Sequence record: MN850610.1
Direction: 5' to 3' (one strand)
Origin: Escherichia phage Andreotti
DNA: 64,000 bases
Shown: piece after piece, positions 1-64,000 of the stretch
How the letters are laid out: each line of letters opens with the position of its first letter
How positions within the stretch are numbered: position 1 is the stretch's first letter
Made by a program: the position numbers and the translations under genes
The notes under the pieces: model-generated
The model's database searches: none
Told to the model about the DNA's origin: nothing
What the model saw: the letters and a program-made list of their open reading frames with translations, nothing else

Positions 1-1851
1 CTCATTAGGCATGTAAGCTTCTAATACAGAGTTTCGGATTCCACCATTTTCTTTGATACGTTGTGCTAAGTCATCCCAATCATATCGTAGTTTTGCATCA
101 TGCTTCTCATCAATCTTCTTGTTGGCTGTCTTTGGAGGAACCCAGCCTTCAGGATACTTAGTGAACTTCATGTACTCTGGAACTCCACGCTCTTTAGCAA
201 GTCTCAGAGAGGCTTCATGTAGATAGTAAGAGTGCATCTCTGCAAGTTCATGAAGCTTCGTTTTACCTGCTCGTGAAGAGTAGTTCACGTAGTTCTTCGC
301 AAGGTAATGAGCCACATTTGTAAGGCCAATCCCAACAGAACGACGCTTCTGAACATGGTTACGCATCGACGGATACGGATAATCCATAAGGTCAATAACG
401 GAGTCAACCATTGCAAGAGCATAATAAGCAACGTCAGCGTATTCATCTTCTGAAATTCTCCCTGCAACCAAACTAGCTAGGAAGCAAAGAGCCACCTCAC
501 CATCCTCTTTCACAGCATCGTCTCTGTAAAGGTCTGTCTCTTTCTCAAAACCATACACTGGCAATACAATTTCCATACAAAGATTTGACATCTTCAATGG
601 TTCTTTAAATGGTGTATGTGTGTTTGCATTGTTGGTGAAGAATGGATACACACGACCTGTAGCATAACGCTGTTGAATAAACAGCTTAGCAATTTCACGA
701 GCCTTGACTCGTCTGTGCTTAACACCTGAATGTACTGCATGACCAACTGCCATAGCAAACTCATCAGCAGATGCTGTGTAGAACATGTCATAGAGTTTTG
801 GTGCATCTTTGTAAGAGAATAGCAACCAATCTGTATCATACTGAACACACTGCCAAAAATAATCGTTTGTGCCGAATGAATAGTCCATCTCATTAATACG
901 TTTAGAAGGAACCGTTGTAGGGTGCTTCAAACGCAGTAAATCTTCAATCTGCGGGTCTAGAGCAGTGTAGAAGTTATTAGCTGAACCGCCACGACTCTTC
1001 TGTTTGTTTGCCTCTACAGATGAACGTACAAGCTTGTAATAAGGTAGTTTACCCATGTGCTCAATCGTATTTTGACGGATACCATCACCAATAGTACGTG
1101 TCTCCATCAGCATACCAATACCAGCTTGCTTTGTGGTCATATCATAAGCAACCTTTGCAGCAATACCAAGAGACTCAGCAGTATCATTTGCCTTAATCAA
1201 ACAGCATGACGCATAACCTGATTTAGTTGCTCTTAACCCGTTTAAATAGGGCGTAGGAGCGTTAATCTTCAGGTCAGATAGGTAAGTGTACAGCTTGATA
1301 ACATCTTGCAGTCTACGGTGCTTTGGTTGCTTCTCAAAGGCTTTCATAGCCATACCCATGAACATAAATTGTGGTGACTCAAAAAGTCTTCCCGTTTTAA
1401 TATCACGGATACCATACTTGTCTCTGAACTGTTTCAAGACTGCATAACCGTAAGAGATATCTTTTGAGTGTACGATGTAACCTTGCAGGTATTCAAGCTC
1501 TTCCTGTGAATAGTCCATCTTCTCCCAAAGTCCCGCCCTCTCCATGTTTTTAACGAAGGTAACCAGCGTAGGAACCTTAGTAAAACCTCCAAAGGCTTCT
1601 TTGTAGATAATTCCTAGAAGTAGCCGTCCAGCCATATCTGAGTACTCTTGAGTTTGTTTATCAACACAAACATCAATCATGGCTTGGTGCATCTCTTTTG
1701 TAGTGCAACCTTCATAGACACGTTTCATGGCTTCCATAGTGACTTCTGACCAGATAATACCACGCTTATCTGCCCATGATGCCCACTTATTCAGTCTTTC
1801 TGGGTCAAAGTTTACTACTGTACCGTTTGATTTTTTAATTGTCTTAATCAT
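1..1851 (-). CDS. nrdA: ribonucleotide reductase class I large subunit (NrdA-like), partial; C-terminal part lies beyond window start
   Basis: ATG at 1851 (revcomp), open in frame to window edge; manual translation MIKTIKKSNG... contains SNLCMEIVLP, resembling the class I RNR active-site loop; hairpin just upstream. Confidence 0.8.
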   Translation of the reverse strand, partial: MIKTIKKSNGTVVNFDPERLNKWASWADKRGIIWSEVTMEAMKRVYEGCTTKEMHQAMIDVCVDKQTQEYSDMAGRLLLGIIYKEAFGGFTKVPTLVTFVKNMERAGLWEKMDYSQEELEYLQGYIVHSKDISYGYAVLKQFRDKYGIRDIKTGRLFESPQFMFMGMAMKAFEKQPKHRRLQDVIKLYTYLSDLKINAPTPYLNGLRATKSGYASCCLIKANDTAESLGIAAKVAYDMTTKQAGIGMLMETRTIGDGIRQNTIEHMGKLPYYKLVRSSVEANKQKSRGGSANNFYTALDPQIEDLLRLKHPTTVPSKRINEMDYSFGTNDYFWQCVQYDTDWLLFSYKDAPKLYDMFYTASADEFAMAVGHAVHSGVKHRRVKAREIAKLFIQQRYATGRVYPFFTNNANTHTPFKEPLKMSNLCMEIVLPVYGFEKETDLYRDDAVKEDGEVALCFLASLVAGRISEDEYADVAYYALAMVDSVIDLMDYPYPSMRNHVQKRRSVGIGLTNVAHYLAKNYVNYSSRAGKTKLHELAEMHSYYLHEASLRLAKERGVPEYMKFTKYPEGWVPPKTANKKIDEKHDAKLRYDWDDLAQRIKENGGIRNSVLEAYMPNE

Positions 1852-1874
1852 TTTTTGAATCCTACAGATGAAAA

Positions 1875-1892
1875 GAGCCTCCGAAGAGGCTC
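1875..1892 (-). terminator. hairpin GAGCCTC-CGAA-GAGGCTC between 111-aa ORF and nrdA; possible minus-strand terminator or attenuator
   Basis: perfect 7-bp stem, A-run on plus side before the stem (U-run after it on minus transcript). Confidence 0.35.
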
Positions 1893-1898
1893 CCTAGT

Positions 1899-2234
1899 TT
1901 AAATCTTGAAAATTTGCTCATTCTGCCACATATCGTAAAACTTATCACTTACCTTTGTGACTGAAGAAGTGTGCATACAGTTCAGGAACCACGATGGTGT
2001 ATTACCATTCATAATTGCTTCAAGCTCTTGTGCAGTGCTCTCATCCATGTCTGCAACAACGTAATTACCTCGTATCTTGCAAACAATTCTTCCAAACAAG
2101 ATTGCACTTCTGCCTCTTCGGTCATCACAGTACATAACTGTGTCCCCGTGCTTAACATCTTGTCCGATACTATCAACACCTAATTTAGCACCTGAGATAA
2201 TGTCATCATAAGATAGCTTTTTTGCTTTAGACAC
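1899..2234 (-). CDS. hypothetical protein (111 aa)
   Basis: ORF track; co-directional with neighbours, minimal gaps. Confidence 0.5.
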   Translation of the reverse strand: MSKAKKLSYDDIISGAKLGVDSIGQDVKHGDTVMYCDDRRGRSAILFGRIVCKIRGNYVVADMDESTAQELEAIMNGNTPSWFLNCMHTSSVTKVSDKFYDMWQNEQIFKI

Positions 2235-2559
2235 GGTATTTCTCCAAGTTTCTTTTTAGATACAACCAACCATAGTCAGTCCTTTCTACACCCATAAAGA
2301 GCGGAGCCATCACAACTTTACCGAAAGTATTCCTGTGTTGGCAGATTTCAAAGGAATACTCTTTCTCGATATCAATCCCATATTTGTACAGGACTGCTTT
2401 TAAAACTTGTTCATTATCCAGAAGTGTATCTGGAGTCTCACCATACTTCTCAAGTAACGGGTCATACATAAACACCGTCATAGAAATATTGTAGTTTGAG
2501 AAGTGGCTCTTCTGAGCCACACCTTCTTTATTAATGTTCTGTGAATCCATTATAACCAA
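2227..2559 (-). CDS. hypothetical protein (110 aa)
   Basis: ORF track; short overlaps with flanking ORFs typical of phage operons. Confidence 0.5.
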   Translation of the reverse strand: MVIMDSQNINKEGVAQKSHFSNYNISMTVFMYDPLLEKYGETPDTLLDNEQVLKAVLYKYGIDIEKEYSFEICQHRNTFGKVVMAPLFMGVERTDYGWLYLKRNLEKYRV

Positions 2560-3286
2560 CCCCTTTTAACCAGCACTTCAGGTTATTAGCATCATAATTC
2601 AGTTTCGGGTATGAGGTTACATGGAACTGCTCACCATCATAGTAGACAATATCTGCAATCCATAGTCCGTTCTCTTTACAGAAGTCTTTATCTGCTTTAG
2701 AGGTAATTGGATTAACTTCTACAAAACCATCTACACCCAAATCCTTTAAGCTACCTACAATACCTTTGCAGATAACGCATGTCTCAGATACTACCACAAA
2801 AAGTTCTTGGCTTTCAAGCTCTACAATGTATTCACCAAGCTGTACTTTAGGGAGATTTGATTGCTTCATAATCTTCCCATCGTCTGCACGGACAATCGCA
2901 TACCACTCTTTACCATCAACCACTGACATTCGAATAATACACTCTTGACCAGTACGCTTCTCAATATCTGCAAGACGTTTTAAAGCTTCTTCATAGTCAT
3001 CTGTGTACTTCAGGTCATTATTATGGCAAACAGCTTTCATAGCACCGTTATGGTCATGTTGTGACAGGTAAATCAAACCGTCAAGAACATATTGCAAATC
3101 TGCCTGAGCATCCAGTGTCTCAATGGGGTCTTTCTCTTCAATTGCTTTTACAAGCTCTTTTGCTTCTTCAAGCATACACAGAGATTGAGATTTTAAAGAT
3201 TCCCAATACTCATTACTGTAAGGTTGCTTTTGAGTGTTTCCACAACGAAGGTTCCAGTTTTTTACTGATTCTCTTGAGTTAAACAT
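2531..3286 (-). CDS. hypothetical protein (251 aa); N-terminal helical region weakly reminiscent of MazG-type NTP pyrophosphohydrolases
   Basis: ORF track; segment EEAKELVKAIEEKDPIETLDAQADLQYVLDGL resembles the EExxEL...DxL pattern; unverified. Confidence 0.5.
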   Translation of the reverse strand: MFNSRESVKNWNLRCGNTQKQPYSNEYWESLKSQSLCMLEEAKELVKAIEEKDPIETLDAQADLQYVLDGLIYLSQHDHNGAMKAVCHNNDLKYTDDYEEALKRLADIEKRTGQECIIRMSVVDGKEWYAIVRADDGKIMKQSNLPKVQLGEYIVELESQELFVVVSETCVICKGIVGSLKDLGVDGFVEVNPITSKADKDFCKENGLWIADIVYYDGEQFHVTSYPKLNYDANNLKCWLKGVGYNGFTEH

Positions 3287-3510
3287 TCGGACTCCTTAAA
3301 ATATCTGTTAACTTTTAGCTCTCGTGTTTCAATATATTCTAGATGCTCACGTAGCTCTTGACGTTTAAGCATTAGGTGCTGCATTTGTGATTCAACGGCT
3401 TCAACTTCTTTAATTATTGACTCTCTAGCATTTGCAAGAATGCGCTCAAGTTCTTCAATCTTACTGTCAACTTTTGCTACATGACTCACAGCTTTGCTTT
3501 TGTTAAACAT
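3262..3510 (-). CDS. hypothetical coiled-coil protein (82 aa)
   Basis: ORF track; heptad-like charged and hydrophobic pattern. Confidence 0.4.
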   Translation of the reverse strand: MFNKSKAVSHVAKVDSKIEELERILANARESIIKEVEAVESQMQHLMLKRQELREHLEYIETRELKVNRYFKESECLTQENQ

Positions 3511-3531
3511 TTTATTCTCTCTTAATAGTTA

Positions 3532-4032
3532 TCAAGCACAATTTGCTTTCATTACCTTATGGATTCTTTTTTCAGCATCTTCATAAGTTTCTTTAGTAAT
3601 AAACTTAATTGCTGCAATATTGGCATTGTAGAAGAGTCTGAGCTTCGAGTCAATCCTTTTTGTCATTACATCGAACTTATGCTGAAGGTTTGCTTCACCA
3701 TAAACTAGGCCACCTTTTGTGTAGTAGGTTTGGATAATGTAAAAATCAAAAGATTCCTTTCCAAAGCTCTCAATATCTTTTTTAATATACTCAGAAGAAG
3801 TTTCATAAGTCATCCAATCACTCTCCTTAGTGACTACCTTCTTCCGAGTCTTCCCAGCAACTTTTCTTTTGGTCACACTATTAAGCTGCTTCTTACCCAA
3901 ATAGTACTGTCCAGTCTTTTTGCAGTACACTAGGTAGACAAAACCAAAGTGCTTTGCTGGGTCAACTTCACCACATAGTGAAACCCAATGTCCATATTCA
4001 GGGCAATTGCCAAAACCTTTAACTTTAATCAT
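3532..4032 (-). CDS. GIY-YIG-like endonuclease (putative homing endonuclease)
   Basis: N-terminal GFVYLVYCKKTGQYYLGKK resembles the GIY...YIG motif; lies next to an HNH gene. Confidence 0.5.
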   Translation of the reverse strand: MIKVKGFGNCPEYGHWVSLCGEVDPAKHFGFVYLVYCKKTGQYYLGKKQLNSVTKRKVAGKTRKKVVTKESDWMTYETSSEYIKKDIESFGKESFDFYIIQTYYTKGGLVYGEANLQHKFDVMTKRIDSKLRLFYNANIAAIKFITKETYEDAEKRIHKVMKANCA

Positions 4033-4565
4033 TCATGAGCTTCTCCGTGATTTGTAAACTCTCTATGGAGTTCTTCTCTTTTCTTTTTGACAACTGATTC
4101 AGCCTCAGTGATAGAGTCAAATAAACCTAGATGGTAGCATACTTTATTATGCTTGACTTGTGCAGCCCACCTACCCCTTTGCTTGTGGTAATATACACCC
4201 TTCACACCAGACTTATTATCTTTTCTTTTGACTGCATTGCAGTTGTTGTCTGACCTGCTACACTCTCTCAAATTGTCGAACCAGTTGTCGTGCCTGATAC
4301 CATTCTTGTGGTCAACAAATTTTGGGAGGTATCCTTTCATATACAAGAATGCCAGTCTGTGTGCTGCATATCTTTTTCCGAAGAGTTTTATATAAATATA
4401 ACCACTATGATGTTTAAGACCTGCTACTGAGCCAGCTTTGGCCTTACCTTTTCTACCAACTAACCAAGTAAAGACCCCTGTTTCGGGGTCATAGTGCAGG
4501 TATTCTTTAAGAGTTTGTTGAGTTAACATTTGGTGTCCACCCATACTTATCAAAAGTGAAATCAT
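4029..4565 (-). CDS. HNH endonuclease with AP2-like C-terminal domain (putative homing endonuclease); true start may be internal (about 4529)
   Basis: YDPETGVFTW N-terminal motif; HNH-type region HRLAFLYMKGYLPKFVDHKNGIRHDNWFDNLRE; paralog of 14118-14633; 5' end overlaps the 3' end of the FEN gene. Confidence 0.75.
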   Translation of the reverse strand: MISLLISMGGHQMLTQQTLKEYLHYDPETGVFTWLVGRKGKAKAGSVAGLKHHSGYIYIKLFGKRYAAHRLAFLYMKGYLPKFVDHKNGIRHDNWFDNLRECSRSDNNCNAVKRKDNKSGVKGVYYHKQRGRWAAQVKHNKVCYHLGLFDSITEAESVVKKKREELHREFTNHGEAHE

Positions 4566-5553
4566 CTTTCTTGTTTCTTTCCTGATAAGCTAAGAAAAAG
4601 TGTTGCTGCATTAGCTCTAAGGGTGTTCTGGTAATTGTTTGACCATCCCACGAGACATAAGTGTATGACTCTTTCTTAGCATAAAGCTCATAAATTGCAT
4701 CAAGACACTCTTTGTAAGTGGTTTTACCTTCAAGGGCTTTCATTATAGTAACCTTACCAACACCCTTTAAACCAAAATAGTTATCCGCATTATCACCAGC
4801 CACAGCTTGGTAACAAAGAAATTTAAAACCTACCCCAACTGTCTTCTTAGCTTTTGGTGTCGATTTTATTGGGCAATCCCAAATTTCACCAACGTTGTTA
4901 TCAGCAATGAAAATCAAAGGTGACTTTTCATAGGTCATATCAATGCAGTAAGTCCCTTCAGCTTGGCGAAGGTCTTTATCAATACTCATTAAGGCAGCCT
5001 TTTTTCCCATCTTTTCAGCTTTAGCAATAACGATAGAGTCTGCTTCAAATCCATCAAGAATTAGTTTGAACTCTGGTCTTGACAGAAGATACTCACGACA
5101 AGCGACTAAGTGTGTTGGTGTGACAGCATCTTTACGGTTACCTTGATATTGGTGTTCAAGACCTTTAATGTCTTTATGTTTATGCACACCTTTCTCTGTT
5201 AAATAACCTACCCAAGTTCTTTCTTTACCCACAATCTTAAGCCATTCCTGAAGAACCTGTTGAGTAGCCATGATAGCTTCTTTTTCACTCTTAGCTTCTT
5301 TCCAAGTCTGTCTTTCCCATTCATCTTCATCAAATGTCAGGCCAAGTTCTTCCACAAGGATTCTCTGGTCTGCTAACCATCTTGCAGCGTCTTTCGCATT
5401 ATCAAATGGTTCAGATTCCTCTGCTGTGAGTTTATTGACATATTTATATTTTGCTTTCTCAACTACACAAGCACCTTTATAGGCAATACTGTCAGAGTCG
5501 ATAAAAACATGTGTAACTGAATCGGGAAGTTTTGGTAATGTGTACTTCTCCAT
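4507..5553 (-). CDS. 5'-3' exonuclease / flap endonuclease (FEN, T5 D15- or T7 gp6-like)
   Basis: motifs FIDSDSIAY, DGFEADSIVIA and GDNADNYFGLKGVGKVT match FEN-family acidic clusters and helix-hairpin-helix; RBS GGAGAG 5 nt upstream of ATG. Confidence 0.8.
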   Translation of the reverse strand: MEKYTLPKLPDSVTHVFIDSDSIAYKGACVVEKAKYKYVNKLTAEESEPFDNAKDAARWLADQRILVEELGLTFDEDEWERQTWKEAKSEKEAIMATQQVLQEWLKIVGKERTWVGYLTEKGVHKHKDIKGLEHQYQGNRKDAVTPTHLVACREYLLSRPEFKLILDGFEADSIVIAKAEKMGKKAALMSIDKDLRQAEGTYCIDMTYEKSPLIFIADNNVGEIWDCPIKSTPKAKKTVGVGFKFLCYQAVAGDNADNYFGLKGVGKVTIMKALEGKTTYKECLDAIYELYAKKESYTYVSWDGQTITRTPLELMQQHFFLAYQERNKKDDFTFDKYGWTPNVNSTNS

Positions 5554-5570
5554 TATGGCTCTCCATATGA

Positions 5571-5598
5571 AAAAGCCCCATACTAAGTACAGGGCTTT
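5571..5598 (-). terminator. candidate rho-independent terminator downstream of 5616-6473
   Basis: imperfect hairpin AGCCCC...GGGGCT with A-run on its plus side (U-run on minus transcript). Confidence 0.4.
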
Positions 5599-5615
5599 AA
5601 AGTAACTTTTAGAGA

Positions 5616-6473
5616 TTAGTCTTCTGTATCGAAGTCTTCATCTTCTTCGTCATCTGGGTCTGGCAAGTCTTCATCATCACCATCATCAGAATCGTTCGAA
5701 GGTTTGTGGTCTTTTGCGTCTTCTTCAGTGATTTCACCGTTATCTTCAACACCATCAAGACCAAGCATAGCCAGTTCATCTTCATCCAGTTCAGGTTCAC
5801 CATTAGCACCGTTACCACCAGTGTAAGGTACAAGAGTATCAATGATAAACTGTTCCTGAATAGGTTTTGTCAGAACATTGTTCTCAAAAGTGTAGAAGTG
5901 AGTAGAGAGAATCACACTACCGAAAGAACCGTTACCAACTGCAATATCTGGATGAATTACATCATAGTTCTTGTCATCTTCATGTTTATCAGATGCTTGA
6001 GCTTTGATTTTCTTCATCGGCTGTTTAACAGCTACACGCTTACCATTTACTTCTTCAATCAGCATTACAGGGAATGACTGTTTAGCTGTCCATACAGCAC
6101 CATCTTTATAAGCTGCTGCACGACTTACTTTCAAGATGTAGTAAGTGTCTGCTTCAAATGGTGGTTTGCAGCCAAACTTCTCTTCGAAGTCATCTGCATC
6201 AACTGCTTCAGTAGTAACTTTATCCCAACCTTCTGGGTTCTTCTTAGACTTAGTAAACTCTTTAAAGAGTTTGTTACCGTCTTCTGCCAGAATTGATACG
6301 CTGTAGTTACAGTCTTTGCCTGGGAATTTCTTATCAATAGACTTACCTTTTCCCGGACGTGGTGAAGTGTTCAGGTAATAAAACCAGACATCTTTCAGCA
6401 GGTAACGCAGAGTTTGACGTTCAGTACCATTGTACTTCTCTACCGGAGCTTTCATTTTAACAACTTTAGACAT
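5616..6473 (-). CDS. putative ssDNA-binding protein with acidic C-terminal tail
   Basis: strongly acidic C-terminus DDGDDEDLPDPDDEEDEDFDTED as in phage SSBs (T7 gp2.5, T4 gp32); sits between primase-helicase and FEN; inferred. Confidence 0.4.
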   Translation of the reverse strand: MSKVVKMKAPVEKYNGTERQTLRYLLKDVWFYYLNTSPRPGKGKSIDKKFPGKDCNYSVSILAEDGNKLFKEFTKSKKNPEGWDKVTTEAVDADDFEEKFGCKPPFEADTYYILKVSRAAAYKDGAVWTAKQSFPVMLIEEVNGKRVAVKQPMKKIKAQASDKHEDDKNYDVIHPDIAVGNGSFGSVILSTHFYTFENNVLTKPIQEQFIIDTLVPYTGGNGANGEPELDEDELAMLGLDGVEDNGEITEEDAKDHKPSNDSDDGDDEDLPDPDDEEDEDFDTED

Positions 6474-6545
6474 TATTTAAACCTCTATCTCAATTTATGA
6501 AGAGTACCAATTCTAGTTTGTTGATACTCTATTGTCAAATACTAA

Positions 6546-6694
6546 TTACTGGAAGTTGTGCTTATCTTTAGAAGCTGCTTTACGTGCAGTTTTTCCAGTT
6601 CTTACACGTTTTTCTTCATAGTATTTTGCTGGTTTTCCAGCAGTGGCTTTTAAGGAATCCCCAAAAACTTTTTCAAATGCTTTAGAGTGTTTCA
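6546..6694 (-). CDS. small basic protein (49 aa), not in ORF track (below length cut-off)
   Basis: manual translation MKHSKAFEKVFGDSLKATAGKPAKYYEEKRVRTGKTARKAASKDKHNFQ; GGAGA about 6 nt upstream of ATG. Confidence 0.3.
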
Positions 6695-6985
6695 TGATAT
6701 TCTCCGATATACTTGATATTCAAACACATTCTCTTTAATTATAAACAGCCAACTAATATTATGCTGAGGCAGCGCAATGATGACTGTAATCATGCTTTGG
6801 TGGAAATCTTCTTTTATCTCAACTTCCCCGTCGCATTTCATAAGGAGCATTCTATAGAACCTATCAATCTTTGTCAAACACTCTTCCTGAAATTTATTTA
6901 AACTTTTTTCTTCAAAGAAGGGTGTGAACCCCTCTCTTTTATAACTATCACTCAGTTTCGAATGGGCAGTCATCTGCATCCTCAC
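6692..6985 (-). CDS. hypothetical protein (97 aa)
   Basis: ORF track; 3' end of primase-helicase gene overlaps its 5' end. Confidence 0.45.
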   Translation of the reverse strand: MRMQMTAHSKLSDSYKREGFTPFFEEKSLNKFQEECLTKIDRFYRMLLMKCDGEVEIKEDFHQSMITVIIALPQHNISWLFIIKENVFEYQVYRRIS

Positions 6986-8933
6986 TTAATACAGGTGGAA
7001 TCGTTGAGCTTTGACGCTGCTCTTCAGTATAGACTTCACCAGTCTCACGGTCAAACACTTCATCCTCATAATGTGGCAAAGAGTCATCATAATGGTCTTC
7101 AGCTTCACCAATACCAAACTGTTGGCGAATATTTTCTGCTGCGCCATCAATGTCAACTCCACAACCAGATGCTTTGATAAGACGCCCTGTATCTGGATTG
7201 TACCAAGTATGACCAGCAATACCAGTTGACTTACCATGACGACGACATTTAGTTAGCTTGATTTTTGTCAAGTTTTTCTTAACAGGGTCTGGGTCAACCT
7301 TGTTACGCATTAACAGAATGTTGTTCATAGAAATCTGGAAATACGCACCAGAACCTTTAATATCCTCTTCAGAGATATCTCCACCTTCAGAGTTAGCCTT
7401 CTGACCACCTGCACTCTTACGAACGTGACAGACGTTCACCTGTGCATACTGGTAGCGTTTGCAACGACGCAATAGCTCAGATAAAACTTCCTCTTCATCC
7501 GTATCTGAACGTGACAGAGCCAACGTAATAGGGTCAAGAATAATAATCTTACAGTCTAAGCTGTTAACAAGATAGTCAACAAACTCCAGCAAGTTATCTT
7601 GGTCAATTGCCCCTTGATGGTCAACGATGTGGATACGACGACCTTTAGACAGTTCTGCGTGTGCCTTCTTCAATTCATCCCAATCACGTTCGTCATAAGG
7701 AATCTCAGAAATCTGCTTGCTAAGGTGGATTGCACAGAGCATCTCCATCAACTCTTCATAGGTATCTTCTACAGGAATTACACCAATATTGTAATCGGTA
7801 TCTTTCCAAGCAGTATAAATCATTTCACGGGTGTAAGCTGATTTACCTACTGAGGATGGTGCTGCCAGAGTTGTAATCTCACCTAAACCGTAACCACCAT
7901 AAGTCAGTCTGTTCAAATCCCCGAAAGATTCTGGGAAAGGAATCAATGGAATCTGACCACGATTCTTCATTGCCTCAAAACCATCTGCGAAGTTCTTGAT
8001 ACCAGCAGGACAGTAACGAGGTGCATTGTAGATACGCTGCTTAAATCCTTCCAGAACTGTATCTTTCTCTTTATAGAACTTTGTCCACCATTCGTTAAGG
8101 TCTTTTACACCCTCTGGATACTGGAATAAACGAACCTTCTCAATCGGAAGGATACCAGCAGCCTCTTTGGTAGCTTTAGCACCTGCTTCATCATTATCAA
8201 AGCACAAGTAAATCTCATCAAATGATGTGATGTACTGATAGTTGTCTTTGATAGACTTAATGTTTGCACCTGATGGGACAGATACGTGACAGTAATTCTT
8301 ACGACGAGACTTGTCCTTAATCGCAAGAGAAGTCATATAGATTGCTGTCGCACATTCCATCTCACCTTCCCAGATGAATAGGCGGTTACCACCTTCTGGA
8401 GCAATCCATGAACCGAACATTGCAAGTTCACCTTTAATATCTCCAACACCACCAGAAAAGTCTTTTAGCTTACCACGTAGGTGCTCTTTTGGATGGTCTT
8501 CTGGATAACGATGACGTACACGGTAACCGACGTGCTCTAGCTTACCATCTTCATTACGTTTGTAAGTTGGATAGAAATGCGCATCAATTTCACCGTCACT
8601 GTCAATGTCAACCTTGATACCCAAACGCTCAAGAACTTTTGCAGGAATCTTCCTATCCTTTAAGTCCATTGCTTCAAGGTTTTCTTTGACATCTTCTAAA
8701 TCCATTCCACGGAAAGTACGGTTTTTATTGTCTGAACCAGTAGAATAAGTGCTCACGATTTGTCCTTTATCAAAATCCCACTCTGGGAAACCTTTGTTAC
8801 AGCTAAAGCAAGTCATCGAATAAGAATCATCGTCATGATGATAGATTGAACCAGCATCTGATGAACCACAACGTGGACATGCACAATGACCAATAAACTG
8901 ACCAGCCTCTTTCAATTTACGACCTTTAGACAT
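6948..8933 (-). CDS. bifunctional DNA primase/helicase (T7 gp4-like)
   Basis: N-terminal Cys4 zinc ribbon (CPRCGSSD...CFSC), central TOPRIM-like region, C-terminal Walker A GLGEITTLAAPSSVGKS and Walker B IIILDPITLA; start moved to ATG at 8933 with GAAGAGG RBS. Confidence 0.85.
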   Translation of the reverse strand: MSKGRKLKEAGQFIGHCACPRCGSSDAGSIYHHDDDSYSMTCFSCNKGFPEWDFDKGQIVSTYSTGSDNKNRTFRGMDLEDVKENLEAMDLKDRKIPAKVLERLGIKVDIDSDGEIDAHFYPTYKRNEDGKLEHVGYRVRHRYPEDHPKEHLRGKLKDFSGGVGDIKGELAMFGSWIAPEGGNRLFIWEGEMECATAIYMTSLAIKDKSRRKNYCHVSVPSGANIKSIKDNYQYITSFDEIYLCFDNDEAGAKATKEAAGILPIEKVRLFQYPEGVKDLNEWWTKFYKEKDTVLEGFKQRIYNAPRYCPAGIKNFADGFEAMKNRGQIPLIPFPESFGDLNRLTYGGYGLGEITTLAAPSSVGKSAYTREMIYTAWKDTDYNIGVIPVEDTYEELMEMLCAIHLSKQISEIPYDERDWDELKKAHAELSKGRRIHIVDHQGAIDQDNLLEFVDYLVNSLDCKIIILDPITLALSRSDTDEEEVLSELLRRCKRYQYAQVNVCHVRKSAGGQKANSEGGDISEEDIKGSGAYFQISMNNILLMRNKVDPDPVKKNLTKIKLTKCRRHGKSTGIAGHTWYNPDTGRLIKASGCGVDIDGAAENIRQQFGIGEAEDHYDDSLPHYEDEVFDRETGEVYTEEQRQSSTIPPVLSEDADDCPFETE

Positions 8934-9126
8934 TAGCACCTCTTCGTTGTAGTTCTGCTTTTAATCCATTTTCAATCTTATCCAGTTCATGAATTTCATC
9001 TGCAATCTCTTTCCTTCGTGATTCAACTCTCTTAAGACGTTCAATCATTACCTCATTGGAAAGAGATGAGAGTTCCACTAAACGGTGGTCAATAACTTTA
9101 AAATTGTCTTTTACTCTCATCTTCAT
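8926..9126 (-). CDS. hypothetical protein (66 aa)
   Basis: ORF track; charged helical composition. Confidence 0.4.
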   Translation of the reverse strand: MKMRVKDNFKVIDHRLVELSSLSNEVMIERLKRVESRRKEIADEIHELDKIENGLKAELQRRGANV

Positions 9127-9134
9127 TCTCTCTT

Positions 9135-9878
9135 TTAAATCTTCAGGATAGCTCTTAGTTTGCTCTCAAGGTCTTCAAGAGTACCATTATTATGAATAAT
9201 GTCACGCTCATATTTTGTAGAAATGCCATTTTCTGAAACATGTGATGAAACTTTGTCCACATTGTCTCTTTTTACTTCAATAGTTTGGTGTGCAAATCTA
9301 CTCAGCCACTCAGCTTCAGAGTCAAATCTTAAATCACTGATTAAAACAACACCTTCTTGATTTCTAAGTGAGCAAACATCAAAGAAATTTACCATTCGTT
9401 TTTCGAGGTCTTTAGACCAGAACTTGTCACCCATAACTTTACGGATAACTTCAGTGCCCCAAATCTGTTGAATTTGTCTTGATGAGAATTTATACTTTTT
9501 ACTAAATCCCAGACGTGTTAATAGAGTCGGTTTAGCAACCTTCTTAAGCTCCATGATTAATCGTCCGGTTAACTCTGACATAAGCTTAAAATCCATATGG
9601 TAACGTTCGCCTTTGAAGGTGAACTCCATAGCTTCAGTAACTTTGAACATTAGCTCAGGATATGATAAGTCAAATACCTGTGGAGTCTCTTTAGTTTCAC
9701 CATACAGGTCATTCCAAGTCAGGTCAAATATCTTTGATGCAGATAGCTTAAGGTTGTCTGCATAAGCCATTACAGCAACATTATAGCCATATTCATCCTC
9801 TAAGATGTTCTTCACAATAGAACATGAGGTGTCTTTTCCAGAACGTGCCTTTCCAGTAAATGCGATAATATTACTCAT
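9135..9878 (-). CDS. deoxynucleoside monophosphate kinase (T4 gp1-like)
   Basis: N-terminal P-loop IAFTGKARSGKDT similar to T4 dNMP kinase FLSGVKRSGKDT; about 240 aa. Confidence 0.7.
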   Translation of the reverse strand: MSNIIAFTGKARSGKDTSCSIVKNILEDEYGYNVAVMAYADNLKLSASKIFDLTWNDLYGETKETPQVFDLSYPELMFKVTEAMEFTFKGERYHMDFKLMSELTGRLIMELKKVAKPTLLTRLGFSKKYKFSSRQIQQIWGTEVIRKVMGDKFWSKDLEKRMVNFFDVCSLRNQEGVVLISDLRFDSEAEWLSRFAHQTIEVKRDNVDKVSSHVSENGISTKYERDIIHNNGTLEDLESKLRAILKI

Positions 9879-9901
9879 TTTATCTCCCTTAATTACTAAA
9901 A

Positions 9902-9922
9902 AGCCCCCAACTAAGGAGGCTT
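9902..9922 (-). terminator. candidate terminator hairpin downstream of 9940-10740
   Basis: AGCCCCC...GGAGGCT stem with A-run on plus side. Confidence 0.35.
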
Positions 9923-9939
9923 GTAAGATTTATAAAGAC

Positions 9940-10740
9940 TTAGTGCAGTTGCTCAGCAGACTCTTTTTCAGCCATAGCTGAGATTTGCTTCACAAAATCA
10001 TCACCGAAGTTAATGCGTAGTTTCTCTTCAATGATTGAAGCACCAATGTTCACCAAAACATCATTGATTGCTTGCATACTAACGCCACCAGTCATCTCCT
10101 CAATGAACTCAATACTCACACCCATCATCTGTGAAAGTTGGATTAGTGCAACGATATTCATCATCGTGGAGATAGCTGGAATCATCAGTGCAACTTTCAC
10201 CTGAAGTGGTTCTATATCAGCTACAGAGTCATTTTCAACAGCTTCTTCCAAAGACTCTTTAGTTTGCTGGATAATCTCTTTGATTCGTGGGTTTAATTCT
10301 TCTACGCCCCAATCAAGTTTTTCATATCGTGAAAGTTTCTCTTCCATACGCTTCTCAAGAACAGCCATAACAGCACTCGTTGATGAGATAAGCGTATCAA
10401 TAATGAAATCAGTGTCCTTAGTCAGCAACAGTTCCTTATCTTCGTCTGACATCCTGATATAGTCATTCTTTTGCATTTCATAAAAAATGAACTCAGCAAG
10501 TGCATCAACACCAACCGCAATAGATGCCAGAGCAAGTGTAGTGTCTGTTAACATCATGTTGACCTGTTCTGCAAAAGCACCGTTATCAGACTTGTCTTCA
10601 GGCAAGTTATAGCTTGCAGGCATAAACTGTTCTGTGTAGTTGTTACCACGAAGAATCATAGCCATGCTTTCTACGGCATTGATTAAGAATGCTTCATCAA
10701 CACCTTTCTCTTCAAGCATCTTTTCTACATCGATATTCAT
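9940..10740 (-). CDS. hypothetical acidic protein (266 aa)
   Basis: ORF track; Asp/Glu-rich. Confidence 0.55.
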   Translation of the reverse strand: MNIDVEKMLEEKGVDEAFLINAVESMAMILRGNNYTEQFMPASYNLPEDKSDNGAFAEQVNMMLTDTTLALASIAVGVDALAEFIFYEMQKNDYIRMSDEDKELLLTKDTDFIIDTLISSTSAVMAVLEKRMEEKLSRYEKLDWGVEELNPRIKEIIQQTKESLEEAVENDSVADIEPLQVKVALMIPAISTMMNIVALIQLSQMMGVSIEFIEEMTGGVSMQAINDVLVNIGASIIEEKLRINFGDDFVKQISAMAEKESAEQLH

Positions 10741-10741
10741 A

Positions 10742-11164
10742 TTATTTCTCTCTCAGTTGGTTAAGTTTCTTTCTAGAACATTTTAAGTTTTCGGATGAAG
10801 AAAAGTCAAGTGTCTTTTCAGAACGTGGATAATAGTGCCTATCCCAAGAAGTTTCAACATCGTTAATCAGTGACGCTAGATTACACAGGTCTGTACCACT
10901 TTGCAACCTCTTTTTAAGAGAATCTAGTAAAGCAACTGTGTCTTTAGCTTTACGTCTCGCTGTAGCAACATCTTTCATATGCTCAAACACAGAGCATTTT
11001 AAGTCATCTTCATAGTTTTCAGATAACTCTATTTCATGTTGTATATCAACCATTCTCCTGTGATGGTGAGCATATTCCCGTTGAGCAGCAATGTCAAGTT
11101 CTTCCAACTTCTGCAAAGCTCTAACAAAGTCAGCTATGTCTGGGTGAACAAACATTTTCTGCAT
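10742..11164 (-). CDS. hypothetical protein (140 aa); first gene of a minus-strand operon
   Basis: ORF track; divergent from the DNA polymerase operon. Confidence 0.5.
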   Translation of the reverse strand: MQKMFVHPDIADFVRALQKLEELDIAAQREYAHHHRRMVDIQHEIELSENYEDDLKCSVFEHMKDVATARRKAKDTVALLDSLKKRLQSGTDLCNLASLINDVETSWDRHYYPRSEKTLDFSSSENLKCSRKKLNQLREK

Positions 11165-11340
11165 GTAAGCCTCTTTTAAGTAACTATTAAGTTTTAATCT
11201 TTTATCTTAACGTATTCTATACGTTATACTTTAAAGCTTTTTAAAAGCTATTAAATAATCTTTTAAGAGTTTTAAAGTATCTGTATAGTTAAACTGTTAA
11301 GTAACCTTTTAAGTAAAAACCCACTTCGCAAAGATTAACA

Positions 11341-11362
11341 CCTTGTCAAGTGCATTGTCAAC
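11341..11362. promoter_or_regulatory. conserved control element CCTTGTCAAGTGCATTGTCAAC in divergent intergenic region
   Basis: near-identical 22-mer recurs at 53989-54010 in the other divergent region; contains palindromic CTTGTCAAG core and second TTGTCAA; TATAAT at 11371-11376. Confidence 0.4.
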
Positions 11363-11421
11363 TTGCTTTTTATAATTTTTTGCAGTAATGTATGAGGTTA
11401 ATGATTTTAGAGGGAGTAAAA

Positions 11422-14121
11422 ATGGAAAACGTAGATTTTAAAAACTTACATTTAGTTGGTGATACAGAAACTGATGGTTTACTCCTTGAGTTCACTAAAG
11501 TGCACGTAATGGCTTTCGCAGACTATAAATCTGACGATGAAGAGCCGCCTGTATGGGTCTTTACAGATGAGCCTATCCTCGGTCACAAGTATACCAAGTA
11601 TATTAAGGGTGGCTTACGTGAAGGTATTGAGTTTGCGTTAAAGGCAAAACGTCTTTGCATCCATAACGGTCTCGGTTATGACTGGTGGGTTTTCAATCAC
11701 ATTGCACCTGATTTATGGAACTTTGATAATCCAAAGTGTAAACCGTGGAGTAATTTCTTTCAGGATTCTCTTATCCAGTCTCGTGTTCAGTGGATGGATA
11801 GACCAACTCCAAAGGGTTATAAAGGTGCTCATGGTTTGGCTGCATGGGGTGCTCGTGTCGGTGTTCGTAAACCAGAGATTGAACATTGGGGTGTGTGGAA
11901 TGCAGAAATCTTCACTCGTGTTGTAGAAGATATCCGTATTAACGCCAAAACTAAACGGGCACTTGATAACGAGTATCTCAAGCTTAAGAAGTGTGGTATA
12001 GACACTTATGAAACTTACATGCGAGCTAAAGAAACATCTTTCTGGATGAGTCAACAGGCTATCAATGGTTGGAAAGCTGATAAAGAGCTTATGGAGTTCC
12101 ATGTAAAGGAACTTGACAAGTTGACTAATGAACTTGCTTCAGAAGTTGAACCGCATCTACCTCCAACTATTAAGACCAAAGGTAAAGTCACTGGAGAAGA
12201 GTTTGCAAAAGCTTGGAATGAGTATGTTGAAGCATTTGGTCATGCAGATGGACTGAAAAGAATTACCAAGTACCCTAAGACGAAGTATCGTCAGCAGGTG
12301 CGTAATGGTGAGATGCAGACTTATGAAATCAAACCATTTGGTAAGCCAACTACAAAGATTTTTAACATTGAAAAAAGGAATTGCTATACACCAACCAACT
12401 CTGTAACTGGTGAAGAGTACAAGGAAGGTTTTGTAGCAATGAAGGATGCTCGTGCAATTTGCAATGAGTTGAATGCAAAGATTGGTAAGAAATGCAAAGA
12501 CTGGAAGCCAGTAAAAACAGTCAAAACTGTGAAGTACTATAACAGCCACGTTGTTAACCACTTTGAACTTGAGTCAAGTCGCTACACAGGTTTGATTGAT
12601 GCACCATATACACCAATTGAGTTTGAAGTTTCTCGTATGACTCAGGTAGCAGTTGTTAAAGACTACTTGAAATCGGTTGGTTGGATTCCAGATGACTGGA
12701 ACTACAAGAAAGACTCAGACGGTCGCCCTGTCAAAGTTTGTCGTTTCAAAGACAATAAAAAGATGATTACAAAACATCCTAAGTGGCAGGAAATGGTTGA
12801 GCGGTGTGGTTTGAGCTATGTTGAGCACGAAGGTGTACAGTACATTGAGCATAATTGGTCTGTGAAGAAATACACAGATTTGCTTGAACCTTGCTTAATC
12901 CGTACTTCACCAAAACTTACTGAATCATCTTATGATACGATTGAAGGTGAGCTTGGGCAGAAGATTGCTAAATACTACACTTTGATGCACCGACGCAGAA
13001 CTATTGAGAACTCAAAGGATGACGAGAAAGGTTGGCTGAACCAGATTCGTCCAGATGGTCGCCTTAGTGCTGGTGCAATGGTATTTGGTACTTCAACTGG
13101 ACGTATGACCCAGTATGGTATTGTAAACGTACCGTCTGGTGCTGCTGTCTATGGAGAACCAATGAGGGCAGTGTGGATTTGTGAAGAGGGAACCAACGTA
13201 GTCTCTGTTGATATGAACTCAGCCCAGCTAGTTCTACTTTGTAACTTTATGGGTGATAAAGAGTTCACCAAAGCGGTAACGCAAGGTAAAGAAGAGATTG
13301 AGTTTATTCGTCAAGAAGATGGACGCTATTACTGCAAACATTTTGATGAGTACCTAAACCCAGAGATTGATAAGTACCTTCGCTATGACTCTGAGAATGA
13401 CCTGTACGTTGTCTATTCAGGGACTGATGCACATACACTGAACAGTATTTACTTTAGCTTGAATGATGAGCAGGATATCTTGACTTGTCGAGCTACTCAG
13501 GATGAGAATCTTCTTCATGAGATTAGCAAAGGTCGTAAGAAAGCTAAGAATGGTATCTATGCACTACTGTTTGGTGCAGGTGATGAAAAGTTTGCTAAAA
13601 CTATTAAGGCAGCCACTACTCAGGAAGGTGCATTAACTAAACAGACTTACTTTGTGCGTTTGCCAAAGATTAAGAAACTATTAGATGACTTGGAAGATGA
13701 CTACAAAGCAACTAAAAAGGCACTTGAAGAGGTGTTTGGTAAGACTGCTGCAATCTCTAAAGGGGGCTTTGTAAAGGTTGCTGGAGCTTGGTTGTGGTGT
13801 AAATCTCCACATAAGTTATTGAATTATTTGCTCATGGGTTCGGAGGCTCAGATTCAGAATGAGGCAATTAACCTTGCTTGTAGAAGAGCATGTGAAGAAG
13901 GGTTGACAAAATTAAATGGACGAAAACCAGCAATTGGTGCTAGGCTTTTGCTGGCATACCACGATGAAAACAGTTGGGAGTGCCCAGAAAGTATGACTCA
14001 AGAAGTTAAAGCCATAACTGACTGGATGTATGGTCAGGCATCTAAGAATTTAGGTTTGAAGAGTGAGACGCTTGTAACTGGCACAGGAAAGGTTGGTAAG
14101 AGCTGGTATGAGGTACATTGA
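11422..14121 (+). CDS. DNA polymerase, family A (T7-like), with 3'-5' exonuclease domain
   Basis: Exo I motif DTETDGL; pol motif A-like VDMNSAQL, motif B KKAKNGIYALLFGAG, motif C HDE; start placed at ATG 11422 with GAGGGAG RBS rather than track start 11392. Confidence 0.9.
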   Translation: MENVDFKNLHLVGDTETDGLLLEFTKVHVMAFADYKSDDEEPPVWVFTDEPILGHKYTKYIKGGLREGIEFALKAKRLCIHNGLGYDWWVFNHIAPDLWNFDNPKCKPWSNFFQDSLIQSRVQWMDRPTPKGYKGAHGLAAWGARVGVRKPEIEHWGVWNAEIFTRVVEDIRINAKTKRALDNEYLKLKKCGIDTYETYMRAKETSFWMSQQAINGWKADKELMEFHVKELDKLTNELASEVEPHLPPTIKTKGKVTGEEFAKAWNEYVEAFGHADGLKRITKYPKTKYRQQVRNGEMQTYEIKPFGKPTTKIFNIEKRNCYTPTNSVTGEEYKEGFVAMKDARAICNELNAKIGKKCKDWKPVKTVKTVKYYNSHVVNHFELESSRYTGLIDAPYTPIEFEVSRMTQVAVVKDYLKSVGWIPDDWNYKKDSDGRPVKVCRFKDNKKMITKHPKWQEMVERCGLSYVEHEGVQYIEHNWSVKKYTDLLEPCLIRTSPKLTESSYDTIEGELGQKIAKYYTLMHRRRTIENSKDDEKGWLNQIRPDGRLSAGAMVFGTSTGRMTQYGIVNVPSGAAVYGEPMRAVWICEEGTNVVSVDMNSAQLVLLCNFMGDKEFTKAVTQGKEEIEFIRQEDGRYYCKHFDEYLNPEIDKYLRYDSENDLYVVYSGTDAHTLNSIYFSLNDEQDILTCRATQDENLLHEISKGRKKAKNGIYALLFGAGDEKFAKTIKAATTQEGALTKQTYFVRLPKIKKLLDDLEDDYKATKKALEEVFGKTAAISKGGFVKVAGAWLWCKSPHKLLNYLLMGSEAQIQNEAINLACRRACEEGLTKLNGRKPAIGARLLLAYHDENSWECPESMTQEVKAITDWMYGQASKNLGLKSETLVTGTGKVGKSWYEVH

Positions 14122-14633
14122 TGAGAGATTGTGGATTCACACATGAACAGTTAAAGTCTTGGTTAGATTATGACCCCGAAACAGGGGTCTTAACATGGAT
14201 TGGCAGACCCCCACATAGTAGTAGGGTGGTTATTGGAAGCCAAGCCGGAGCAATTAAGCGCACAAGGTCTGGTGTGTATATGCACACACAGATTTTAGGA
14301 TACAGGACAGGTAATCACCGAATTGCTTGGTTCTGGATGACAGGTAAGTGGCCTGATAAACACATTGACCACAAAGATGGAGATGGTTTGAATAACGCTT
14401 GGGACAATCTAAGAGAGGCCACAAAAGAACAGAATATGTCTAATAGGAGACAACCTAGAACATCAAAAAACTTAAAAGGTACAAGTAGAAGCAAGTCTGG
14501 TAAGTGGATAGCCCAGATTAACCATAATGGCAAGACTATACATATAGGAACATACACAACAGAAGAAGAAGCCCATAAAGCTTACTGTGAAGCTGCTGTG
14601 AAACTCCACGGAGAGTTTGCAAAACTATCTTGA
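14118..14633 (+). CDS. HNH endonuclease with AP2-like domain (putative homing endonuclease)
   Basis: YDPETGVLTW motif; HNH region HRIAWFWMTGKWPDKHIDHKDGDGLNNAWDNLRE; start overlaps polymerase stop (ATGA); paralog of 4029-4565. Confidence 0.75.
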   Translation: MMRDCGFTHEQLKSWLDYDPETGVLTWIGRPPHSSRVVIGSQAGAIKRTRSGVYMHTQILGYRTGNHRIAWFWMTGKWPDKHIDHKDGDGLNNAWDNLREATKEQNMSNRRQPRTSKNLKGTSRSKSGKWIAQINHNGKTIHIGTYTTEEEAHKAYCEAAVKLHGEFAKLS

Positions 14634-14684
14634 CAAGGTGCTCATGGAAGAGTACCTTATACAATATCTTATATAGGAGGGCTT

Positions 14685-14894
14685 ATGAGCCACCGTGGAA
14701 GAACCCATGCAGCGATGATGAAAGGTGCTTCAAAGGAAACTATCAAGAACCGTAAGCAGAAGTTGTTTGAGAGAATGAATAGACTCATTGATAACACTTC
14801 CCTGTCTGGTGGTGAGAAAGTTTTCCTTAAAAGTAACCTTAAAAGTATTGCACAAGAACTTGTAGATATTGAATATTGGAGACATCAAAAATGA
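14685..14894 (+). CDS. hypothetical protein (69 aa)
   Basis: ORF track; AGGAGG upstream of ATG. Confidence 0.45.
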   Translation: MSHRGRTHAAMMKGASKETIKNRKQKLFERMNRLIDNTSLSGGEKVFLKSNLKSIAQELVDIEYWRHQK

Positions 14895-15109
14895 CACTTG
14901 CAGACGTTATTCAGCAACTTCATGATAACTGCTACACTCCAGAGTTAATTCAGGAGATGTCCATTGTAGTCATGCCTAGCAAGTTCGTAAAAACCTTTAA
15001 CAACGACGCTTTAAGGTCTACACACATCCTTATCGTTGATGGTAAGATTGCAAAAGACCGTACTGGAGTACTCAAAGGCGAACGTATTGATATTCTGGAG
15101 TTGCTATGA
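14876..15109 (+). CDS. hypothetical protein (77 aa)
   Basis: ORF track; overlaps previous ORF by a few codons. Confidence 0.45.
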   Translation: METSKMTLADVIQQLHDNCYTPELIQEMSIVVMPSKFVKTFNNDALRSTHILIVDGKIAKDRTGVLKGERIDILELL

Positions 15110-15241
15110 AGAAAATGTACAGTCTATGGGGAAGGGTTGGTAAGGGTTTTGACTGGACACTTCTTCGTTCAAACGTTAAACGTAGTGAATTACCAGAACT
15201 CATCACTCACTATTTAAAAACATACAGAGAGGTAGACTATC

Positions 15242-15499
15242 GTGAACAATAAGGTTAAGAGTTGTGTGAAAGCAATGGTTGCACTTGGAGTAATTTTTCT
15301 GGCTGGCTGCAACCCATCTTATGAAAACAAAGATGCTTCTTACAGCCTCCCTCCAGAGATGCAAGACTGCAAAATCTACAAACTCAATGGTGATGCTATA
15401 AGCAGAGATATTGTTGTTGTCAGATGCCCAAACTCTCAAACAACAACATCTTATAGCTATGGCAAAAATGGTCAATCACATACTACGGTTATTGAGTGA
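15242..15499 (+). CDS. small lipoprotein (85-aa precursor), GTG start
   Basis: signal peptide MNNKVKSCVKAMVALGVIFLAGC with lipobox LAGC; two further Cys in mature part; GAGAGG RBS. Confidence 0.5.
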   Translation: MNNKVKSCVKAMVALGVIFLAGCNPSYENKDASYSLPPEMQDCKIYKLNGDAISRDIVVVRCPNSQTTTSYSYGKNGQSHTTVIE

Positions 15500-15509
15500 G
15501 GTTTTCACG

Positions 15510-15716
15510 ATGGAAGTATTAGTAAACTATATCTATCGTTATGATGTTGTTCACTCCACTACAACCATAGCTCAACGTAACCCAATAGTCCCACGAGAAG
15601 GTGAATTGGTTCGCATTGATGGTTGGACTTACACTGTTGAGAGCATCATTCATAAGTTTGATGTTGCTGGTGATGTTCAAGTTATCGACGTAGAGATTGG
15701 TGGTAAGAGAAAATGA
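15510..15716 (+). CDS. hypothetical protein (68 aa); internal start of track ORF 15411-15716
   Basis: ATG at 15510 (MEVLVNYIYRYD...) avoids overlap with lipoprotein ORF. Confidence 0.4.
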   Translation: MEVLVNYIYRYDVVHSTTTIAQRNPIVPREGELVRIDGWTYTVESIIHKFDVAGDVQVIDVEIGGKRK

Positions 15717-15931
15717 CTGTAGAAGATAAATTTAAGAACGCAGTTCTTACAGAAGATGGTGAGCTTGAAACATTCATTCTTCGTGTTGATGGTAAGCTAT
15801 TCCGGTGTCGTTGTGGGTCAAACTGTTTCCATAAACCAGATAAAAATGACTTAGAGCTTTACGCATGTAATGCTTGCAATACTTGGTATCACTCAGAGGT
15901 TAAAAATGACAATCCTATACAAACAAAATAA
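15713..15931 (+). CDS. hypothetical zinc-ribbon-like protein (72 aa)
   Basis: CRCGSNC...CNACN cysteine pairs. Confidence 0.45.
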   Translation: MTVEDKFKNAVLTEDGELETFILRVDGKLFRCRCGSNCFHKPDKNDLELYACNACNTWYHSEVKNDNPIQTK

Positions 15932-17009
15932 AGATGGTTCCTTCAACGTCTGGTCATGCGTTGCTGTAGGTGACAAAGTTATCACAACCTACGGTAAAGA
16001 AAATGGCAAGATGATGTTTGAAGAGTACACAGCAGAGCCTAAGAACATCGGTAAAAAGAATGAGCGTAACGCTGAACAGCAAGCTCTCTTTGAAGTTGCT
16101 GCTAAGTATAAAAAGCAAGTTGACCGTAAAGGCTACGCTTACACAAAAGAGTCTGCAAAGAATACTGAGAAAGTAGGTGTACAACTTGCTCATGATGCTG
16201 CAAAGGTTAGTCATGCAAAGTATCTGAAGTTCCCTGCTGATGCTCAACCAAAACTTGATGGTGTACGTTGTAGAATTTCAAGACACTTAAGTATTGGCAG
16301 TGTATTTACAGCATATTCTCGTGAGAATACTGTTTACAAAATCCCTACTGAACTAATACCTGACATTATGGCAATGTTAAGGCTCCACAAAGATGTTGAT
16401 GAATTTGATGGAGAGATTTATGCTCATGGGTGGGACTTAGAAGATATTGTCTCCATGATTAAAAATGAAGACAATCCTGACAGACACTTACTTAAGTTCT
16501 ACTGGTATGATATCTGTGACAGTACTAAAACGTGGCCTGAGCGTAGAGATATTATTGAGACTTCACCATTGAATGACTTTAGAGACGGCTGTAAAGTTGT
16601 CCCTGTTAAATCTCGTCGTGTAAATTCTTGGGAAGAGTTTGATGAAGCTCATGATAAGTGGGTTGAAGCTAAGTTTGAAGGTGCAATGTACCGTTCAATC
16701 TCTGAAGAATCTTTCTACGAGTGTGGTCACCGTTCATACTTCTTGATTAAACACAAGAAGATGCACACTGAAGAGTTTAAAGTGACTGGTGTAAAGACCG
16801 ATAAGCGTGGTCATGGCAAGTTCGTTGTAGAGACTCTTCCTAATGTCTTTGTAGATGTTTCATGGAAAACTACCCATGAGAAGAAGAAGTATCTTGCTGA
16901 ACATCCTGAAGAGTTTATCGGGAAACCTTTAACGGTTCAGTTCCAGAAGATGACTCGTAAGGGGTCTTTACAGTTCCCTGTAGGGCTAGTTATTAGGGAT
17001 TATGAATAA
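15906..17009 (+). CDS. ATP-dependent DNA ligase
   Basis: ligase motif I KLDGVR; size about 367 aa; start set to ATG 15906 (MTILYKQNKDG). Confidence 0.8.
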   Translation: MTILYKQNKDGSFNVWSCVAVGDKVITTYGKENGKMMFEEYTAEPKNIGKKNERNAEQQALFEVAAKYKKQVDRKGYAYTKESAKNTEKVGVQLAHDAAKVSHAKYLKFPADAQPKLDGVRCRISRHLSIGSVFTAYSRENTVYKIPTELIPDIMAMLRLHKDVDEFDGEIYAHGWDLEDIVSMIKNEDNPDRHLLKFYWYDICDSTKTWPERRDIIETSPLNDFRDGCKVVPVKSRRVNSWEEFDEAHDKWVEAKFEGAMYRSISEESFYECGHRSYFLIKHKKMHTEEFKVTGVKTDKRGHGKFVVETLPNVFVDVSWKTTHEKKKYLAEHPEEFIGKPLTVQFQKMTRKGSLQFPVGLVIRDYE

Positions 17010-17012
17010 ACT

Positions 17013-17171
17013 ATGTTCAGTACAGTCATTCTGTTTATACTGGTTGTCTTTGTATTGTCATACGTTGCAAGTAAGCTTTTGGACACATCTTTTGCAATGG
17101 GTGTCTTGTTTACAATCTTTTGTTTCGTGACACATATAGCTATCAGAACTTTTTTTATAAAAAGTTGTTGA
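17013..17171 (+). CDS. possible small hydrophobic protein (52 aa)
   Basis: manual ORF MFSTVILFILVVFVLSYVASKLL...; weak RBS; overlaps predicted promoter, so doubtful. Confidence 0.2.
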   Translation: MFSTVILFILVVFVLSYVASKLLDTSFAMGVLFTIFCFVTHIAIRTFFIKSC

Positions 17172-17195
17172 CATAGAAAATTTGGTGAGTATACT
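17168..17195 (+). promoter_or_regulatory. sigma70-like promoter TTGACA-N16-TATACT
   Basis: consensus -35 TTGACA at 17168-17173, 16-nt spacer, -10 TATACT at 17190-17195; upstream of repeat region and gene 17577. Confidence 0.5.
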
Positions 17196-17225
17196 GAGCA
17201 GCATAAACCAACGGGTACTCACCAA

Positions 17226-17500
17226 CATCACTTAAGAGTCTTTGAAAAGGGTTTTTTAAGTGATGTGGGGCGAGGCTCGGTGAGGTGGGGTAAGGCATAG
17301 TGCGGTGCTGTTTGGTATGGGTAGTTAGTCTCAGCTACATTAAAATGAGACTTACCTTTTTAAAAGGTCTTTAAACAGGGTCTTTTAATAAGGTTGTGTG
17401 ATGTGATGTATGGTGCTGTGGAGTTTGGTTAGGTCCGGTCAGGTATGGTATGGTGATGTGAGGTATGGGTGGATGGTAGTAGCCACGTTAAAAATCTACC
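17226..17500 (+). repeat. GT-rich composite repeat region 1: hairpin c (17226-17265), GT-rich block, hairpin e (17327-17352), conserved 37-mer f (17357-17393), GT-rich block, hairpin h (17475-17500)
   Basis: elements recur in same order at 18637-19029; blocks built from GGTNN pentamers. Confidence 0.75.
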
Positions 17501-17558
17501 AAGTTTCTAAAGAGTCTTCTGTTGAGGGTTCTTTACAAACAACTTAACAATCAACTAA

Positions 17559-18164
<606 letters not shown>

Positions 18165-18166
18165 TT

Positions 18167-18607
18167 ATGAATACAAAAGCATTAGCAGCAAAGTTTAGTT
18201 ACGGTGACACTGTATCACACTCTGAGATGGATACCTTCTTAGGTATTGTGAAGCCAACTTATCAAGGTGACATTGTTAAGTACGAAGATGAAATGAAGGC
18301 TTATGCGCTTACACGTCTAAACCGACTTGAGAAGTTTATTGAGAAGCTTCTTAAAGAAGAGAAGATTTATCTGGTTGCTTCAATGGGTGTTGGTTATCGT
18401 GTGGTTGAGCCTAAGCATCAAGCAACTATTGCAAAACGCAAAATGTCTGGTAAGATTGGTCGTGCTTTAAAGCAAGCCACTCAAGCGATTGAGAATGTGA
18501 ACACTATGGCACTTAGCCATCAAGAACGTTCACGACTAATTGAACAGCAAAACCACTTAGCTGCTATGAAAGCTAACATTAACAAGCAACGTAGAAAACC
18601 TTTCTAA
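18167..18607 (+). CDS. hypothetical protein (146 aa)
   Basis: ORF track; followed by terminator. Confidence 0.6.
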   Translation: MNTKALAAKFSYGDTVSHSEMDTFLGIVKPTYQGDIVKYEDEMKAYALTRLNRLEKFIEKLLKEEKIYLVASMGVGYRVVEPKHQATIAKRKMSGKIGRALKQATQAIENVNTMALSHQERSRLIEQQNHLAAMKANINKQRRKPF

Positions 18608-18616
18608 GTTGACTAG

Positions 18617-18641
18617 GTAGCCTCTTCGGAGGCTCCTTTTT
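18617..18641 (+). terminator. rho-independent terminator
   Basis: AGCCTC-TTCG-GAGGCT hairpin followed by CCTTTTT. Confidence 0.6.
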
Positions 18642-19029
18642 AAAAGGTCTTTAAACAGGGTCTTTTAATAAGGTATTGTTCGGTGTTGTATGGTAGGGTC
18701 TGGTCCGGCAGGGTCTGGTTCGGTCCGGTAGGGTCTGGTATGGGTAGTTAATCGGAGCTACATAAAAATTCGATTACATCACTTAAGAGTCTTTTAAGAG
18801 GGTTTTTAAGTGAGGTGTGGCACGGTAATGCTAGGTAGGGTCAGGTCAGGTCAGGTGAGGTAAGGTGTGGGTAGTTAGTCTCAGCTACATTAAAATGAGA
18901 CTTACCTTTTTAAAAGGTCTTTAAGAGGGTCTTTTAATAAGGTATTGTATGGTGTAGTTTGGTTAGGTATGGTTGGGTGTGGTAAGGTAGGGTATGGAAG
19001 GATGGCAGTAGCCTTATAAAAAATCTGCC
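18637..19029 (+). repeat. GT-rich composite repeat region 2: f (18637-18673), GT block, hairpin e' (18751-18774), hairpin c' (18777-18815), GT block, hairpin e (18877-18902), f (18906-18943), GT block, hairpin h' (19004-19029)
   Basis: direct repeats of region 1 elements; e/e' and h/h' differ by stem-preserving substitutions. Confidence 0.75.
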
Positions 19030-19048
19030 AAATAAGCTATAAAATCTG

Positions 19049-19077
19049 TTGACAAGTCAGGTGTTATAGCTTATTTT
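19049..19077 (+). promoter_or_regulatory. candidate sigma70-like promoter TTGACA-N17-TATTTT
   Basis: consensus -35 TTGACA; weak -10; 45 nt upstream of secreted-protein gene. Confidence 0.3.
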
Positions 19078-19121
19078 TATACTCAATGTAATACAAAATT
19101 TAATATAACTTTGAGGTCATT

Positions 19122-19505
19122 ATGAAAAAGGTTTTATTAGCTGCTGCAATGGTTATGGCAATGAATTTACCAGTTAATGCAACAGAACTTCCAAATGTGG
19201 ACTTATCAGGTGTTCCAGAAGACACTTGCCAGATTGTTAAAGGTGTTGCTCTAGCTAATGGTGAGTTACTTAAACCAATCTCTGAAGAGTCTTTAACAGA
19301 GATGACTGATAAGGTAACTGACTATCAGTATCGTGTTCTTGCAGAGTATTTCCTACAATCTGCAAATATTAAAGAGAAGCACCCTGATGATATTGATGTA
19401 CAGGCTATGCTCAATCATCGTATTCAGTTTAAAGAAGACTTGATGCAAAAAGCTATGTATGGTGTTGAGTATTTCTTAGAAAACAGAAGCTGCACAGGTA
19501 TTTGA
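19122..19505 (+). CDS. secreted/periplasmic protein (127 aa) with Sec-type signal peptide
   Basis: N-terminus MKKVLLAAAMVMAMNLPVNA-TE (positive n-region, hydrophobic core, AxA-like cleavage site). Confidence 0.55.
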   Translation: MKKVLLAAAMVMAMNLPVNATELPNVDLSGVPEDTCQIVKGVALANGELLKPISEESLTEMTDKVTDYQYRVLAEYFLQSANIKEKHPDDIDVQAMLNHRIQFKEDLMQKAMYGVEYFLENRSCTGI

Positions 19506-19506
19506 T

Positions 19507-19719
19507 ATGGCTCTTAAAAAGTTACATCCCAGAAGCGGTTATGGTAAGATAATTGACGATACAGACGGCTTTACAGTCTTTACAGTCATCTGTCAAGATG
19601 ATTCACAGATTGAAAAGGTTCTTGATGATTATCTTAATGATGAACGTGAAAAGGTTAGAGCTACAAACATAGATTCATTGCTTGACACTTCACGCAAACG
19701 GAAGAAGAAAGATGAATGA
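19507..19719 (+). CDS. hypothetical protein (70 aa)
   Basis: ORF track; tightly coupled to flanking ORFs. Confidence 0.4.
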   Translation: MALKKLHPRSGYGKIIDDTDGFTVFTVICQDDSQIEKVLDDYLNDEREKVRATNIDSLLDTSRKRKKKDE

Positions 19720-20011
19720 GGTTTTTGACCCTTATGCCCCACAAGATGATTGGGAGGCTGATAGAGAGGCTGAAATGGAGAGTTATATTTGTCCAATGGA
19801 TGTAGACGAAATGAGAGACTTCGTTGCACATCGTTTTAAGAGAGAGATTAAATCCAGAGGTCTTTCTCAAGAGCAAGTTGCTAAAATTTGTGGTATCTCT
19901 CAGGCTCGTGTATCCAACATAATCCATCTCACTGGTAACGTCTCCCTTGAGTATATGTTGGAAGTATGTGAAAAATTTGGTGTTAATTTCAATTTAAGGT
20001 TGGCAGATTAA
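19712..20011 (+). CDS. helix-turn-helix DNA-binding protein (about 99 aa)
   Basis: HTH-like segment LSQEQVAKICGISQARVSNI; start set to MNEV at 19712. Confidence 0.5.
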   Translation: MNEVFDPYAPQDDWEADREAEMESYICPMDVDEMRDFVAHRFKREIKSRGLSQEQVAKICGISQARVSNIIHLTGNVSLEYMLEVCEKFGVNFNLRLAD

Positions 20012-20012
20012 T

Positions 20013-20372
20013 ATGAAACGTGAAAACATTATCCACTCTGAAAACTTCGCATTAGGCTTTTATGGCGTACCAACTCACCTTGAAAAGTATTATGGTGTGA
20101 AGATTCTCTCCAATCTCATTATGGCTTACAAAGATGGTAAGATTAAGCACACTGAGAAGAAACGTGTCATGGGCTATATGGCTGTAGGTTCAGCAATCTC
20201 GAACATTAAGCTGGAAACCACTAGCAGTCAGATTGTAAAAGACCACTTCATCAAAGAGCTTTACCAGAATCTTGATGGTGTAGATGTTCAGGCTGTTTGG
20301 TTGGATGTTGATGGTCATAATTACACAAGTTTTGTTTTCAAAAACGATGACATTAAGTGTTTGTTCCCATAA
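20013..20372 (+). CDS. hypothetical protein (119 aa)
   Basis: ORF track. Confidence 0.5.
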   Translation: MKRENIIHSENFALGFYGVPTHLEKYYGVKILSNLIMAYKDGKIKHTEKKRVMGYMAVGSAISNIKLETTSSQIVKDHFIKELYQNLDGVDVQAVWLDVDGHNYTSFVFKNDDIKCLFP

Positions 20373-20385
20373 TAGGTGATTAACT

Positions 20386-20901
20386 ATGATTGATATCTTC
20401 TTACAAGATGCTCATGCAGACTTCCTTAAAGAGATGCTTAAAAAGTTTATGGCTTCACAGTATGAGAATGAAGCATCTTTTAAAATAGTTACATGTGGCG
20501 ACGAAGCTGGTTTTGTTGAGATTGAACATGAAGGTACTGGAAAGACTGTTTGTAAGCTACCTGATAGCATGTTCTCTAAAACGTTCTTAACAAAGACTAG
20601 TATAAATGTTAAGCTTGTTCCTCAGATTGAAACATACTCTGGTACAGATTACCCTAAAGGCTTCAAGTCACTGATGAAACACTTCTTAGATGACTTTGTG
20701 AGTAATCTTCTAAGTGAGGTAACAGAAAGCCGTACAATATTAACTGTAGAGAATCTAGGGAACACTATCAGGGTTACTTCTGACCGATATTCTATGAGTC
20801 TCTTCGACTTTGTACCTAAGAACTTTGATGGTATTCTGGATGAAGAAGATGACTGTGTAGACTTTATATTGGTTCTTGAACCAGTTTTTGAGGTTAAATA
20901 G
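20386..20901 (+). CDS. hypothetical acidic protein (171 aa)
   Basis: ORF track. Confidence 0.5.
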   Translation: MIDIFLQDAHADFLKEMLKKFMASQYENEASFKIVTCGDEAGFVEIEHEGTGKTVCKLPDSMFSKTFLTKTSINVKLVPQIETYSGTDYPKGFKSLMKHFLDDFVSNLLSEVTESRTILTVENLGNTIRVTSDRYSMSLFDFVPKNFDGILDEEDDCVDFILVLEPVFEVK

Positions 20902-21162
20902 ATGAAAATTGAACACTGCTATGAGTCTGATGGAACACCTATCCGTTGTCCACATTGTGGGTGTACAGACTTACAAGGCGAGGTAAGTGAAATAGTCAAC
21001 GGTCATATTGCTGAAGAAAGTACCCGATGCACAGTGTGTAATGAAATTATCGCTTTCTGGGCTTATGGTTCATACCAACCCTCTCCACATTTTATCTACC
21101 ATCGTAGTAAAGTTGTGAAGAGTGTCATCAACTGGTTCATTAAGAAAGGGTTTACAAAATGA
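20902..21162 (+). CDS. hypothetical zinc-ribbon-like protein (86 aa)
   Basis: CPHCGC...CTVCN cysteine pairs. Confidence 0.45.
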   Translation: MKIEHCYESDGTPIRCPHCGCTDLQGEVSEIVNGHIAEESTRCTVCNEIIAFWAYGSYQPSPHFIYHRSKVVKSVINWFIKKGFTK

Positions 21163-21704
21163 TTAAACTAATATTTGCAAGTGGTGAAAACGGTGAATTT
21201 GGTACTCCAACTGGTATGCCGTGGCCTCGACATAAACAGGACATGCAAGAGTTTAAGAGACTCACTAAAAATAACTTAGTAGTCATGGGTAATGAGACTT
21301 TTAAGACTCTGGGTAGTAAACCTTTACCAGAACGTTCAAACCTCATCTTAACAAATTCTGTACCATACTTAGGCATAGACTTTGGCAAAGATGATGTAAT
21401 GTATGCTAAAGCCAGTAAAGAGTCATTTGGAGCATTTTTGAAGTATCTTGATAGCTCTATTGATGAAGATGTCTTTGTAATTGGTGGTGCAGGTGTTCTT
21501 GTCGATGCTTTGCCGTATGCTGGTGTAGTTTTCCATACAGTTTTCCATAAAGTCACTGAAGAGGCCACTGTGTATTTACCTTTTGAAAACTTCTTCGATA
21601 AACTGTATGATAACCGTGTATTTGCAAAGGTGCAGTCAAGACCCTCAGATGATGGTAAAGCAACCTTTGAGATTTATGTTCCACAAGTAAAAGGACACTT
21701 TTGA
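21159..21704 (+). CDS. dihydrofolate reductase
   Basis: similar to T4 Frd pattern: MIKLIF..., GMPWPRHKQDMQEFKRLT, VVMGNETFKTLG, VIGGAGVLVDALPYAG; adjacent to thyA. Confidence 0.8.
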   Translation: MIKLIFASGENGEFGTPTGMPWPRHKQDMQEFKRLTKNNLVVMGNETFKTLGSKPLPERSNLILTNSVPYLGIDFGKDDVMYAKASKESFGAFLKYLDSSIDEDVFVIGGAGVLVDALPYAGVVFHTVFHKVTEEATVYLPFENFFDKLYDNRVFAKVQSRPSDDGKATFEIYVPQVKGHF

Positions 21705-21705
21705 T

Positions 21706-22605
21706 ATGTCACAAGCTGATTTGAGTTACAAAAATATCCTGAACCATGTTCTATCTGTTGGTGAACTGCGTACTACACGAACTGGGGATGTTATCTCTGC
21801 ATTTGCTCCACCACAGTTTCGTTTTGATATGCGTACTGGTTTCCCACTCTTAACATCTAAACAGGTGTTTACACGGCAAGTTATTGGGGAAGCTTTATGG
21901 TTCCTGAATGGTGAGAATAAACTTGGCGAACTCCGTTACCGTACTTGGGGTGAAAATGATGGGGAACGCTGGACTATCTGGTCAGATGATTTTAAACGCT
22001 GGTTAAGCTCTAACTATTCTTCTGAGCAAGACTGGTTAGAAGATGCAGGTGGGAGAATCTACGGGGTTCAGTGGAGAAACTTTGAAGGTCATAACGGTTG
22101 TGTTGTAGACCAGTTAGAGACCTTAGTAACGAAGATGAAAGGTGATATCACAGACCGTTACATGCTTGTTAATGCTTGGAATGCAGCAGATATTGCAGCT
22201 AACTCAATGGCTTTAGCACCTTGTCATGTTCTGTTTCAGATTTATATCACTAACGAAGGTGAGGTTGACTTACAATGGTATCAACGTTCTGTAGACACCT
22301 TTTTAGGTCTTCCATTTAACATTGCATCTTATGGTTTTATTCTGGAAGTACTTTGCAAGATGACTGGATATACTCCACGGTACTTGATAGGTGTCTTTGG
22401 GGATACTCAGATTTATCAGAACCATATGAAGCAGGTTTATGAACTGATGAACAATGAAGAGTTCCATGCACCAACTTTTGAGATTGGTCTACAACTTAAT
22501 ACTTTAAGTGACCTGAAACATCTTACTGCAAGTGACTTTATCGGTGGAATTAGTAACTACCAACATGCAGGAAAGATTGAAGCACCTTTGTCAGTAGGTA
22601 AGTAG
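21706..22605 (+). CDS. thyA: thymidylate synthase
   Basis: 299 aa; ThyA-like blocks (RTGDVISAFAPPQFRFDMRTGFPLLTSKQVF, LAPCHVLFQ active-site Cys context); coupled to DHFR. Confidence 0.9.
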   Translation: MSQADLSYKNILNHVLSVGELRTTRTGDVISAFAPPQFRFDMRTGFPLLTSKQVFTRQVIGEALWFLNGENKLGELRYRTWGENDGERWTIWSDDFKRWLSSNYSSEQDWLEDAGGRIYGVQWRNFEGHNGCVVDQLETLVTKMKGDITDRYMLVNAWNAADIAANSMALAPCHVLFQIYITNEGEVDLQWYQRSVDTFLGLPFNIASYGFILEVLCKMTGYTPRYLIGVFGDTQIYQNHMKQVYELMNNEEFHAPTFEIGLQLNTLSDLKHLTASDFIGGISNYQHAGKIEAPLSVGK

Positions 22606-22613
22606 AAACAAAA

Positions 22614-22637
22614 AAGGCTCCCGTAAAAAGGAGCCTT
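22614..22637. terminator. bidirectional rho-independent terminator between convergent thyA and tail-module genes
   Basis: perfect 8-bp stem AAGGCTCC / GGAGCCTT, loop CGTAAAAA, A-run before and T-run after. Confidence 0.65.
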
Positions 22638-22643
22638 AAAATT

Positions 22644-23015
22644 TTATTTTTCAGTATTCTTTGTGTTCTTCTCAGTAATAGCTTGGAGGGCTGATACTGA
22701 TTGAGCCAGATTATTTACACTGTCAGAGAATTTATCAAGAGTTTTGGTAAGTTTTGCGTTTTCACCCTTAACATTCTCTAACTGAACTTTCTGGTTCTCC
22801 ATCCCTAGCTGAATCAGTCTCATGTCAGACTGTAAATCACGAATAGCTGAATAGTTACTTTTGGAATAATTATCTAGCTGCTGTAACTTTGTTGTGACAG
22901 ACACTTCTTGCTTACCACTTGAAACTTGCATAGTGGTATACATCCCAATAACACTAAAAATACCAACAACAATTACACCAATATTGTTTTTAAAAGCTTC
23001 CTCTAGCCACTTCAT
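22644..23015 (-). CDS. membrane-anchored coiled-coil protein (123 aa)
   Basis: N-terminal hydrophobic helix IGVIVVGIFSVIGMYTT followed by coiled-coil-like sequence. Confidence 0.5.
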   Translation of the reverse strand: MKWLEEAFKNNIGVIVVGIFSVIGMYTTMQVSSGKQEVSVTTKLQQLDNYSKSNYSAIRDLQSDMRLIQLGMENQKVQLENVKGENAKLTKTLDKFSDSVNNLAQSVSALQAITEKNTKNTEK

Positions 23016-23209
23016 TTATTCTCCCCCTTAAAAGCTTTTTCTAAGTTATCTACGAACTCATCATCAATAGGTGTGTCTGTTTTACTCGCAAGATATCTTG
23101 CAAGCCTAAAGAACACTTTCTCAATCATGTATTCACTTAGAAGGGATAAAATGAGTTTCCAGAAGAAGCTACCTAGATTTTTTAGAAGAATTGCTAGGAT
23201 TGTAGGCAT
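23012..23209 (-). CDS. hypothetical small protein with hydrophobic N-terminal segment (65 aa)
   Basis: ORF track; downstream of tail fibre gene. Confidence 0.4.
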   Translation of the reverse strand: MPTILAILLKNLGSFFWKLILSLLSEYMIEKVFFRLARYLASKTDTPIDDEFVDNLEKAFKGENK

Positions 23210-23288
23210 TTAATCACCTCATCAGCCAAGATGGTGAGAATACCCATAAAGAATATTAACACCATCTTAACAATCAGTCAACAAGGGA

Positions 23289-25631
23289 TTAAGCAGTTCT
23301 CACCCAAGCCATTAACTTGTAGAACTGGTTAGTAACACTAAATGCTGAACCAGAACCTGTACCACCAGTGTTACCACTTACTGTATGACTGTGAGCACCA
23401 ATACCAACACTGTGAGCATGGTTACCAGCAGAAGCGGCAGTACCACTTACGGAGTGGGTGTGAGCACCGTTAGCATCGGTGTAACCCGGTCCTACACCAA
23501 TACTACCACCACCACCACCAGAGTAGTGTGTAGAGTTCTGACCAATCCACGAAATGGAATGGTTGTGGTTACCAGCAGATGAAGTAGAGCCACTTACAGA
23601 GTGAGTGTGAGCACCAGTCGTGTTAGTGTTTTTTGTTCCGTAGTCAAACGATGAGGTAGTCGCAGAAAAACTGTGCGTGTGCGAAGGTAAGTTACCAACA
23701 GCTAACGTTACAGAATCTGAACCACCAGTTGTAGCAACATCTGAACCATTTGCTGCTGCAATTCTAATAGTCCTACCAACACCATTCTTCAGATACGTCC
23801 AAGTTAGGCCAGGCAGTGCTGTATTAGGGTTAACATTACTGTTAAACCACGTCACAATACCTACTGGATAGATTTTATTCAGGTCTGTAGAGTCACTAAT
23901 TGCTTCTGCAATCTTCTGGTCAGTTTCAGCTTTAGTGTATGCACCAATCTCTGAAGGGGTAGGTTTCTGAGCTTCAGTGTAAACCTTAGACCATTCAACC
24001 TCAAAGCCAAGTGTGTCTCTGGCTGACCTGTACCACATCCCACCATTTTTCGATTCAAATCTTAATTGTGCAGATGGTGTTAGGGCTTTCGCATTAGAGG
24101 CCATGTGCAAGACTAAACGGTTTTGCCCACTAGATTTTGTCTCAAGATAGATTCCTGATGGTTGGTCCCAAGCCACACCACCAGCAGCCTCGGTCTTCGA
24201 AGCTCTGAATGCTGACCAGAAATACTTTGAATCGGCTTTGTCTTTACCGTAATACCTTGCATCAAAGTTTGTGAAGTTGCTAGGTTGTACTTGACCACCA
24301 ATTACTAAGTTTGCATTAATTGATACTTCGGAACCAATGCTTAGTCTTTTACCAGTTTTATAGTTATACAACCTAACAGTGTCACTGCCGTCGTCATCAT
24401 TGCCAACATACCACCTATTCGTTCCATCATAATCCTTACCCATAATGTAAAGTTCGGAGGTTGATTTTCCTTGTAACACGAGAGCTTCACCATTAGTGTT
24501 AATAACCTGCTTTGCAGTGAACGTGTTACTTCCATTAGTTCTTGCAATTGTACTTAATGTTGCTGCTGGAATGTATCTAGAGTCAATGTTAGCCCAATCT
24601 GAAGGCTGAACTTGACCAGTGATTTTCACAGTCTTAGTAGTGGTAATCACATTTGACAAAGAGATAGTTGTACTCGTGGTGTAGTTATGTAGGTTGACTA
24701 CAGAATCAGAGTTATCAGTCCCTAAGTAGAACTTGTTTGTCCCATCAGCCTTCTGCCCCAGCAAGTATAGTCCAGTTGCAGCAGTGGCATTCTTAATGAC
24801 TAGTACAGCGTTATCTCTGGTGATATTGAACTCTCCTACAAAATTGTTAATACCCCTGAAGGTGTTATTGCCAACTAGCTGTGCAAATCTCTGATTAGCT
24901 GCTGTCTGTGTGAAGTATCTTGCATCCAAGTTAGAGAAGTCAGAAGGTTGCACTTGACCATTGATTGATAAAGACCTATTAAAAGAAGCAGCCGTGCCTA
25001 GAGTGAGGATGGAACCTAGTTTACTCTCGATTTGAACATCAAGACTACCCCTAATCAGGTTCCCAATAGCCCAAGTTTTTTCATTACTTGCATCCCTACC
25101 TACAATAGCAGAGTATGCTCTATCCCCACTCACAGGAGACCTTAGTGTTAACTGTTCCCCATTTGCTACAATTGTCTGTCTAGAGTTAAATGTGTTTGTA
25201 ACAGCCAACCTTGCATATCTTGCGTCATTCTCTTCATTAGTTCTCATCCCAAGTTCATTAGGGCTTGGCTTATTCAGAGTATGATAAACAGTTGCAGACC
25301 TTGAAGCATCTGCAATAGTTAGTTTAAGACCGTTTGCATTGATTTTAAAAGCCTTTAAAACATCCCCCATAGTAATCTCAGAAGAGTCTGTAGGGTCAAA
25401 TACTGCCTTACCACCATAAAGTAACTTGACAATTCCTAAGTCACCCGTCATAGTGCTACCAGCAATCTGAACAAATCTTTCTAGTTTAAAAGACGCTAAG
25501 AAGTCTTGATAGGTCATTCGACGGTCTTCATCACCTAACATTTCAGGTCTCTTTTTAACCCTGACATGGAGAAGGTCGTCTGAACGGATTGTGTCGATTG
25601 AGTTTAATTCACTCAACTTGTAATCTGCCAT
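23289..25631 (-). CDS. tail fibre protein (780 aa) with His-rich HxH repeats near C-terminus
   Basis: Ser/Thr/Gly/Asn-rich repeats; C-terminal AHTHSV, NHNHSI, AHSHTV, NHAHSV motifs; C-terminus paralogous to 25678-26826. Confidence 0.7.
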   Translation of the reverse strand: MADYKLSELNSIDTIRSDDLLHVRVKKRPEMLGDEDRRMTYQDFLASFKLERFVQIAGSTMTGDLGIVKLLYGGKAVFDPTDSSEITMGDVLKAFKINANGLKLTIADASRSATVYHTLNKPSPNELGMRTNEENDARYARLAVTNTFNSRQTIVANGEQLTLRSPVSGDRAYSAIVGRDASNEKTWAIGNLIRGSLDVQIESKLGSILTLGTAASFNRSLSINGQVQPSDFSNLDARYFTQTAANQRFAQLVGNNTFRGINNFVGEFNITRDNAVLVIKNATAATGLYLLGQKADGTNKFYLGTDNSDSVVNLHNYTTSTTISLSNVITTTKTVKITGQVQPSDWANIDSRYIPAATLSTIARTNGSNTFTAKQVINTNGEALVLQGKSTSELYIMGKDYDGTNRWYVGNDDDGSDTVRLYNYKTGKRLSIGSEVSINANLVIGGQVQPSNFTNFDARYYGKDKADSKYFWSAFRASKTEAAGGVAWDQPSGIYLETKSSGQNRLVLHMASNAKALTPSAQLRFESKNGGMWYRSARDTLGFEVEWSKVYTEAQKPTPSEIGAYTKAETDQKIAEAISDSTDLNKIYPVGIVTWFNSNVNPNTALPGLTWTYLKNGVGRTIRIAAANGSDVATTGGSDSVTLAVGNLPSHTHSFSATTSSFDYGTKNTNTTGAHTHSVSGSTSSAGNHNHSISWIGQNSTHYSGGGGGSIGVGPGYTDANGAHTHSVSGTAASAGNHAHSVGIGAHSHTVSGNTGGTGSGSAFSVTNQFYKLMAWVRTA

Positions 25632-25677
25632 TATAAATTTTCCTCTTAAAAGGGGCTATACAGCCCCTGTAAAGAAA

Positions 25678-26826
25678 TTAAGCTGTTCTCTGCCATACAT
25701 ACAATACGAAGGATGGCTGTTCAACACTAAATGCTTGACCAGAACCAGTTGGACCAGTTGTGCCAGAGTGCGAATGCTCACCTGCTCCGGTTACTGTTAC
25801 TGTTGCTGAGTGGCTGTGGGAACCAATTGCAACAGAATGGCTGTGAGCACCAATACCAACCGTATGATTATGCGCACCAATTGCTACAGAGTGAGTGTGG
25901 TTGTTAGCTGTTGTCAACGTAGCTCTTGGGTCATAGCTTGCCCCCTCAACCGATAAACCTCTCCAGCCACCATCAGCATAGCCACGGTTAATGAATGTTG
26001 TTTGTGTTAAGCCAGCGGCACTTGTTGTTCTGTTGCCATAGTCGTAAGTAGATACGGTCTTGGTTCCGTAGTCAAACGTTGTAGTCCCTTTAGTGCCATA
26101 ATCAAAAGCACTGATAGAGGACGTTGCACCATGAGTGTGACCGCCACCAGTGACATACACTGAGTGGGTATGTGCAGGGATGTTATTAACCGTCAATGCA
26201 GTAGTCTGTGAACCAAACGTTGAACCAACTGGCCTAGAAGCACTATCATAACCTACAAGTGCTCTTCCTTTTGAAACTAACTCCCAAGTGCCTCCACAAA
26301 TTAAATATGTAGAAGGGTTTGCAGGATTCATAGAGAGATGGATAGTACCTACTGGATAAGAAGCCTGAACAGCCTTGTACAAGTTATTTACTGCTCTTGC
26401 TGTAGCATACTTATCTGCATCCTCGTTATAAAGGTTAGATGTCACCCAGTTCTGAACATTACTTAACCCAACCTGTGCCTTAGTGGTATTGTGTGGGTTG
26501 CTCTTATCATCAATATGTTGTTGAATAAGATTATTAACCTCTTCTGAAGACATAATCTGTAGATTTGCTCTTGCCTCAGCTACATTAACAATGTCTGATA
26601 AGTTATTTTCAGCAACTAACTGGAGAGCATTAATAACGTTATCTAAACCAATTTGTGTCTTAGTAACACCATGAGGGTTATTTCTTAGGCTTGAGTGTGG
26701 AGCAAGTAATTGCTCAAGAGTGCATCTCTTATCCTCGATACCCTGTTTAAGATGGAAGATATCACTAAGGTCAATTGGTAAGGCTGCTTGAGGCAAGGCA
26801 CTAATTTGAATTTCACCTACTGCCAT
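25678..26826 (-). CDS. tail fibre protein (382 aa), paralogous C-terminal domain
   Basis: HTHSV / HNHTV / HSHSV repeats; C-terminal ...GSGQAFSVEQPSFVLYVWQRTA like ...GSGSAFSVTNQFYKLMAWVRTA. Confidence 0.65.
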   Translation of the reverse strand: MAVGEIQISALPQAALPIDLSDIFHLKQGIEDKRCTLEQLLAPHSSLRNNPHGVTKTQIGLDNVINALQLVAENNLSDIVNVAEARANLQIMSSEEVNNLIQQHIDDKSNPHNTTKAQVGLSNVQNWVTSNLYNEDADKYATARAVNNLYKAVQASYPVGTIHLSMNPANPSTYLICGGTWELVSKGRALVGYDSASRPVGSTFGSQTTALTVNNIPAHTHSVYVTGGGHTHGATSSISAFDYGTKGTTTFDYGTKTVSTYDYGNRTTSAAGLTQTTFINRGYADGGWRGLSVEGASYDPRATLTTANNHTHSVAIGAHNHTVGIGAHSHSVAIGSHSHSATVTVTGAGEHSHSGTTGPTGSGQAFSVEQPSFVLYVWQRTA

Positions 26827-26828
26827 TA

Positions 26829-34844
<8,016 letters not shown>

Positions 34845-34845
<1 letters not shown>

Positions 34846-35084
34846 TACATTTTTCCTGCTCTTCTAAGTTCGTTGTAAGCAATTTCCTCTTTATACGACC
34901 TCTGAATTTCAAGAAATTGTCTCAATGATAATAAATCAGAGAATGTCATAGCAAAGAGTTGGTCAAGTGTTTCTTTACACCCTTCCATACCATAAATAGC
35001 AAGCACAAATTTCATCTCGTCTGCTTCTTCATAGGTTGCCTCTACAGCAGCATCAGTTAGTGGTGTCTGTAGAGTGTTACCCAT
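34845..35084 (-). CDS. tail assembly chaperone-like small protein (79 aa)
   Basis: position between tube and tape measure genes. Confidence 0.4.
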
Positions 35085-35086
35085 GT

Positions 35087-35485
35087 TTACTGAGAAGTTA
35101 GGCTTTTGAAAATGCTTGCTTCGAAAAAACTTCCGAAGTTTGCCTCCAGCGCAAATGCTAAGTAATCAATGAACTCACCATAGTTTGCTTGGAAGTACGT
35201 ATCAATATTAAGTGGGAAGTCATCAACAGTTGCCCCTTGAAATAACAGGGTTGCCATCTCTTCAAGGTTAATTTCTTCAATTCTGTCAAAACAAGCTTCA
35301 ACAAGCTCTTTAAATGGAACCATTGGAGCTTCTTTCTTATCTTTATCCGTAAGACTTGACAGCATCTGTGCAAATGTTGGAACAACAATTTTACCCAACT
35401 TCATAGACATCTTAATACCATCTCTTGCCCCAAGCAGGATGATATTTACTTTCTTACCATTAATTACTCTAGATTCTGTTTTCAT
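35087..35485 (-). CDS. tail assembly chaperone-like protein (132 aa)
   Basis: position between tube and tape measure genes. Confidence 0.4.
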   Translation of the reverse strand: MKTESRVINGKKVNIILLGARDGIKMSMKLGKIVVPTFAQMLSSLTDKDKKEAPMVPFKELVEACFDRIEEINLEEMATLLFQGATVDDFPLNIDTYFQANYGEFIDYLAFALEANFGSFFEASIFKSLTSQ

Positions 35486-35520
35486 TGTGATTCCTTAATA
35501 CTTTTAAAAGAAACAAAAAA

Positions 35521-35550
35521 GGGGAAGACCTTTTAAAGTCTCCCCCTTAT
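35521..35550 (-). terminator. candidate terminator/attenuator after tail tube gene
   Basis: GGGGAAGAC...GTCTCCCC hairpin with A-run on plus side (U-run on minus transcript). Confidence 0.4.
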
Positions 35551-35558
35551 AGGATTTA

Positions 35559-36005
35559 TTAAACACTTGACGCTGGAATTGTAGAAGTGTAGTCTAACTT
35601 CTCACAACCAAAAATCCAAGTTTTAGAGTTCTGGTCACGACCAAGTTCAATCTGCGGTAACTCCTGCAACCAAGCGTTAATACCAGTTGCCAGAACAGAG
35701 CCTGATGGGTCGTAGATTACGAAGTTAGAAGAGATATCTTCTTCAAGTTCCATATTGTCTTGTTTAGCTTGAATTGCAGAAAGCATCTGGTTAGAGAGAG
35801 AAGTCTGCATTAACTCAATCTCAATAGTACCTGTCTTGTCTGCATTTCTTGTCAGAGCAACTTGACCACCTGCACCAACAACTGGTGTCACGAGTGGTGA
35901 TGTTCTCTGTAGACGCAAGAATGAGTCTGGGGCAAAGCCTTCAATGGCAATACCATTCCAGCTACATACAACGTCTTTAGGGGAATATTGCTGATACATA
36001 GCCAT
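35559..36005 (-). CDS. tail tube protein (by size and position)
   Basis: 148 aa directly downstream of the 450-aa sheath-like gene. Confidence 0.5.
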   Translation of the reverse strand: MAMYQQYSPKDVVCSWNGIAIEGFAPDSFLRLQRTSPLVTPVVGAGGQVALTRNADKTGTIEIELMQTSLSNQMLSAIQAKQDNMELEEDISSNFVIYDPSGSVLATGINAWLQELPQIELGRDQNSKTWIFGCEKLDYTSTIPASSV

Positions 36006-36020
36006 TCCAATTTACCTCTA

Positions 36021-37373
36021 TTATTCGTAAGCCACTGTACCTTTCAAGTCAACATCCAAGATAGCCCCTGCTAAGATACCTGCGAAGGTAACATCTTTCA
36101 GGATACGTGCTTTCTTGTCTGCTAAAGCAACTTGAGAGGCTTTAGGAACATTAACTGTGTAAGATGACAGGAAGTTTCTGTTGACTGCTCTTTGCAGAGA
36201 GGTTTCAATGACTTGACGAATACGGGTAATACCAGTATCATCATAAGTAATCTTACCACCCTTCTGGTTAATTAGCAAGTCTCTCAGAGAAGTTTTCAGG
36301 TCTGATTCTAACCAGTCAACACCACGGACGATATCAATCCATTCCCCACCAGAAGTAATCCCTCTACGAACCACTGGAACACCACCATCAAGGTCAATAA
36401 AGTTACAGTGACGTACATCTAAAGCAGACTTCTGAATACTTGTCAGAGGTCTCTGATTAGATGGTTGTAGAGAAGCTGCTACGCCAGTTAGCTGAGCATT
36501 ACCCCAAGCAATTGAGCCTGCATCATATGGAGCACCATAAGCAATGTATGCCATCTCTGGGTAATCTTCTGCTGCTGCGTGATGCCACAAGCAAACTGTA
36601 CGAGTGTACATATTCTTAGCAAGCTGTGCTGGAACATCATTTGCACTGGCTAATTCTGTACCTTGTAGGGCTGTTACATCAGAGTTAGCCGTAAAGAAGA
36701 TTTTCTTACGAGCCTGAATCTCAGAAGCCATTGCTAAGACAAACTGTTGAGTTCTGTCTTCTGCTGCAATGAAATACCAGTCAGTAGAGTAAGCTTCGAT
36801 AGCTGCCAGAGCAGTTGCTGCTGTATCAGCAGTTGTACTTGCAATATATACAGTCTGTGCTGTGGTTGTTACTTTCACAAAGTCATTATCACCAGCTTTG
36901 GTAATAATCATTGTGGCAGAGCCATTGCTACCAGTTACATTCACAGAAACCTTATCTTTGATTGTTGGGTCAGCTTCAATCTGTGTTTTAAACTGTTGCA
37001 ACACTACCTCAGCAGTGTCTGAATCTTGTGCTGTGTACTGGTATGGTTGAGAAATTCCACCGCCAACAGCTACAGTAATTGAGTAGTCTGTACTTTCGGT
37101 AACGGCATCAGGAATTGATACAGTGTACTGCATAGCACGTCTACCAATATAAAGCTGAGTTACTTTAGGAGTCTGACTCCAAAGTTGTTTAGCAGCCTTA
37201 TATGCAGCAGACCTCTCATCGAAATCTTCAGCAACTTCAGTTAAGGAAGTGTAACCACGTACTCTTTCTTCAAAGTTATCTGTTGAAGCTAAGAATAGTG
37301 GCAAACCAAAACCTTCTCTTGTAGTTCCTGCGGTGTTCAATGTAATATCTACATTAACAATTGGATTCCACAT
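36021..37373 (-). CDS. tail sheath protein (by size and position)
   Basis: 450 aa, precedes tube gene; contractile-tail gene order. Confidence 0.5.
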   Translation of the reverse strand: MWNPIVNVDITLNTAGTTREGFGLPLFLASTDNFEERVRGYTSLTEVAEDFDERSAAYKAAKQLWSQTPKVTQLYIGRRAMQYTVSIPDAVTESTDYSITVAVGGGISQPYQYTAQDSDTAEVVLQQFKTQIEADPTIKDKVSVNVTGSNGSATMIITKAGDNDFVKVTTTAQTVYIASTTADTAATALAAIEAYSTDWYFIAAEDRTQQFVLAMASEIQARKKIFFTANSDVTALQGTELASANDVPAQLAKNMYTRTVCLWHHAAAEDYPEMAYIAYGAPYDAGSIAWGNAQLTGVAASLQPSNQRPLTSIQKSALDVRHCNFIDLDGGVPVVRRGITSGGEWIDIVRGVDWLESDLKTSLRDLLINQKGGKITYDDTGITRIRQVIETSLQRAVNRNFLSSYTVNVPKASQVALADKKARILKDVTFAGILAGAILDVDLKGTVAYE

Positions 37374-37973
37374 TTATTTTACCCCTTTGGAGTCTACATC
37401 TAGATGGATAGTATATTCTGGTGGCTCTTGTCCTTCTTCATAAACCAACTCACCATCAACAATGACACGCTCAATAATACTTCCACGTTCATCCTTCAGG
37501 ACTGAGTTTTTTACAAGAGTTACAACAAGAGGTGCAGAATTTTCGAAATCTGTATTGAGATAAGTATAGTCATTCGGGATAGCTCCAGTGTCTAGTACTG
37601 TAGCTCCTGTTTCTTCAAGGATTAAATCTCTGACTGAACTCATCTCTAATCGTTGTTTAAGCTCAAGCATAATACTGTGAGCACCTTTACCATTCACCGT
37701 AATTAATACTGGAATCTGAAAAGCAATTCTGTAGCAAACTACATCATCCTCAACAAACTTATCAAGAACCCAACCATAAGGTGTTGCAGCATCTTGACAA
37801 TATACGGTAATAAATGGCTGGTCAGGTTTTAAACCTTTGTCATTTGAGTTATCAGAAGGGTAAGCTCTAATTACATTTGGTCTATTATTTTTATCACGAG
37901 CTAGTCTGTGACCAATAACACCCACTAAGGTTCTAACTAGACCTTTTTCAAGTTCTGCTGTTTCTAACTGCAT
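37374..37973 (-). CDS. hypothetical head-tail joining/completion protein (199 aa)
   Basis: position between capsid and sheath genes. Confidence 0.4.
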   Translation of the reverse strand: MQLETAELEKGLVRTLVGVIGHRLARDKNNRPNVIRAYPSDNSNDKGLKPDQPFITVYCQDAATPYGWVLDKFVEDDVVCYRIAFQIPVLITVNGKGAHSIMLELKQRLEMSSVRDLILEETGATVLDTGAIPNDYTYLNTDFENSAPLVVTLVKNSVLKDERGSIIERVIVDGELVYEEGQEPPEYTIHLDVDSKGVK

Positions 37974-38349
37974 TCATTTTATCCCTTCTAATAATGATAT
38001 ATTCATAATGGGATGTATGGGCTAATTGCTGTGACCAATCCATAGTCATAAATACTTCATACTCATGACCATCAATCATAACAATATCAGACTCATTCCA
38101 CTCTACATCATCTGAAGTTCTAAGTCTATATGTGGTATACAGGATTCTTGTATCGGTAAGCCTGATACCTTCCGGTAAAGCAATTTGTGTACCATTCTTT
38201 ACAGAACCTTTGATATATGGCTGGATATTACCTTTACAGTTAACCTCTACAATATCTTGTGAAGCTACCCAATCACCATCATCATTATAATAACCGTCTT
38301 CAGAGACTTTACGCTTTACTACAAAGCTGTGTCTGTTTAAGAGTCTCAT
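37948..38349 (-). CDS. hypothetical head-tail joining protein (133 aa)
   Basis: position. Confidence 0.4.
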   Translation of the reverse strand: MRLLNRHSFVVKRKVSEDGYYNDDGDWVASQDIVEVNCKGNIQPYIKGSVKNGTQIALPEGIRLTDTRILYTTYRLRTSDDVEWNESDIVMIDGHEYEVFMTMDWSQQLAHTSHYEYIIIRRDKMNAVRNSRT

Positions 38350-38828
38350 TTCTTAATACCCTTCTTAGTAGAAATTTTATAAGCAAGGTTATCTCTTAAG
38401 TCACCTGTCTCAACAAGAGGTGCGTTAAAGCCTTTTTTCTTGACTGTGGAAGGTGCGTTAGGAGGGAGGATAGCAGAATTACCAAAACCCCTTTTAATTG
38501 CCTTTTGAGCATTCTTTGCAAATGCTTCTAAGGTATCTGAAGGGTCTGTGTTGAGACTGCTAAGTTGCTTATATAGATTCTTCTTAGTCTGCTCTAACAA
38601 GGTCTGTTTGTTTAGCATCATAGTGATTTCAAACAACCTACGATATACTTTACCAGAAGCTGAAGGAACCCCAATAACTTCTTGCAAATACATTAAAGCA
38701 GGATAAGAAAAACCAGAGCTATGTTGACCTTGTTCTTGAAAATACCCAACTTGAGCATTAGCCGTTTGCAAGTTCTTCATAGCCCCGACTAATTTTGCTC
38801 TAGCGGGGTGAATAACCCTTTTAACCAT
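38346..38828 (-). CDS. hypothetical head-tail joining protein (160 aa)
   Basis: position. Confidence 0.4.
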   Translation of the reverse strand: MVKRVIHPARAKLVGAMKNLQTANAQVGYFQEQGQHSSGFSYPALMYLQEVIGVPSASGKVYRRLFEITMMLNKQTLLEQTKKNLYKQLSSLNTDPSDTLEAFAKNAQKAIKRGFGNSAILPPNAPSTVKKKGFNAPLVETGDLRDNLAYKISTKKGIKK

Positions 38829-39277
38829 TATTCATCTCGCTCGATAATAAATACGCCATTAACACGGTTGCAGTAATCTCTGCCTTCGTATCTGGCAGCA
38901 TCACCATATTCTGTGTATTTCTTGACAGAGCAAGGATTCTGACGACGCATGTCAATATCACACTGATTAATACCACCTGCATAGGGTAGTCCTGAAACAG
39001 AGCTTTTAACAAGGTCGTCATAAACAGCTTTCAGAGACTTGAATCTGGAAGAGTTACGTAAATAAACACCACCAACCTTCTCATCTCCCATCTTGGCTAC
39101 TTGAAAGAGTAAATATTTAAGAGCTTTGATGGCTGCTTTCTTTTCATCCTTTCCAGATTCTAGATAGAACCACTCTAGCACAGACTGCTCAATAAGAATT
39201 TCATCATTATTGGTGTCTGTGCAGAGGATTCTTACTCTATCAAGAGGGTTATTGGCTGGGTCGCCTGTATAACACAT
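38828..39277 (-). CDS. hypothetical head completion protein (149 aa)
   Basis: position. Confidence 0.4.
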   Translation of the reverse strand: MCYTGDPANNPLDRVRILCTDTNNDEILIEQSVLEWFYLESGKDEKKAAIKALKYLLFQVAKMGDEKVGGVYLRNSSRFKSLKAVYDDLVKSSVSGLPYAGGINQCDIDMRRQNPCSVKKYTEYGDAARYEGRDYCNRVNGVFIIERDE

Positions 39278-39298
39278 TCATAACCCTCCTTAAGAATA

Positions 39299-40408
39299 TT
39301 ATTCTTGAGCGTCAGAACGAACATCTACCAGCAACTGAGGACGTGTGCAGTATGGCAGCATGTAAGAGTGAGCTTCAAAGTCAATACCTTCGTCACGGTC
39401 TTTTTCGTATTCGAATACGTACAGTTCCTGACCCAAAGTATTTGCATAACCCATCTTAGGACATGGGCCATATGCCACTTCGAAGATGTTGTTTGCTTCA
39501 CCCAGCATAGAAACGTTAGGGAAAGCATGACCTACACCTACAGTTCCATCCTGAGTAACACCATCAATACTAACCAGAGTATGAACCTTACCACGCTTGT
39601 CTTTGAACTTACCGTTGTACTGGACAAACTTAACACCACCGTAGTAGAAAGTGTTCATATGAGCCTGAACGCCGTCAGCACCACCAGTTCTCAGAGAACC
39701 AGTAATCTGTTGCCAAGCCAGTGGAGTCTGCTGTGCAAGATAAGCGTCACGAATCTTAGGGTGCTTAACCAGTTTGCTGAAGAATACACGGTCAACAACT
39801 ACGTGAATTTCTTCACCGTTGATTACAGTGCCAGTCTTAGCTTCGTCTTCCATGTGCATACGCAGTTCTTCAATAGCAGCATCGATGTCAGCATTAGGGT
39901 TGTCAAGGTCGAAGTAAATAGTCTTCTTCTCAACGTCGAACTGCTTGTACAGGTCAGCATACAGAGTACCACGAGCATCAACAACTTTACCCTTCAGAGC
40001 TTGCATAAACAAGAACTCACGAGTAATATCGAACTTGGTACGAATCTTCATCAGCTTCTTAGCACGTACTACAGCTTCAGTAGTCAGTTCGTTTGCAGTG
40101 CCTGGCTGACGTACACCCTGAATCTCATCAGGAGTAATGCTTTCAACTTCTTTGAAGTACATCATTGGGAAGCTGATTTGACGAACACGCTCAGGTGCGC
40201 TAGTCTCTGCTTTACGGCTATCACGGTCTACCGCATCAAGCAAGCTAACATCCCAATCAGTCAAGTCCATAAGGAAAGTAGTTTGGGTGATTGGTGCTGA
40301 ACGGAACAGACCTAAGTTGGAAATATACCCATAAGTATTAGGGATAGACTGGACTTCACCAGTCAGGTCAGCAAGGAAAAATCTGCTTTTTTCAGAATTA
40401 GTCAACAT
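39299..40408 (-). CDS. major capsid protein (by size and position)
   Basis: 369 aa downstream of protease/scaffold and decoration-like genes; long antisense ORF 39305-40300 judged spurious. Confidence 0.6.
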   Translation of the reverse strand: MLTNSEKSRFFLADLTGEVQSIPNTYGYISNLGLFRSAPITQTTFLMDLTDWDVSLLDAVDRDSRKAETSAPERVRQISFPMMYFKEVESITPDEIQGVRQPGTANELTTEAVVRAKKLMKIRTKFDITREFLFMQALKGKVVDARGTLYADLYKQFDVEKKTIYFDLDNPNADIDAAIEELRMHMEDEAKTGTVINGEEIHVVVDRVFFSKLVKHPKIRDAYLAQQTPLAWQQITGSLRTGGADGVQAHMNTFYYGGVKFVQYNGKFKDKRGKVHTLVSIDGVTQDGTVGVGHAFPNVSMLGEANNIFEVAYGPCPKMGYANTLGQELYVFEYEKDRDEGIDFEAHSYMLPYCTRPQLLVDVRSDAQE

Positions 40409-40441
40409 TGTAAAATTCTCCAGAATGTCTTATTATTGTTA

Positions 40442-40819
40442 TTACAGGCCAGTTGGTACGAAATCAATACCTTTAGCAGCCAGAGCTTTCTTGACTTCAG
40501 TAGCATCAACGCTTGATTCAAGAGTTAGCAGGTCTTTCAGTTCTGCATCACGGTGGATACCTACCACTTTCAACTGACCATGATAAGACAGTTGCAGGTC
40601 TGCGTAGAAATTAACGATACATACAGAGTCTGCTTGGGCTTCTTCTCCAGCTTGTACCTTAGTACCATCTGCTTTCAGAACTTCACCTACGCGGTATTCT
40701 GTTGAAGCAACTGGAGTGTACTCTTTACGAGAGTGGCCTGTTGGTGTAATCTGTTCCCAAAGAATGATATCATTCAGAGGTTCTCTGTTACCTAACTTAG
40801 TAAAACCTTGATATGCCAT
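40442..40819 (-). CDS. putative head decoration protein (125 aa)
   Basis: small protein between protease and capsid genes. Confidence 0.4.
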   Translation of the reverse strand: MAYQGFTKLGNREPLNDIILWEQITPTGHSRKEYTPVASTEYRVGEVLKADGTKVQAGEEAQADSVCIVNFYADLQLSYHGQLKVVGIHRDAELKDLLTLESSVDATEVKKALAAKGIDFVPTGL

Positions 40820-40830
40820 TATTGTGTTCC

Positions 40831-42177
40831 TTATTTGATAAGAGATTTTAGAGCATTCTGGAGAGCCAGTTTGCGTTGTTCAGCGGTGTCTTCGGAAGCA
40901 TTCTTAGCTGGTTCTTTTTCTTCTTCAACCAAATCAGCTTCGCCGTCATTACCCATTTCTTCCATAGCATTAGAATGTTCAAGAACAGCACCAGCAGTTT
41001 CTTTCAGCTTGGTAATTTCTGATTCTTTTTCTTCCATTGCAGAAGCATGGGACGCGATAGTTTCATTAAGTTTCTGGTTAGCACCTTCCATAGCATTCAT
41101 AAACAGAACACTCAGAGGGTTGTCAAGACCAGCACCTAAAATAGTCGTTGCAGCTTCTTTTGCATCAAATCCAAAAGCTTCAGCAGAAGCAGAAATCTTA
41201 TTAGTCAAATCTGACAAAGCAGCTTCCTGTTCTTTAGCTTTCATTTGAGCAACCTGAAGACGCAAAGCTTCTAGTTCTTGCTTTTCTTGTTCAGTCATTT
41301 CTTCACCTGAATTGTTAACGTTTAAACTTACAGGAGCCTCTTCAGAACCTTGTAAGTAATTTAAGAAATCATCTTGAGACATGATTGAGTTAATTAAACC
41401 AAGTTCAAGAGCTTCCTGAGCAGAATAAACATTCGCCTCAGTATTCTTTACAGCTTCTTCAGAGAGATTACGAGATTCGGCTACAAAACCTGTAAAGGTT
41501 GCGTAGGTATCATTAATTCTCTTTTGAAGTCTTTCTTTGCTTTCTTCTGAGAGTGCTTGGAATGGTGAACCCATACCTTTAAACTCACCAGCTTTGATGA
41601 CGTTAATTGTTACGCCATTCTTTTCAAATGCCTTAGTTAATTCCTGATGAACCATAATTACACCAATAGAACCAACATCTGCATCTGGTGATGCAATAAT
41701 TTCTTCAGCAGAAGATGCAAGAGCGTATGCAGCGGAACAAGCGAACTCATCTACATAAGCAATAATTTTCTTTTGGCCTCTTGAAGCCATAATGTGACGT
41801 GCTAATTCAAAGCAACCTGAAGCTTCACCACCACCGGAATCAATATGCAGAACAATAGTCTTGATTGACTCATCTGCTAAAGCTTCGTCAAAGCCTCTAC
41901 GCAAACCTTCATAAGAGCTTAATCCACCAGTACACATTGCATCAATGAATGTCATACGATGGGTTAAACCACCCATAATAGGAATAATAGCAATGTCATC
42001 TTTTACTTTTAAAAGACTTCTTGCTTCACCTTTGGGTTTATCAAAGTTTACTGCTGCTTGGACATCACCCAGCAATCTGTTATTCACATAAGTTGCTGCT
42101 GAGTGAGCTAATGATTCAGTGGCTAGTAAAGGTTGGTTGAATAATCTATCAGCAAGTCTGAAGATATTCGAACTCAT
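40831..42177 (-). CDS. prohead protease (S49/ClpP-like) fused to scaffold-like C-terminal region
   Basis: N-terminal half has ClpP/S49-like blocks (IPIMGGL..., HIDSGGGEASG, GSIGVIMVHQ); C-terminal half Ala/Glu-rich coiled coil. Confidence 0.65.
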   Translation of the reverse strand: MSSNIFRLADRLFNQPLLATESLAHSAATYVNNRLLGDVQAAVNFDKPKGEARSLLKVKDDIAIIPIMGGLTHRMTFIDAMCTGGLSSYEGLRRGFDEALADESIKTIVLHIDSGGGEASGCFELARHIMASRGQKKIIAYVDEFACSAAYALASSAEEIIASPDADVGSIGVIMVHQELTKAFEKNGVTINVIKAGEFKGMGSPFQALSEESKERLQKRINDTYATFTGFVAESRNLSEEAVKNTEANVYSAQEALELGLINSIMSQDDFLNYLQGSEEAPVSLNVNNSGEEMTEQEKQELEALRLQVAQMKAKEQEAALSDLTNKISASAEAFGFDAKEAATTILGAGLDNPLSVLFMNAMEGANQKLNETIASHASAMEEKESEITKLKETAGAVLEHSNAMEEMGNDGEADLVEEEKEPAKNASEDTAEQRKLALQNALKSLIK

Positions 42178-42188
42178 TTTTACTCACC

Positions 42189-42521
42189 CTATTTGTTTAA
42201 ATCTACAGAGACTGAAGAGATAACATAGATACCTTCTTCAGCAAAGAATTGAGGTTTGCTAAGAGCACCAGTTGCCACGCATTTATCGTTAGCATCCCAC
42301 AAGCTATAGTGTGAGACCGTTGCAGAAGCTGGAACAGTAATATTAACTGTATCTTCTGAGGCAATTAAGCCATTATCCGGTTCAGAAAAATAAATAGCCA
42401 CTGGCTGAGTAACCTTATTTGCTGTAGGGTCTGCCGTTGGGTCTACATTGTGTAAAATAATAGTCGTTGGGGTTAGCGTGGCGAGGATTTTATTCTTACC
42501 ATCAATAGTTAATGTTCCCAT
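42189..42521 (-). CDS. hypothetical virion-module protein (110 aa)
   Basis: ORF track. Confidence 0.4.
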   Translation of the reverse strand: MGTLTIDGKNKILATLTPTTIILHNVDPTADPTANKVTQPVAIYFSEPDNGLIASEDTVNITVPASATVSHYSLWDANDKCVATGALSKPQFFAEEGIYVISSVSVDLNK

Positions 42522-43021
42522 TAATTAAACCTTACTTTTTGTTTAAGGACTGTTGAATGGTTACCAGATTCATCTACCACATTTACAATCATATCATATA
42601 CTTTACCTTTGACAAGTACTTTGTAATCATTTTGTGAAAAAATGTATTCAAGTCTGTTTGTTTCTTTATTAACTGTCATTGGAGATTGAAATGCAGTGTC
42701 GAGGGTAATGAAAGCGGCTTCAATGCTATTAACATTGATACGTTTATTCTCGCAGTTATATAACTTTACACCCAAAAGGCATGAACTGTCAAATGGAATT
42801 TTAACAATTTCACTACAATTTCCTGAAATAAACGGTTTTCCACTCATTGGTGCATCAAGTAACCTGCAAATAGTGAAAACGTCAGAGGTTCCACCATCAC
42901 TTACATAACCTGAAAGGCTGACCCTTGAGCCAGCCCCTACAGATAATTTGTCAGTGATAATAAGAACACCTCTATACGAATGCACTCGTGTAGCATTTGA
43001 AATAGAGATAACTTCAGCCAT
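42521..43021 (-). CDS. hypothetical virion-module protein (166 aa)
   Basis: ORF track. Confidence 0.4.
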   Translation of the reverse strand: MAEVISISNATRVHSYRGVLIITDKLSVGAGSRVSLSGYVSDGGTSDVFTICRLLDAPMSGKPFISGNCSEIVKIPFDSSCLLGVKLYNCENKRINVNSIEAAFITLDTAFQSPMTVNKETNRLEYIFSQNDYKVLVKGKVYDMIVNVVDESGNHSTVLKQKVRFN

Positions 43022-44487
43022 TATTTATTTGCCTTATTTGCTGTGCTTGGGTCTTTCGCTGAAGGTGTCTTTGCAGTACCTTCTCCAGCGGTCTTATAAC
43101 CATCTCCTGAGCGGCTTTGACTATTTGGAGAAAGCTTTTCAGATACTGGTTGAGACTCATCAGCAGGAGGAAGACCAATATGCTCTCTAAGCTTGTTAGA
43201 TAGCTCTTTGTCAACTTCCAAAGCACCTACTGCAACAGTCTTCTGGATATAAGAGCCAATTGCTTCAAGGTCTGGAGTTTCGATATCATCATATGTGATT
43301 TGTACATGTTCTTCATCGTCCCACATATTAAGAGCATAAGTCTGTGCAACTAAATCACGGTTAATTACGTTCTTAATTTGCTTCAGCAGAATATCTACCG
43401 ACATTGCTAGTAAGCTTGTCTTAGAATCTGCAAGAGAGAATGAACCGTATTTTGACTGACCCATAGCAAGAACATCTGACATAAATGCCATCATAATCTG
43501 CTTGGAATATCTGTCAATAATAGAACCTGTGTCGTATGCTTTAGCACCCTGTCTAGAAACTAATGAGAACTCGAAAATATCCTCTTTAGTATCTGGGTCG
43601 ATATATCTAGGCCAGATTAAACCTGCTCTGTCATTTGCAATCATATCATTAACAACAGTTTTGCAGTATTGTACGAAAGCTTTCTTTTCAGGTTCTGCAT
43701 TTTCATCCAGATAGTCCGGTGGTAAACCAATCTTTGGCATACCTACCAAGTCTCTTGAAACACCAACAGCTTCATACTCTTCAATCTGTACTTTATATTT
43801 CCACGGTACATAAGCATTAAGTAATGGTGAACGACCTTCTGGGTTTCCATATTCATCGTCATACTTAAACAGCATGAATTTAGCTCGTGGAAGTTTTCTT
43901 GTCAGTGGTCTTTCTCCGAGATTAATTGCTCCAGCAATATGTGAAACATTTCTCAGATTCTGTCTAACACCAGTAACTTTTCTAAAGTCTTCGTCAAAGT
44001 ACCACTTATCAAGCGTTGACTGGTTTCTGATTGGCAATTTAGCCCATCCGATTAAACCATCATCGAATTTCGATTGGTACTTCCCTTTCTTACCCTGACG
44101 CTTCTTATAAACTTTTTCATTAACACAGAACCCATAAGTGCAGAATGACATTACAGAATTAATAAAATCTGCCCAATCATGCTCCATGTCATCCATTAAA
44201 GAATTAAAGAAGTCTGCTCTTTCAAGCATTTTAGGGTCTTGCTCTTTTCCCTTTGGAGGTACGAATCTCCAGTTGACTTTTCTGACAAACATCTTAATAA
44301 TATTTACAGATGCTGCTACAGCAGGGTCACGCATCATTAATTGGAAAGTTTTAATACTTTCAGGGAACCTTAGTGCCTGACGAGGTTCTTCATAGATTCT
44401 TCCATTCTTAACCTTCAGACCCAAAGAACCTACTTCACCCATTCTAAATGGTGGTAAGCTTTCTTGTGTTTCTGTAATATCTGCCAT
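43021..44487 (-). CDS. portal protein (by size and position)
   Basis: 488 aa immediately downstream of large terminase. Confidence 0.65.
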   Translation of the reverse strand: MADITETQESLPPFRMGEVGSLGLKVKNGRIYEEPRQALRFPESIKTFQLMMRDPAVAASVNIIKMFVRKVNWRFVPPKGKEQDPKMLERADFFNSLMDDMEHDWADFINSVMSFCTYGFCVNEKVYKKRQGKKGKYQSKFDDGLIGWAKLPIRNQSTLDKWYFDEDFRKVTGVRQNLRNVSHIAGAINLGERPLTRKLPRAKFMLFKYDDEYGNPEGRSPLLNAYVPWKYKVQIEEYEAVGVSRDLVGMPKIGLPPDYLDENAEPEKKAFVQYCKTVVNDMIANDRAGLIWPRYIDPDTKEDIFEFSLVSRQGAKAYDTGSIIDRYSKQIMMAFMSDVLAMGQSKYGSFSLADSKTSLLAMSVDILLKQIKNVINRDLVAQTYALNMWDDEEHVQITYDDIETPDLEAIGSYIQKTVAVGALEVDKELSNKLREHIGLPPADESQPVSEKLSPNSQSRSGDGYKTAGEGTAKTPSAKDPSTANKANK

Positions 44488-44504
44488 TCTTCTTCACCTA
44501 GCTA

Positions 44505-46121
44505 TCAACGTCTAAGCCCCTCATATGGGTTTCCTCTCACTAAGTCTGTGTGAGCACCCATTGATGGTGGCTTGAATAATTTAACTTCGTTAAGACTGTT
44601 GAAAGCATCACTGGTAGCATCCACTTGGTCATCTTTAGTTTTACCATCACCACAAAAACCTTCAAGTTCTTGAAAGTAAGCTTCATTCCAACTACCTCTC
44701 AAGACTTTTACAAGTCCAGCTTCAGAAGCAGCAGAAAATCCCGCAAATCGGGTAACTTTATCTTTATTTGTTGGTTTGGCTCTTGCACGATAGCCTTTCT
44801 CGGCAAGTTTCCTGATGAGGGATGTTGCGTAGGATTTACCAGCAGCGCCTGGGTCTTGAGGGATAAAAATACCAGTTCGCTTACCGTCACTTTCAGCAGT
44901 CAAATTAATTTGTGTTTCGACTCCAGAGGGTCTATCTCTAAATCTTACTACATCAATGATATAATAGCAACCGTCTTTTTTAGATTTACCCATCTTAACA
45001 CCTGCTGTCCAGTCTGGATTAGGGTTAACCTCAGATGGTAAAGTTGCTGCTAAGTCCCATGCTCTAACATCAAATACATCTTCTGGGAGTGAATCAACAA
45101 TTTCACACCATTGTCTTTGCCAATAGTTTGAACCTTCTGCACGAGCCTTCCAGTTACCGAAACGAAGTCTTGCAACGTTTACAGGAGTGTTGTTTTCAAG
45201 CTTACCGCGATACTTTGGTTCTAAGAAGTCAAGAATTGGGTTATCATCAATCGTACCAGAGATGAAGGTGTATGTTTGAGGAATCTCAAGAGGGAACATT
45301 TCAAGAATCTTGTCTCTCTCCCAATCAGAAACCATCACACCATCGTTCATTACATACCAACGAATACGACCACACTTTTCAGGGTCTGGATAACCTTCTT
45401 CATCTAAGAATGGTTCTACCCAATCATAAATAAAATGGTCTCTGTCTGGGTTCATGGAAATCTTCATGTATGAATCGCCTTCAGCACCAGAACGTAGACG
45501 GGTTTGTAGGTATGAAATCTGTGAAGCAGAGAAGTGTGTACCTTCGTCAAAGTAAATAGCTGAGTATTCAATACCCTGATGACCTTCAGCGTGCTTTTCA
45601 AGTTCTAGGTAGGTAAACTTGATAGTTGCCCCAGAAGGGAATGTAATAGTCATCTTCTGCTCGTGAGGAACCCCACCAAACTTACCAAATAGTTTCTTTG
45701 CAGCAGGCCATAAACCACCTTGTAACTGTGTTGTATTTCGACGGAAATATACAGCATTATAGTTAGGGTCTTCAATAAACCTTAAAGAGTCCATTAACAA
45801 TGCGGCAGTTTTACCAGCACCAGCAGCACCACCATAGAGAACCAAGTCAGCATTAGTATTTAAAAAGACCTCTTGAGAACCCGGTTGAGGGGCTACATAG
45901 TTCTTATCAGTCATCAATTTAAAGATGAGGCGAACTTGGTCTGGTGTGTATCTTAATAAAGTCAGAATTTGAGTTGGAAGGAATTTAGAGGGGTCTTTAC
46001 CGAATGATTTAATAATTTCTTTTACTTCATCAGAAAGCCCCAACTCTCCAGCTAGGACTTTCCTAACATCTTCCACTCGCTTCTGCTTAACAGCATTTAA
46101 GTCCATTAAGCACCTCCGCAA
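44505..46121 (-). CDS. terminase large subunit
   Basis: Walker A LYGGAAGAGKTAAL near N-terminus, C-terminal nuclease-like acidic residues; 538 aa; first large gene of virion operon. Confidence 0.85.
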   Translation of the reverse strand: MRRCLMDLNAVKQKRVEDVRKVLAGELGLSDEVKEIIKSFGKDPSKFLPTQILTLLRYTPDQVRLIFKLMTDKNYVAPQPGSQEVFLNTNADLVLYGGAAGAGKTAALLMDSLRFIEDPNYNAVYFRRNTTQLQGGLWPAAKKLFGKFGGVPHEQKMTITFPSGATIKFTYLELEKHAEGHQGIEYSAIYFDEGTHFSASQISYLQTRLRSGAEGDSYMKISMNPDRDHFIYDWVEPFLDEEGYPDPEKCGRIRWYVMNDGVMVSDWERDKILEMFPLEIPQTYTFISGTIDDNPILDFLEPKYRGKLENNTPVNVARLRFGNWKARAEGSNYWQRQWCEIVDSLPEDVFDVRAWDLAATLPSEVNPNPDWTAGVKMGKSKKDGCYYIIDVVRFRDRPSGVETQINLTAESDGKRTGIFIPQDPGAAGKSYATSLIRKLAEKGYRARAKPTNKDKVTRFAGFSAASEAGLVKVLRGSWNEAYFQELEGFCGDGKTKDDQVDATSDAFNSLNEVKLFKPPSMGAHTDLVRGNPYEGLRR

Positions 46122-46127
46122 ATAGAA

Positions 46128-46328
46128 TTATTCAGAGTCTGTAGCAGTCTCTTCTTTCTTAACTTCGAACTTTGCATCAACAGCATCAAGAAGTGCATCC
46201 ATAGATGCTTCTTTAATATCAATACCTGTTGCTACAGACAATCTGTCTGCAATTGCCATGATAGTATTCTGCATAAATTCTAGCTTTTTGTTAGCTTCAT
46301 AAAGTTCTTTATAAACGGTCTCACTCAT
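46128..46328 (-). CDS. hypothetical small protein upstream of terminase (66 aa)
   Basis: ORF track; too small to call small terminase confidently. Confidence 0.4.
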   Translation of the reverse strand: MSETVYKELYEANKKLEFMQNTIMAIADRLSVATGIDIKEASMDALLDAVDAKFEVKKEETATDSE

Positions 46329-46453
46329 TATGTTTTCTCCAAATAATTAACCATGTTTCTCCTTAAAAAAGACGGCACGGAGACCGTCAAGGAGAAACCA
46401 CAATGTACGTCAGAGACATACTGTATAAGTCTTCTTATAAAGTATAACTCTGT

Positions 46454-46514
46454 AAAAAAGCCCTGTCTAAAAATACTCTTCGGTAGCGAAAGGAAGAATA
46501 CTTATAGCAGGGCA
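46454..46514 (-). terminator. extended imperfect hairpin after tRNA array (candidate terminator)
   Basis: GCCCTG...CAGGGC long stem with A-run on plus side. Confidence 0.3.
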
Positions 46515-46540
46515 TTATTATTATTTTAATTGAGAGAGAG

Positions 46541-46616
46541 TAAAATAACTTGGAGAATCCGAAGGGACTCGAACCCTTATAAACCTGTTTTGCAGACAGG
46601 CACATATCCATTTCTG
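46541..46616 (-). tRNA. tRNA-Cys (anticodon GCA)
   Basis: manual cloverleaf: 7-bp acceptor GAATCCG/CGGATTC, T-arm AAGGG-TTCGAGT-CCCTT, anticodon loop CUGCAAA, CCA encoded. Confidence 0.75.
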
Positions 46617-46620
46617 TCAC

Positions 46621-46713
46621 GGATTCAAATTGGAGGAAGATACCAGACTTGAACTGGTACACCGATTTCTCAGCTACTGGCAGTTTAGCAAACTGCTCCC
46701 TTACCTTTTAGGG
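46621..46713 (-). tRNA. tRNA-Ser (anticodon GCU), class II with long variable arm
   Basis: 93 nt; acceptor GGAAGAT/ATCTTCC, anticodon stem GCAGT/ACTGC, loop UUGCUAA, T-loop TTCAAGT. Confidence 0.7.
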
Positions 46714-46724
46714 TTAATCTTCCA

Positions 46725-47459
46725 TTATTTCTGTAATGCGCTCTTCATTTCTGGTGTTGCAATAGTGTCAATCACACCAGTTTTACAAGCATCGTCAAAC
46801 CAGTCTGGTAAGATACCTGCTAAGAACCCATTGATATTCGTTTTAAGGTACTCTGCAATAAGGGCAGCTTCTTCTTCAATCATCTGCACAACTTCATCTG
46901 CATAAGCTGTAATCTTTGAAATACCTTCATTAATCTTACTGACAGCTTGGTTAGCTAAATCAGAAACAGTATCAAGACCCTTATCAATAGCATCTTGTAA
47001 GTCACTTAACACACCATTAACACTATCTAGTGTACTGTTCATCATGTCAATAGCTTTTTGACCATACTCTGTAGCAACACCCATGATACCACTGAATGGT
47101 GTACAACCAACTTGTTCTCCTGCTGCACCCATAACATTGGAATACCCCTTTGCTACCTGCATACGTGATGAAAACTCATCAATAGATTTTTGACCGTAGT
47201 CTGTCAGAGTTTTAGTAGTTGCTGTAGTGCTTGTAAGGCTTGTTGTAAAGCTGTTTAGAAGGACTGTTGTAAGTCCAGCAGCAACAAGTTTCTCCTTCAT
47301 TGTAGGGTCTGTTACAGAACTAATAGAGCTTACAAGTGATGTAGAAGCAGCTACGGTTCCACCGAGAACTGCTGCACCAGTAATAAGCGGGTTAGAGAAC
47401 CCTTTACCAGTTTTTAAGAGATTAAAAATCTCCTTACCTTGTTCTGTCATCTCTTTCAT
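46725..47459 (-). CDS. hypothetical protein (244 aa) embedded in tRNA array
   Basis: track ORF 46725-47522 trimmed to ATG 47459 (MKEMTEQ...) so it does not overlap tRNA-Phe; Ser/Thr/Ala-rich. Confidence 0.55.
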   Translation of the reverse strand: MKEMTEQGKEIFNLLKTGKGFSNPLITGAAVLGGTVAASTSLVSSISSVTDPTMKEKLVAAGLTTVLLNSFTTSLTSTTATTKTLTDYGQKSIDEFSSRMQVAKGYSNVMGAAGEQVGCTPFSGIMGVATEYGQKAIDMMNSTLDSVNGVLSDLQDAIDKGLDTVSDLANQAVSKINEGISKITAYADEVVQMIEEEAALIAEYLKTNINGFLAGILPDWFDDACKTGVIDTIATPEMKSALQK

Positions 47460-47475
47460 TAAGCACCTTTGAAAT

Positions 47476-47552
47476 TGGTAGTCCAGTGGGATTTGAACCC
47501 TCTTCTCATGTTTTTCAGACACGCGCTTTAACCATATAAGCTACTTGGACTA
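47476..47552 (-). tRNA. tRNA-Phe (anticodon GAA), tentative
   Basis: anticodon arm CGTGT-CUGAAAA-ACATG; T-loop TTCAAAT with one stem mismatch; ends approximate. Confidence 0.55.
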
Positions 47553-47557
47553 TAAAT

Positions 47558-47633
47558 TGGGGTGACCTACGGGATTTGAACCCGTATAGACCATGTTCAC
47601 AGCATGGGTCATTACCGTTTATGATAAGGCCAC
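47558..47633 (-). tRNA. tRNA-His (anticodon GUG)
   Basis: acceptor with one G-U, T-arm ACGGG-TTCAAAT-CCCGT, anticodon stem CCATG/CATGG, CCA encoded. Confidence 0.7.
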
Positions 47634-47664
47634 ATTTAAGGACTCTCGCAAGAATCCTTAGAAG

Positions 47665-47740
47665 TGGCAGCGGCATAAGGATTTGAACCTTAATAGGACA
47701 GCTTCAGAGGCTGCTGCATTGCCAGTTATGCTATACCGCT
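47665..47740 (-). tRNA. tRNA-Gln (anticodon CUG)
   Basis: T-arm TAAGG-TTCAAAT-CCTTA; anticodon loop CUCUGAA; CCA encoded. Confidence 0.65.
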
Positions 47741-47745
47741 AAATT

Positions 47746-47824
47746 TGGTACTCCATATCGGATTCGAACCGATACATAACACAGATTTTAAGTCTGGCCT
47801 CTCTGCCAATTGGAGTAATGGAGC
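47746..47824 (-). tRNA. tRNA with Leu anticodon UAA, short variable region (atypical)
   Basis: T-arm ATCGG-TTCGAAT-CCGAT, anticodon loop CUUAAAA, D-loop AAUUGGCAG, A73, CCA encoded, 79 nt. Confidence 0.55.
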
Positions 47825-47826
47825 AT

Positions 47827-47902
47827 TGGCGGGGGATGTTGGAATTGAACCAACTTCTTCGATTTCAAAGACCGAGGTTTTAACCTTGTAAACTAATCCC
47901 CT
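47827..47902 (-). tRNA. tRNA-Gln (anticodon UUG)
   Basis: T-arm GTTGG-TTCAATT-CCAAC, anticodon loop CUUUGAA; 1-72 mismatch. Confidence 0.6.
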
Positions 47903-47910
47903 TTAAATCT

Positions 47911-48468
47911 TTACTTTCTCAGTGGATGAATAAAGAATGCCAACATAACTCTTTCCCTTGAGAATGCTCTTTCTTCTGGGACAACACTTTTTAGTTTCCA
48001 TCCAACATAAATTCTCCAGTAAAACTGTTTACCAAAGATTTTAATTGACGGAATAAAAGCGAATAATCCCCAAGCATTGTTGTTCCACATTAGGAGATAA
48101 CCTGTCTGATTATCTTCAGGGTCAGAACTTACGTTGATATTACCTTTCCACTTAGTAACATCTTTTACATCTCTTCCTAATACATGGTAAGAGAAGTTAT
48201 AAGCTTTGTTTCTCCAGAGCCATCCAACTCTCTGCATATAAACACCGAGCTTGCCAATCTTTCTAATCTTAGCCCATCTCTCAACGTGGCCTTTATCACC
48301 ATCAATCGGGTTGTCATAGGTCTCCATCCATCTGAATCCAAAAGGTAGATGCCCTTTCTTCTCACTGTAGAATGGAACTACGAAAGGTGCTAAGATGACT
48401 GCTAGGGTTGCTGCAAATGGTTCTAGTAAAGCTAGGAAAATCCATGAAGCATACTTCAAATATCTCAT
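47911..48468 (-). CDS. hypothetical membrane protein (185 aa) within tRNA array
   Basis: N-terminal hydrophobic segment WIFLALLEPFAATLAVILAPFVVPF; AAGAGG RBS. Confidence 0.55.
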   Translation of the reverse strand: MRYLKYASWIFLALLEPFAATLAVILAPFVVPFYSEKKGHLPFGFRWMETYDNPIDGDKGHVERWAKIRKIGKLGVYMQRVGWLWRNKAYNFSYHVLGRDVKDVTKWKGNINVSSDPEDNQTGYLLMWNNNAWGLFAFIPSIKIFGKQFYWRIYVGWKLKSVVPEERAFSRERVMLAFFIHPLRK

Positions 48469-48486
48469 CTAAATAGCCTCTTAAAA

Positions 48487-48564
48487 TTGGTGTTCCAAGA
48501 CGGATTCGAACCGTCACTAATACAAGGTTTGAGCTTGCATCCTCTGCCAATTGGGATACTGGAA
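48487..48564 (-). tRNA. tRNA with Leu anticodon CAA, short variable region (atypical)
   Basis: T-arm GACGG-TTCGAAT-CCGTC, anticodon arm GCAAG-CUCAAAC-CUUGU, D-loop AAUUGGCAG, A73. Confidence 0.55.
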
Positions 48565-48565
48565 C

Positions 48566-48640
48566 ATGGTACTCACTAAAGGACTTGAACCTTTTTCTTC
48601 ATCTTGTAAGGGTGATGTTTTACCATATAAACTAAGCGAG
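48566..48640 (-). tRNA. tRNA-Val (anticodon UAC)
   Basis: T-arm AAAGG-TTCAAGT-CCTTT; anticodon stem 5 bp incl. G-U, loop CUUACAA. Confidence 0.7.
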
Positions 48641-48736
48641 TGTGAAAGAGGTCTGAAGTTGTGCCGCTAACTCAACTCCGTGGAATTTGTTACGGTCTTC
48701 AGTTGACACCAGCGGTCTTTCACTTGACCTCTGAAT

Positions 48737-48813
48737 TGGTGCTGCTCACAGGACTCGAACCTGCATTTCCATCCTTACAAGGGATGTGTAATAGCCAATT
48801 ATACGAAAGCAGC
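48737..48813 (-). tRNA. tRNA-Thr (anticodon UGU)
   Basis: T-loop TTCGAGT; anticodon stem 5 bp, loop CUUGUAA. Confidence 0.7.
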
Positions 48814-48819
48814 ATTGTT

Positions 48820-48894
48820 TGGAGCATCCAGAGGGAATCGAACCCTCAACCTCAGTTTGGAAGACTGTAATTTTCCCGTTTAAACTATGGATGC
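48820..48894 (-). tRNA. tRNA-Gly (anticodon UCC)
   Basis: perfect acceptor, T-arm GAGGG-TTCGATT-CCCTC, anticodon loop CUUCCAA. Confidence 0.7.
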
Positions 48895-48900
48895 ACTAAT

Positions 48901-48976
48901 TGGTGGAGTCACTGAGAATTGAACTCAGTTCCCAAGTTTGCAAAACTCGAATTTTAACCATATAAACTATGACCCC
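48901..48976 (-). tRNA. tRNA-Ala (anticodon UGC)
   Basis: G3-U70 pair in acceptor (Ala identity element); T-arm CTGAG-TTCAATT-CTCAG; anticodon loop UUUGCAA. Confidence 0.7.
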
Positions 48977-48982
48977 ATTGTT

Positions 48983-49058
48983 TGGTACAGGTGGAGGGAA
49001 TTGAACCCATCGTCTTACTGATTAAGAGTCAGCCGCATAACCATTTTGCTACACCTGC
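48983..49058 (-). tRNA. tRNA-Lys (anticodon CUU), tentative
   Basis: T-loop TTCAATT with one stem mismatch; anticodon loop CUCUUAA. Confidence 0.55.
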
Positions 49059-49065
49059 ATTAATT

Positions 49066-49143
49066 TGGTAGGAGACAAGGGATTCGAACCCTCAAACATC
49101 TCGTTCTAAGCGAGATAGGTTTACCAATTACCGTCAATCTCCC
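49066..49143 (-). tRNA. tRNA with Leu anticodon UAG, short variable region (atypical)
   Basis: anticodon arm TCTCG-CUUAGAA-CGAGA perfect; T-loop TTCGAAT; D-loop AAUUGGUAA; A73. Confidence 0.55.
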
Positions 49144-49400
49144 ATTAAATCTTTTTAGAGAACTCCTAAGAACCTAAGCAACAAGGTTCCACAACAAGCT
49201 GTAATAACCTTAGAAGCCCTCTAAAAAGACCTAAAAAGGTCTTTGCATAGTCTTGTTTAATCCGGTGACTAGAACCTTTGGAGAGCTTGATATTATCTCT
49301 TCTCCGTGACACCTACTAGGTGTTTTATCAGTGTGTACGACAATACACGAGGGATACCAAAGCAACATCCGAATGAAGCTTGGCTTTAAATCTTATTAGG

Positions 49401-49488
49401 CGGTAAGTAAAGGAGTCGAACCCTCACCGTATCTCTACAGTGGCAACTGTTTTCAAGACAGTTTGGCTACCATTAGCCGCTACCTACC
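49401..49488 (-). tRNA. tRNA-Ser (anticodon UGA), class II
   Basis: 88 nt; 6-bp anticodon stem AACTGT/ACAGTT, loop CUUGAAA; 19-nt variable arm; T-loop TTCGACT; CCA not encoded. Confidence 0.65.
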
Positions 49489-49501
49489 CCTAATAAGATT
49501 T

Positions 49502-49584
49502 TGGCATGGGACGGAGGAGTTGAACCCCTTTGAAACGGTGTTGGAAGCCGTTGCTCATGCCTTAGAGTCTTAACATCGTCCCAT
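49502..49584 (-). tRNA. tRNA-Trp (anticodon CCA) with enlarged D region
   Basis: perfect acceptor ATGGGAC/GTCCCAT, anticodon arm ACGGC-UUCCAAC-ACCGU; about 7 extra nt between acceptor and anticodon stem. Confidence 0.5.
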
Positions 49585-49724
49585 ACTATAATTCGAAGCT
49601 TACCGTATTATCTCAACACTGTAAAGCCCCTTCTCAGATTATTTACATGTTCTGGAAAACATGAGATACAGACCACCTCCCTACAGGAAGACCCGCTAAG
49701 GTCGTCTAAGTAATCTGCTAACTA

Positions 49725-49801
49725 ATTGGCACACCCTACAGGATTCGAACCTGTAACTAACGATTTAGAAGACCGTTGCTCTATCCAATTGAACTAAGGG
49801 T
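49725..49801 (-). tRNA. tRNA-Arg (anticodon UCU)
   Basis: T-arm ACAGG-TTCGAAT-CCTGT; anticodon loop CUUCUAA. Confidence 0.65.
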
Positions 49802-50049
49802 GCATTAATCTTTAAAGACTCTCTTAGAAAGCCCTTAAAGATGCCCACCTTATTAATCATACCGTGGGCGAGTACGCCAAATTCTTTGATGAGGGATTGG
49901 AAGACCTCACTGGTGTTTAGCCTATCAAGCTACTGCCAGAAAAACATTGTCGTTTGCATTTATTTTAAATTTGCAAAATAGACGCTACGCAACGAAAACT
50001 AAGGGTACTATAAAGTAGTCACATCTCAATGTCAACAACTTTATTGAAT

Positions 50050-50124
50050 TTGGTTGTAGGTGAGGGTATCGAACCCTCTTCTAACGGTTATCAGCCGTTT
50101 GCATTACCATTTATGCTAACCCAC
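50050..50124 (-). tRNA. tRNA-Ile (anticodon GAU)
   Basis: T-arm GAGGG-TTCGATA-CCCTC; perfect 5-bp anticodon stem, loop CUGAUAA. Confidence 0.75.
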
Positions 50125-50126
50125 AA

Positions 50127-50203
50127 TTGGAGGTTCAGATGGGATTCGAACCCACATTCATAGGGCTTATGAGACCCTTGCATTACCTTATCTGCGACTG
50201 AAC
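50127..50203 (-). tRNA. tRNA-Met (anticodon CAU), elongator-type
   Basis: perfect acceptor GGTTCAG/CTGAACC; T-loop TTCGAAT; anticodon loop CUCAUAA. Confidence 0.65.
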
Positions 50204-50207
50204 CATT

Positions 50208-50283
50208 TTGGTAGAAGTGGAGGGATTCGAACCCATCGCCTGTCAGATTAAAAGTCTGCCGCATCACCATTCTGCTACACTTC
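50208..50283 (-). tRNA. tRNA-Lys (anticodon UUU)
   Basis: T-loop TTCGAAT; anticodon loop CUUUUAA. Confidence 0.6.
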
Positions 50284-50293
50284 CATTAAATTA

Positions 50294-50440
50294 TCTTTGT
50301 AGATAAGCTACCCAGACTTGCTTAAGGTCTGTAGCGATGTGCCTTTATGGGTTTAAAATCTAGAATTTACCCTTTCACCCTTTGTGGTCGCATACTCACA
50401 GGTAAGCTTAATAACTTATCTACAAAGATAATTACCAGAC
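50294..50440 (-). repeat. structured non-coding element bounded by a perfect 17-bp inverted repeat
   Basis: TTATCTTTGTAGATAAG (50294-50310) and its exact reverse complement (50424-50440) enclose 113 nt containing nested inverted repeat GCTACCCAGAC / GTCTGTAGC. Confidence 0.6.
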
Positions 50441-50713
50441 CGTTATTTATCATCTTAAGTGCTACCATTACACCAACTCGACATCTGCCGAGTGAAGGAA
50501 TCGAACCTTCGCCTTTTCTTTACCGAGAAATAGATTGTTTAAGTTTTGCTGTAAACGGTCTTCTGTAAATTTGTTGAGCCAGACCAAGTTTTAAATTTTT
50601 CAAAATTGAATTGGCTTGAAATTTTAAGTAACTTGCTGAATTTGGTCTTCTGCTCCTTTAAAGGATACTCGTAAGAACCCTTTAAGGGAGGGGCTAAATA
50701 GCCCTCTCAAAAT

Positions 50714-50789
50714 TGGCGAGGTATGCGAGAATCGAACTCGCGGCTCAGGAGAGACAGTCCCGTATTTTGCCCATCTAAACTAATACCCC
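50714..50789 (-). tRNA. tRNA-Asp (anticodon GUC), tentative
   Basis: acceptor GGGGTAT/ATACCTC, T-arm GCGAG-TTCGATT-CTCGC; anticodon loop CUGUCUC has U at position 37. Confidence 0.55.
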
Positions 50790-50795
50790 AAAAAT

Positions 50796-51224
50796 CTATG
50801 TACCATTTCTTAGGTACTTCTCTTTACGCCTTGCTGGATTGTAGTGCTTGCGTCCTTCTGCGTTTTTAGCAAGTCTGCAAGGTTCACACCTACAACCTCT
50901 TCTATAACCAGACACTGTGCCATGTTTAATTGGTGTGTATTTCCTATCACCAATCTGGGCTGGCCTAGTTGCTTTTGAATTACATTGTATGTGGCTGTAA
51001 GATATATTGTCAAGTGAGAAGAAAAGCTCTTTTGCATTCTCTTCATGTCTCCAAGGAACTTTATGTTCTATAGAGAAATCAACTCTGGACATTTCTTTTC
51101 CACAATGGTGACACTTATTCTGTCCAGTTTTACAAACCAAATCAAAGAGTAAATCTTTAACAAGCCTGTTCTGGGCTGTTCCTAAGCTCATACCAAGTTG
51201 TGACTTGTAAACTTCATTCTTCAT
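50796..51224 (-). CDS. HNH endonuclease (putative homing endonuclease) inside tRNA array
   Basis: CHHCGKEMSRVDFSIEHKVPWRHEEN...H (HNH-type His/Asn spacing); C-terminal GYRRGCRCEPCR. Confidence 0.7.
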   Translation of the reverse strand: MKNEVYKSQLGMSLGTAQNRLVKDLLFDLVCKTGQNKCHHCGKEMSRVDFSIEHKVPWRHEENAKELFFSLDNISYSHIQCNSKATRPAQIGDRKYTPIKHGTVSGYRRGCRCEPCRLAKNAEGRKHYNPARRKEKYLRNGT

Positions 51225-51246
51225 AGTATCAACATCTTATTAAAAT

Positions 51247-51331
51247 TGGTGCGCCCATCTGGACTCGAACCAGAAACCTTGAAAGGGACAGTTTTACAGA
51301 CTGCTGCATTGACCATCTCTGCCATGAACGC
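51247..51331 (-). tRNA. tRNA-Tyr (anticodon GUA), class II
   Basis: 85 nt; T-arm TCTGG-TTCGAGT-CCAGA; anticodon loop CUGUAAA; hairpin variable arm; CCA encoded. Confidence 0.65.
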
Positions 51332-51341
51332 ATTTAAATTT

Positions 51342-51418
51342 TGGCGGTTAGTCAGGGATTCGAACCCTGTGCCATTCGCTTAACAGGCGACCGCACATAC
51401 CTTATGTGCTTCCTAACC
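51342..51418 (-). tRNA. tRNA-Asn (anticodon GUU)
   Basis: T-arm CAGGG-TTCGAAT-CCCTG; anticodon loop CUGUUAA. Confidence 0.65.
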
Positions 51419-51495
51419 TTAATACATTGCCAGACCGTGTTTTTTCTTTTATCCGCAAAAAGTATTTTGTTGCTGTAAACGGTCTTCTGTAAATT

Positions 51496-51571
51496 TGGAG
51501 GCGGGTGCAGGAGTCGAACCTGCCGATACCATGCTAATGAGACATGTGAGACGCCCTTTCTCTATACCCGC
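51496..51571 (-). tRNA. second CAU-anticodon tRNA (Met, or Ile2 via lysidine), irregular acceptor
   Basis: T-arm GCAGG-TTCGACT-CCTGC; anticodon loop CUCAUUA; acceptor pairs only with a 1-nt register shift. Confidence 0.45.
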
Positions 51572-51663
51572 AATTCTTAATGACCAGACCAAATCTCTTC
51601 TTTGTCCGATTTACCTTCAGATGAATAAGATTAAGTTTGCTGTAATTGGTCTTCTGTCAAAAC

Positions 51664-51741
51664 TGGCGTTCCAGAAGGGATTTGAACCCTCAGATATCCA
51701 CTTTGAAAGAGTGGTGACTATACCATTTTGTCTACTGGAAC
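51664..51741 (-). tRNA. tRNA-Glu (anticodon UUC)
   Basis: perfect acceptor; T-loop TTCAAAT; perfect 5-bp anticodon stem, loop CUUUCAA. Confidence 0.7.
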
Positions 51742-51748
51742 ATTAATT

Positions 51749-51825
51749 TGGTCTCTGTTGGAGGATTTGAACCTCCGGCCTTACCGCCCCAAACGGAACG
51801 CTCTACCAAGCTGAGCTAAACAGAG
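51749..51825 (-). tRNA. tRNA-Pro (anticodon UGG)
   Basis: perfect acceptor CTCTGTT/AACAGAG, T-arm GGAGG-TTCAAAT-CCTCC, anticodon loop UUUGGGG (G37). Confidence 0.7.
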
Positions 51826-51990
51826 ATAAACTTTTCAAACTCTATGTAACCACTTTAACATTATTTTTTAGTGGTTGTCAAGAACTTTTTTAAAATATTT
51901 TTCAGTATCTTAGAAAAGCTCTCGTTTCGTCTCTATGTAGAACATATTAAAGGGTATCAAACACATTGTCAATACCCTTTTTAAAACTTT

Positions 51991-53406
51991 TTACCAGATA
52001 TAACGGTCAATCATTACTGCTTTGAGCATTACACTGATTGGGTCAAACTTCTCACCACCAAGCAGAGCTTTTAAAGTGGCTGGAGAGAACCCTGATACCA
52101 TTGCTACACCGTTATCCTTAACAGATACTTCGCAAGTACCATTACGGTTTGCTAAGTACCAGAATACCAGTTGTGGCATCTCATATCCAGCTTTTTTGTA
52201 CTTACTCTGAATTGCTTCAAAGTTTGTACGTCCGTTAGCTCCATCAACCTGATTGAACTCCATATCGGAGAAGATGATAAGCTTACTTGGCATATCTTTC
52301 TGAGTCAAGTTGTTTCTTTTACCTGTTTCAAGAATGCGGTCAAAAGCTGCTTGTAAGTTAGTTGAGCCATATTCAACGTGTCGCATCACCTGACGATGAC
52401 GGTTTCGTAAATCACCACTCAGTTCGATGAAGTGAGGGTTTGTTGAATAAACCATCAACTCATTCTTAAAGCAACCTGTATTGCGTTCTGCTACATACAA
52501 GGCAAGTGATACACCAATATCAAGAGCAGTAATGGAGCCAAAATTCACCCAAGACATTGAGCTTGAAACATCAGACATACATAGAATGTTTTCACCCTCT
52601 GCCATCCAGTTTGGTAGTGCTTTCCACTGCTCATTAGCAACATCTGCATTACCATACTTAACAGATTTAATCACATCGTATGGGTAAACAGCACCAGCGT
52701 TAATCTTAGTCTCACCTTTTGATAAGGACTCGATGTAAGCTTTGTAACGTTCCCCATCTTTACGGTTAAAGAGTTTTTGGTAACGTGCAGCAGCAAGTGA
52801 AGGAATCTTACTGTAGTCAATCTTACCAAACTCATTAGCAGAGATTTTTTGCTCAACTGTATCAGAGAGTGCAGACAACAGTGTGCGGTACTCTTTCTCA
52901 CTCAAGTTGGCAAATTTGCAGAAACGTTTTACAAACTGCTTGTGACGTGGTTTGACTCGTGGTAACCACTTAGCTGCCAAACCTGCTGTTGCAGGGTCTA
53001 GTAATGCTGCTTCTAAATGTTTGAAGGCATCTGTCTCGAAACGAGTACCTACGAAGATTTTGAAGTCATCAAAACGACCAAGTTCTGCAATCTTATCCAT
53101 AATGCGAAGAACCTGTGCAGGCTCTAAAACTTTGTCTTCAATCGCTTGAAGCAAAACAGTTCTGAAGGCTTTACGCTCACCCATACCTTCTCGTACATCT
53201 CGCATATGCAGTAAAATACGAACTGAAACATCAACATCCTCACGCAAAGCTTTGTAGAACAGGTCTGGTAAGATTTCTACATTGCTACGACTTGAACCAG
53301 CAGCTTTGTAAAAGTCTACAAGAGCAGACATTGATGAAGTATGGTTTACAGCACCATTTTCAGTTCGACCTGCATGAAGGTGCGCATGTTTAAATAACTC
53401 GCTCAT
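51991..53406 (-). CDS. von Willebrand factor A (vWA) domain protein with N-terminal helical domain (471 aa)
   Basis: MIDAS-type DxSxS motif in LCMSDVSSSM followed by alternating hydrophobic strands; about 250-aa helical N-terminal region; directly upstream of tRNA array. Confidence 0.6.
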   Translation of the reverse strand: MSELFKHAHLHAGRTENGAVNHTSSMSALVDFYKAAGSSRSNVEILPDLFYKALREDVDVSVRILLHMRDVREGMGERKAFRTVLLQAIEDKVLEPAQVLRIMDKIAELGRFDDFKIFVGTRFETDAFKHLEAALLDPATAGLAAKWLPRVKPRHKQFVKRFCKFANLSEKEYRTLLSALSDTVEQKISANEFGKIDYSKIPSLAAARYQKLFNRKDGERYKAYIESLSKGETKINAGAVYPYDVIKSVKYGNADVANEQWKALPNWMAEGENILCMSDVSSSMSWVNFGSITALDIGVSLALYVAERNTGCFKNELMVYSTNPHFIELSGDLRNRHRQVMRHVEYGSTNLQAAFDRILETGKRNNLTQKDMPSKLIIFSDMEFNQVDGANGRTNFEAIQSKYKKAGYEMPQLVFWYLANRNGTCEVSVKDNGVAMVSGFSPATLKALLGGEKFDPISVMLKAVMIDRYIW

Positions 53407-53487
53407 ATTTTACTCTCTTCTCTCATTTGTTGTTTGATGTGACAGACTTTAGAGCAACTTTGTAGAGTCTGTCAACATCTTTTAAAA

Positions 53488-53859
53488 TTATTTTTTGAGG
53501 GTTGCAACAGCAGAGAACGTTGGTTTGTTATCTGTCTGAGACTGACCACCGTTATCAGGAGTCTTCTTAGTGTCTGCTGCAAGTGCTTTCATCTCACCTG
53601 CTGAGTGAGTAAAGATGGTTTTACCGACCTCAATCATGCTCTTGATGGTTACGTCATCTGTGTTTAACCCGAACTCTGCAAGCTTAGCAGCGTCCCTTGT
53701 AACAATCGCCTCAAACAACTTTGCAGCAAACTCAGCAGAATTATCAATGGTTAGTTGAGCTTTTACGAGTGAACTTTTGTTACGTGAGCCTTTCGGTCTT
53801 CCAGATGGGTTTCCAGACTGGCCTTTTTTAAACTGGCCTTTGTTTGTTCTGTTTTTCAT
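53488..53859 (-). CDS. hypothetical basic protein with N-terminal GNPSGRPKG motif (123 aa)
   Basis: N-terminus KKGQSGNPSGRPKGSRNK; Ala/Lys-rich. Confidence 0.5.
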   Translation of the reverse strand: MKNRTNKGQFKKGQSGNPSGRPKGSRNKSSLVKAQLTIDNSAEFAAKLFEAIVTRDAAKLAEFGLNTDDVTIKSMIEVGKTIFTHSAGEMKALAADTKKTPDNGGQSQTDNKPTFSAVATLKK

Positions 53860-53988
53860 TGGTATGCCTCTTATAAGACCTCTTAAAAGGCTTTTAAGAT
53901 AAAAGATAGATATCCAGAAAGATATCTGTTTAAATAGCCTTTTTAGAGGAACCTTTTAAGTTATCTTCTAAGTATTTATAAGCCTACA

Positions 53989-54010
53989 CCTTGTCAAGTA
54001 CTTTGTCAAC
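53989..54010. promoter_or_regulatory. conserved control element CCTTGTCAAGTACTTTGTCAAC in divergent intergenic region
   Basis: 20 of 22 nt identical to 11341-11362; lies between divergent operons. Confidence 0.4.
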
Positions 54011-54108
54011 AACTTTTTTAACTTGCAATAGTTCTTGACTTGTTGTATGGATTACTGTACCATCTTACTTAAAGCTGTAGGTCTGCCTTGTTCTACAAAG
54101 GAGACTTA

Positions 54109-54270
54109 ATGAGAAAATCAAATAAACCGAAGAAAGGTAAGAATACCAATCACTGTAAGGAATCAAAAAGGGTAGAGTTAATCTACTATTCATCCTCTGA
54201 AATTGGTCTGTACCTGTTCTTTCAAAATTACAGAAGACAAGAGGATTATCTATGTGTAGTTCCCAATTAG
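54109..54270 (+). CDS. hypothetical small basic protein (53 aa)
   Basis: track ORF 54088-54270 trimmed to ATG 54109 with AAAGGAGA RBS. Confidence 0.35.
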   Translation: MRKSNKPKKGKNTNHCKESKRVELIYYSSSEIGLYLFFQNYRRQEDYLCVVPN

Positions 54271-54485
54271 AAATCGCAGATATTATAGATTTATATCAAA
54301 CTGCAAAGAGTCATGGCTATATAACCTCAATTGGAAAGAATAGTCACTATGATGCTTTGACTGGAATGTATTTCAGGGCAATGGCTCAATCTAGTGAACA
54401 ACACTTAATGGTTTCTTCCAGTGAGTTTACTTCGTTTCTCTATTGCAGCAAAATTATAAATCGCAGGAGAACTGAAAAATGTTAA
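54252..54485 (+). CDS. hypothetical protein (77 aa)
   Basis: ORF track. Confidence 0.35.
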   Translation: MCSSQLEIADIIDLYQTAKSHGYITSIGKNSHYDALTGMYFRAMAQSSEQHLMVSSSEFTSFLYCSKIINRRRTEKC

Positions 54486-55069
54486 CAGTAAGTTTTAATT
54501 ACAATAGTGATGGCTCTGTATCAATTAATTCACCATATGCAAATGACCTACTTAAAGAGCTAGTCAATCAGTGTGATAGAGGTCTTCACTATGTTCAAAA
54601 TTCTTTTAAACAGAAGACTATTGCTAATAACTTGATGCGTGTAACAGTGACGGCATCGAATCCAAATTATGACTTTGATAGTGAAAGTCCGTACTCATTA
54701 GTTGCGCTTGGAGAGAGCAGCCAATTCAAACTTGTTTGCCACGACTCAGAAACATTCCTTAAGGTATTTTCAAACCTTATCCATAATAATAAGTACAGCT
54801 ACGTTGATGGTAGTGTAAACTTCTATCCAGCAAACTATACATGTTTGTTGGTTGACAATATGAGAAAAAGTAAGCAAGAACCTACAGAAATTTCATTTGA
54901 TGTGAACTCTAGTCCAGACGCAGAAACAAGTAAGAACTTTGATATGAGTTACGCATTGTCACTCAGTAAGAAATCCGAGTTCATTGATTATGTCAATGGA
55001 TTTGGTTTTAAGTTTGATGAGAGTATGAATCTTAAAAAACTTAAGAACCTACTTAAGACCAAAGCTTAA
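54479..55069 (+). CDS. hypothetical protein (196 aa)
   Basis: ORF track. Confidence 0.55.
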   Translation: MLTVSFNYNSDGSVSINSPYANDLLKELVNQCDRGLHYVQNSFKQKTIANNLMRVTVTASNPNYDFDSESPYSLVALGESSQFKLVCHDSETFLKVFSNLIHNNKYSYVDGSVNFYPANYTCLLVDNMRKSKQEPTEISFDVNSSPDAETSKNFDMSYALSLSKKSEFIDYVNGFGFKFDESMNLKKLKNLLKTKA

Positions 55070-55116
55070 GTGTGAATAGGGGCTGATGCCCCTTTAACTA
55101 TTTATAAGGATATTTA

Positions 55117-55488
55117 ATGAAAGCTAAGAGTGCAAAAGACTTTTATTACTTCCTACAATCCTATATCAATTCCGTGCAAAATGGTGAAAGGTACAACCTT
55201 AATGATGTTATCCCAACACCTTTGACATGGAGACTCAGCAAATGGCCTGAAGAAGATATTACACCAACAAGCGAACAGCGTACCTACAAACCTGAAATCA
55301 ATATTCCAGATTCTGAGAACCTATTATATCCAATGTTCCATATTGTTGGACTTGGAAGATTCCTTATGGATATCCAGTATGTAATTGGTAAAGGTTATAA
55401 GGTTAAAGGTATTGTTGTTGGTGATGTATCTCCGCATCACAAAGGTTATTTTAGACTAAACGCACATTTAGAGGCTAAAAAGAAATGA
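55117..55488 (+). CDS. hypothetical protein (123 aa), paralog of N-terminal domain of next gene
   Basis: shares pattern with N-terminus of 55485-56618 (F..F...I..V..G.RY..., YKP...P.S..LLY, FFMDLQY). Confidence 0.55.
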   Translation: MKAKSAKDFYYFLQSYINSVQNGERYNLNDVIPTPLTWRLSKWPEEDITPTSEQRTYKPEINIPDSENLLYPMFHIVGLGRFLMDIQYVIGKGYKVKGIVVGDVSPHHKGYFRLNAHLEAKKK

Positions 55489-56618
55489 TTAAAGCAAAGA
55501 CTTACCCAGACTTCAAAGAGTTTGTGAAGGGTTTCATTGCAAATGTAAAGGCTGGTAAGAGATATGATTTTAGAACATATCAAGAGGCTATTTTACCACT
55601 TACCTATAGTTCATATTGGCCTGAAGCTGATATTGCAGAAGCTGAGAAGTTTGACTACAAACCAGACTACAAAGTTCCATTTAGTGATGAATTGCTTTAC
55701 AGTGTTGGTGCACAGATGAGAACTGCTGATTTCTTCATGGATTTGCAGTATGCAATCATCAATGGTAAAGATGTTGACACAATTTACTGTGAATGGTTGG
55801 CAAGAGTTAAACCGTTCTCAATGTTGAATGCTAAGTTGAAGGATGCTATTAAGCCACCAGCAATTACTCAGCAACCAACAGGTCAAACAGTCAATGAGGG
55901 TGGCACACTTACTCTAAGCATTCTAGCAACTAACGCCACTGGATATCAGTGGAAGAAGGATGGTGAGGATATCCCTAGTGCCAATTCTGCAACTTACACA
56001 AAACAGTCAGTAGCACCTTCTGACGCTGGTTCATACACTTGTGTTGTATCTGGAGAGGGTGGAACAAGTGTTACCTCAGATGCAGCAACAGTGACTGTGA
56101 ACGCACTACCTGTGATTACCAAGCAACCTTCTAACCAGACTATTAATGAAGGTGGAAACATCAACTTAGCAGTTACTGCAACTGGTGCAACTGGTTACCA
56201 ATGGAAGAAAGATGGCTCTGACATTCCTTCAGCGACAAATGCTACCTATAGCAAGTCTGGTGCTCTGCCAGCAGATGCAGGTTCATACACTTGCGTTGTA
56301 ACAGGTGCAGGTGGTTCTGTCACTTCTAGCCCTGCAACGGTTATTGTTAACGCACTTCCGGTAATCACTCAACAGCCAACCAATCAAGAAATCACTGAAG
56401 GTGAGACTTTAATACTGAATGTTGTGGCAACAGGTGCAACAGGTTACCAGTGGAAGAAAGGTGAGGAAGACATCCTCGATGCAACTGCTGCAACTTACAC
56501 CAAAGAAGGTGCAACCACTGCTGATGCAGGAAGCTACACTTGTGTAGTTACTGGTGCAGGTGGCTCTGTAACATCTAATGCAGTAACAGTTACAGTTAAC
56601 CCAGCAGGGGAGGCATAA
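55485..56618 (+). CDS. protein with three tandem Ig-like repeats (377 aa)
   Basis: three about 80-aa repeats with conserved ATGYQWKKDG...ATYTK...ADAGSYTCVV pattern (Ig-like, Hoc-like); N-terminal domain paralogous to 55117-55488. Confidence 0.65.
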   Translation: MIKAKTYPDFKEFVKGFIANVKAGKRYDFRTYQEAILPLTYSSYWPEADIAEAEKFDYKPDYKVPFSDELLYSVGAQMRTADFFMDLQYAIINGKDVDTIYCEWLARVKPFSMLNAKLKDAIKPPAITQQPTGQTVNEGGTLTLSILATNATGYQWKKDGEDIPSANSATYTKQSVAPSDAGSYTCVVSGEGGTSVTSDAATVTVNALPVITKQPSNQTINEGGNINLAVTATGATGYQWKKDGSDIPSATNATYSKSGALPADAGSYTCVVTGAGGSVTSSPATVIVNALPVITQQPTNQEITEGETLILNVVATGATGYQWKKGEEDILDATAATYTKEGATTADAGSYTCVVTGAGGSVTSNAVTVTVNPAGEA

Positions 56619-57082
56619 TGCAACTCTCAAGAAAAGGTTTAGAAGCTATTAAGTTCTTTGAAGGTCTTAAGCTTGAGGCTTACGAAGATTCTGCTGGAAT
56701 CCCCACAATTGGGTATGGGACAATTCGTATTGGTGGGAAGCCTGTTAAGATGGGTATGAAGATTACCGCTGAACAAGCTGAACAGTATCTTCTCGCAGAT
56801 GTTGAAAAGTTCGTTGCAGCAGTGAACAAAGCTATCAAGATTCCAACTTCTCAGAACGAGTTTGATGCACTTGTAAGTGAAACATACAACATTGGTATCA
56901 CAGCTATGCAGGACTCTACATTTATCAAGCGCCACAACGCTGGTAATAAGGTAGGTTGTGCAGAAGCTATGCAGTGGTGGAACAAGGTTACAGTCAAAGG
57001 TCAGAAGGTCACTTCAAACGGCCTGAAAAACAGACGTAGAATGGAAGCTGACATTTATCTTGACAGTGTATACCCAAAGTAA
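56618..57082 (+). CDS. endolysin, lysozyme-like (GH24-type)
   Basis: N-terminal LEAIKFFEGLKLEAYEDSAGIPTIGYG resembles the catalytic Glu/Asp region of phage lysozymes; 154 aa; followed by terminator. Confidence 0.75.
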   Translation: MQLSRKGLEAIKFFEGLKLEAYEDSAGIPTIGYGTIRIGGKPVKMGMKITAEQAEQYLLADVEKFVAAVNKAIKIPTSQNEFDALVSETYNIGITAMQDSTFIKRHNAGNKVGCAEAMQWWNKVTVKGQKVTSNGLKNRRRMEADIYLDSVYPK

Positions 57083-57092
57083 TATCTTCATA

Positions 57093-57117
57093 GGCTCCTT
57101 CGGGAGCCTTTTTTTAT
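57093..57117 (+). terminator. rho-independent terminator
   Basis: AGGCTCC-TTCG-GGAGCCT hairpin followed by TTTTTTT. Confidence 0.65.
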
Positions 57118-57134
57118 TTTCTAAGGAGAAAACT

Positions 57135-57533
57135 ATGAAGCTTTGGGCTAGTGACTTTGGAACTTTTAAGTACACTCGTAACGGCTCGCTTGTACGTATC
57201 ATTGGAAGTAACGTTGTTACAGTTGGAGATAGGGTACATACAAGGTTTACTGTTGAGTTGGTTGAACTATCGCCTATTGAGTCTGCTAATAATGGTTTAT
57301 TCAAGTTTGAAACTTACCATGTAAATGAGCATGGACAGTTTAATACTCTAGGTGAAAGTGGTCTCGATATTATTTCAGAGAACCCATTGACAAGAGAGCA
57401 ACTTGCAGGTTACTATAAAACCATTCTTGAAAGAACTTTGGCGACACATGAGCATGAAGCCAGATATCACATTGAACGGTGTGAAGTTCTAAAAGCAAAA
57501 ATCGAACAAGCAGAGAGAGGTTTTTATGAATAA
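57135..57533 (+). CDS. hypothetical protein (132 aa)
   Basis: track ORF 57060-57533 trimmed to ATG 57135 with AAGGAG RBS. Confidence 0.55.
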   Translation: MKLWASDFGTFKYTRNGSLVRIIGSNVVTVGDRVHTRFTVELVELSPIESANNGLFKFETYHVNEHGQFNTLGESGLDIISENPLTREQLAGYYKTILERTLATHEHEARYHIERCEVLKAKIEQAERGFYE

Positions 57534-57924
57534 AGATGTTAGAGATATCCAAGTAAAGGTGGACACATTTGGTCATGATGGTCGAGAAGACATTGGTTTT
57601 GCCGACGCAGTAATATACAAGTGCAACGGAGATTTATTCCTTCAGTTTACAGGGTCTGGAAGCACACTTCATCGAGTACGAGATGATGAAGACGGTTGTC
57701 CTGTATTTGGTTGGTTTGATTTAGAGTTCCCTCTTTACGCAATCCACTATCCAGATGGTGGAGAAGACTGGACAACTCAATCAATCTTTGATGAGCTTAA
57801 CGGTGTTCCAGTTGAGCAAGAAGAGCAAGAGCCTGTTGAACTCACCTTCACTTTTATCAAAGAAGAGAAAGTGGGTGATTTGTCAGTAACTGAAGCAATT
57901 CAAGTCTCACAGGTTATTCGTTAA
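57526..57924 (+). CDS. hypothetical acidic protein (132 aa)
   Basis: ORF track. Confidence 0.5.
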   Translation: MNKDVRDIQVKVDTFGHDGREDIGFADAVIYKCNGDLFLQFTGSGSTLHRVRDDEDGCPVFGWFDLEFPLYAIHYPDGGEDWTTQSIFDELNGVPVEQEEQEPVELTFTFIKEEKVGDLSVTEAIQVSQVIR

Positions 57925-58217
57925 TGAGTAAAGTACAGGTTGTTTTCCCTATTTGTGACTTCTCACTAGAGCGTGAACTTGACCTGTACGAAGAAATTAC
58001 TGACGAAATCATCTGGTCTGTTGTAGAAGAGGCTATCAAGAAACTGTATGGTGGCCTCTTAAATCCATCAAGTAAAAAGCTCAACACTAAACAAGTAGCT
58101 GATACGTATACTTCATATGATGCCTACAACAAACCTTTTGAGAATACCTGCTTTGACCTTATGGTAGGTAATAATAAAGTCAACTACTTCTTCGTCAGAG
58201 AGTTTAACGATGAGTAA
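57924..58217 (+). CDS. hypothetical protein (97 aa)
   Basis: ORF track. Confidence 0.5.
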   Translation: MSKVQVVFPICDFSLERELDLYEEITDEIIWSVVEEAIKKLYGGLLNPSSKKLNTKQVADTYTSYDAYNKPFENTCFDLMVGNNKVNYFFVREFNDE

Positions 58218-58554
58218 GCTCCACGTCATAGTGTATAAAAACTTCTCAGACATCAAAGAGTCTTTAACCAATAAGCTTGATATGCAACGGAAAAGACTCT
58301 TTTTAATGTACGACATCGACAACTACAACCATCCTAAAGAGTTTAACTACAAAGATGGTACAAAGGTTGTTGAATTTGAAGATTCTGTAACGGTGTATGT
58401 CAAACATGACTTACCAGCAAAGTATATAGGGATGTTAGAGTACTATATATTCAAACACACAGGTATGCGTGGTGAATCTGTCAAGATATCTTCTATAGAA
58501 GTTTTTGAGAAACCTAACACACAACTTAAAAAGTATTTAATGAGGAAACTGTAA
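58210..58554 (+). CDS. hypothetical protein (114 aa)
   Basis: ORF track. Confidence 0.5.
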   Translation: MSKLHVIVYKNFSDIKESLTNKLDMQRKRLFLMYDIDNYNHPKEFNYKDGTKVVEFEDSVTVYVKHDLPAKYIGMLEYYIFKHTGMRGESVKISSIEVFEKPNTQLKKYLMRKL

Positions 58555-59135
58555 TGTCCGAAGAGCAACAGAATATCACTCCACAAGTAACACTGGTACA
58601 ACATTTTGGAAATATTGAAGGTTGTATTGCACTTTTTCAACCAAGTATCAACTCTCCTGCAAAAGTTTGCAAGTTGACTATGAATGTTAACAACATCAGT
58701 GTTTGCCTTGTTGAAGAAGTTCAATATTTCAAGTTCAATGACAGAGAGGTTGATGCTGCACTATTGAAGTATCGAGCAAACCTCGAAAAAGATATTGACC
58801 ACAAAGAACTTGTAACATTGTTTGGCGACCTTCACAAGCTTCTTGAAAAGGTTATGAAACGCACATACTACATGAACAATGGTTCAATTATCACCACTTT
58901 GATTTCACCATGTATTTCAGAGCCGATTTTAACTGATGACGGTGGGTACTACGTGGTAGCATCAGCAGACCCTGATTGGTGGATGAAGAACACAGCACTT
59001 AAGACGGTTATCGAGGCTATCCGTGAACATATCCCTTCATTCAGCCCGTGGAAAGGTAAAAGTGATGATTTTATCGCACTATTGAGTGAAGAGAGTAACA
59101 AGCGCAGTGCATTACTGCCTAAAAAATACTCTTGA
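58554..59135 (+). CDS. hypothetical protein (193 aa)
   Basis: ORF track. Confidence 0.55.
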   Translation: MSEEQQNITPQVTLVQHFGNIEGCIALFQPSINSPAKVCKLTMNVNNISVCLVEEVQYFKFNDREVDAALLKYRANLEKDIDHKELVTLFGDLHKLLEKVMKRTYYMNNGSIITTLISPCISEPILTDDGGYYVVASADPDWWMKNTALKTVIEAIREHIPSFSPWKGKSDDFIALLSEESNKRSALLPKKYS

Positions 59136-59218
59136 CCGAGTATACAAAACTGATTATGATGGGAGCTATCGAGAGGTAGTTCCCTTTTTAGTTTCTAGAT
59201 AAGAGACATGGTAAAAGA

Positions 59219-59437
59219 ATGAAAAAGTTAACTACAGTTGAAGATTACTACAAACTTTCCCTGTTAGAACAGTATCGTAGAAGCCAGAATATCAGAAAAT
59301 GCTATGGTAAGCACGCTGAAGGTGACTTTTACCGTTGCTATGATGCAGATTTAAAAGGCGTAACACCTAGAGGGAAAGTCCTGCAAAGACTTGTTGACCT
59401 TGAGTGGAACAAACGATTGAGAGGGGTTGGAAAATGA
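59219..59437 (+). CDS. hypothetical protein (72 aa)
   Basis: ORF track. Confidence 0.45.
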   Translation: MKKLTTVEDYYKLSLLEQYRRSQNIRKCYGKHAEGDFYRCYDADLKGVTPRGKVLQRLVDLEWNKRLRGVGK

Positions 59438-59937
59438 TTTACGAAGAAAGATACAAGATAGATTTTCAGGATACTTGCCATCATACTTCTTTAAGAGTGA
59501 CGAAACCAAATGGAGAGGTTGGTATCATAGCACATTTTGGTGGTGATTATTGGTATGGTACAGGTTGCTTTGAAGGCTACACTCAAGAATACCTGAAAGC
59601 TTTCTACAGAGACTTTGCAAATGACTACAACAGAGTTGTTGACGAAAAGAATAAGTGTATTAAGCATGAACACCATGCCAGAGGTTGCCTAAGTATTGTT
59701 ATGGTACTGGCGTTCTTCTTAGCAATGTTACTGGCAGTATCAGCAATTAGCTGCATAGCTCAAGATTTGACCATTACACAGATTACTGCAAAGATACACG
59801 ATATCTGGTACTTGTATGCTGTTCCTTTAGCTGGTATTATCATCTCACTAATAAGGTTCAGAGTTCATAAGAAACGACTTAAGGATTCTGAGGTTAAACT
59901 TGAAGAGGTAAGTAAAGAATGCAACCTACAATTATAG
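59404..59937 (+). CDS. hypothetical membrane protein (177 aa) with two C-terminal transmembrane helices
   Basis: hydrophobic segments LSIVMVLAFFLAMLLAVSAISCIA and YLYAVPLAGIIISLI. Confidence 0.5.
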   Translation: MEQTIERGWKMIYEERYKIDFQDTCHHTSLRVTKPNGEVGIIAHFGGDYWYGTGCFEGYTQEYLKAFYRDFANDYNRVVDEKNKCIKHEHHARGCLSIVMVLAFFLAMLLAVSAISCIAQDLTITQITAKIHDIWYLYAVPLAGIIISLIRFRVHKKRLKDSEVKLEEVSKECNLQL

Positions 59938-60013
59938 CTGTATGTGTTCGTTTTGCAATCGCTGAAATGATTAACAAGGCAATCTTAAAAGATGCCTATG
60001 GAGAGACTAAGTA

Positions 60014-60238
60014 ATGATTAAGACACCTGTACCAATTTTTGGATTTCCTTCTATAGAAGAGTTCAAAGTTTATCTTGACAAAAACTTCTACAACGAGCAG
60101 CCTGTTACTTTGCTGAAGAGTGACTTATCAGAGCTTCTTGATATGGTTATCAAGGCAACTTCTGAGAAGGGACCTGAGCAGAAAGCTGAGAAGAAGACTA
60201 GTAAGAAATCCGATAAGAAGACTGAAAAGTCTGAGTAA
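60014..60238 (+). CDS. hypothetical protein with lysine-rich C-terminal tail (74 aa)
   Basis: ORF track. Confidence 0.45.
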   Translation: MIKTPVPIFGFPSIEEFKVYLDKNFYNEQPVTLLKSDLSELLDMVIKATSEKGPEQKAEKKTSKKSDKKTEKSE

Positions 60239-60290
60239 TAACTTAGGGGTTACTTGATAGCCCCTTTGTAGAAACTTAGAAGGTAGCGAA

Positions 60291-60755
60291 ATGAAAATTA
60301 AAGAAGTCGTTCAAAAAGCAATGCTTGACAACTCAACTAAAGATGAAATGTACAAAGAGATTTGTGATAAGTTGAATTGTTCAAGACATGCTGCTAAGGC
60401 TCTTGTACATTGTTTTATCTGGGAATGCTCAGAGGCTTATATGCAATATGTAGCTTTTGAGAGTTCTCACTTGCTAGGTGATGTAGAAGCTGGTGATAAG
60501 CTAAAAGAGCCTGAGATGAAAACAGTCCCTAGAGTCGGTAATACATACCCTCTTAAAGATTTCAAGACTGGAAAGATTGTTGCAAAAGGTGTAGTAGAAT
60601 CTGTCTATCATGATGGTAAATACTTACTTAAAATATTTGAGTATGATAGCCGCTATACACACTTATGTGGTCTTACATTCTTAGTAACAGAAGAAGACCT
60701 CATTAAAAACAATGACAACAAGTTTGCAGTACCAGATTACCAAGTTTTACGATAA
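60291..60755 (+). CDS. hypothetical protein (154 aa)
   Basis: ORF track. Confidence 0.5.
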   Translation: MKIKEVVQKAMLDNSTKDEMYKEICDKLNCSRHAAKALVHCFIWECSEAYMQYVAFESSHLLGDVEAGDKLKEPEMKTVPRVGNTYPLKDFKTGKIVAKGVVESVYHDGKYLLKIFEYDSRYTHLCGLTFLVTEEDLIKNNDNKFAVPDYQVLR

Positions 60756-61317
60756 TGGTGTGATATCTATGGAAAAAGATAACTTAAAAGAAGTTGAAGG
60801 TAACTACCTAGTACTTGACTGGAGTGATGTTCGAGAAGCACTCTCCGAAGAAAATCTTGACTGGTTCGAACAAATTATCTTTGCAGTACGGCATAACAGA
60901 GAAGTTGAAAATGGTAAAGAGCCATTAGAAGGAATCTTTGTAGAGAAGTCTTATCCGTTCTATGAAGACACTTTACAGAAAGTTAAAATGTACTTTAAAC
61001 AGAAGAACCGTAAAGTGGTCACTATGGTATCTCTTGGTGGACAGAGTATGTCTATTATGGAAGATATCAACCCTAAGAGACCGAGTAAAGGCGTTTGTAT
61101 AAAAATCACAGGACATGAAGAGTATATCTCAGTTGATGACTTTAGTGCATTCTGTAATGGCTCTTGTGTCTTTAATGGTTTTCACTATGATATCCGAGTG
61201 TACCCAATCAAGGGAGATGATATCATGATGCAGGTATTTGATAACAACAATGGCTTTACTCATTTTTATCAGACAACCAAGTCATCACTAAAAACAGTTC
61301 TGGAAACACTGATTTAA
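60712..61317 (+). CDS. hypothetical protein (201 aa; start uncertain, alternative ATG at 60769)
   Basis: ORF track; last gene of plus operon, followed by terminator. Confidence 0.5.
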   Translation: MTTSLQYQITKFYDNGVISMEKDNLKEVEGNYLVLDWSDVREALSEENLDWFEQIIFAVRHNREVENGKEPLEGIFVEKSYPFYEDTLQKVKMYFKQKNRKVVTMVSLGGQSMSIMEDINPKRPSKGVCIKITGHEEYISVDDFSAFCNGSCVFNGFHYDIRVYPIKGDDIMMQVFDNNNGFTHFYQTTKSSLKTVLETLI

Positions 61318-61328
61318 AATATCTTAAG

Positions 61329-61356
61329 AGCCTCCTTAATTGGGGGCTTTTTATTT
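61329..61356 (+). terminator. rho-independent terminator ending plus-strand operon
   Basis: AGCCTCC-TTAATT-GGGGGCT hairpin followed by TTTTTATTTTTAT. Confidence 0.6.
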
Positions 61357-62904
61357 TTATAAAATTTTATCGGTTGTCCCAACCTCTGGGTCACCATCAT
61401 ATGTGAACAAAATATCTATCCTTCTTAACAACCCTCTTAATCTTACTCTCTATATAGTTATATAGTACTATATAGTATCTTAGTAACTATCTAGTGGTCT
61501 TAATAGCCCCTCTGTATAACCCTTCTAACAAGCCCTCTAACAAACCCTCTTAACAACCTATACAATCACCTTAACCATCCCTCTACACCTTCTTAGAAGC
61601 TCCTATACACCTCTTAATCTCTATGTCACATAGATGGCTCTCTATAGGTGTTCACTAGGTATTACTAAGCCTCTATATAGACTGTTTTAACAAACTTAAC
61701 AGGGATATCTTTACAGACCTTATCTCACAAGGTCTAACACGGTACTAACAAGGTATCTTATAAGCCTGTTATTACCTGTATTTTTAAAAGACTGTCTAGG
61801 TAATTATTCAGAATCTTAAAATTTTTATAAAATAGGACTATCAAGTCATTTTTTAGGGTCTTTGAAGGAACTGAAAAATATCTGTCTAGGATGTATATCT
61901 GCTTGGTAACCCTTAACAGCTCCCTTACAAGTACTTTGCAAAATTTTAAAATATCCTTAACAATCTCTTAACAATTCTCTCAAGCTCTTAACATCTCTTC
62001 AGAGGTCTTAACAGATTCTTAACAGAACTAACAAGGCTGTAACAAATTCTTAACAGTCGATACATGGTCTTTATAGTTTCTTAACAGATGACTAACAAGA
62101 GCTAACAAGTTAATTTTAAAGAGTTATTTTGTTAAGATAATTAACAAGTTCCTAACAAGTGTTTAATCTTTTTAACAAGCTATTAACATGGTCACTACTC
62201 TTTTCTTATCATTCCCTTTCCTTTCTTAATTGGTATTGTTACCAATCCCTAGTGATTCCTTAAACATGCCTCTTAAAAGCTCTCTATAGCCCCTTATAAG
62301 TTCTTTTAAGCCTCTTCCTAGTATTTACCCCTCAACTGTATGGATAGCTCTTTATAGGGCTTTTCAGGGGCTTTTAAGGCTATGCCAAAGGTTCTTACAA
62401 GGCTTTTACGTGGTCTTAACAGAGATTTAACAAGGGGCTAACAAGTTGCTAACAAGTGCCTTAAAAGCATAACTATGTAGGGATTGTTAAGAAATTGTTA
62501 AGAAAATGTTAAGGGGGCTAGCATTTACGTAACTTTTAAGCTACTTCAAAGTAACTTTAAAGCCCCTATAACATACTTTTAAGACACTAACAAGCCCTTT
62601 TTAGTTATTCACAAGATAGCTAACGAGATAATAAAGCTTATACCCTTATAAGATTCTTTTAAGGCTCTGGGAAGCTTTATAAAGGGCTTTTAAGGGTGAG
62701 GTAATGCAATCCCTTAAGTTAGGTTGATAAGGCTGTTATAGGGCGTTATAGAGCGTTTAAGGGGTTGCCCTTCCCTCTCGGGTTATGGGCTTATATTTAA
62801 GTTGATTTGATAAAAGGCTATAGAGTAGACTATAGAGTTATTGCTTTTTAAGGTCTGATAAGATTCTGGAAAGGAAAGGGAAAGGGATTGTATAAGGATT
62901 TGAT
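61357..62904. repeat. ORF-free iteron field: dozens of copies of CTAACAAG / CTTAACAG / TTAACAA and TATAGAG-type motifs
   Basis: no ORF of 60 aa or more in any frame across about 1.55 kb; runs with 10-11 bp phasing (TAACA starts at 62009, 62020, 62030, 62041, 62051, 62082, 62093, 62103); lies between convergent terminators. Confidence 0.8.
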
Positions 62905-62908
62905 AGAC

Positions 62909-62933
62909 GTAAAAAAGCCCCATTTAAGGGGCT
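62909..62933 (-). terminator. rho-independent terminator for minus-strand genes 62972-63830
   Basis: AGCCCC-ATTTAA-GGGGCT hairpin preceded on plus strand by GTAAAAA (U-run after hairpin on minus transcript). Confidence 0.55.
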
Positions 62934-62971
62934 GTAAAGGTATCTGGGGCTATTTAGCCCCGTTGCGGCGT

Positions 62972-63220
62972 TTAGTTAATGCCTTCTTTGTCGTAGTACA
63001 GGGATACAATTTTTTCACCCCAATAGTGATAAGTGTAACCCTCTTTGAGAACTTCCTCTTTTGTTTCTTTCCAGAATTCATCAGAGGGGTTGTAGTCACT
63101 GATGGTCTGGCTGATAAGGCCTTTCACCATTTCAAAGGCGTTATCAGTACCTACAAGGTCAAATTTAACGTCCAGAGAGTAGAAGCCAAATTCGTTAACA
63201 GTTGCGCGGATAGTAGCCAT
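62972..63220 (-). CDS. hypothetical protein (82 aa)
   Basis: RBS GGAGA 7 nt upstream of ATG; preferred over overlapping plus-strand ORF 62888-63247. Confidence 0.5.
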   Translation of the reverse strand: MATIRATVNEFGFYSLDVKFDLVGTDNAFEMVKGLISQTISDYNPSDEFWKETKEEVLKEGYTYHYWGEKIVSLYYDKEGIN

Positions 63221-63299
63221 TTTAGAATCTCCAGTTTAGGAAGTTGATTAAGGGTTTTGTTTAGCGGGGAAGGTCATCCCCTCCCCGTTGATTGACAAT

Positions 63300-63830
63300 T
63301 TACAGACTTTTGATTGTTTCGTCAATATCTTTTTCAATATCTTTTAAAGTTTTTTCTAAGTTCTTGATATTGAAAGATAAACCTTCTCCCAGTGTCTTAG
63401 AGTAACCGCTAGGTCGATGGTCGTAAAGCTCGATTTCTTCCACTTCGAAGAGGCTAACAGTCCAACCGCCTACGCCATAGGCTGAAGCAACAGAGTTTTC
63501 AGGGGCTTTATAGAACTTGTTAAGATTCTGGATAGAACGCTCATAAGCCATTTTATAGCCGTTTAAAAGGTTTTTAACGTGGTTACGAACGTTTTTACAC
63601 TCATCTAAGTAAATCTCTAAGAATAACGGCAATAATTCCGCTACAGCTTGCATAAAGTGAGAGACTACAACGGTTGCAACATTACGACGATGTACATAAT
63701 AAGCCCCGTTTTCTGACTTAGTGATGGTTGCAAAGTGTACCCCATTGCAGCGAAATTCGTAGGTATCTTTAACAGGCTTAGACATTACAGCATTTGAACG
63801 AATGTAGTTGATAGCTTGAAATTTGTTCAT
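63300..63830 (-). CDS. hypothetical protein (176 aa)
   Basis: track ORF 63300-63857 trimmed to ATG 63830 (MNKFQAINY...) with AGGAGA RBS; upstream codons of track ORF read through the palindrome centre. Confidence 0.55.
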   Translation of the reverse strand: MNKFQAINYIRSNAVMSKPVKDTYEFRCNGVHFATITKSENGAYYVHRRNVATVVVSHFMQAVAELLPLFLEIYLDECKNVRNHVKNLLNGYKMAYERSIQNLNKFYKAPENSVASAYGVGGWTVSLFEVEEIELYDHRPSGYSKTLGEGLSFNIKNLEKTLKDIEKDIDETIKSL

Positions 63831-64000
63831 TTTAGAATCTCCTAGTTTAAGGACCACTAAATAAAGTCCTTAAACTAGGAGATTCTAAAATGAACAAATT
63901 TCAAGCTATCAACTACATTCGTTCAAATGCTGTAATGTCTAAGCCTGTTAAAGATACCTACGAATTTCGCTGCAATGGGGTACACTTTGCAACCATCACT
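63712..64000. repeat. long perfect inverted repeat (palindrome) centred near 63862, truncated by window end
   Basis: plus 63879-64000 is the exact reverse complement of about 63721-63840; inner arms CCTAGTTTAAGGAC / GTCCTTAAACTAGG flank an 11-nt loop. Confidence 0.85.
63888..64000 (+). CDS. mirror copy of the 5' end of gene 63300-63830 (partial; continues past window)
   Basis: plus strand encodes MNKFQAINYIRSNAVMSKPVKDTYEFRCNGVHFATIT, identical to N-terminus of the minus-strand gene. Confidence 0.35.

Follow-up and report, generated by a model that had tools for sequence, protein, structure and literature searches.

Organization of the tRNA array

The DNA analysed here, a stretch of 64,000 nucleotides from Escherichia phage Andreotti (MN850610.1; hereafter the window), comes from a FelixO1-like phage, and megablast matched it to 301 phage records, mostly Felixounavirus. 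It contains 25 tRNA genes, all of which lie on the minus strand. The 430-nt spacer between tRNA-Asp (50714-50789) and tRNA-Lys(UUU) (50209-50284) is near-invariant among relatives outside one element, an inverted repeat that a first-pass annotation of the sequence had placed between these two genes; the mapped tRNA genes bear out this position. Four related modules, Ma, Mb, M1 and M2, lie in the same array, and a gene encoding a Ro60-like protein is located 1.5 kb upstream of the element on the same strand (Table 1). Candidate start sites for a transcript of the tRNAs and modules are provided by two sigma-70-like promoter matches located between this gene and the first tRNA, and similar TTGACA boxes occupy the same place in the Logan contig L009 and in L008. 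A consensus scan found no promoter or terminator at the element, which lacks the G+C-rich hairpin and U-run of an intrinsic terminator. The array contains mobile HNH endonuclease genes in some relatives and not in others.

The element had been described as 147 nt long, with perfect 17-nt arms around 113 enclosed nucleotides. Both quoted 17-mers are present and are exact reverse complements, but their positions required correction: TTATCTTTGTAGATAAG lies at 50291-50307 rather than 50294-50310, and CTTATCTACAAAGATAA at 50415-50431 rather than 50424-50440. We measured a perfect inverted repeat of 19 bp (arms 50289-50307 and 50415-50433), or of 22 nt if one mismatch is allowed (50289-50310 and 50412-50433). 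The helix formed in minus-strand RNA, P1, comprises 24 bp including G·U pairs, with four extra U·G pairs at its inner end. The element thus spans 50289-50433(-), or 145 nt, of which 101-107 nt are enclosed. Shuffling the window 20 times produced no perfect inverted repeat of 17 nt or longer within 200 nt, and the arm sequence was found in the window only at these two sites when three mismatches were allowed (0.06 expected). The fold of a 156-nt RNA had an energy of -47.9 kcal/mol (z = -4.5 relative to dinucleotide shuffles). The stem is rich in A and U, and only 4 nt (UAAU) separate the 3' strand of P1 from the 5' end of tRNA-Lys(UUU).

Table 1. Positions of the RNA features, the candidate promoters and the Ro60-like gene in the window
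Feature	Position	Strand	Basis
P1, 3' strand	50289..50312	-	Inverted repeat, fold, 22-variant alignment
M3, 3' internal hairpin CAGAC-CUUAAGCAA-GUCUG	50313..50331	-	Abuts P1 3' strand
H3, central hairpin with UUCUAGAUU	50349..50372	-	Folds of types A and B
H2, 5' internal hairpin, loop AGUAUGCGA conserved in type A	50379..50402	-	RNAalifold, 12 type-A sequences
P1, 5' strand (upstream arm, RNA sense)	50410..50433	-	Inverted repeat, minimum-free-energy fold
M2, YrlA-like circularly permuted tRNA mimic	50434..50565	-	Sequence, fold, covariation
M1, small ACAGCAA-type module AAGACCAAAUUCAGCAA...UUGGUCUGG	50579..50652	-	Repeats; sub-threshold RF01414 match 50580-50647
Mb, small ACAGCAA-type module, tRNA-Met/tRNA-Asn spacer	51430..51488	-	RF01414 match 51431-51484
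Ma, small ACAGCAA-type module, tRNA-Glu/tRNA-Met spacer	51584..51652	-	Pattern scan
Two sigma-70-like promoter matches, candidate start sites for the tRNA/module transcript	51852..51972	-	Consensus match only
Gene for 471-aa Ro60-like protein, upstream of the tRNA/module array	51991..53406	-	Pfam DUF2828 and DUF7788; AlphaFold2

The inverted-repeat element is conserved as RNA

RNA folds revealed three hairpins inside P1 (H2, H3 and M3), in agreement with the nested repeat noted in the first-pass annotation. The interior falls into two sequence types, A and B, that are equal in length (148-153 nt) and share the layout P1, H2, H3, M3. Besides M3, whose loop reads YUUAGCAA, the UUCUAGAUU of H3 is the sole interior sequence common to both types, and both features are retained in L009 as well. 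We found no 7-nt anticodon-like loop, T-loop, T-arm or D-arm in the element by folding or with Rfam, and neither Rfam nor ARAGORN detected a tRNA in 50285-50436. A permissive Rfam scan of the element and the Lys-Asp spacer, a search that the first-pass annotation had proposed, assigned no family and returned only a T-arm fragment and chance-level matches. The view that the element has no convincing open reading frame held up, as none is conserved on either strand.

We compared 22 distinct variants of the element, taken from GenBank (FelixO1, fKMPT1, bumzen, SUSP1, Silverhawkium, Moogle and REP7), IMG/VR contigs and L009. IMG/VR was searched with a loose DNA pattern for M3, for which the matches listed were mostly random, and a tRNA-Lys downstream was then required. 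The 24 pairs of P1 were 98.3% paired, and 8 of them had changed on both sides. M3 was 100% paired, with double changes at two of its five pairs (G-C to A-U and A-U to U-A). Taken together, P1 and M3 were 98.6% paired with double changes at 10 of 29 pairs, in a set of variants that are mostly close kin and, as regards covariation, represent about four to five independent lineages. When the alignments were slid by 1-3 columns as a control, 30-44% of positions were paired and 0-1 pairs were double-changed, and none of 500 shuffles scored as high as the real alignment for pairing or covariation.

Compensatory changes preserve the stem in Felixounavirus, Suspvirus, Mooglevirus and a more distant contig. 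Across the two types and L009, the stem sequences have diverged yet still pair (UGUAGAUAAG/CUUAUCUACA versus UGCAGUGAC/GUUACUGCA); L009, in which the Ro60-like protein is 63% identical, has kept the element with a re-coded stem. Compensatory changes were also present in the interior. In H2, where RNAalifold showed two pairs with double changes, the stem GUG/CAC of the window is replaced by GGGG/CCCC in L009, and further such changes were found in M3 and in a type-B helix (ATTTCCT/AGGAAAT to GTCTCTT/AAGAGAT). G·U or U·G wobbles account for about 70 of the 628 stem cells (~11%). In the opposite strand or in DNA the same positions would be A·C mismatches; these wobble pairs form only in tRNA-sense RNA. 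Because the stem is kept paired and its G·U pairs form only in RNA of this sense, we conclude that the element is an RNA structure and not a DNA cruciform, a transposon or an open reading frame. Folding and covariation across related phages, which had been suggested as a check, thus showed a stem conserved by compensatory changes in the 22 variants. Of the earlier idea of a processed structured RNA, the structured RNA is borne out by the compensatory changes, the strand-specific wobble and the tRNA-sense unit, and the processing is something that we infer.

The element occupies an identical site in all 204 matching records, about 190 of which exceed 95% identity. Partial matches made up 15 of the 204, and the two that we inspected had a type-B interior with the stem kept. 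In about 200 genomes the element is annotated as a hypothetical protein or left blank. Yersinia phage P778, which has a Ro60-like protein with 53% identity, carries an unrelated sequence with the same plan directly before tRNA-Lys, consisting of a stem of ~24 bp, a multi-hairpin interior and an M3-like hairpin (AAGUCC-CUUAGCAAG-ACUU) against the 3' strand.

Neighbouring modules share a signature

M2 ends 1-3 nt before P1 and has the parts of a tRNA in permuted order. In the fold of the whole spacer it is closed by an 8-bp helix, AGACCGUU/AACGGUCU (50554-50561 and 50437-50444), followed by UUACAGCAA, a perfect T-arm (GAAGG-UUCGAUU-CCUUC; 50494-50510), a loop-closed acceptor stem of 7 bp (ACUCGGC-AGAU-GUCGAGU; 50476-50493) and a D-arm (GUGU-AAUGGUA-GCAC; 50459-50473). 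The first-pass annotation had noted no T-loop, which is correct inside the element but overlooked this T-arm, 61 nt upstream in the RNA sense. M2 was 98.4% paired in 16 variants, with double changes at 3 of 7 acceptor pairs. The acceptor occurs in three sequences, ACUCGGC/GUCGAGU, ACACG/CGUGU and ACCCUUC-GCCA-...-GAAGGGU; in Moogle, the acceptor strand is followed by GCCA, as at the 3' end of a tRNA. A reading of the permuted part as a tmRNA or two-piece tmRNA was rejected, as ARAGORN found no tmRNA and there was no G3·U70 pair and no evident tag frame; the topology of YrlA fits better. The REP7 record annotates M2 as a tRNA-Thr of 131 nt.

M2 starts with CAGAAGACCGUUUACAGCAA and finishes with ACGGUCUGG, and the same ends frame M1, Mb and Ma. 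All four modules follow the order AAG-stem, UUACAGCAA, variable insert and stem-UGG. In the RNA sense, GGUCUGG occurs at four sites in the 64-kb window, all of which are in the tRNA array and correspond to the four modules. We defined the family by a terminal stem of at least 6 bp, (U)UACAGCAA at 0-4 nt from its 5' strand, and location on the same strand near a DUF2828 gene; Ma, Mb, M1 and M2 have all of these features. In the inverted-repeat element, the terminal stem and the position are present, whereas the 5' strand is followed by UUAUUAAGCUUA only. A shortened motif, UUAAGCAA or CUUUAGCAA, is found instead in its internal hairpin M3, which reads ACAGACC-UUA-AGCAA-GUCUGG and, from its sequence, looks like a shortened or collapsed copy of the signature of the ACAGCAA modules. 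Because the full UUACAGCAA is absent beside the terminal stem, the element is a putative member of the family, by resemblance.

The array lies downstream of a gene for a Ro60-like protein

AlphaFold2 modelling of the 471-aa protein from an alignment of 47 sequences gave a pLDDT of 89.7, whereas single-sequence modelling was unusable (pLDDT 42). The domain layout is a TROVE-like ring and a vWA domain. When the model was compared with PDB folds, the top 12 matches were all Ro60 proteins, from Xenopus, human, D. radiodurans (Rsr) and Thermus phage phiLo (E ~3e-8, TM up to 0.68). PDB sequence searches with the protein and with its profile found no match, and Pfam gave no TROVE match. The predicted structure thus indicates that the protein folds as Ro60. 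By tblastn, the protein family is present in 709 phage records from many host phyla, and its members are often annotated as RNA-binding or Ro-like.

The protein is orthologous to gp130 of Bas63, a Ro60-like protein that counters Ppl defence and is encoded upstream of tRNA genes (PhageMaP preprint, PMC11482910). The authors of that work speculated that "some tRNA genes are possibly Y RNAs", and none was identified there. The Ro60 of Thermus phage phiLo binds phage-encoded Y-like RNAs and host PNPase (PMC12135203).

Modules accompany DUF2828 genes in diverse phages

We surveyed co-occurrence at about a dozen loci with a hand-written pattern scan and shuffles. In addition to the window, about ten lineages were examined (L009, P778, Vibrio phi-pp2, Klebsiella FBKp34, Mycobacterium Lolly9, Campylobacter CJLB-7, Listeria LMSP-25, Bacillus Thrax4, Staphylococcus S-CoN_Ph16 and Sinorhizobium phiM12). 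Every one of them had modules on the strand of the DUF2828 gene, either beside it or in the adjoining tRNA array, with 2-5 modules per lineage against 0.2-1.4 expected from shuffles. Several of these modules carry tRNA-like inserts; those of FBKp34 and Lolly9 match Rfam YrlA (RF02553) with E values of 2e-5 and 7.5e-5 and scores of 39.6 and 37.7 bits, the gathering score being 69. In phiM12, there are module versions with 14- and 21-bp stems. We found no ACAGCAA modules in the tRNA clusters of T5 or T4, and neither phage was among the DUF2828 matches listed (60 of 709). Judging from these sequences, the motif tracks the DUF2828 gene across unrelated phages and not any particular tRNA. In Listeria phage LMSP-25, an RtcB-type ligase is encoded 1.3 kb away, a neighbourhood reminiscent of the bacterial rsr-yrlBA-rtcBA operon.

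Comparison with known RNA families

[quoted passage not shown] 2014, PMC4201824). The phage locus resembles the YrlA/Ro60 systems (RF02553; Yrl1 and Yrl2 of phiLo) in having a gene with a Ro60 fold within ~1.5 kb on the same strand (the criterion being ~4 kb), several RNAs per locus, and a terminal stem formed from the 5' and 3' ends. M2 has the order T-arm, loop-closed acceptor, D-arm, and its 7-bp acceptor stem resembles that of the M. smegmatis YrlA cleaved by RNase P; the other modules are simpler stems with a large internal region. Thus, M2 contains the tRNA-like domain expected of a YrlA RNA, in which a stem made from the flanks closes a V region, T-arm, loop-closed acceptor stem and D-arm in that order, whereas the inverted-repeat element does not.

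There are also clear differences from YrlA. The phage protein is of the DUF2828 type, and its kinship with Ro60 is seen by fold and not by Pfam or PDB sequence search. The phage RNAs are dispersed among tRNA genes. The inverted-repeat element lacks tRNA-like arms, has a much longer, unbulged stem, and carries the shortened motif in an internal hairpin only. No canonical Ro60-binding motif (GNCGAAN0-1G, or GGUCCGA with a bulged helix) is present, the phage 5' motif being UUACAGCAA; GGCGAAG is present only within the T-stem of M2, with GGAGAGG in FelixO1 and GAGAGAAGG in Moogle. RF02553 had no match in 50270-50730 at E values up to 10. Because the GNCGAA motif, a sufficient Rfam score and a TROVE sequence match are all missing, we do not consider the locus a member of YrlA and file it as a variant of the Ro60/Y-RNA type. 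The inverted-repeat element is without a described counterpart.

Two other groups of phage and bacterial RNAs share some of these features. The stable RNAs of T4 (rnaC and rnaD, species 1 and 2) and T5 (RNA I, III, IV, 1, 2, 2H, 3 and X) are, according to record annotations, 70-170 nt long, located between tRNA genes and co-transcribed with them, and they have terminal stems and in some cases tRNA-like character. They differ in having no sequence homology to the phage RNAs studied here, save for an 11-mer, and in lying in clusters without ACAGCAA modules. Homology between the element and T5 RNA2H was not accepted, as the only sequence in common is this 11-mer, UUCUAGAUUAG, which is shared with the type-B element, lies in a different structural context and may be due to chance. 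The stalks cleaved by RNase III in rRNA operons and in T7 early transcripts likewise place a long duplex around a structured RNA in a polycistronic stable-RNA transcript; the stem of the element, by contrast, encloses ~100 nt that are not rRNA, and it has no internal loop of the T7 type.

Proposed role of the element

We favour, with somewhat better than even confidence, the explanation that the element belongs to a phage ribonucleoprotein system of the Ro60/Y-RNA type that has not been described before, in which tRNA processing would release a Y-RNA-like module for binding by the Ro60-like protein. In this model, P1 would be the terminal stem of a non-coding RNA domain of ~145 nt, in which H2, H3 and M3 meet at a junction and M3 could stack directly on P1. 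The domain would be transcribed from the minus strand within a polycistronic tRNA transcript beginning shortly after the Ro60-like gene, as the last of the five related modules Ma, Mb, M1, M2 and the element. RNase P, cutting at the tRNA-Lys 5' end, and tRNA-type processing upstream would between them free the element, either alone or joined to M2. The long stem might guard its ends from exonucleases and offer a protein-docking helix as in Y RNAs, and the stem-plus-AGCAA motif is a putative recognition site for the Ro60-like protein.

The phage would then build particles of the Ro60/Y-RNA type during infection, with the element, alone or fused to M2, as a putative ligand or scaffold; cleavage of P1 by RNase III is a plausible addition or alternative. 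By analogy to phiLo and to gp130 of Bas63, such particles may act on host RNA decay or defence, through the recruitment of PNPase or the blocking of a defence nuclease. The modules provide concrete RNA candidates, with coordinates, for phage Ro60-like proteins, and their signature recurs beside the gene in about ten lineages, which opens the question of what these proteins bind and do to direct experiments. They also suggest that tRNA arrays can serve as processing cassettes for RNAs other than tRNAs.

Other explanations would do without the Ro60-like protein. The element could be a pure processing or stability signal, an RNase III site that separates the upstream RNAs from tRNA-Lys, tRNA-Met and tRNA-Ile or sets their half-life, with a functionless interior. 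Its duplex, 19 bp perfect and 24 bp with wobbles, amounts to about two helical turns, which is the duplex size that E. coli RNase III needs. The duplex also lies exactly between two processed units, with M2 ending 1-3 nt before it and tRNA-Lys starting 4 nt beyond it, and the stem is the best-conserved structural feature of the element. However, the interior is constrained as well, keeping its length, its three hairpins and its compensatory changes in H2, the type-B helix and M3, and M3 and UUCUAGAUU persist across types and in L009; moreover, RNase P would suffice for the cut before tRNA-Lys. We consider it unlikely that the element is such a signal and nothing else, although cleavage by RNase III is compatible with our main explanation and both can hold. 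An RNA decoy or sponge, in which the element mimics a tRNA arm or anticodon loop to titrate a defence nuclease or a host RNA-binding protein and shares the operon for co-expression only, would account for its place directly beside tRNA-Lys(UUU). This tRNA is a frequent target of anticodon nucleases. The cloverleaf-like four-way junction, with a 3' hairpin abutting the closing stem, is consistent with mimicry, and a presumed role of phage tRNA arrays against tRNA-directed defences is discussed in PMC11482910. We nevertheless regard a decoy of this kind as quite improbable, since no hairpin of the element has a 7-nt anticodon-like or T-loop sequence and the shared motif follows the DUF2828 gene instead of a particular tRNA.

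Explanations at the level of DNA or protein fit the variation poorly. The first-pass annotation had offered a DNA cruciform or recombination site as an alternative to a structured RNA, and terminal inverted repeats of 19-22 bp, the mobility of HNH endonuclease genes in this array and the two interior types, which suggest cassette replacement, would suit a cruciform, a recombination or homing-endonuclease site or a miniature inverted-repeat transposable element. Yet the element is single-copy in the window and in each genome, is flanked by no direct repeat or target-site duplication, and keeps a constant position in four genera and L009. The arm changes are compensatory rather than shared, both interior types are equal in length and fold, and the G·U and U·G cells described above pair only in minus-strand RNA. 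We therefore discard the cruciform or recombination site on the grounds of the single copy, the lack of a target-site duplication and the strand-asymmetric wobble, and the miniature transposable element because it would be single-copy, without a direct repeat and at the same site in 204 of 204 matching records; any DNA-level role appears highly improbable. We give equally little credence to a small protein gene (a 73-aa plus-strand open reading frame at 50347-50568, ORF94 of FelixO1) or a functionless, decayed tRNA pseudogene. Annotation speaks for these readings, in that many GenBank records (FelixO1 and others) place a hypothetical protein here and M2 is called a tRNA-Thr in REP7. Interruptions or shifts, however, break the reading frame in fKMPT1, bumzen, SUSP1, Silverhawkium, Moogle and L009, including type-B relatives, and substitutions follow base-pairing, not codons. 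As for a pseudogene, ARAGORN and Rfam saw no tRNA in the element, and a neutral remnant would not hold 98.6% pairing over such divergence.

Similarity of the small modules to Class I RNAs

The best Rfam match of the small modules was RF01414, the Class I RNA of Dictyostelium. Eight modules from four unrelated phages matched over the full length and with exact module boundaries, with scores of 14-25 bits that lie below the gathering score of 41.5; the inverted-repeat element itself was unmatched. Class I RNAs carry conserved AAG and CUGU ends and are closed by a 6-bp terminal stem, whose 5' strand adjoins an 11-nt motif; their interior varies (Kjellin et al. 2021, PMC7919456). The similarity is confined to the small modules. 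Both they and the Class I RNAs measure 45-80 nt and finish with CUG(U); the terminal stem of 6-8 bp starts with AAG or G, (C)UUACAGCAA comes directly after its 5' strand, and the interior is variable. The motif consensus of RF01414, CCUUACAGCAA, equals the phage signature, and the small modules have a 9-nt motif and the architecture in common with the Class I RNAs. Class I RNAs differ in being eukaryotic, in having their own DUSE promoters, in reportedly binding the RRM protein Rnp1A and in having been described as dictyostelid-only; no connection with a DUF2828 protein has been reported for them.

The resemblance raises an unexpected and testable link to Dictyostelium. A tentative, rather doubtful possibility is that the element and the four modules descend from a single ancient RNA family, built from a terminal stem, (C)UUACAGCAA and a variable or tRNA-like insert. 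It would be the cognate Y-RNA-like partner of DUF2828-type Ro60 proteins, would occur in phages of Proteobacteria, Campylobacterota, Firmicutes and Actinobacteria and would include the Class I RNAs. If this were true, Class I RNAs would not be restricted to dictyostelids, and their function could be approached through a DUF2828/Ro60-like ribonucleoprotein. The long-stem element would then be a specialised member of the family, such as a scaffold linking M2 with a second protein-binding hairpin.

Small RNA modules and M2 homologues

The small modules beside DUF2828 genes, built from a short terminal stem and a UUACAGCAA motif, repeatedly gave Dictyostelium Class I RNA (RF01414) as their best Rfam match, with alignments that were full-length yet sub-threshold. 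We found such matches in the window and in three comparison sequences, one of them Listeria phage LMSP-25. The phage modules share with Class I RNAs the terminal stem, the motif and a CUG(U) end; Class I RNAs are reported from dictyostelids only (PMC7919456).

In the Moogle-type form of M2, the YrlA-like permuted tRNA mimic (Citrobacter phage Moogle, 1502-1624; also L066, a further comparison sequence), a G-CCA lies between the 3' strand of the acceptor and the loop. A cut at this G-CCA would produce a tRNA-like CCA end, a predicted end that resembles RNase P-processed YrlA of M. smegmatis. The M2 homologue of Escherichia phage REP7 (653-783) is annotated in GenBank as a 131-nt tRNA-Thr(GGT), and many other records carry a hypothetical protein across the 24-bp-stem element. 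Both labels are probably wrong.

Stable RNAs that have no assigned function are annotated in the tRNA clusters of T5 (at 11809-11980) and T4 (at 2909-3172). One of them, T5 RNA2H, and the type-B form of the element have the 11-mer UUCUAGAUUAG in common, but its predicted structural context differs between the two.

Neighbours of the DUF2828 and Ro60-like genes

The window, Yersinia phage P778 and L009, a contig encoding a related Ro60-like protein, all have a DUF5681 gene directly before the Ro60-like gene; it is a possible conserved partner. In LMSP-25, the DUF2828 gene with its three modules is followed, 1.3 kb downstream, by an RtcB-type 'tRNA-splicing ligase' gene (6808-8019), an arrangement that echoes the bacterial rsr-yrlBA-rtcBA operon.

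Other features of the array and window

A 142-aa ORF separates tRNA-Asp from tRNA-Tyr. Those relatives that carry it have it annotated as an HNH homing endonuclease, though a Pfam search with the window's ORF returned no match. Its absence from the same site in FelixO1, fKMPT1 and bumzen identifies it as a mobile insertion in the array.

Two more conserved hairpins lie directly after tRNA-Asp, between it and module M1; L009 retains both with altered sequence. In the 247-nt spacer following tRNA-Ile, the Rfam families tmRNA and permuted tmRNA give sub-threshold matches (49804-50108, minus strand; E about 0.002), and a strong sigma-70-like promoter match occurs in the same region (50035-50007). 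The spacer may hold a further non-tRNA RNA.

Coordinates of modules, hairpins and genes
Feature	Sequence	Coordinates	Strand	Detail
RF01414-matching modules	Window	51431-51484, 50580-50647		Rfam
RF01414-matching modules	L131	9532-9594, 9621-9671		Rfam
RF01414-matching modules	L137	5485-5546, 5562-5629		Rfam
RF01414-matching modules	LMSP-25 (L134)	3623-3678, 3712-3767		Rfam
Hairpin 1	Window	within 50653-50710	-	GAGGGCU-AUUU-AGCCCCUC
Hairpin 2	Window	within 50653-50710	-	CUCCCUUAAAGGG...CCUUUAAAGGAG
142-aa ORF	Window	50796-51224	-	
DUF5681 gene	Window	53488-53859	-	
DUF5681 gene	P778 (L008)	6558-6917		
DUF5681 gene	L009	6575-6946		

A perfect 135-nt inverted repeat with an 11-nt spacer (63720-63854 / 63866-64000) runs into the window end; it may mark the terminus of the genome, or be a foldback or an artefact of assembly.

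Follow-up and report, generated by a model that had tools for sequence, protein, structure and literature searches.

A short motif that recurs four times in the tRNA array of the Felix-O1-type Escherichia phage Andreotti (MN850610.1) probably marks four small non-coding RNA genes, of which it forms the conserved 5′ half. Structure prediction for the neighboring protein and analogy with bacterial systems make it likely that these RNA units resemble Y RNAs and partner a divergent Ro60-like protein encoded beside them. The motif consists of two 5′ stem strands, the AGA side of an internal loop, and a single-stranded UU(A)CAGCAA. Because it combines a 5′ stem strand with this invariant single-stranded element, in small-RNA units accompanying a Ro60-fold gene, the motif is most likely where the Ro60-like protein would bind the RNAs that partner it. 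Many unrelated phages have this RNA-plus-protein pairing as well. All coordinates refer to the 64-kb window, the whole stretch of DNA that was analyzed (64,000 nt).

Motif copies define four hairpin-closed units

A preliminary description of the array reported four copies of a 25-nt motif, and all four were recovered. TTGCTGWAWWYGGTCTTCTG occurs four times on the plus strand of the window (at 50546, 50633, 51470, and 51637), as compared to 0.04 times on average, and at most once, in shuffled sequence. GGTCTTCTG is found five times against 0.5 expected, and four of the five are the motif copies. The coordinates given for the copies were correct within 1–8 nt, and the full 24-nt consensus is exact in three copies; the one at 50633 differs in the last five bases. 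Each copy had been placed just 3′ of a tRNA or tRNA-like element, which describes two of them. The copies at 51637–51659 and 51470–51492 begin 4–5 nt past the 3′ ends of tRNA-Glu and tRNA-Met, respectively. The copy at 50633–50655 is instead ~58 nt beyond tRNA-Asp with two hairpins in between, and the copy at 50546–50568 immediately follows the preceding unit, its tRNA-like element lying 3′ of the copy in the transcript, within the same RNA. The reported TTTACA repeat is present only in copies 2 and 4, with a start-to-start spacing of 14 nt and not 13.

The best reading strand for the motif copies is the minus strand, the same as for the tRNAs. In this orientation each copy reads xxAC-AGA-AGACCNN-UU(A)CAGCAA and is followed, 30–100 nt later, by a complementary 3′ partner that the preliminary description overlooked (NNGGUCU-G-GUxx; CCAGACC on the plus strand). 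Pairing of the two gives four hairpin-closed units of 66–137 nt:

51581–51659, minus strand: unit 1, proposed short Y-RNA-like RNA, 79 nt, between tRNA-Glu and tRNA-Met
51637–51659, minus strand: motif copy 4, the 5′ stem strands and UUACAGCAA of unit 1
51427–51492, minus strand: unit 2, proposed short Y-RNA-like RNA, 66 nt, between tRNA-Met and tRNA-Asn
51470–51492, minus strand: motif copy 3, 5′ half of unit 2
50576–50655, minus strand: unit 3, proposed short Y-RNA-like RNA, 80 nt
50633–50655, minus strand: motif copy 2, 5′ half of unit 3
50432–50568, minus strand: unit 4, proposed long YrlA-like RNA, 137 nt
50546–50568, minus strand: motif copy 1, 5′ half of unit 4
51581–51592, 51427–51438, 50576–50587, and 50432–50444: CCAGACC partners, complement of the motif copies

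In all four units the 5′ and 3′ ends pair, and the stem is interrupted by an internal loop. The common layout is helix 1 (4 bp), an AGA/G internal loop, and helix 2 (7–8 bp). Unit 1 has UGAC/GUCA as helix 1 and AGACCAA/UUGGUCU as helix 2, then UUACAGCAA. Unit 2 carries UUAC/GCAA (one mismatch here; relatives have GUAA) and AGACCGU/ACGGUCU, again with UUACAGCAA. The corresponding elements are GAGC/GCUC (a G-U variant in Moogle), AGACCAA/UUGGUCU, and AUUCAGCAA in unit 3, and UUAC/GUAA, AGACCGUU/AACGGUCU, and UACAGCAA in unit 4, where a tRNA-like module follows. MFE folds of 4/4 units contain these shared closing helices. The helices are short (4 + 7–8 bp), and folding z-scores of single sequences, at −0.3 to −1.6, are weak.

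Absence of the motif from homologous arrays of relatives had been named as grounds for discarding it; the motif is present and syntenic in Felix O1, Moogle, Sf18, and five metagenomic relatives, and the units keep their syntenic places across two genera. Helix pairing is maintained in Moogle and Sf18 through G-U and compensatory changes, with loop interiors replaced. Unit 1 is similarly kept in relatives with a replaced interior.

Unit 4 contains a tRNA-like module in YrlA order

The core of the module was placed from folds and the consensus of relatives:

50459–50510, minus strand: tRNA-like module core of unit 4
50494–50510, minus strand: T arm, GAAGGUUCGAUUCCUUC
50476–50493, minus strand: closed 7-bp acceptor stem, ACUCGGC-AGAU-GUCGAGU
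50459–50473, minus strand: D arm, GUGUAAUGGUAGCAC, preceded by UG

In addition to the closing helices, the MFE fold of unit 4 contains a variable (V) arm, a T arm, an acceptor hairpin, and a D arm. The consensus fold of six relatives (36 pairs) agrees with it, and both show the arms in the sequence V, T, acceptor, D that is typical of YrlA. Compensatory changes affect three positions of the acceptor stem, which reads ACUCGGC/GUCGAGU here, ACCCUUC/GAAGGGU in Moogle, and ACACG/CGUGU in Sf18. The T loop is GGUUCGAUUCC, the D loop is AAUGGUA, and U8 is present; the Rfam tRNA model finds a partial match (15 bits) to the T arm and 3′ acceptor strand. Units 1–3 are without a module, like YrlB.

Unit 4 was first read as a permuted or split tRNA gene, a reading dropped because there is no bulge-helix-bulge (BHB) motif, a 7-nt anticodon loop could not be regained, and the YrlA layout explains the arm order. 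The tRNA halves are indeed permuted as in circularly permuted tRNA genes of the Cyanidioschyzon type, but the termini of unit 4 form a plain helix with a 3 × 1 internal loop.

A gene for a protein with a predicted Ro60 fold precedes the array

The units are located 330–1560 nt downstream of a gene on the same (minus) strand, with two promoter-like sites following the gene:

51991–53406, minus strand: gene for a 471-aa protein with a predicted Ro60 fold, proposed to partner the RNA units
51972–51944, minus strand: sigma-70-like promoter match between the protein gene and tRNA-Pro
51881–51852, minus strand: second sigma-70-like promoter match between the protein gene and tRNA-Pro

The protein carries Pfam domains DUF2828 and DUF7788, belongs to PHROG 850 (“RNA-binding protein”), and is ORF42 in Felix O1. 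In its AF2 model (pLDDT 89, pTM 0.88), a HEAT-like helical-repeat ring precedes a vWA/MIDAS part. Residues D279, S281, and S283 are invariant, and this DxSxS pattern was read as a MIDAS-type site. It is the predicted structure that suggests a relationship to Ro60. Each promoter candidate has 10/12 consensus matches, and from their sequence the two sites are likely the start of the tRNA/unit transcript.

Fold comparison was the sole informative comparison for the protein, as sequence searches gave nothing significant. Pfam returned DUF2828 and DUF7788 only, with no TROVE match, and NCBIfam returned no match. PDB phmmer and profile searches likewise found nothing significant, Ro60 appearing at E 0.61 over the vWA part only.

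The RNA units accompany homologous protein genes in distant loci

A protein search retrieved more than 2,400 homologues, and locus scans covered at least 589 viral and at least 453 bacterial-assembly stretches. In a first motif census of distant loci (~40% protein identity), 89 strict units were found on the gene strand versus 2 on the opposite strand. None is inside the gene, most are within 500 nt of it, and 46 distinct helices are represented. This census required exact cores and perfect helices and is therefore an undercount; a unit was found in only about half of the distant loci. Alignment A2 had been picked for perfect helices, which makes its 100% pairing circular, and alignment A5 was model-fitted, so the pairing percentages of both favor structure. 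Because of this circularity and the undercounting, a covariance model (R1) was evaluated on loci outside its training set as well as on a separate, independent collection.

R1 was built from homologous loci of distant phages (~40% protein identity) and contains no Felix-O1-like sequence. Its top three matches in the 64-kb window are unit 2 (37.6 bits, E 1e-6), unit 1 (30.3 bits, E 7e-5), and unit 3 (29.4 bits, E 1e-4), with the next match at 16.4 bits. Across 75 viral loci, R1 gave 58 matches, all 58 on the gene strand, and found a unit in 43 loci. In 80 independent bacterial-assembly loci, it gave 45 matches (45/45 on the gene strand) and found a unit in 36. Altogether 103/103 matches are on the gene strand, most of them within a few hundred nucleotides of the gene.

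Helix pairing was then scored in 50 non-training matches, where 99.1% of cells are paired and both partners vary in 7/7 pairs. Covariation scores 1.02, as compared to 0.31 for shuffles and ≤0.2 for slid partners. Of the 50 matches, 49–50 retain CAGCAA and 48 retain the G that follows the helix. Helix 2 covaries freely across the family, and the CAGCAA and post-helix G are nearly invariant. Stem, CAGCAA, and G are found in every unit; the tRNA-like module is found in a minority.

Proposed mechanism and alternative explanations

Judging from position and by analogy with Y RNAs, we propose that the units would be co-transcribed with the tRNAs from the candidate promoters that follow the Ro60-like gene. 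Excision of the flanking tRNAs by RNase P and tRNA 3′-end nucleases would release the units. The Ro60-fold ring protein (DUF2828/DUF7788), encoded directly upstream, may then bind the stem and CAGCAA element, as its placement and the same analogy suggest. The outcome would be a phage Ro60/Y-RNA-type ribonucleoprotein handling structured or damaged RNAs during infection, a role for which tRNAs are the obvious candidates. Of the functions put forward in the preliminary description, a regulator-binding site comes nearest to the evidence, although at the RNA level.

The units could alternatively act in cis, as operator or UTR elements bound on the long transcript that autoregulate the protein’s own mRNA or the tRNA array, with no free small RNAs formed. 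A 5′-UTR operator fits the bacterial assemblies, where 43/45 matches are found shortly before the gene, their median distance to the start codon being ~110 nt. We nonetheless regard it as unlikely. The units of the window are downstream of the gene, past the promoter-like sites and with tRNAs that need excision in between, and viral units are both upstream (32) and downstream (28), often in 2–6 tandem copies. Some units contain complete tRNA-like modules that match YrlA, and known Ro60 partners are free RNAs with genes adjacent to the Ro60 gene (PMC4201824).

It is also rather improbable that the RNAs function independently of the protein, for example as tRNA-mimic decoys or sponges for host tRNA-targeting nucleases, RNase P, or PNPase, with the linkage due to co-inheritance. 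Such a role is in line with the 7-bp acceptor stem of unit 4, which is an RNase P determinant in M. smegmatis YrlA (PMC4201824), with the N-CCA encoded in the acceptor loop of several relatives, and with the tRNA genes that adjoin the protein gene in ~30/80 viral loci. However, what is invariant in all units is the stem, CAGCAA, and G and not the tRNA-like module. The linkage also persists at ~35–40% protein identity in viral and bacterial-assembly contigs with 103/103 matches on the gene strand, which argues for a functional RNA–protein pair.

As a tRNA-processing signal, the motif would be punctuation of the array, either an RNase E or RNase III site or a tRNA-maturation spacer structure. 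Two copies do begin 4–5 nt past a tRNA 3′ end and 4/4 are inside the array, but the same motif adjoins homologous DUF2828 genes in many tRNA-free loci (e.g., L012, L014, L020, the L036 upstream region, and L066), and most of the window’s 25 tRNAs are without it. Helices of 11–12 bp also fall short of what a classical RNase III site requires. We consider this reading, as first proposed for the motif, very improbable. A kink-turn, an RNase III site, and MITE inverted repeats, all considered from the sequence, were set aside in view of helix geometry, helix length, and covariation.

There is scarcely any probability that the motif is a DNA-level signal, be it an internal sigma-70-type promoter or the site of a DNA-binding regulator. 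Unit 1 includes a TTGACA, and a lax promoter scan accepts unit 2 (TTTACA-18-CAAAAT, 9/12). This is the one weak match among the four copies to a sigma-70 promoter with hexamers at 16–18 nt, and the region holds 7 promoter-like sites versus 6.8 in shuffles. The −10 element is not conserved, and conservation tracks base-pairing, including G-U, and is strictly strand-specific. The internal promoter of the preliminary description found no support; the conserved letters (CAGCAA, a covarying helix, and G-U wobbles) are RNA features and not −35/−10 elements.

The probability is equally negligible that the units are functionless, either as tRNA genes that have decayed or become circularly permuted or as MITE-like inverted-terminus repeats: unit 4 has a tRNA 3′ half ahead of the 5′ half and the stem strands resemble imperfect inverted repeats, but the positions are syntenic across two genera, the helices covary without decay, circularization gives no BHB motif or 7-nt anticodon loop, and three units have no tRNA part.

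Partnership with the Ro60-like protein, if true, would give Felix O1 four unannotated RNA genes and a function for its “RNA-binding protein” gene. This phage is classically used for typing Salmonella, and relatives of it serve in biocontrol. A large second branch of Ro60/Y-RNA-type systems would also be defined. Frequent siting beside or inside tRNA clusters points to a possible role in quality control of tRNAs or structured RNAs, or to countering host tRNA-directed defenses.

Comparison with known systems

It is established that bacteria and some phages have Ro60 genes next to Y RNAs encoded on the same strand, and that some of these Y RNAs contain tRNA-like modules (PMC4201824; PMC12135203); an example is the phiRo60-Yrl1/2 of Thermus phage phiLo (PMC12135203). 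Like YrlA and YrlB, the RNA genes described here are a few hundred nucleotides to ~2 kb from a Ro60-fold gene, share its strand, and are often multicopy. This is within the ≤~4 kb, same-strand placement of Y RNAs, with Ro60 likeness at the level of predicted fold only. As in Y RNAs, the 5′ and 3′ ends form a stem with an internal loop. Often one RNA per locus has the V, T, loop-closed acceptor, and D order of YrlA, and the others are YrlB-like, without the module. The 7-bp acceptor stem is shared with M. smegmatis YrlA, where it is the determinant that makes the RNA an RNase P substrate (PMC4201824).

Long units of distant loci give full-length, sub-threshold matches to Rfam YrlA (RF02553) at 38.9 (E 3e-6), 39.2, 28.7, 26.7, and 25.2 bits. 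With E values of about 1e-6 to 1e-2, these 25–39 bit scores are all under the gathering score of 69. Mismatches in the alignments of relatives fall in the outer stem region, and unit 4 of the window has no RF02553 match even at E ≤ 10. The Ro60-binding motif GNCGAAN0-1G/CGAA (GGUCCGA in animals) is absent from the units, which differ from Y RNAs in conserving helix + NUN-CAGCAA ... helix′-G. A recognition element unlike CGAA offers a natural comparison of how Ro60-like rings read RNA. Further differences are the protein, which is DUF2828/DUF7788 and not Pfam TROVE as in Ro60 (Rsr), and the interleaving of units with tRNA genes in a phage tRNA array.

Rfam scans of the array, unit 4 alone, and 15 related loci gave tRNAs as the sole matches at gathering score, and no Rfam 15 family reaches its gathering score on any unit. 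Literature searches on DUF2828, permuted tRNA in phages, the motif string, and Felix O1 with Ro60 or Y RNA returned nothing relevant. The RNA–protein pairing described here is absent from the Rfam catalogue.

Non-tRNA RNAs within a phage tRNA cluster are also represented by T4 species 1 and 2 (rnaC and rnaD), small stable RNAs co-transcribed with the cluster and cut from it. These RNAs are not known to have a Ro60-like partner.

A further likeness is to the Dictyostelium Class I RNAs (RF01414; PMC7919456). Like the short units, these have a size of ~55–65 nt, a 6–7 bp terminal stem joining the ends, and a conserved single-stranded (C)CUUACAGCAA directly 3′ of the 5′ stem strand. The near-invariant positions U3, C6, C9, A10, and A11 of Class I RNAs (Kjellin et al. 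2021, PMC7919456) are those retained in the phage units. A variable A/U-rich loop, an A-rich run ahead of the 3′ strand, and a 3′ end of ...C-U-G are shared as well. [quoted passage not shown] Some short units, unit 2 of the window among them, have RF01414 as their best Rfam match (23.9–30.7 bits), and scores across units range from 13.6 to 30.7 bits against a gathering score of 41.5. In the reverse direction, 18/22 D. discoideum Class I RNAs outscore all 440 shuffles with a sequence HMM of the phage units; Kjellin et al. outgroup candidates were left out as too few and too weak. DdR-66 and DdR-67 start GGGCUUCUUACAGCAA, and a phage unit (L045) starts AGGCUUCUUACAGCAA.

The helix-to-CAGCAA spacing is mostly one nucleotide longer in Dictyostelium. 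Class I RNAs are also eukaryotic, have their own DUSE promoters, and are reported as unique to Dictyostelia (PMC7919456), in contrast to the phage units and their tRNA-array context. Direct binding to them has been demonstrated only for the RRM protein Rnp1A/CIBP. Avesson et al. (2011) reportedly identified proteins binding DdR-21. The uncharacterized DDB_G0281243 was pulled down with this same Class I RNA, DdR-21 (bioRxiv 10.1101/2020.04.05.026054); the supplements of Kjellin et al. mention neither DDB_G0281243 nor DUF2828. From the motif-level resemblances we tentatively raise the possibility, with perhaps one chance in a few, that phage units and dictyostelid Class I RNAs are one family, a ligand (stem + UUACAGCAA + 3′ CUG) of DUF2828-type Ro60-like proteins, whose family is also represented in eukaryotes. 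If so, Class I RNAs, which are abundant and developmentally regulated, would be Y-RNA analogues and DDB_G0281243 a prime candidate for their Ro60-like partner.

A recurrent motif forms the 5′ half of four RNA units

The window derives from a Felix-O1-like phage, and the region is matched by 259 phage records at 80–99% identity. All 25 tRNA genes lie on the minus strand (46551–51825). The four motif copies noted in the preliminary description are real, as TTGCTGWAWWYGGTCTTCTG is found on the plus strand at 50546, 50633, 51470, and 51637 against 0.04 expected occurrences; GGTCTTCTG occurs five times versus 0.5 expected. The longer consensus first proposed fits three of the four copies exactly. 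The described placement just 3′ of a tRNA applies to the two high-coordinate copies only, which begin directly after a tRNA 3′ end, and not to the other two. Likewise, the double TTTACA is present in only two copies, with a spacing of 14 nt start-to-start rather than the 13 nt originally given.

On the minus strand, each copy reads xxAC-AGA-AGACC(NN)-UU(A)CAGCAA, and a partner, (NN)GGUCU-G-GUxx, follows 30–100 nt further on. Because a motif copy and its complementary partner are found in every unit, a common layout can be drawn: an outer helix of 4 bp (UGAC/GUCA, UUAC/GUAA, GAGC/GCUC), a 3×1 internal loop (AGA/G), an inner helix of 7–8 bp (AGACCNN/NNGGUCU) and, inside the helices, single-stranded UU(A)CAGCAA followed by a variable interior. 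The motif is thus the 5′ half of the unit structure, the closing helices of which are recovered by minimum-energy folds.

RNA units and the Ro60-like gene in the window
51991–53406, minus strand, Ro60-like ORF of 471 aa, on the same strand as the units and immediately upstream of them
51581–51659, minus strand, unit 1 (79 nt)
51427–51492, minus strand, unit 2 (66 nt)
50576–50655, minus strand, unit 3 (80 nt)
50432–50568, minus strand, unit 4 (137 nt)

All four units, and with them the motif, are syntenic in Felix O1, Moogle, Sf18, and five metagenomic relatives. Unit interiors are wholly swapped among these relatives (unit 1 has two unrelated interiors), with the helices and core motif kept. 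Helix changes are G-U or compensatory, as in Moogle (AGGCCAA/UUGGUCU, AGACUG/CGGUCU, GGAGC/GUUCC). Together with the swapped interiors, these changes mark a constraint at the RNA level and not the DNA level.

Units accompany the Ro60-like gene at many distant loci

A motif census was conducted on 80 viral loci encoding homologues of the Ro60-like protein, 5 Felix-O1-like and 75 at only ~40% protein identity, using the pattern helix ≥7 bp, 0–2 nt, U..CAGCAA, complementary strand, then CU-G. This returned 89 units on the gene strand versus 2 on the opposite strand; looser chance matches were evenly split by strand (47 vs 43). In the window, exactly units 1–4 were recovered and nothing further. 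The distant loci hold 46 distinct helices, and none of the census units falls within the gene, most being ≤500 nt away on either side.

As the census selects for perfect helices, a covariance model (R1) was built from 22 short units, all of them from distant phages, and tested on other loci. Units 2, 1, and 3 are its top three matches in the window (37.6, 30.3, and 29.4 bits, E 1e-6 to 1e-4; next match 16.4 bits), unit 4 exceeding the length that R1 can fit. The 75 distant viral loci gave 58 hits at E≤0.01 (58/58 on the gene strand, in 43 loci; 37 of the hits non-training). A second test set, 80 loci drawn from bacterial genome assemblies in an independent collection (33–42% protein identity), gave 45 hits in 36 loci, all 45 on the gene strand and 43 just upstream of the gene. 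In an alignment of 50 non-training hits, which was fitted to R1 and so leans towards structure, 99.1% of cells are paired, 7/7 pairs show two-sided change, and the covariation score is 1.02 compared to 0.31 for shuffles and ≤0.2 for slid partners. CAGCAA is retained in 49–50 of the 50 and the G following the helix in 48. Strand bias and gene proximity are independent of the fitting.

In some distant phages, four to seven units stand in tandem beside the Ro60-like gene, with short and tRNA-like forms mixed. A further viral locus, L038, has four orphan T arms (ACAGGTTCGAATCCTGT) that are not called as tRNAs.

Viral loci with tandem units
L076, 5385–6157 and 8483–8607
L066, 3523–3966
L080, 3324–3941

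The adjacent gene encodes a predicted Ro60-like protein

The 471-aa ORF, ORF42 in Felix O1, contains Pfam domains DUF2828 and DUF7788 and belongs to PHROG 850, ‘RNA-binding protein’. Its sequence has no significant match in PDB or NCBIfam. An AlphaFold2 model built with 52 homologues (pLDDT 89, pTM 0.88) matches Ro60 over its whole length in Foldseek, with Ro60/TROVE structures taking the first nine places. Residues D279, S281, and S283 are invariant in 52/52 homologues, a DxSxS pattern that we read as a putative MIDAS-type site. Directly upstream is a DUF5681 gene (123 aa, 53488–53859, minus strand), also adjacent in Felix O1; Moogle and Sf18 have an ORF at the equivalent position.

Unit 4 contains a tRNA-like module

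The minimum-energy fold of the unit 4 interior has a stem of 5 bp and a hairpin for the variable arm, a canonical T arm (GAAGG-UUCGAUU-CCUUC), an acceptor stem of 7 bp with a 4-nt closing loop (ACUCGGC-AGAU-GUCGAGU), then UG and a D arm (GUGU-AAUGGUA-GCAC). The arm order, T to acceptor to D, is that of a tRNA whose acceptor end is closed and which is open on the anticodon side. All arms are retained in the consensus fold of six relatives; the acceptor stem differs in sequence yet still pairs (ACCCUUC/GAAGGGU in Moogle, ACACG/CGUGU in Sf18).

Bacterial YrlA Y RNAs are described as having this architecture, the Ro60-binding stem taking the place of the anticodon arm; in M. smegmatis YrlA, a 7-bp acceptor stem makes the RNA a substrate of RNase P, with addition of CCA (PMC4201824). 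In some loci the acceptor-closing loop encodes a discriminator and CCA (Moogle locus L001, 2720–2745, GCCA; distant loci L076, 5860–5885, and L047, 5480–5500, ACCA), like a tRNA 3′ end. By analogy with M. smegmatis YrlA, RNase P cleavage at this loop could leave a tRNA-like CCA end.

Other elements in the array

Between unit 4 and tRNA-Lys lies a strongly structured element of ~150 nt (50285–50436, minus strand; closing stem ~25 bp, MFE −47.9 kcal/mol, z-score −5.7). It is kept in Felix O1, Moogle, and Sf18, shows two-sided change in 7 pairs, has no match in Rfam, and may be a further small RNA of the array. Rfam gives weak sub-threshold matches at 49804–50108 (minus strand), at 15.9 bits (E 0.003) for tmRNA and 30.8 bits (E 0.002) for permuted tmRNA. 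They sit in and beside the 247-nt tRNA-Arg/tRNA-Ile gap, partly overlapping tRNA-Ile, and may be just tRNA-like noise.

ARAGORN calls a tRNA-Met (CAU) between units 1 and 2 (51496–51572, minus strand). Its D-arm region looks atypical, and it alone among the 25 tRNAs has no match to the Rfam tRNA model at E≤1. A tRNA-Met likewise directly precedes a tRNA-like unit in one distant locus (L009). A 142-aa ORF (50796–51224, minus strand) has no Pfam hit here, and records of relatives label it an HNH homing endonuclease. It is found in some relatives only (many records cover just 63% of the 1.6-kb query) and has probably inserted as a mobile element between tRNA-Tyr and tRNA-Asp. Two hairpins between tRNA-Asp and unit 3 (50660–50712, minus strand), GAGAGGGCUAUUUAGCCCCUC and CCUUUAAAGG...CCUUUAAAGG-like, are conserved in Moogle; lacking a U tract, they are not terminators of the classical type.

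Most likely mechanism and alternatives

The array is probably transcribed from promoter-like sites at 51972–51944 and 51881–51852, which are consensus matches only. Excision of tRNAs by RNase P and tRNA 3′-end nucleases would free the intervening units. Linkage and the Ro60–Y RNA analogy suggest that the stem/CAGCAA element is bound by the Ro60-like ring protein, and we propose that the particles so formed act on RNA that is structured or damaged. In unit 4, the tRNA-like module might recruit enzymes that handle tRNA, or the host's PNPase, as has been shown for bacterial and Thermus-phage Ro60 systems (PMC4201824, PMC12135203). In ~30 of the 80 viral loci, tRNA genes adjoin the Ro60-like gene, which makes the metabolism of tRNA, or host defence directed at it, the obvious place to look.

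Alternatively, the units could serve as a cis-acting operator on mRNA, which we consider unlikely; that the RNAs act independently of the Ro60-like protein seems slightly less probable again. An RNA processing signal, one of the roles first suggested for the motif, is very improbable as tRNA-processing punctuation of this array given the motif's presence at tRNA-free loci. The internal promoter suggested alongside it is contradicted by scan statistics and strand-specific RNA covariation and is scarcely credible, and we give as little credence to a permuted tRNA gene or mobile repeat, against which stand the synteny of the units and the lack of a BHB motif.

Comparison with known RNA families

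Units from the array and related loci match no Rfam 15 family at gathering score. Long units of distant loci align with YrlA (RF02553) at full length and below the gathering score of 69, the L076 unit at 8497–8612 scoring 38.9 bits (E 3e-6) and others 39.2, 28.7, 26.7, and 25.2 bits. The tRNA-like part aligns well, whereas the phage outer stem fails to align where YrlA has its GNCGAA Ro-binding motif, indicating the YrlA body plan with a different protein-proximal element. Such an element would fit a divergent Ro60-like protein.

For some short units, including unit 2 of the window, the best sub-threshold Rfam match is Class I RNA (RF01414; 23.9–30.7 bits, gathering score 41.5). Dictyostelium Class I RNAs are defined by a short terminal stem, CCUUACAGCAA next to its 5′ strand, ~60 nt, and a 3′ ...CUG (PMC7919456), strikingly similar to the phage units; the D. 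discoideum members have in common with them a stem, CUUACAGCAA, and 3′ CUG design (PMC7919456 supplement file 19). [quoted passage not shown] We treat this likeness as resemblance, not membership. [quoted passage not shown]

Ro60–Y RNA systems, phage ones included, are already known. Judging by Rfam 15 and the literature searched, three things are new: the placing of the DUF2828/DUF7788 family among such systems, the distinct RNA element of DUF2828/DUF7788 systems, and the four Y-RNA-like genes that the tRNA array of Felix O1 contains.

Follow-up and report, generated by a model that had tools for sequence, protein, structure and literature searches.

A free-standing HNH endonuclease gene and its linked tRNA-Asp as a probable mobile cassette in the tRNA array of a FelixO1-like phage

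Introduction

Why does a phage tRNA array hold a nuclease-like gene between two complete tRNA genes, and does that gene have any part in the way the array changes? The window examined here, a stretch of 64,000 nucleotides from Escherichia phage Andreotti (MN850610.1), belongs to a FelixO1-like myovirus (Ounavirinae) of Felixounavirus-like type, and 25 tRNA genes on its minus strand (~46.5-51.8 kb) form the array that hosts the gene. A previous sequence-only reading of this DNA had described a 142-aa HNH protein between tRNA-Asp and tRNA-Tyr and had offered two accounts of its presence: that endonucleases inside tRNA clusters may drive array rearrangement, or that the gene had simply homed into a permissive spacer. 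Phage tRNA arrays are now seen as anti-defence equipment, and this locus is a natural example of their diversification. Surveys of viral tRNA clusters mention HNH genes in general terms only (PMC6409571), comparisons of Felixounavirus genomes do not describe the cassette discussed below (PMC8300805), and a search of the literature found no description of a tRNA association, a linked tRNA allele or a cassette for the protein family concerned (PHROG 23251). The comparisons assembled here indicate that the gene is probably a free-standing, intron-less HNH homing endonuclease, which together with the downstream tRNA-Asp would form a mobile cassette of ~0.53 kb within the phage tRNA operon.

Results

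Position of the gene in the tRNA array

The open reading frame was located between the two tRNA genes named previously, and both of these neighbours are complete. The features of the locus are as follows.

50796..51224, minus strand: HNH endonuclease gene, 142 codons plus stop (open reading frame, PHROG 23251, structural model, fold matches and dN/dS).
50714..50789, minus strand: tRNA-Asp* (GTC), hereafter the linked tRNA-Asp (ARAGORN; Rfam 52.8 bits, threshold 29; alignment against the empty-site allele).
51247..51331, minus strand: tRNA-Tyr (GTA), of a third origin (Rfam 53.3 bits, same threshold; allele comparisons).
51225..51246, minus strand: 22-nt spacer from tRNA-Tyr to the ATG, part of the putative cassette (100% identical in phage mistaenkt, missing at empty sites).
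50713..51255, minus strand: tract in common with mistaenkt, including the last 9 nt of tRNA-Tyr (difference map and segment identities).

The frame begins with ATG 22 nt past the 3' end of tRNA-Tyr, its 142-aa product has the sequence quoted in the earlier reading, and its stop codon lies 6 nt before the 5' end of tRNA-Asp. A strong Shine-Dalgarno sequence is absent from the 22-nt spacer upstream of the ATG. Searched against Rfam, positions 46000-52200 gave no group I intron at E<=0.01; with both flanking tRNAs complete and no such intron present, an intron-encoded origin was ruled out. Deposited 173-aa versions of the protein (radambza_51, L003 2094-2615; SeKF_63, L089 2098-2619; protein P0002) start inside tRNA-Tyr. 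The 142-aa form is favoured because of the family alignment and a stop codon upstream in the window, and the longer annotations overlapping tRNA-Tyr are probably too long.

It should be noted that the frame and its surroundings hold several further sequence features. At 50800-50817 (minus strand) a 5-bp hairpin and a T-rich run cover the last codons of the frame (…YLRNGT and the stop), just before the linked tRNA-Asp; the peptide encoded there is conserved family-wide, and any role at the RNA level is thus ambiguous. A strong sigma-70-like match inside the frame (51013->50984, 11/12) was considered as a promoter for the linked tRNA-Asp and rejected as incidental, because it lies on the codons of a conserved motif, LDNISYSH, is not kept in the radambza allele, and promoter-like sites in this region are no commoner than in shuffled sequences. 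Two more open reading frames, of 265 and 185 aa, occupy other large gaps in the array (46725-47522 and 47911-48468, minus strand).

Fold and conserved residues of the protein

The frame is a real, selected gene encoding an HNH-fold protein with predicted nuclease activity. All 22 copies among the Ounavirinae are intact at 142 codons, and pairwise dN/dS among eight alleles from related phages ranges from 0.03 to 0.25. The window protein is a full-length member of PHROG 23251 (E=6.3e-68, residues 4-142 on profile positions 1-142 of 142), whose name, 'HNH endonuclease', is an automatic assignment only, and it has 63 homologues in a large protein collection, one of them 100% identical. Family homologues in Felixounavirus, Vequintavirinae, Lahexavirus and Pseudomonas phages are annotated as 'putative HNH homing endonuclease'. 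The window protein itself is without a Pfam match at E<=1, and neither Pfam nor NCBIfam yielded a usable match for it or for its C-terminal 55 aa; PF01844 is matched at E<=0.01 by 34 of 41 family members (best 2.2e-6), and several homologues carry precomputed PF01844 matches. Searches of the PDB by sequence, with the single protein or with a profile, stayed at chance level (a yeast glucanosyltransferase, a zinc finger, and DraIII at E=0.74, the weak DraIII alignment spanning the HNH motif region). An AlphaFold2 model built from the alignment has a mean pLDDT of 90.3, with strands at residues 50-54 and 74-78 and a helix at 79-86. Its best PDB matches in Foldseek are the Gme HNH nicking endonuclease (4h9d; prob 1.00, E=6.6e-3), Cas9 HNH domains and ColE7/E9, and its matches in BFVD are phage HNH proteins throughout. 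The family matches to PF01844 and the fold matches to HNH nucleases agree with the original assignment of the protein, in which three segments can be distinguished.

51126..51224, minus strand: N-terminal segment of two helices, residues 1-33 (helices modelled at 2-10 and 14-33; QLGM..TA.NRLVKDLLF conserved).
50964..51125, minus strand: HNH (beta-beta-alpha-metal) core, residues 34-87 (invariant columns, model and Foldseek).
50841..50927, minus strand: C-terminal module H101-GT-x2-GY-x2-GC111-R-C113-x2-C116 and the next helix, residues ~100-128 (repeat scan).

The motifs quoted earlier (C38-H-H-C41-G, H54, H78 and G106-YRRGCRCEPCR117) were all found in place, and the HNH reading of these residues stands, but the catalytic set had to be corrected. 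Invariant in the 41-sequence alignment are C38, C41, H54, W58, S77, H78, C81 and N82, with N73 conserved in at least 90%, so that the core of the family follows the pattern C-x2-C…H…N…H-x2-C-N. Laid over the model, C38-x2-C41 precedes a strand (50-54) that ends on H54, and N73 precedes a second strand (74-78) and the helix at 79-86, with H78-x2-C81-N82. The alignment identifies H54, N73 and N82 as the putative catalytic set, an H-N-N variant with Asn in the last position, and H78 more likely belongs to a zinc site composed of C38, C41, H78 and C81. Within the N-terminal segment T16, A17, L21 and L26 are invariant and other positions nearly so; the segment is possibly helix-turn-helix-like and DNA-binding.

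The C-terminal Cys motif pointed out previously is not peculiar to this protein. Residues ~100-128 (HGTVSGYRRGCRCEPCRLA…) are a single copy of a widespread repeat, which a full HMMER scan recovered from 1,128 representative proteins at E<=0.001, the best matches carrying 2-8 tandem copies and the unit in example proteins reading (D)PRHGTxxGYxxGCRCxxC. Some of the proteins with this repeat are fused to Endonuclease_7 (Endonuclease VII) or HTH domains, and the module is without a Pfam or NCBIfam model. As part of the HNH family in the 41-sequence alignment is missing it, the module is an accessory one; it is probably a nucleic-acid-binding zinc knuckle.

Presence, absence and exchange at the Tyr-Asp junction

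Approximately 259 phage records share this part of the array, and 22 of these (~8%) encode the HNH protein, in keeping with the view of an accessory, mobile gene; at least 165 records have an intact empty Tyr-Asp junction. In empty-site phages (LinBro, KPS64 and Felix O1) the gap from tRNA-Tyr to tRNA-Asp is 5-6 nt, and the site is also empty in the published description of Felix O1 (PMC3185647, Table 1). Arrays with and without the gene have collinear flanks. Compared with the empty-site phage LinBro, identity is 98-100% on both flanks, with 0-3 differences per 50 nt, and only the Asp-HNH-Tyr block (50714-51331) differs.

These counts bear directly on the suggestion that the protein is a packaging-associated HNH protein (a terminase cofactor, HK97-like), or else an enzyme acting on RNA, for instance in tRNA processing, whose place in the array would serve co-expression. 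Such a role would suit the tight packing of the frame between tRNAs. A terminase-large-subunit-like frame ~4.7 kb away (44505-46121) points the same way, as does a PHROG family named 'terminase small subunit', which is matched weakly and in part (E=9e-5). The gene is not adjacent to the terminase, however, and its absence from ~90% of close relatives, Felix O1 included, is unlike that of an essential factor, while its distribution and its movement from genus to genus match a mobile element. A terminase-cofactor role was ruled out on the record counts given above, and we consider this family of explanations highly improbable.

Against mistaenkt, a Suspvirus, the window has 4 differences in 543 nt (50713-51255), a tract that runs from the final 9 nt of tRNA-Tyr through the 22-nt spacer and the HNH gene to the linked tRNA-Asp; the mistaenkt backbone is ~85% identical in the neighbouring gene, and nearby spacers have 5-28 differences per 50 nt. 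On this comparison, 50713..51255 appears to be the unit that was recently exchanged, and exchanged between genera. The window tRNA-Tyr is 98.9% identical to that of Mooglevirus KPS64, where the site is empty, and ~55% identical to other Felixounavirus tRNA-Tyr genes, so the locus reads as a three-way mosaic with its breakpoints at the ends of tRNA genes. Other Felixounaviruses have, at this site, HNH alleles of 75-92% protein identity within flanks that are 98-99% identical. These alleles are synonymously saturated relative to the window allele (pS ~0.78), but none is disrupted and purifying selection acts on all of them. Because saturated HNH alleles sit between near-identical flanks, the pattern fits either repeated invasion or long persistence with homogenised flanks. 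A repeat search found no duplication of the cassette in the window.

A linked tRNA-Asp allele

The proposal that the gene homed into a permissive spacer is an oversimplification. What appears to move is the spacer, the HNH gene and a xenologous tRNA-Asp, with the resident tRNA-Asp replaced. Relative to the empty-site gene, the linked tRNA-Asp differs in the acceptor, anticodon and T stems and is conserved in its loops; it is re-coded in every stem and has the anticodon arm ACTGTCTCT, with T at position 37. Homology with empty sites resumes directly past its 3' CCA. A search with this allele returned exactly the same 22 HNH-positive Ounavirinae records and none of the HNH-negative Ounavirinae records. 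The next-best matches are tRNA-Asp genes of Vequintavirinae-type phages, which argues that the linked gene is a xenologue and not a mutated resident copy.

The linkage between the re-coded tRNA-Asp and the HNH gene is perfect in the Ounavirinae, and the pattern is repeated in Mydovirus (Vequintavirinae). Mydo and VIK251 have tRNA-Asn, an HNH homologue (~50% protein identity) and tRNA-Asp in succession; in P8734 the HNH gene is absent and tRNA-Asn and tRNA-Asp are 7 nt apart, and KpS11 is likewise without the gene. The tRNA-Asp of the occupied Mydo and VIK251 arrays is again re-coded in its stems, and all four phages become identical again exactly at the tRNA-Asp 3' end (CGCCAATTTGATATG…). As with tRNA-Tyr in the window, the tRNA-Asn upstream of the HNH gene is hypervariable in Mydovirus. 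It has a length of 89 nt in VIK251 (L097 964-1052) and 75 nt in Mydo (L007 1890-1964), and as both differ from P8734 there are three alleles inside one genus. The tRNA-Asp genes downstream of the HNH genes of Mydo and locus L073 have no special similarity to the linked tRNA-Asp of the window, and the linkage is therefore a property of individual lineages and not of the family as a whole.

Family habitat and mosaicism of the array

The habitat of the family was surveyed in 80 IMG/VR loci together with the phage loci of KP12, DU_PP_I, Mydo and LAh_9 and the window, with proteins de-replicated at 90% identity to give 62 clusters. More than half of the clusters (36/62) have a same-strand tRNA within 100 nt, and in 19 of the 62 the stop codon is at most 12 nt from the 5' end of the next tRNA (0-12 nt spacing). 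Several loci contain one tRNA only (ARAGORN, ~2.5-kb flanks), with the gene 34-134 nt downstream of it. Members that are >60% identical adjoin different tRNAs, for example tRNA-Glu and tRNA-Ile in one case and tRNA-Asn and tRNA-Asp in another, and two family copies occur in one array in L016, L073 and L080. The homologues in KP12, DU_PP_I, Mydo and LAh_9 all reside within tRNA arrays, the frameshifted KP12 copy giving a picture of a decaying gene, and one large clade of the family has no tRNA nearby. Because of the 36 clusters close to a tRNA and the variety of their neighbours, the habitat of the family is best described as inter-tRNA spacers in general and not one fixed site.

Other parts of the array are also variable. 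The genes for tRNA-Arg (49727-49803), Ile-Met-Lys (50051-50284) and Thr..Leu (48737-49143) have strongly divergent alleles among close relatives (52-99% identity for tRNA-Arg), and the spacers between the divergent genes are 95-100% identical, so that the usual relation, with genes conserved and spacers drifting, is inverted. This suggests that allele exchange at tRNA genes is modular and array-wide. The idea that the nuclease may drive array rearrangement fits the allele mosaicism of the two flanking tRNAs and of other parts of the array; general recombination at conserved tRNA motifs could also exchange alleles and leave breakpoints at tRNA ends without a nuclease.

The latter process can be extended to a reading in which the nuclease is irrelevant to the mosaicism. 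Alleles would then be exchanged by ordinary recombination, homologous or based on microhomology, at conserved stretches of the tRNAs, and the HNH gene would be cargo that is passively carried along, or a remnant that has ceased to home, with a fortuitous linkage to one tRNA-Asp allele. The divergent tRNA-Arg and the Ile-Met-Lys block (82-100% identical) fit this reading, lying among near-identical spacers with no adjacent HNH gene in the window, as do the exchange of the window tRNA-Tyr independently of the cassette and the lack of any tRNA-Tyr in P54. It is difficult to reconcile, however, with a gene that is intact in every Ounavirinae copy and retains its low dN/dS in eight alleles despite synonymous saturation, or with an association between family and tRNA that extends across unrelated phage groups and includes single-tRNA loci. 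The combination of gene and re-coded tRNA is replicated in the Mydoviruses, and a copy in decay looks otherwise, as the KP12 frameshift illustrates. A passive role is thus judged unlikely.

Several additional observations concern the array itself. Unrelated HNH genes lie elsewhere in related arrays (mistaenkt, L002 1-288; P54, L091 541-888), near tRNA-Ser or replacing the Thr-Gly-Ala-Lys-Leu block, and because they occupy different positions the Ounavirinae array can be said to have several endonuclease insertion sites. A 28-nt element, TTGCTGTAAACGGTCTTCTGTAAATTTG, is present in the larger array spacers as exact copies at 50546-50573 and 51470-51497 and as degenerate copies at 50633-50660 and 51637-51664. 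One of the copies lies directly against the tRNA-Met gene at 51496-51572, at its 3' end, and overlaps a weak promoter-like match, and the element may be a processing or regulatory site. This tRNA-Met(CAT), called by ARAGORN, is below the E<=0.01 cut-off against Rfam tRNA and has a T at position 37 (CTCATTA) that is conserved in Ounavirinae loci; its Felix O1 equivalent has a low Cove score of 28.9 (PMC3185647). In the 430-nt spacer between tRNA-Lys and tRNA-Asp, where no tRNA was called, a T-arm-like sequence (GAAGGAATCGAACCTTC, 50480-50510) may be the remnant of a decayed tRNA.

The tRNA-Asp anticodon arm as a candidate target

Positions 31-39 were compared for every tRNA-Asp in all fetched loci. 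Each tRNA-Asp directly downstream of a family HNH gene is non-canonical, with the arm ACTGTCTCT, ATTGTCTCT, ACTGTCTAT, ATTGTCGAT or ATTGTCAAT, these arms coming from approximately four lineages (the Ounavirinae cassette, Mydovirus, L016 and L073). Where the HNH gene is absent, at six loci that include T5, the anticodon arm is CCTGTCACG throughout. Arrays in which the HNH gene stands beside another tRNA are mixed, and some of these also have a non-canonical tRNA-Asp. It is a matter of speculation that the anticodon arm CCTGTCACG of the tRNA-Asp gene might be the core of the target, and from these alignments it is a candidate for that role.

A purine occupies position 37 in 505 of the 524 background tRNAs in the fetched loci. 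A general occurrence of a pyrimidine at this position downstream of family members was considered and ruled out, as it is confined to tRNA-Asp. Genes for tRNA-Asp that combine U37 with an A31-U39 closing pair (loop CTGTCTC or CTGTCTA) are found repeatedly, in several arrays of unrelated phages (window 50714-50789, L007 2419-2495, L038, L039 and L053), all of which contain the HNH family. The T37/U37 change could instead be an adaptation at the RNA level against anticodon nucleases; coliphage copies of the tRNAs targeted by colicin E5 often have changes in the anticodon loop (PMC10264068).

A benefit to the phage, instead of or besides selfishness, could likewise explain why the gene is kept, whether through exclusion of competitors by cutting in the tRNA region, SegB-like tRNA amplification under a tRNA-targeting defence, or carriage of a defence-resistant tRNA-Asp (U37). 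The homologues of SegB are enriched near tRNAs, and SegB itself can promote amplification of tRNA-Tyr by which T6 escapes Septu (PMC13096335). The window gene adjoins a tRNA-Tyr and is under strong purifying selection, its linked tRNA-Asp has an unusual U37 with like alleles in other arrays, and loop changes are frequent in the coliphage copies of colicin E5-targeted tRNAs. Carriage by ~8% of related phages would nevertheless make any such benefit conditional, and the window shows no sign that the region has been amplified. Overall, a benefit of this kind seems quite unlikely to account for the locus.

Discussion

Proposed course of homing

The evidence is best accommodated by a homing cassette, for which a course of events can be proposed. 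The HNH gene would be co-transcribed with the tRNAs, probably at low expression. During a mixed infection the enzyme would nick or cut the tRNA-Tyr/tRNA-Asp region of a cassette-free phage, and the break would be repaired from the cassette-bearing genome, such that the HNH gene and the linked tRNA-Asp are copied in and the resident tRNA-Asp is overwritten. The outcome of such a course is what is seen in the genomes: the cassette is present in some relatives and absent from others, alleles have been replaced with the breakpoints falling at tRNA ends, and the cassette has crossed from one genus to another. The incoming tRNA-Asp would retain tRNA function without the target sequence, and the donor would consequently be immune; the linkage is observed, and the immunity is presumed from it. 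The candidate target core CCTGTCACG, which is intact wherever there is no family HNH gene and altered directly downstream of one, would on this speculative account be the sequence that is lost. Homing is read here from comparative patterns alone, and from the same patterns we infer the activity, the cleavage site and the mechanism of immunity.

It is also conceivable, though rather doubtful, that the HNH lineage and the re-coded tRNA constitute a co-mobile 'nuclease plus immune tRNA' module. In such a module the DNA of the canonical tRNA-Asp would be cut and an uncuttable working allele substituted, the replacement (U37, A31-U39) might also resist host anticodon nucleases, and the module would act as a general driver of xenologous tRNA replacement and mosaicism. 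Should this be true, a selfish module would deliver an anti-defence tRNA. For the homing cassette itself, the importance of the locus is that a nuclease gene and an alternative tRNA allele appear to move together, with breakpoints at the level of the base pair, across genus boundaries and with a replicate in a second subfamily.

Comparison with known systems

The closest parallel is SegB, a free-standing GIY-YIG endonuclease encoded in the tRNA cluster of T4; by cutting tRNA genes at the T-psi-C motif it brings about preferential inheritance of its own gene and of adjacent tRNA genes (PMC2330249). Like SegB, the present gene stands free between tRNA genes, is absent from collinear relatives and carries neighbouring tRNAs along; in both cases the homologues are enriched next to tRNAs of many isotypes, and the DNA of tRNA genes is the likely target. 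The two differ in fold and are unrelated, SegB being GIY-YIG and the present family HNH; no Pfam or PHROG match to a GIY-YIG domain was found for the window protein, whose fold and motifs are HNH. The activity of SegB, its 27-bp site (with the T-psi-C motif) and marker exclusion are experimental, whereas the present family is known by sequence. The hallmark of the present cassette, unlike SegB, is that the resident tRNA is replaced by a re-coded xenologue of the same isotype.

A second parallel is found in the F-TflI/II/IV enzymes of T5 (hegA, hegC, hegD), which are described as HNH site-specific nicking endonucleases of the T5 tRNA region (Akulenko et al. 2004, as cited in PMC2330249). These are also HNH enzymes encoded between tRNA genes, and hegC and hegD both run on into the following tRNA gene at their 3' ends, comparable to the 0-12 nt between stop codon and tRNA in the present family. 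They differ in length (193-227 aa) and in their accessory domains. Alignment of the family profile with hhalign gave probabilities of 0.6% for hegC, 4.3% for hegD and 4.1% for hegA, no T5-like phages are among the tblastn matches, and homology to the T5 tRNA-region enzymes was ruled out by hhalign (at most 4.3%). Other free-standing endonucleases of the T-even phages, SegF, SegG and MobE, are reported to home without introns (references in PMC2330249 and PMC2790892). They resemble the present case in having a gene between conserved genes and in the co-conversion of flanks, and their donor immunity by target differences is what is presumed for the present cassette; they differ in that their targets lie in protein-coding genes, whereas here the flanking and replaced genes are tRNAs and a whole alternative tRNA is co-converted.

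The concept of a nuclease gene homing among tRNA genes is therefore known already from SegB and F-Tfl, and by analogy with these systems the present locus would be a new instance from another HNH family. If so, it widens the SegB paradigm from GIY-YIG enzymes to an unrelated and uncharacterised HNH family, PHROG 23251.

Follow-up and report, generated by a model that had tools for sequence, protein, structure and literature searches.

Ro60 forms conserved ribonucleoprotein particles with Y RNAs in organisms ranging from bacteria to humans; these particles are a major autoantigen, and their function is only partly understood. Ro60 holds Y RNA on its outer surface and takes single-stranded RNA ends into its central hole. 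In bacteria, the Y RNA tethers the Ro60 ring to PNPase, in the RYPER complex. The genes for bacterial YrlA RNAs adjoin Ro60 genes on the same strand (PMC4201824). Work on phage-encoded Ro60 has just begun, with one Thermus phage, phiLo, whose Ro60 binds Yrl RNAs and the host PNPase, which it dampens; it has been deposited with Yrl1 and Yrl2 (PDB 9kop and 9l5y; PMC12135203). A product named 'Ro-like RNA binding protein' has also been annotated in cluster L mycobacteriophages, as gp54 of Snenia. We take LeBron gp53 to be a probable member of the DUF2828/DUF7788 family, to which Snenia gp54 belongs, an assumption that rests on its size and annotation. Overexpression of LeBron gp53 is moderately toxic in M. 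smegmatis (PMC13148394).

The locus described here lies in a 64,000-nucleotide stretch of DNA (the window) from a Felixounavirus with about 98% identity to E. coli O157 typing phage 1 and wV8. A gene for a 471-aa protein (51991..53406, minus strand, ATG start) heads a tRNA array that runs on its own strand and comprises 25 genes (46551..51825), the first of which, for tRNA-Pro, starts 165 nt past the stop codon. In hmmscan, the protein scores 148.8 bits with DUF7788 (PF25043; cut-off 27.1) and 101.2 bits with DUF2828 (PF11443; cut-off 29), and PHROG 850 matches it over residues 1-471 (E 2.9e-183). Both PHROG 850 and RefSeq label this family 'RNA-binding protein'; it has members in 709 of 50,697 phage records, compared with 358 for canonical Ro60. 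Snenia gp54 has the same DUF2828 and DUF7788 domains and is 34% identical to the window protein over its full length (E 9e-72). Searches with NCBIfam and PADLOC gave no match to the 471-aa protein, which according to the latter is not a known defence component, and phmmer against PDB sequences returned nothing meaningful.

An earlier note on this DNA had placed the gene at the head of a tRNA array and read its product as a helical N-terminal part followed by a vWA fold with a MIDAS DxSxS motif, and on all of these points our analysis agrees. The motif lies within ENILCMSDVSSSMSW in the translation, as D279-V-S281-S-S283, and is completed by T349 and D381; all five residues are invariant in 43 homologues (40-89% identity), as are many Arg and Lys residues of the N-terminal part. 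The AlphaFold2 model of the protein (mean pLDDT 89.4, pTM 0.89) begins with a short beta-hairpin at residues 13-22, continues with about 17 helices to residue 263 and ends in a beta-alpha-beta vWA fold that starts at residue 274. In this predicted structure, a ring of TROVE-like helical repeats (residues ~1-265) is closed by the MIDAS-bearing vWA domain (~270-471).

The earlier note had also suggested that the protein resembles Ro60/TROVE and had named a structural comparison with Ro60 as a check. In a Foldseek search against the PDB, the top eleven matches of the model are all Ro60/TROVE proteins. The MIDAS residues align with DVSASM, GGTD and TDNE of Ro60, and DVSxSM, GxT and an acidic TD/SD are vWA motifs common to the phage protein and Ro60/Rsr. 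Aligning the family profile (A1) with a canonical Ro60 profile (A4) in hhalign gave an E-value of 7.8e-6 and a probability of 83.9% over 237 columns, which cover only residues 190-444, corresponding to the last ring helices and the vWA domain, and leave the first 190 residues unaligned. Because the alignment runs from residue 190 on, it provides no sequence-level homology support for the N-terminal two-thirds. In a profile search of PDB sequences, Ro60 was the best vWA match and was aligned at the MIDAS, with a non-significant E-value of 0.43, and the A1 profile did not find the phiLo chain, deposited as 'TROVE domain-containing protein', among PDB sequences at E <= 10. The likeness suggested by the earlier note does not extend to the Pfam family models: hmmscan at E <= 1 matched neither TROVE (PF05731) nor vWA_Ro60 (PF25045) and returned only DUF7788 and DUF2828, the latter one of the families that the note had listed. 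Canonical phage Ro-like proteins match TROVE at ~1e-47 to 1e-49 and vWA_Ro60 at 1e-47 to 1e-60. The phage protein is also about 70 residues shorter than Ro60. The reading of the protein as a Ro60/TROVE-like and putatively RNA-binding one is supported.

The 'tRNA-like oddities' that had been noticed in the array are real; they lie deeper inside it, where four conserved elements occur between the tRNA genes. A Y RNA had been expected in the 165-nt gap between the gene and tRNA-Pro (51826-51990); two promoter-like repeats are found there instead (TTGACA-17-TAATAT and TTGACA-18-TAAAGT, 51852..51972, minus strand) and no RNA gene. A further promoter-like site, TTGACA-18-TAAAGT (53446..53475, minus strand), lies about 40 nt upstream of the start codon. 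All three are consensus matches only, and shuffled sequence contains at least as many such sites as the region does in total; the pair in the gap could promote transcription of the array.

All four elements are on the gene strand and have in common a terminal helix of 7-8 bp, the motif (A/U)CAGCAA and an unpaired G. Element 1 (51582..51656) consists of an AGACCAA/UUGGUCU helix, UU-ACAGCAA, a 44-nt loop and the unpaired G, and lies between tRNA-Glu and tRNA-Met, separated from them by 7 and 9 nt. Element 2 (51428..51489), which lies between tRNA-Met and tRNA-Asn at distances of 6 and 9 nt, has an AGACCGU/ACGGUCU helix, UU-ACAGCAA and the unpaired G. The helix of element 3 (50577..50652) is that of element 1, and its motif is the variant UCAGCAA, which is also present in the distant relative L014. 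A ACAGAAGACC-like motif at 48694-48703 is not a fifth copy, being without both a 3' strand and ACAGCAA.

The fourth element (50433..50565) is longer and of YrlA type. Within its terminal helix of 8 bp and the single-stranded ACAGCAA lie a small hairpin, the T-arm GAAGG-UUCGAUU-CCUUC, a hairpin of 7 bp and a D-arm-like hairpin (GGUGU-AAUGGUA-GCACU), and its predicted folding energy (MFE) is -32.9 kcal/mol (z -2.3). In the MFE fold and in alignment A3, the terminal helix surrounds the T-arm, an acceptor-like hairpin and the D-arm in the same order as in Snenia and in Klebsiella phage FBKp34, and the architecture matches that of the Snenia element at L002:6522-6654, which is itself matched by Rfam YrlA. 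On the tRNA model, the T-arm by itself reaches 14.9 bits. The connection with tRNA-like RNAs drawn in the earlier note is borne out by the T-arm/D-arm module of this one element, whose equivalent in related phages is matched by Rfam YrlA. In the window itself, a permissive scan with Y_RNA and YrlA gave no match in 45500-54500 or in its sub-stretches, and YrlA (RF02553; gathering score 69 bits) found nothing in a 200-nt stretch containing the long element even at E <= 10. Near its 5' end, the GNCGAAN0-1G motif of YrlA (PMC4201824) is missing and ACAGCAA stands in its place.

A covariance model, R2, built from natural matches in other phages and containing no sequence from the window, recovers the elements. 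Its four best matches in the 64-kb window are the four elements, at 29.7 bits (element 1, E 2.3e-4), 34.6 bits (element 2, E 1.7e-5), 24.6 bits (element 3, E 3.3e-3) and 23.6 bits (long element, E 5.8e-3), with E-values that are to be read as rough; the next match reaches only 17.5 bits. R2 replaces an earlier model, R1, which was built from loop-trimmed seeds and mis-scored long-loop elements; all 62 R1 matches in 843 kb lay on the gene strand, with both strands searched.

The association of such elements with DUF2828 genes recurs widely. Scanning 75 IMG/VR loci for a helix followed by ACAGCAA on the same strand within 600 nt of the gene yielded 46 elements, compared with about 5 for permuted 7-mers, and the same scan of 80 bacterial and archaeal genome loci yielded 99 compared with about 8, with only 2 on the opposite strand. 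An element with the exact motif lies within 600 nt of the gene in only 30 of the 75 viral and 52 of the 80 genome loci. Elements adjoin DUF2828 genes in phages of four bacterial phyla, in every case on the strand of the gene. Three short elements and a long one are present in each of six close relatives and in L014 (47% identity), again on the gene strand and among tRNAs; Aeromonas phage Ah1 has no element near its gene. In alignment A5, which is model-fitted and therefore inflates pairing counts, 98.5% of helix cells are paired (only 31-46% in slid registers), all seven helix pairs change on both sides, and there are 146 compensatory cells compared with 39 in shuffles. The unpaired G is present in 22 of 22 seed elements, though it was not used for their selection. 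Rfam YrlA matches the long form beside the DUF2828 genes of FBKp34, Snenia and locus L106 at 38-40 bits (E 1e-4 to 2e-5), a range similar to the 28-47 bits obtained beside canonical phage Ro60 genes, which likewise fall under the gathering score. Neither the T5 tRNA region nor any of four canonical TROVE loci contains an R2 match at E <= 1, and the elements are absent from the tRNA array of Gordonia phage Sixama, which carries a canonical Ro60 gene. Canonical phage Ro loci have no helix-then-ACAGCAA element beside the Ro gene, the lone match being about 500 nt downstream, in coding sequence. No paper in the literature that we searched for DUF2828, its Pfam and InterPro accessions, YrlA and 'Ro-like' describes this protein-RNA pairing, and its recurrence across many phages does not seem to have been described before.

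Set beside the canonical systems, the locus shows both likeness and difference. As with Ro60/Rsr, the protein gene has small RNAs encoded next to it and on its own strand, built around a terminal helix, with a conserved motif close to the 5' end and, in one copy, a tRNA-like T-arm/D-arm module. The motif, however, is (A/U)CAGCAA rather than the GNCGAA/GGUCCGA of canonical Y RNAs or the CGAA through which the phiLo RNAs were identified, and the RNA copies number as many as four and alternate with tRNA genes, unlike in Ro60/Rsr; the phiLo gene lies outside any tRNA array. Snenia, whose host belongs to another phylum, has three ACAGCAA elements, one of them YrlA-like, directly downstream of gp54 and not within a tRNA array.

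We therefore consider it likely that the 471-aa protein is a compact and strongly diverged homologue of Ro60, with a HEAT/TROVE-like ring closed by a MIDAS-bearing vWA domain, and that it most likely forms ribonucleoprotein particles with the four phage-encoded Y-like RNAs. Since the elements are wedged between tRNA genes of the same strand, they are probably released by the host tRNA-processing enzymes: an RNase P cut at the 5' end of the next tRNA, together with 3' trimming of the preceding one, would free the Y-like RNA. Recognition by the protein may involve the covarying 7-bp terminal helix, the single-stranded (A/U)CAGCAA directly 3' of its 5' strand and the unpaired G after the 3' strand, a module that would occupy the position of the GNCGAA/GGUCCGA motif in canonical Y RNAs. 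To this the long RNA would add its tRNA-like T-arm and D-arm, like bacterial YrlA. Given the precedents of bacterial Ro60 with PNPase and of phiLo, we suspect that the particle docks on host RNA-decay or RNA-processing enzymes. Once docked, it would control the turnover or quality control of structured RNAs during infection, foremost among them the tRNAs of the phage itself.

A different role for the RNA elements would leave the protein Ro60-like and make the ACAGCAA stem-loops cis-acting transcript signals, such as leader or autoregulatory sites or processing punctuation of the tRNA array, rather than stable trans-acting RNAs. Such an arrangement would be in line with the position of 90 of the 99 nearby elements in bacterial genome loci upstream of the gene, as in a 5' leader, with the placement of the elements exactly between tRNAs in the window and in L014, and with the weak predicted stability of most short elements (folding energies are unremarkable in three of the four window elements, z -0.3 to -1.6). 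It accords poorly with the Y RNA design, in which a helix joins the 5' and 3' ends, the motif lies beside the 5' strand and the loop is variable, or with the YrlA-type tRNA-like modules of the long forms. Copies also occur upstream or downstream of the gene, singly or in up to four tandem units, and the genes of canonical Y RNAs, too, adjoin that of Ro60 on its strand (PMC4201824). We consider cis-acting signals quite improbable, and binding of the protein to the elements would be implied even then.

Another possibility is that the protein is a generic MIDAS/vWA adaptor for protein-protein contacts, for instance a co-chaperone, an assembly factor or a trap for a host protein, with no dedicated RNA partner and no relation to the neighbouring elements. 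Domains of the vWA/MIDAS type mostly bind proteins, the role of the MIDAS is unclear in Ro60 itself (PMC12135203), and the gene's sole name in several GenBank records is 'vWFA protein', its Pfam domains being of unknown function. What makes an adaptor of this kind distinctly improbable is that the structural match to Ro60 spans the full length of the model, including the helical ring, with vWA-only proteins scoring far lower, that no MoxR-type AAA+ gene adjoins the protein gene, and that across phyla a conserved RNA element accompanies the gene, on the gene's strand, and is missing from control loci. We give almost no credence to the idea that the elements are spacer or mobile repeats such as phage tRNA arrays typically contain, and are close to the gene by coincidence: the AGACC core helix common to all four window copies could reflect local duplication and phage tRNA arrays often contain other stable RNAs, such as RNAs I, III and IV of T5, but elements adjoin DUF2828 genes also at loci without tRNAs within 4 kb (only 22 of 75 viral and 30 of 80 genome loci have any), are missing from the T5 and Sixama arrays, and keep the motif fixed while their helices covary between lineages.

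To our knowledge, no function has been known for the abundant Class I RNAs of Dictyostelium since their discovery. These RNAs (RF01414) resemble the phage elements in design, being about 60 nt long with a 6-bp terminal helix that shows compensatory changes; the 5' strand of the helix is followed directly by CCUUACAGCAA, the loop is variable and the 3' end is CUG(U) (PMC7919456). They differ in being eukaryotic and transcribed each from its own promoter, and their known protein partner is the RRM protein Rnp1A/CIBP (PMC7919456). Matches of the Rfam model Dicty_Class_I fall exactly on phage elements, weakly (15-25 bits); the best scores, 23.9 bits in the window and 25.2 in L003, stay below the gathering score of 41.5 bits, and the matches vanish in larger searches. 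We regard this connection as a lead only. In its widest form, which we think rather unlikely, it would mean that DUF2828/DUF7788 proteins and RNAs with a terminal helix and (A/U)CAGCAA represent a second, unrecognised branch of the Ro60-Y RNA system, extending from phages of at least four bacterial phyla via protist giant viruses to eukaryotes. The Dictyostelium Class I RNAs, which agree in size, terminal helix, UUACAGCAA motif and CUG 3' end, would then be eukaryotic members of this branch, and a Ro-like DUF2828 protein would be their missing partner.

The system is present in tractable phages of E. coli and Salmonella (Felix O1, wV8 and the typing phages), and its genetics, RIP-seq and biochemistry should therefore be straightforward. 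If our reading is correct, phages encode a second and much larger family of Ro-like proteins, with a candidate RNA partner and a recognition motif of its own. Several gaps that now stand unannotated in phage tRNA arrays would also receive an identity, and for the Dictyostelium Class I RNAs there would be a lead open to testing.

The window lies in a Felixounavirus (Felix O1-like myovirus), and its positions 51800-53900 share 97-98% identity with Escherichia coli O157 typing phage 1, with wV8 and with over 200 further records. The minus-strand ORF at 51991-53406 encodes 471 aa that include LCMSDVSSSM, and the MIDAS residues D279, S281, S283, T349 and D381 show no variation across 43 aligned homologues (40-89% identity), an alignment in which many Arg and Lys residues of the N-terminal half are likewise invariant. 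Downstream on the same strand follow 25 tRNA genes (46551-51825), tRNA-Pro being the first. These observations confirm the description in the earlier note of a vWA-domain protein with a MIDAS DxSxS motif heading a tRNA array.

The gene product is called 'RNA-binding protein' in RefSeq and 'vWFA protein' elsewhere, and PHROGs places the entire protein in phrog_850, 'RNA-binding protein' (E 2.9e-183). NCBIfam and PADLOC gave no match, nor did a direct sequence search of the PDB. Pfam assigns DUF2828 to residues 172-264 and DUF7788 to residues 274-455, but neither TROVE nor vWA_Ro60. The AlphaFold2 model, computed with the 43-sequence alignment as input, is confident (pLDDT 89.4, pTM 0.89) and displays a predicted Ro60-like fold in which the MIDAS motif is intact. 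When it was compared with the PDB using Foldseek, the top eleven matches were all full-length matches to Ro60/TROVE proteins (E 2e-9 to 3e-7), among them the Ro60 of Thermus phage phiLo, and the following tier consisted of vWA-only proteins (E ~1e-3). We also aligned human Ro60, a query that matches PDB 9nen_A end to end (residues 1-538, 1223.7 bits), with four canonical phage Ro60 proteins; the resulting profile matched that of the window family with 84% probability (E 7.8e-6) over 237 columns, which span only the whole vWA domain and the last ring helices. Taken together, the fold and profile matches and the Pfam result indicate that, as judged from sequence and a predicted structure, the protein is a distant, compact Ro60 homologue that lies outside the Pfam TROVE family. 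The Ro60/TROVE-like identity raised earlier therefore stands in its Ro60-like part, both in the structural comparison then proposed and in the profile match, but not as regards TROVE, in place of which Pfam gives DUF2828 and DUF7788.

The same division runs through phages generally. A tblastn search with the window protein returned 709 phage records, including Felixounavirus, cluster L mycobacteriophages, where the annotation is 'Ro-like RNA binding protein', T4-like phages of Vibrio and Aeromonas, and phages of Campylobacter, Listeria, Staphylococcus, Enterococcus and Bacillus. With human Ro60 as the query, 358 records were found, actinophages for the most part, and no genus outside the actinophages was prominent in both counts. 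Pfam bears out the split, with canonical proteins carrying TROVE and vWA_Ro60 and the Snenia gp54, FBKp34 and List-36 proteins carrying DUF2828 and DUF7788. By sequence, then, phages carry two separate Ro-like families. The fold of the window protein is also found among protist giant viruses, namely Pithovirus LCPAC304 (TM 0.87), CroV, ChoanoV1, Marseillevirus and Bodo saltans virus.

Even at permissive thresholds, Rfam reports no Y RNA in the window. The full YrlA model does match in Klebsiella phage FBKp34 and mycobacteriophage Snenia (39 bits, E 2e-5), on the strand of the DUF2828 gene and immediately 3' of it. The intergenic regions of these phages and the tRNA array of the window share a common design, in which a terminal helix is followed by 2 nt, ACAGCAA, a variable loop, the 3' strand of the helix and an unpaired G. 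This design is present singly or in up to four tandem copies, and one copy is enlarged with a T-arm, a D-arm and a hairpin between them. A scripted scan of 75 diverse IMG/VR loci found 46 elements on the gene strand at most 600 nt from the gene versus ~5 for permuted 7-mers, and when 80 loci from bacterial and archaeal genomes were scanned identically the figures were 99 versus ~8, with just 2 on the other strand. In the 22-element seed alignment the G that follows the 3' strand never varies, even though it was no selection criterion. A covariance model built from loop-trimmed seeds (R1) gave 62 matches across both strands of 843 kb, every one on the gene strand. Within these matches 98.5% of helix cells are paired versus 31-46% in slid registers, all 7 pairs have changed on both sides, and compensatory cells number 146 versus 39 in shuffles, although the pairing is inflated by an alignment fitted to the model. 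A second model (R2), built from natural hits, found no match at E <= 1 in the T5 tRNA region or four canonical TROVE loci. The canonical Ro60 loci have YrlA matches below threshold whose 5' motif is of the CGAA type, and their Ro gene is not adjoined by any helix with ACAGCAA after it. DUF2828 genes are thus accompanied by a conserved, covarying RNA element tied to gene and strand, together with a tRNA-like variant; with the predicted fold, this supports the overall Ro60-like interpretation first offered for the window gene.

R2 contains no sequence from the window, and its four best matches there, searched without filters, are candidate Y-like RNAs on the minus strand: element 2 (51428-51489, 34.6 bits), element 1 (51582-51656, 29.7 bits), element 3 (50577-50652, 24.6 bits) and element 4 (50433-50565, 23.6 bits), the fifth-ranked match being down to 17.5 bits. 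Elements 1 and 2 are each wedged between a pair of tRNAs, 6-9 nt away on either side, and elements 3 and 4 occupy the 430-nt gap between tRNA-Asp and tRNA-Lys. Element 4 is predicted to fold with an 8-bp terminal helix and a single-stranded ACAGCAA, enclosing a T-arm whose loop is UUCGAUU, a hairpin of 7 bp and another that resembles a D-arm, parts that come in the same order in the Snenia element recognised by YrlA. Element 3 has the variant UCAGCAA, which is also found in every directly read element of an 88-kb distant relative whose protein is 47% identical. The layout of that relative is as in the window (the gene, tRNA-Pro first, 19 tRNAs, three short elements and a long one), and its elements are wedged between tRNAs or adjoin them. 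All four elements are kept in each of six close relatives examined.

The array has further peculiarities. The tRNA-Met (CAT; ARAGORN) at 51496-51572 (-), which has a Y-like element on either side, is atypical, scoring 28.5 bits with the Rfam tRNA model against a gathering score of 29. Directly between element 4 and tRNA-Lys sits a 148-nt sequence (50285-50432, -) with a ~23-bp closing stem (MFE -46.6 kcal/mol, z -5.5 versus shuffles), which matches no Rfam family and could be a further structured RNA of the array. A tRNA-like sequence with a cloverleaf-like fold (~49500-49586, -), called by neither ARAGORN nor Rfam, lies in the 238-nt gap that separates tRNA-Arg from tRNA-Ser; it has an acceptor-like stem of 10 bp, a hairpin resembling a T-arm, and a 3' end reading ...CAUGCCA. 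A 247-nt gap has weak Rfam matches to tmRNA and permuted tmRNA fragments (49804-50108, -; E ~0.003, under gathering scores) and a strong promoter-like site (50035-50007). Finally, an HNH endonuclease ORF of 142 aa (phrog_23251; 50796-51224, -) splits tRNA-Tyr and tRNA-Asp, which are adjacent in typing phage 1, where the HNH gene is lacking.

In other genomes, the DUF2828 gene has tRNA genes no more than 4 kb away at 22 of 75 viral and 30 of 80 genome loci, and 238 of these 239 tRNAs are on the gene strand. In Gordonia phage Sixama (L092, 1959-5537), a canonical TROVE-type Ro60 gene heads a same-strand array that includes a tmRNA (88 bits) and a YrlA match (46.8 bits) among its tRNAs, a layout mirroring that of the window. 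In both families, then, Ro-like genes are repeatedly found next to tRNA arrays. In Listeria phage List-36 (L007), the DUF2828 gene is flanked on one side by a tRNA cluster with a ROOL RNA, ~1 kb upstream of the gene (2426-2977; 91.5 bits against a gathering score of 99.1), and on the other by a 'tRNA splicing ligase' of RtcB type, ~1.3 kb downstream (6810-8021); the region as a whole looks like a neighbourhood of RNA repair and RNA metabolism. On three bacterial genome contigs (L159:3564-3671, L162:3649-3771, L126:3295-3539), tRNA-model matches of 41.9-51.3 bits, full-length or with inserts, adjoin ACAGCAA elements upstream of DUF2828 genes; in L159 a match (3587-3660) lies inside the element at 3564-3671, and in L126 a second one overlaps such an element, so the tRNA-like cargo of these RNAs varies. 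The T5 record (L173, record 28000-44000) has eight 'stable RNAs with unknown functions' interleaved with tRNAs, some of them tRNA-like and none matching the ACAGCAA model. Small non-tRNA RNAs are thus common in phage tRNA arrays and of more than one kind.

Rfam 15 holds no family matching the ACAGCAA element. The nearest design there is Dictyostelium Class I RNA, with a terminal helix, CCUUACAGCAA and a CUGU 3' end (PMC7919456); like it, the phage elements have a terminal helix and UUACAGCAA as well as a variable loop and CUG at the 3' end (PMC7919456). Its Rfam model gives weak matches exactly on phage elements (20-25 bits against a gathering score of 41.5), at 51431-51484 and 51585-51651 (-) in the window and at 6532-6594 and 6621-6671 in another locus, L003. 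We regard this connection as a lead, and note beside it that the DUF2828/DUF7788 fold is also present in protist giant viruses.

The terminal helix and (A/U)CAGCAA would form the binding site of the window protein; canonical Y RNAs have GNCGAA/GGUCCGA at the corresponding position (PMC4201824). Enzymes of tRNA processing would release the RNAs, and the particle may engage host RNA-decay or RNA-repair enzymes, given the precedents of bacterial Y RNA, which tethers the Ro60 ring to PNPase, and of phiLo, whose Ro60 together with the Yrl RNAs binds PNPase and attenuates it (PMC12135203). Overexpression of LeBron gp53 is moderately toxic (PMC13148394), the sole functional datum that probably relates to the DUF2828/DUF7788 family.

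The Ro-like nature of this family is already in annotations, and at the protein level the window gene is unexceptional within a known family whose proteins are uncharacterised. In the literature searched, which excepted subscription journals, nothing links DUF2828 proteins to Y-like RNAs, and an RNA partner is not described. The locus is best described as a variant Ro60-Y RNA system, with another protein family, another RNA motif and several RNA copies interleaved with tRNAs.
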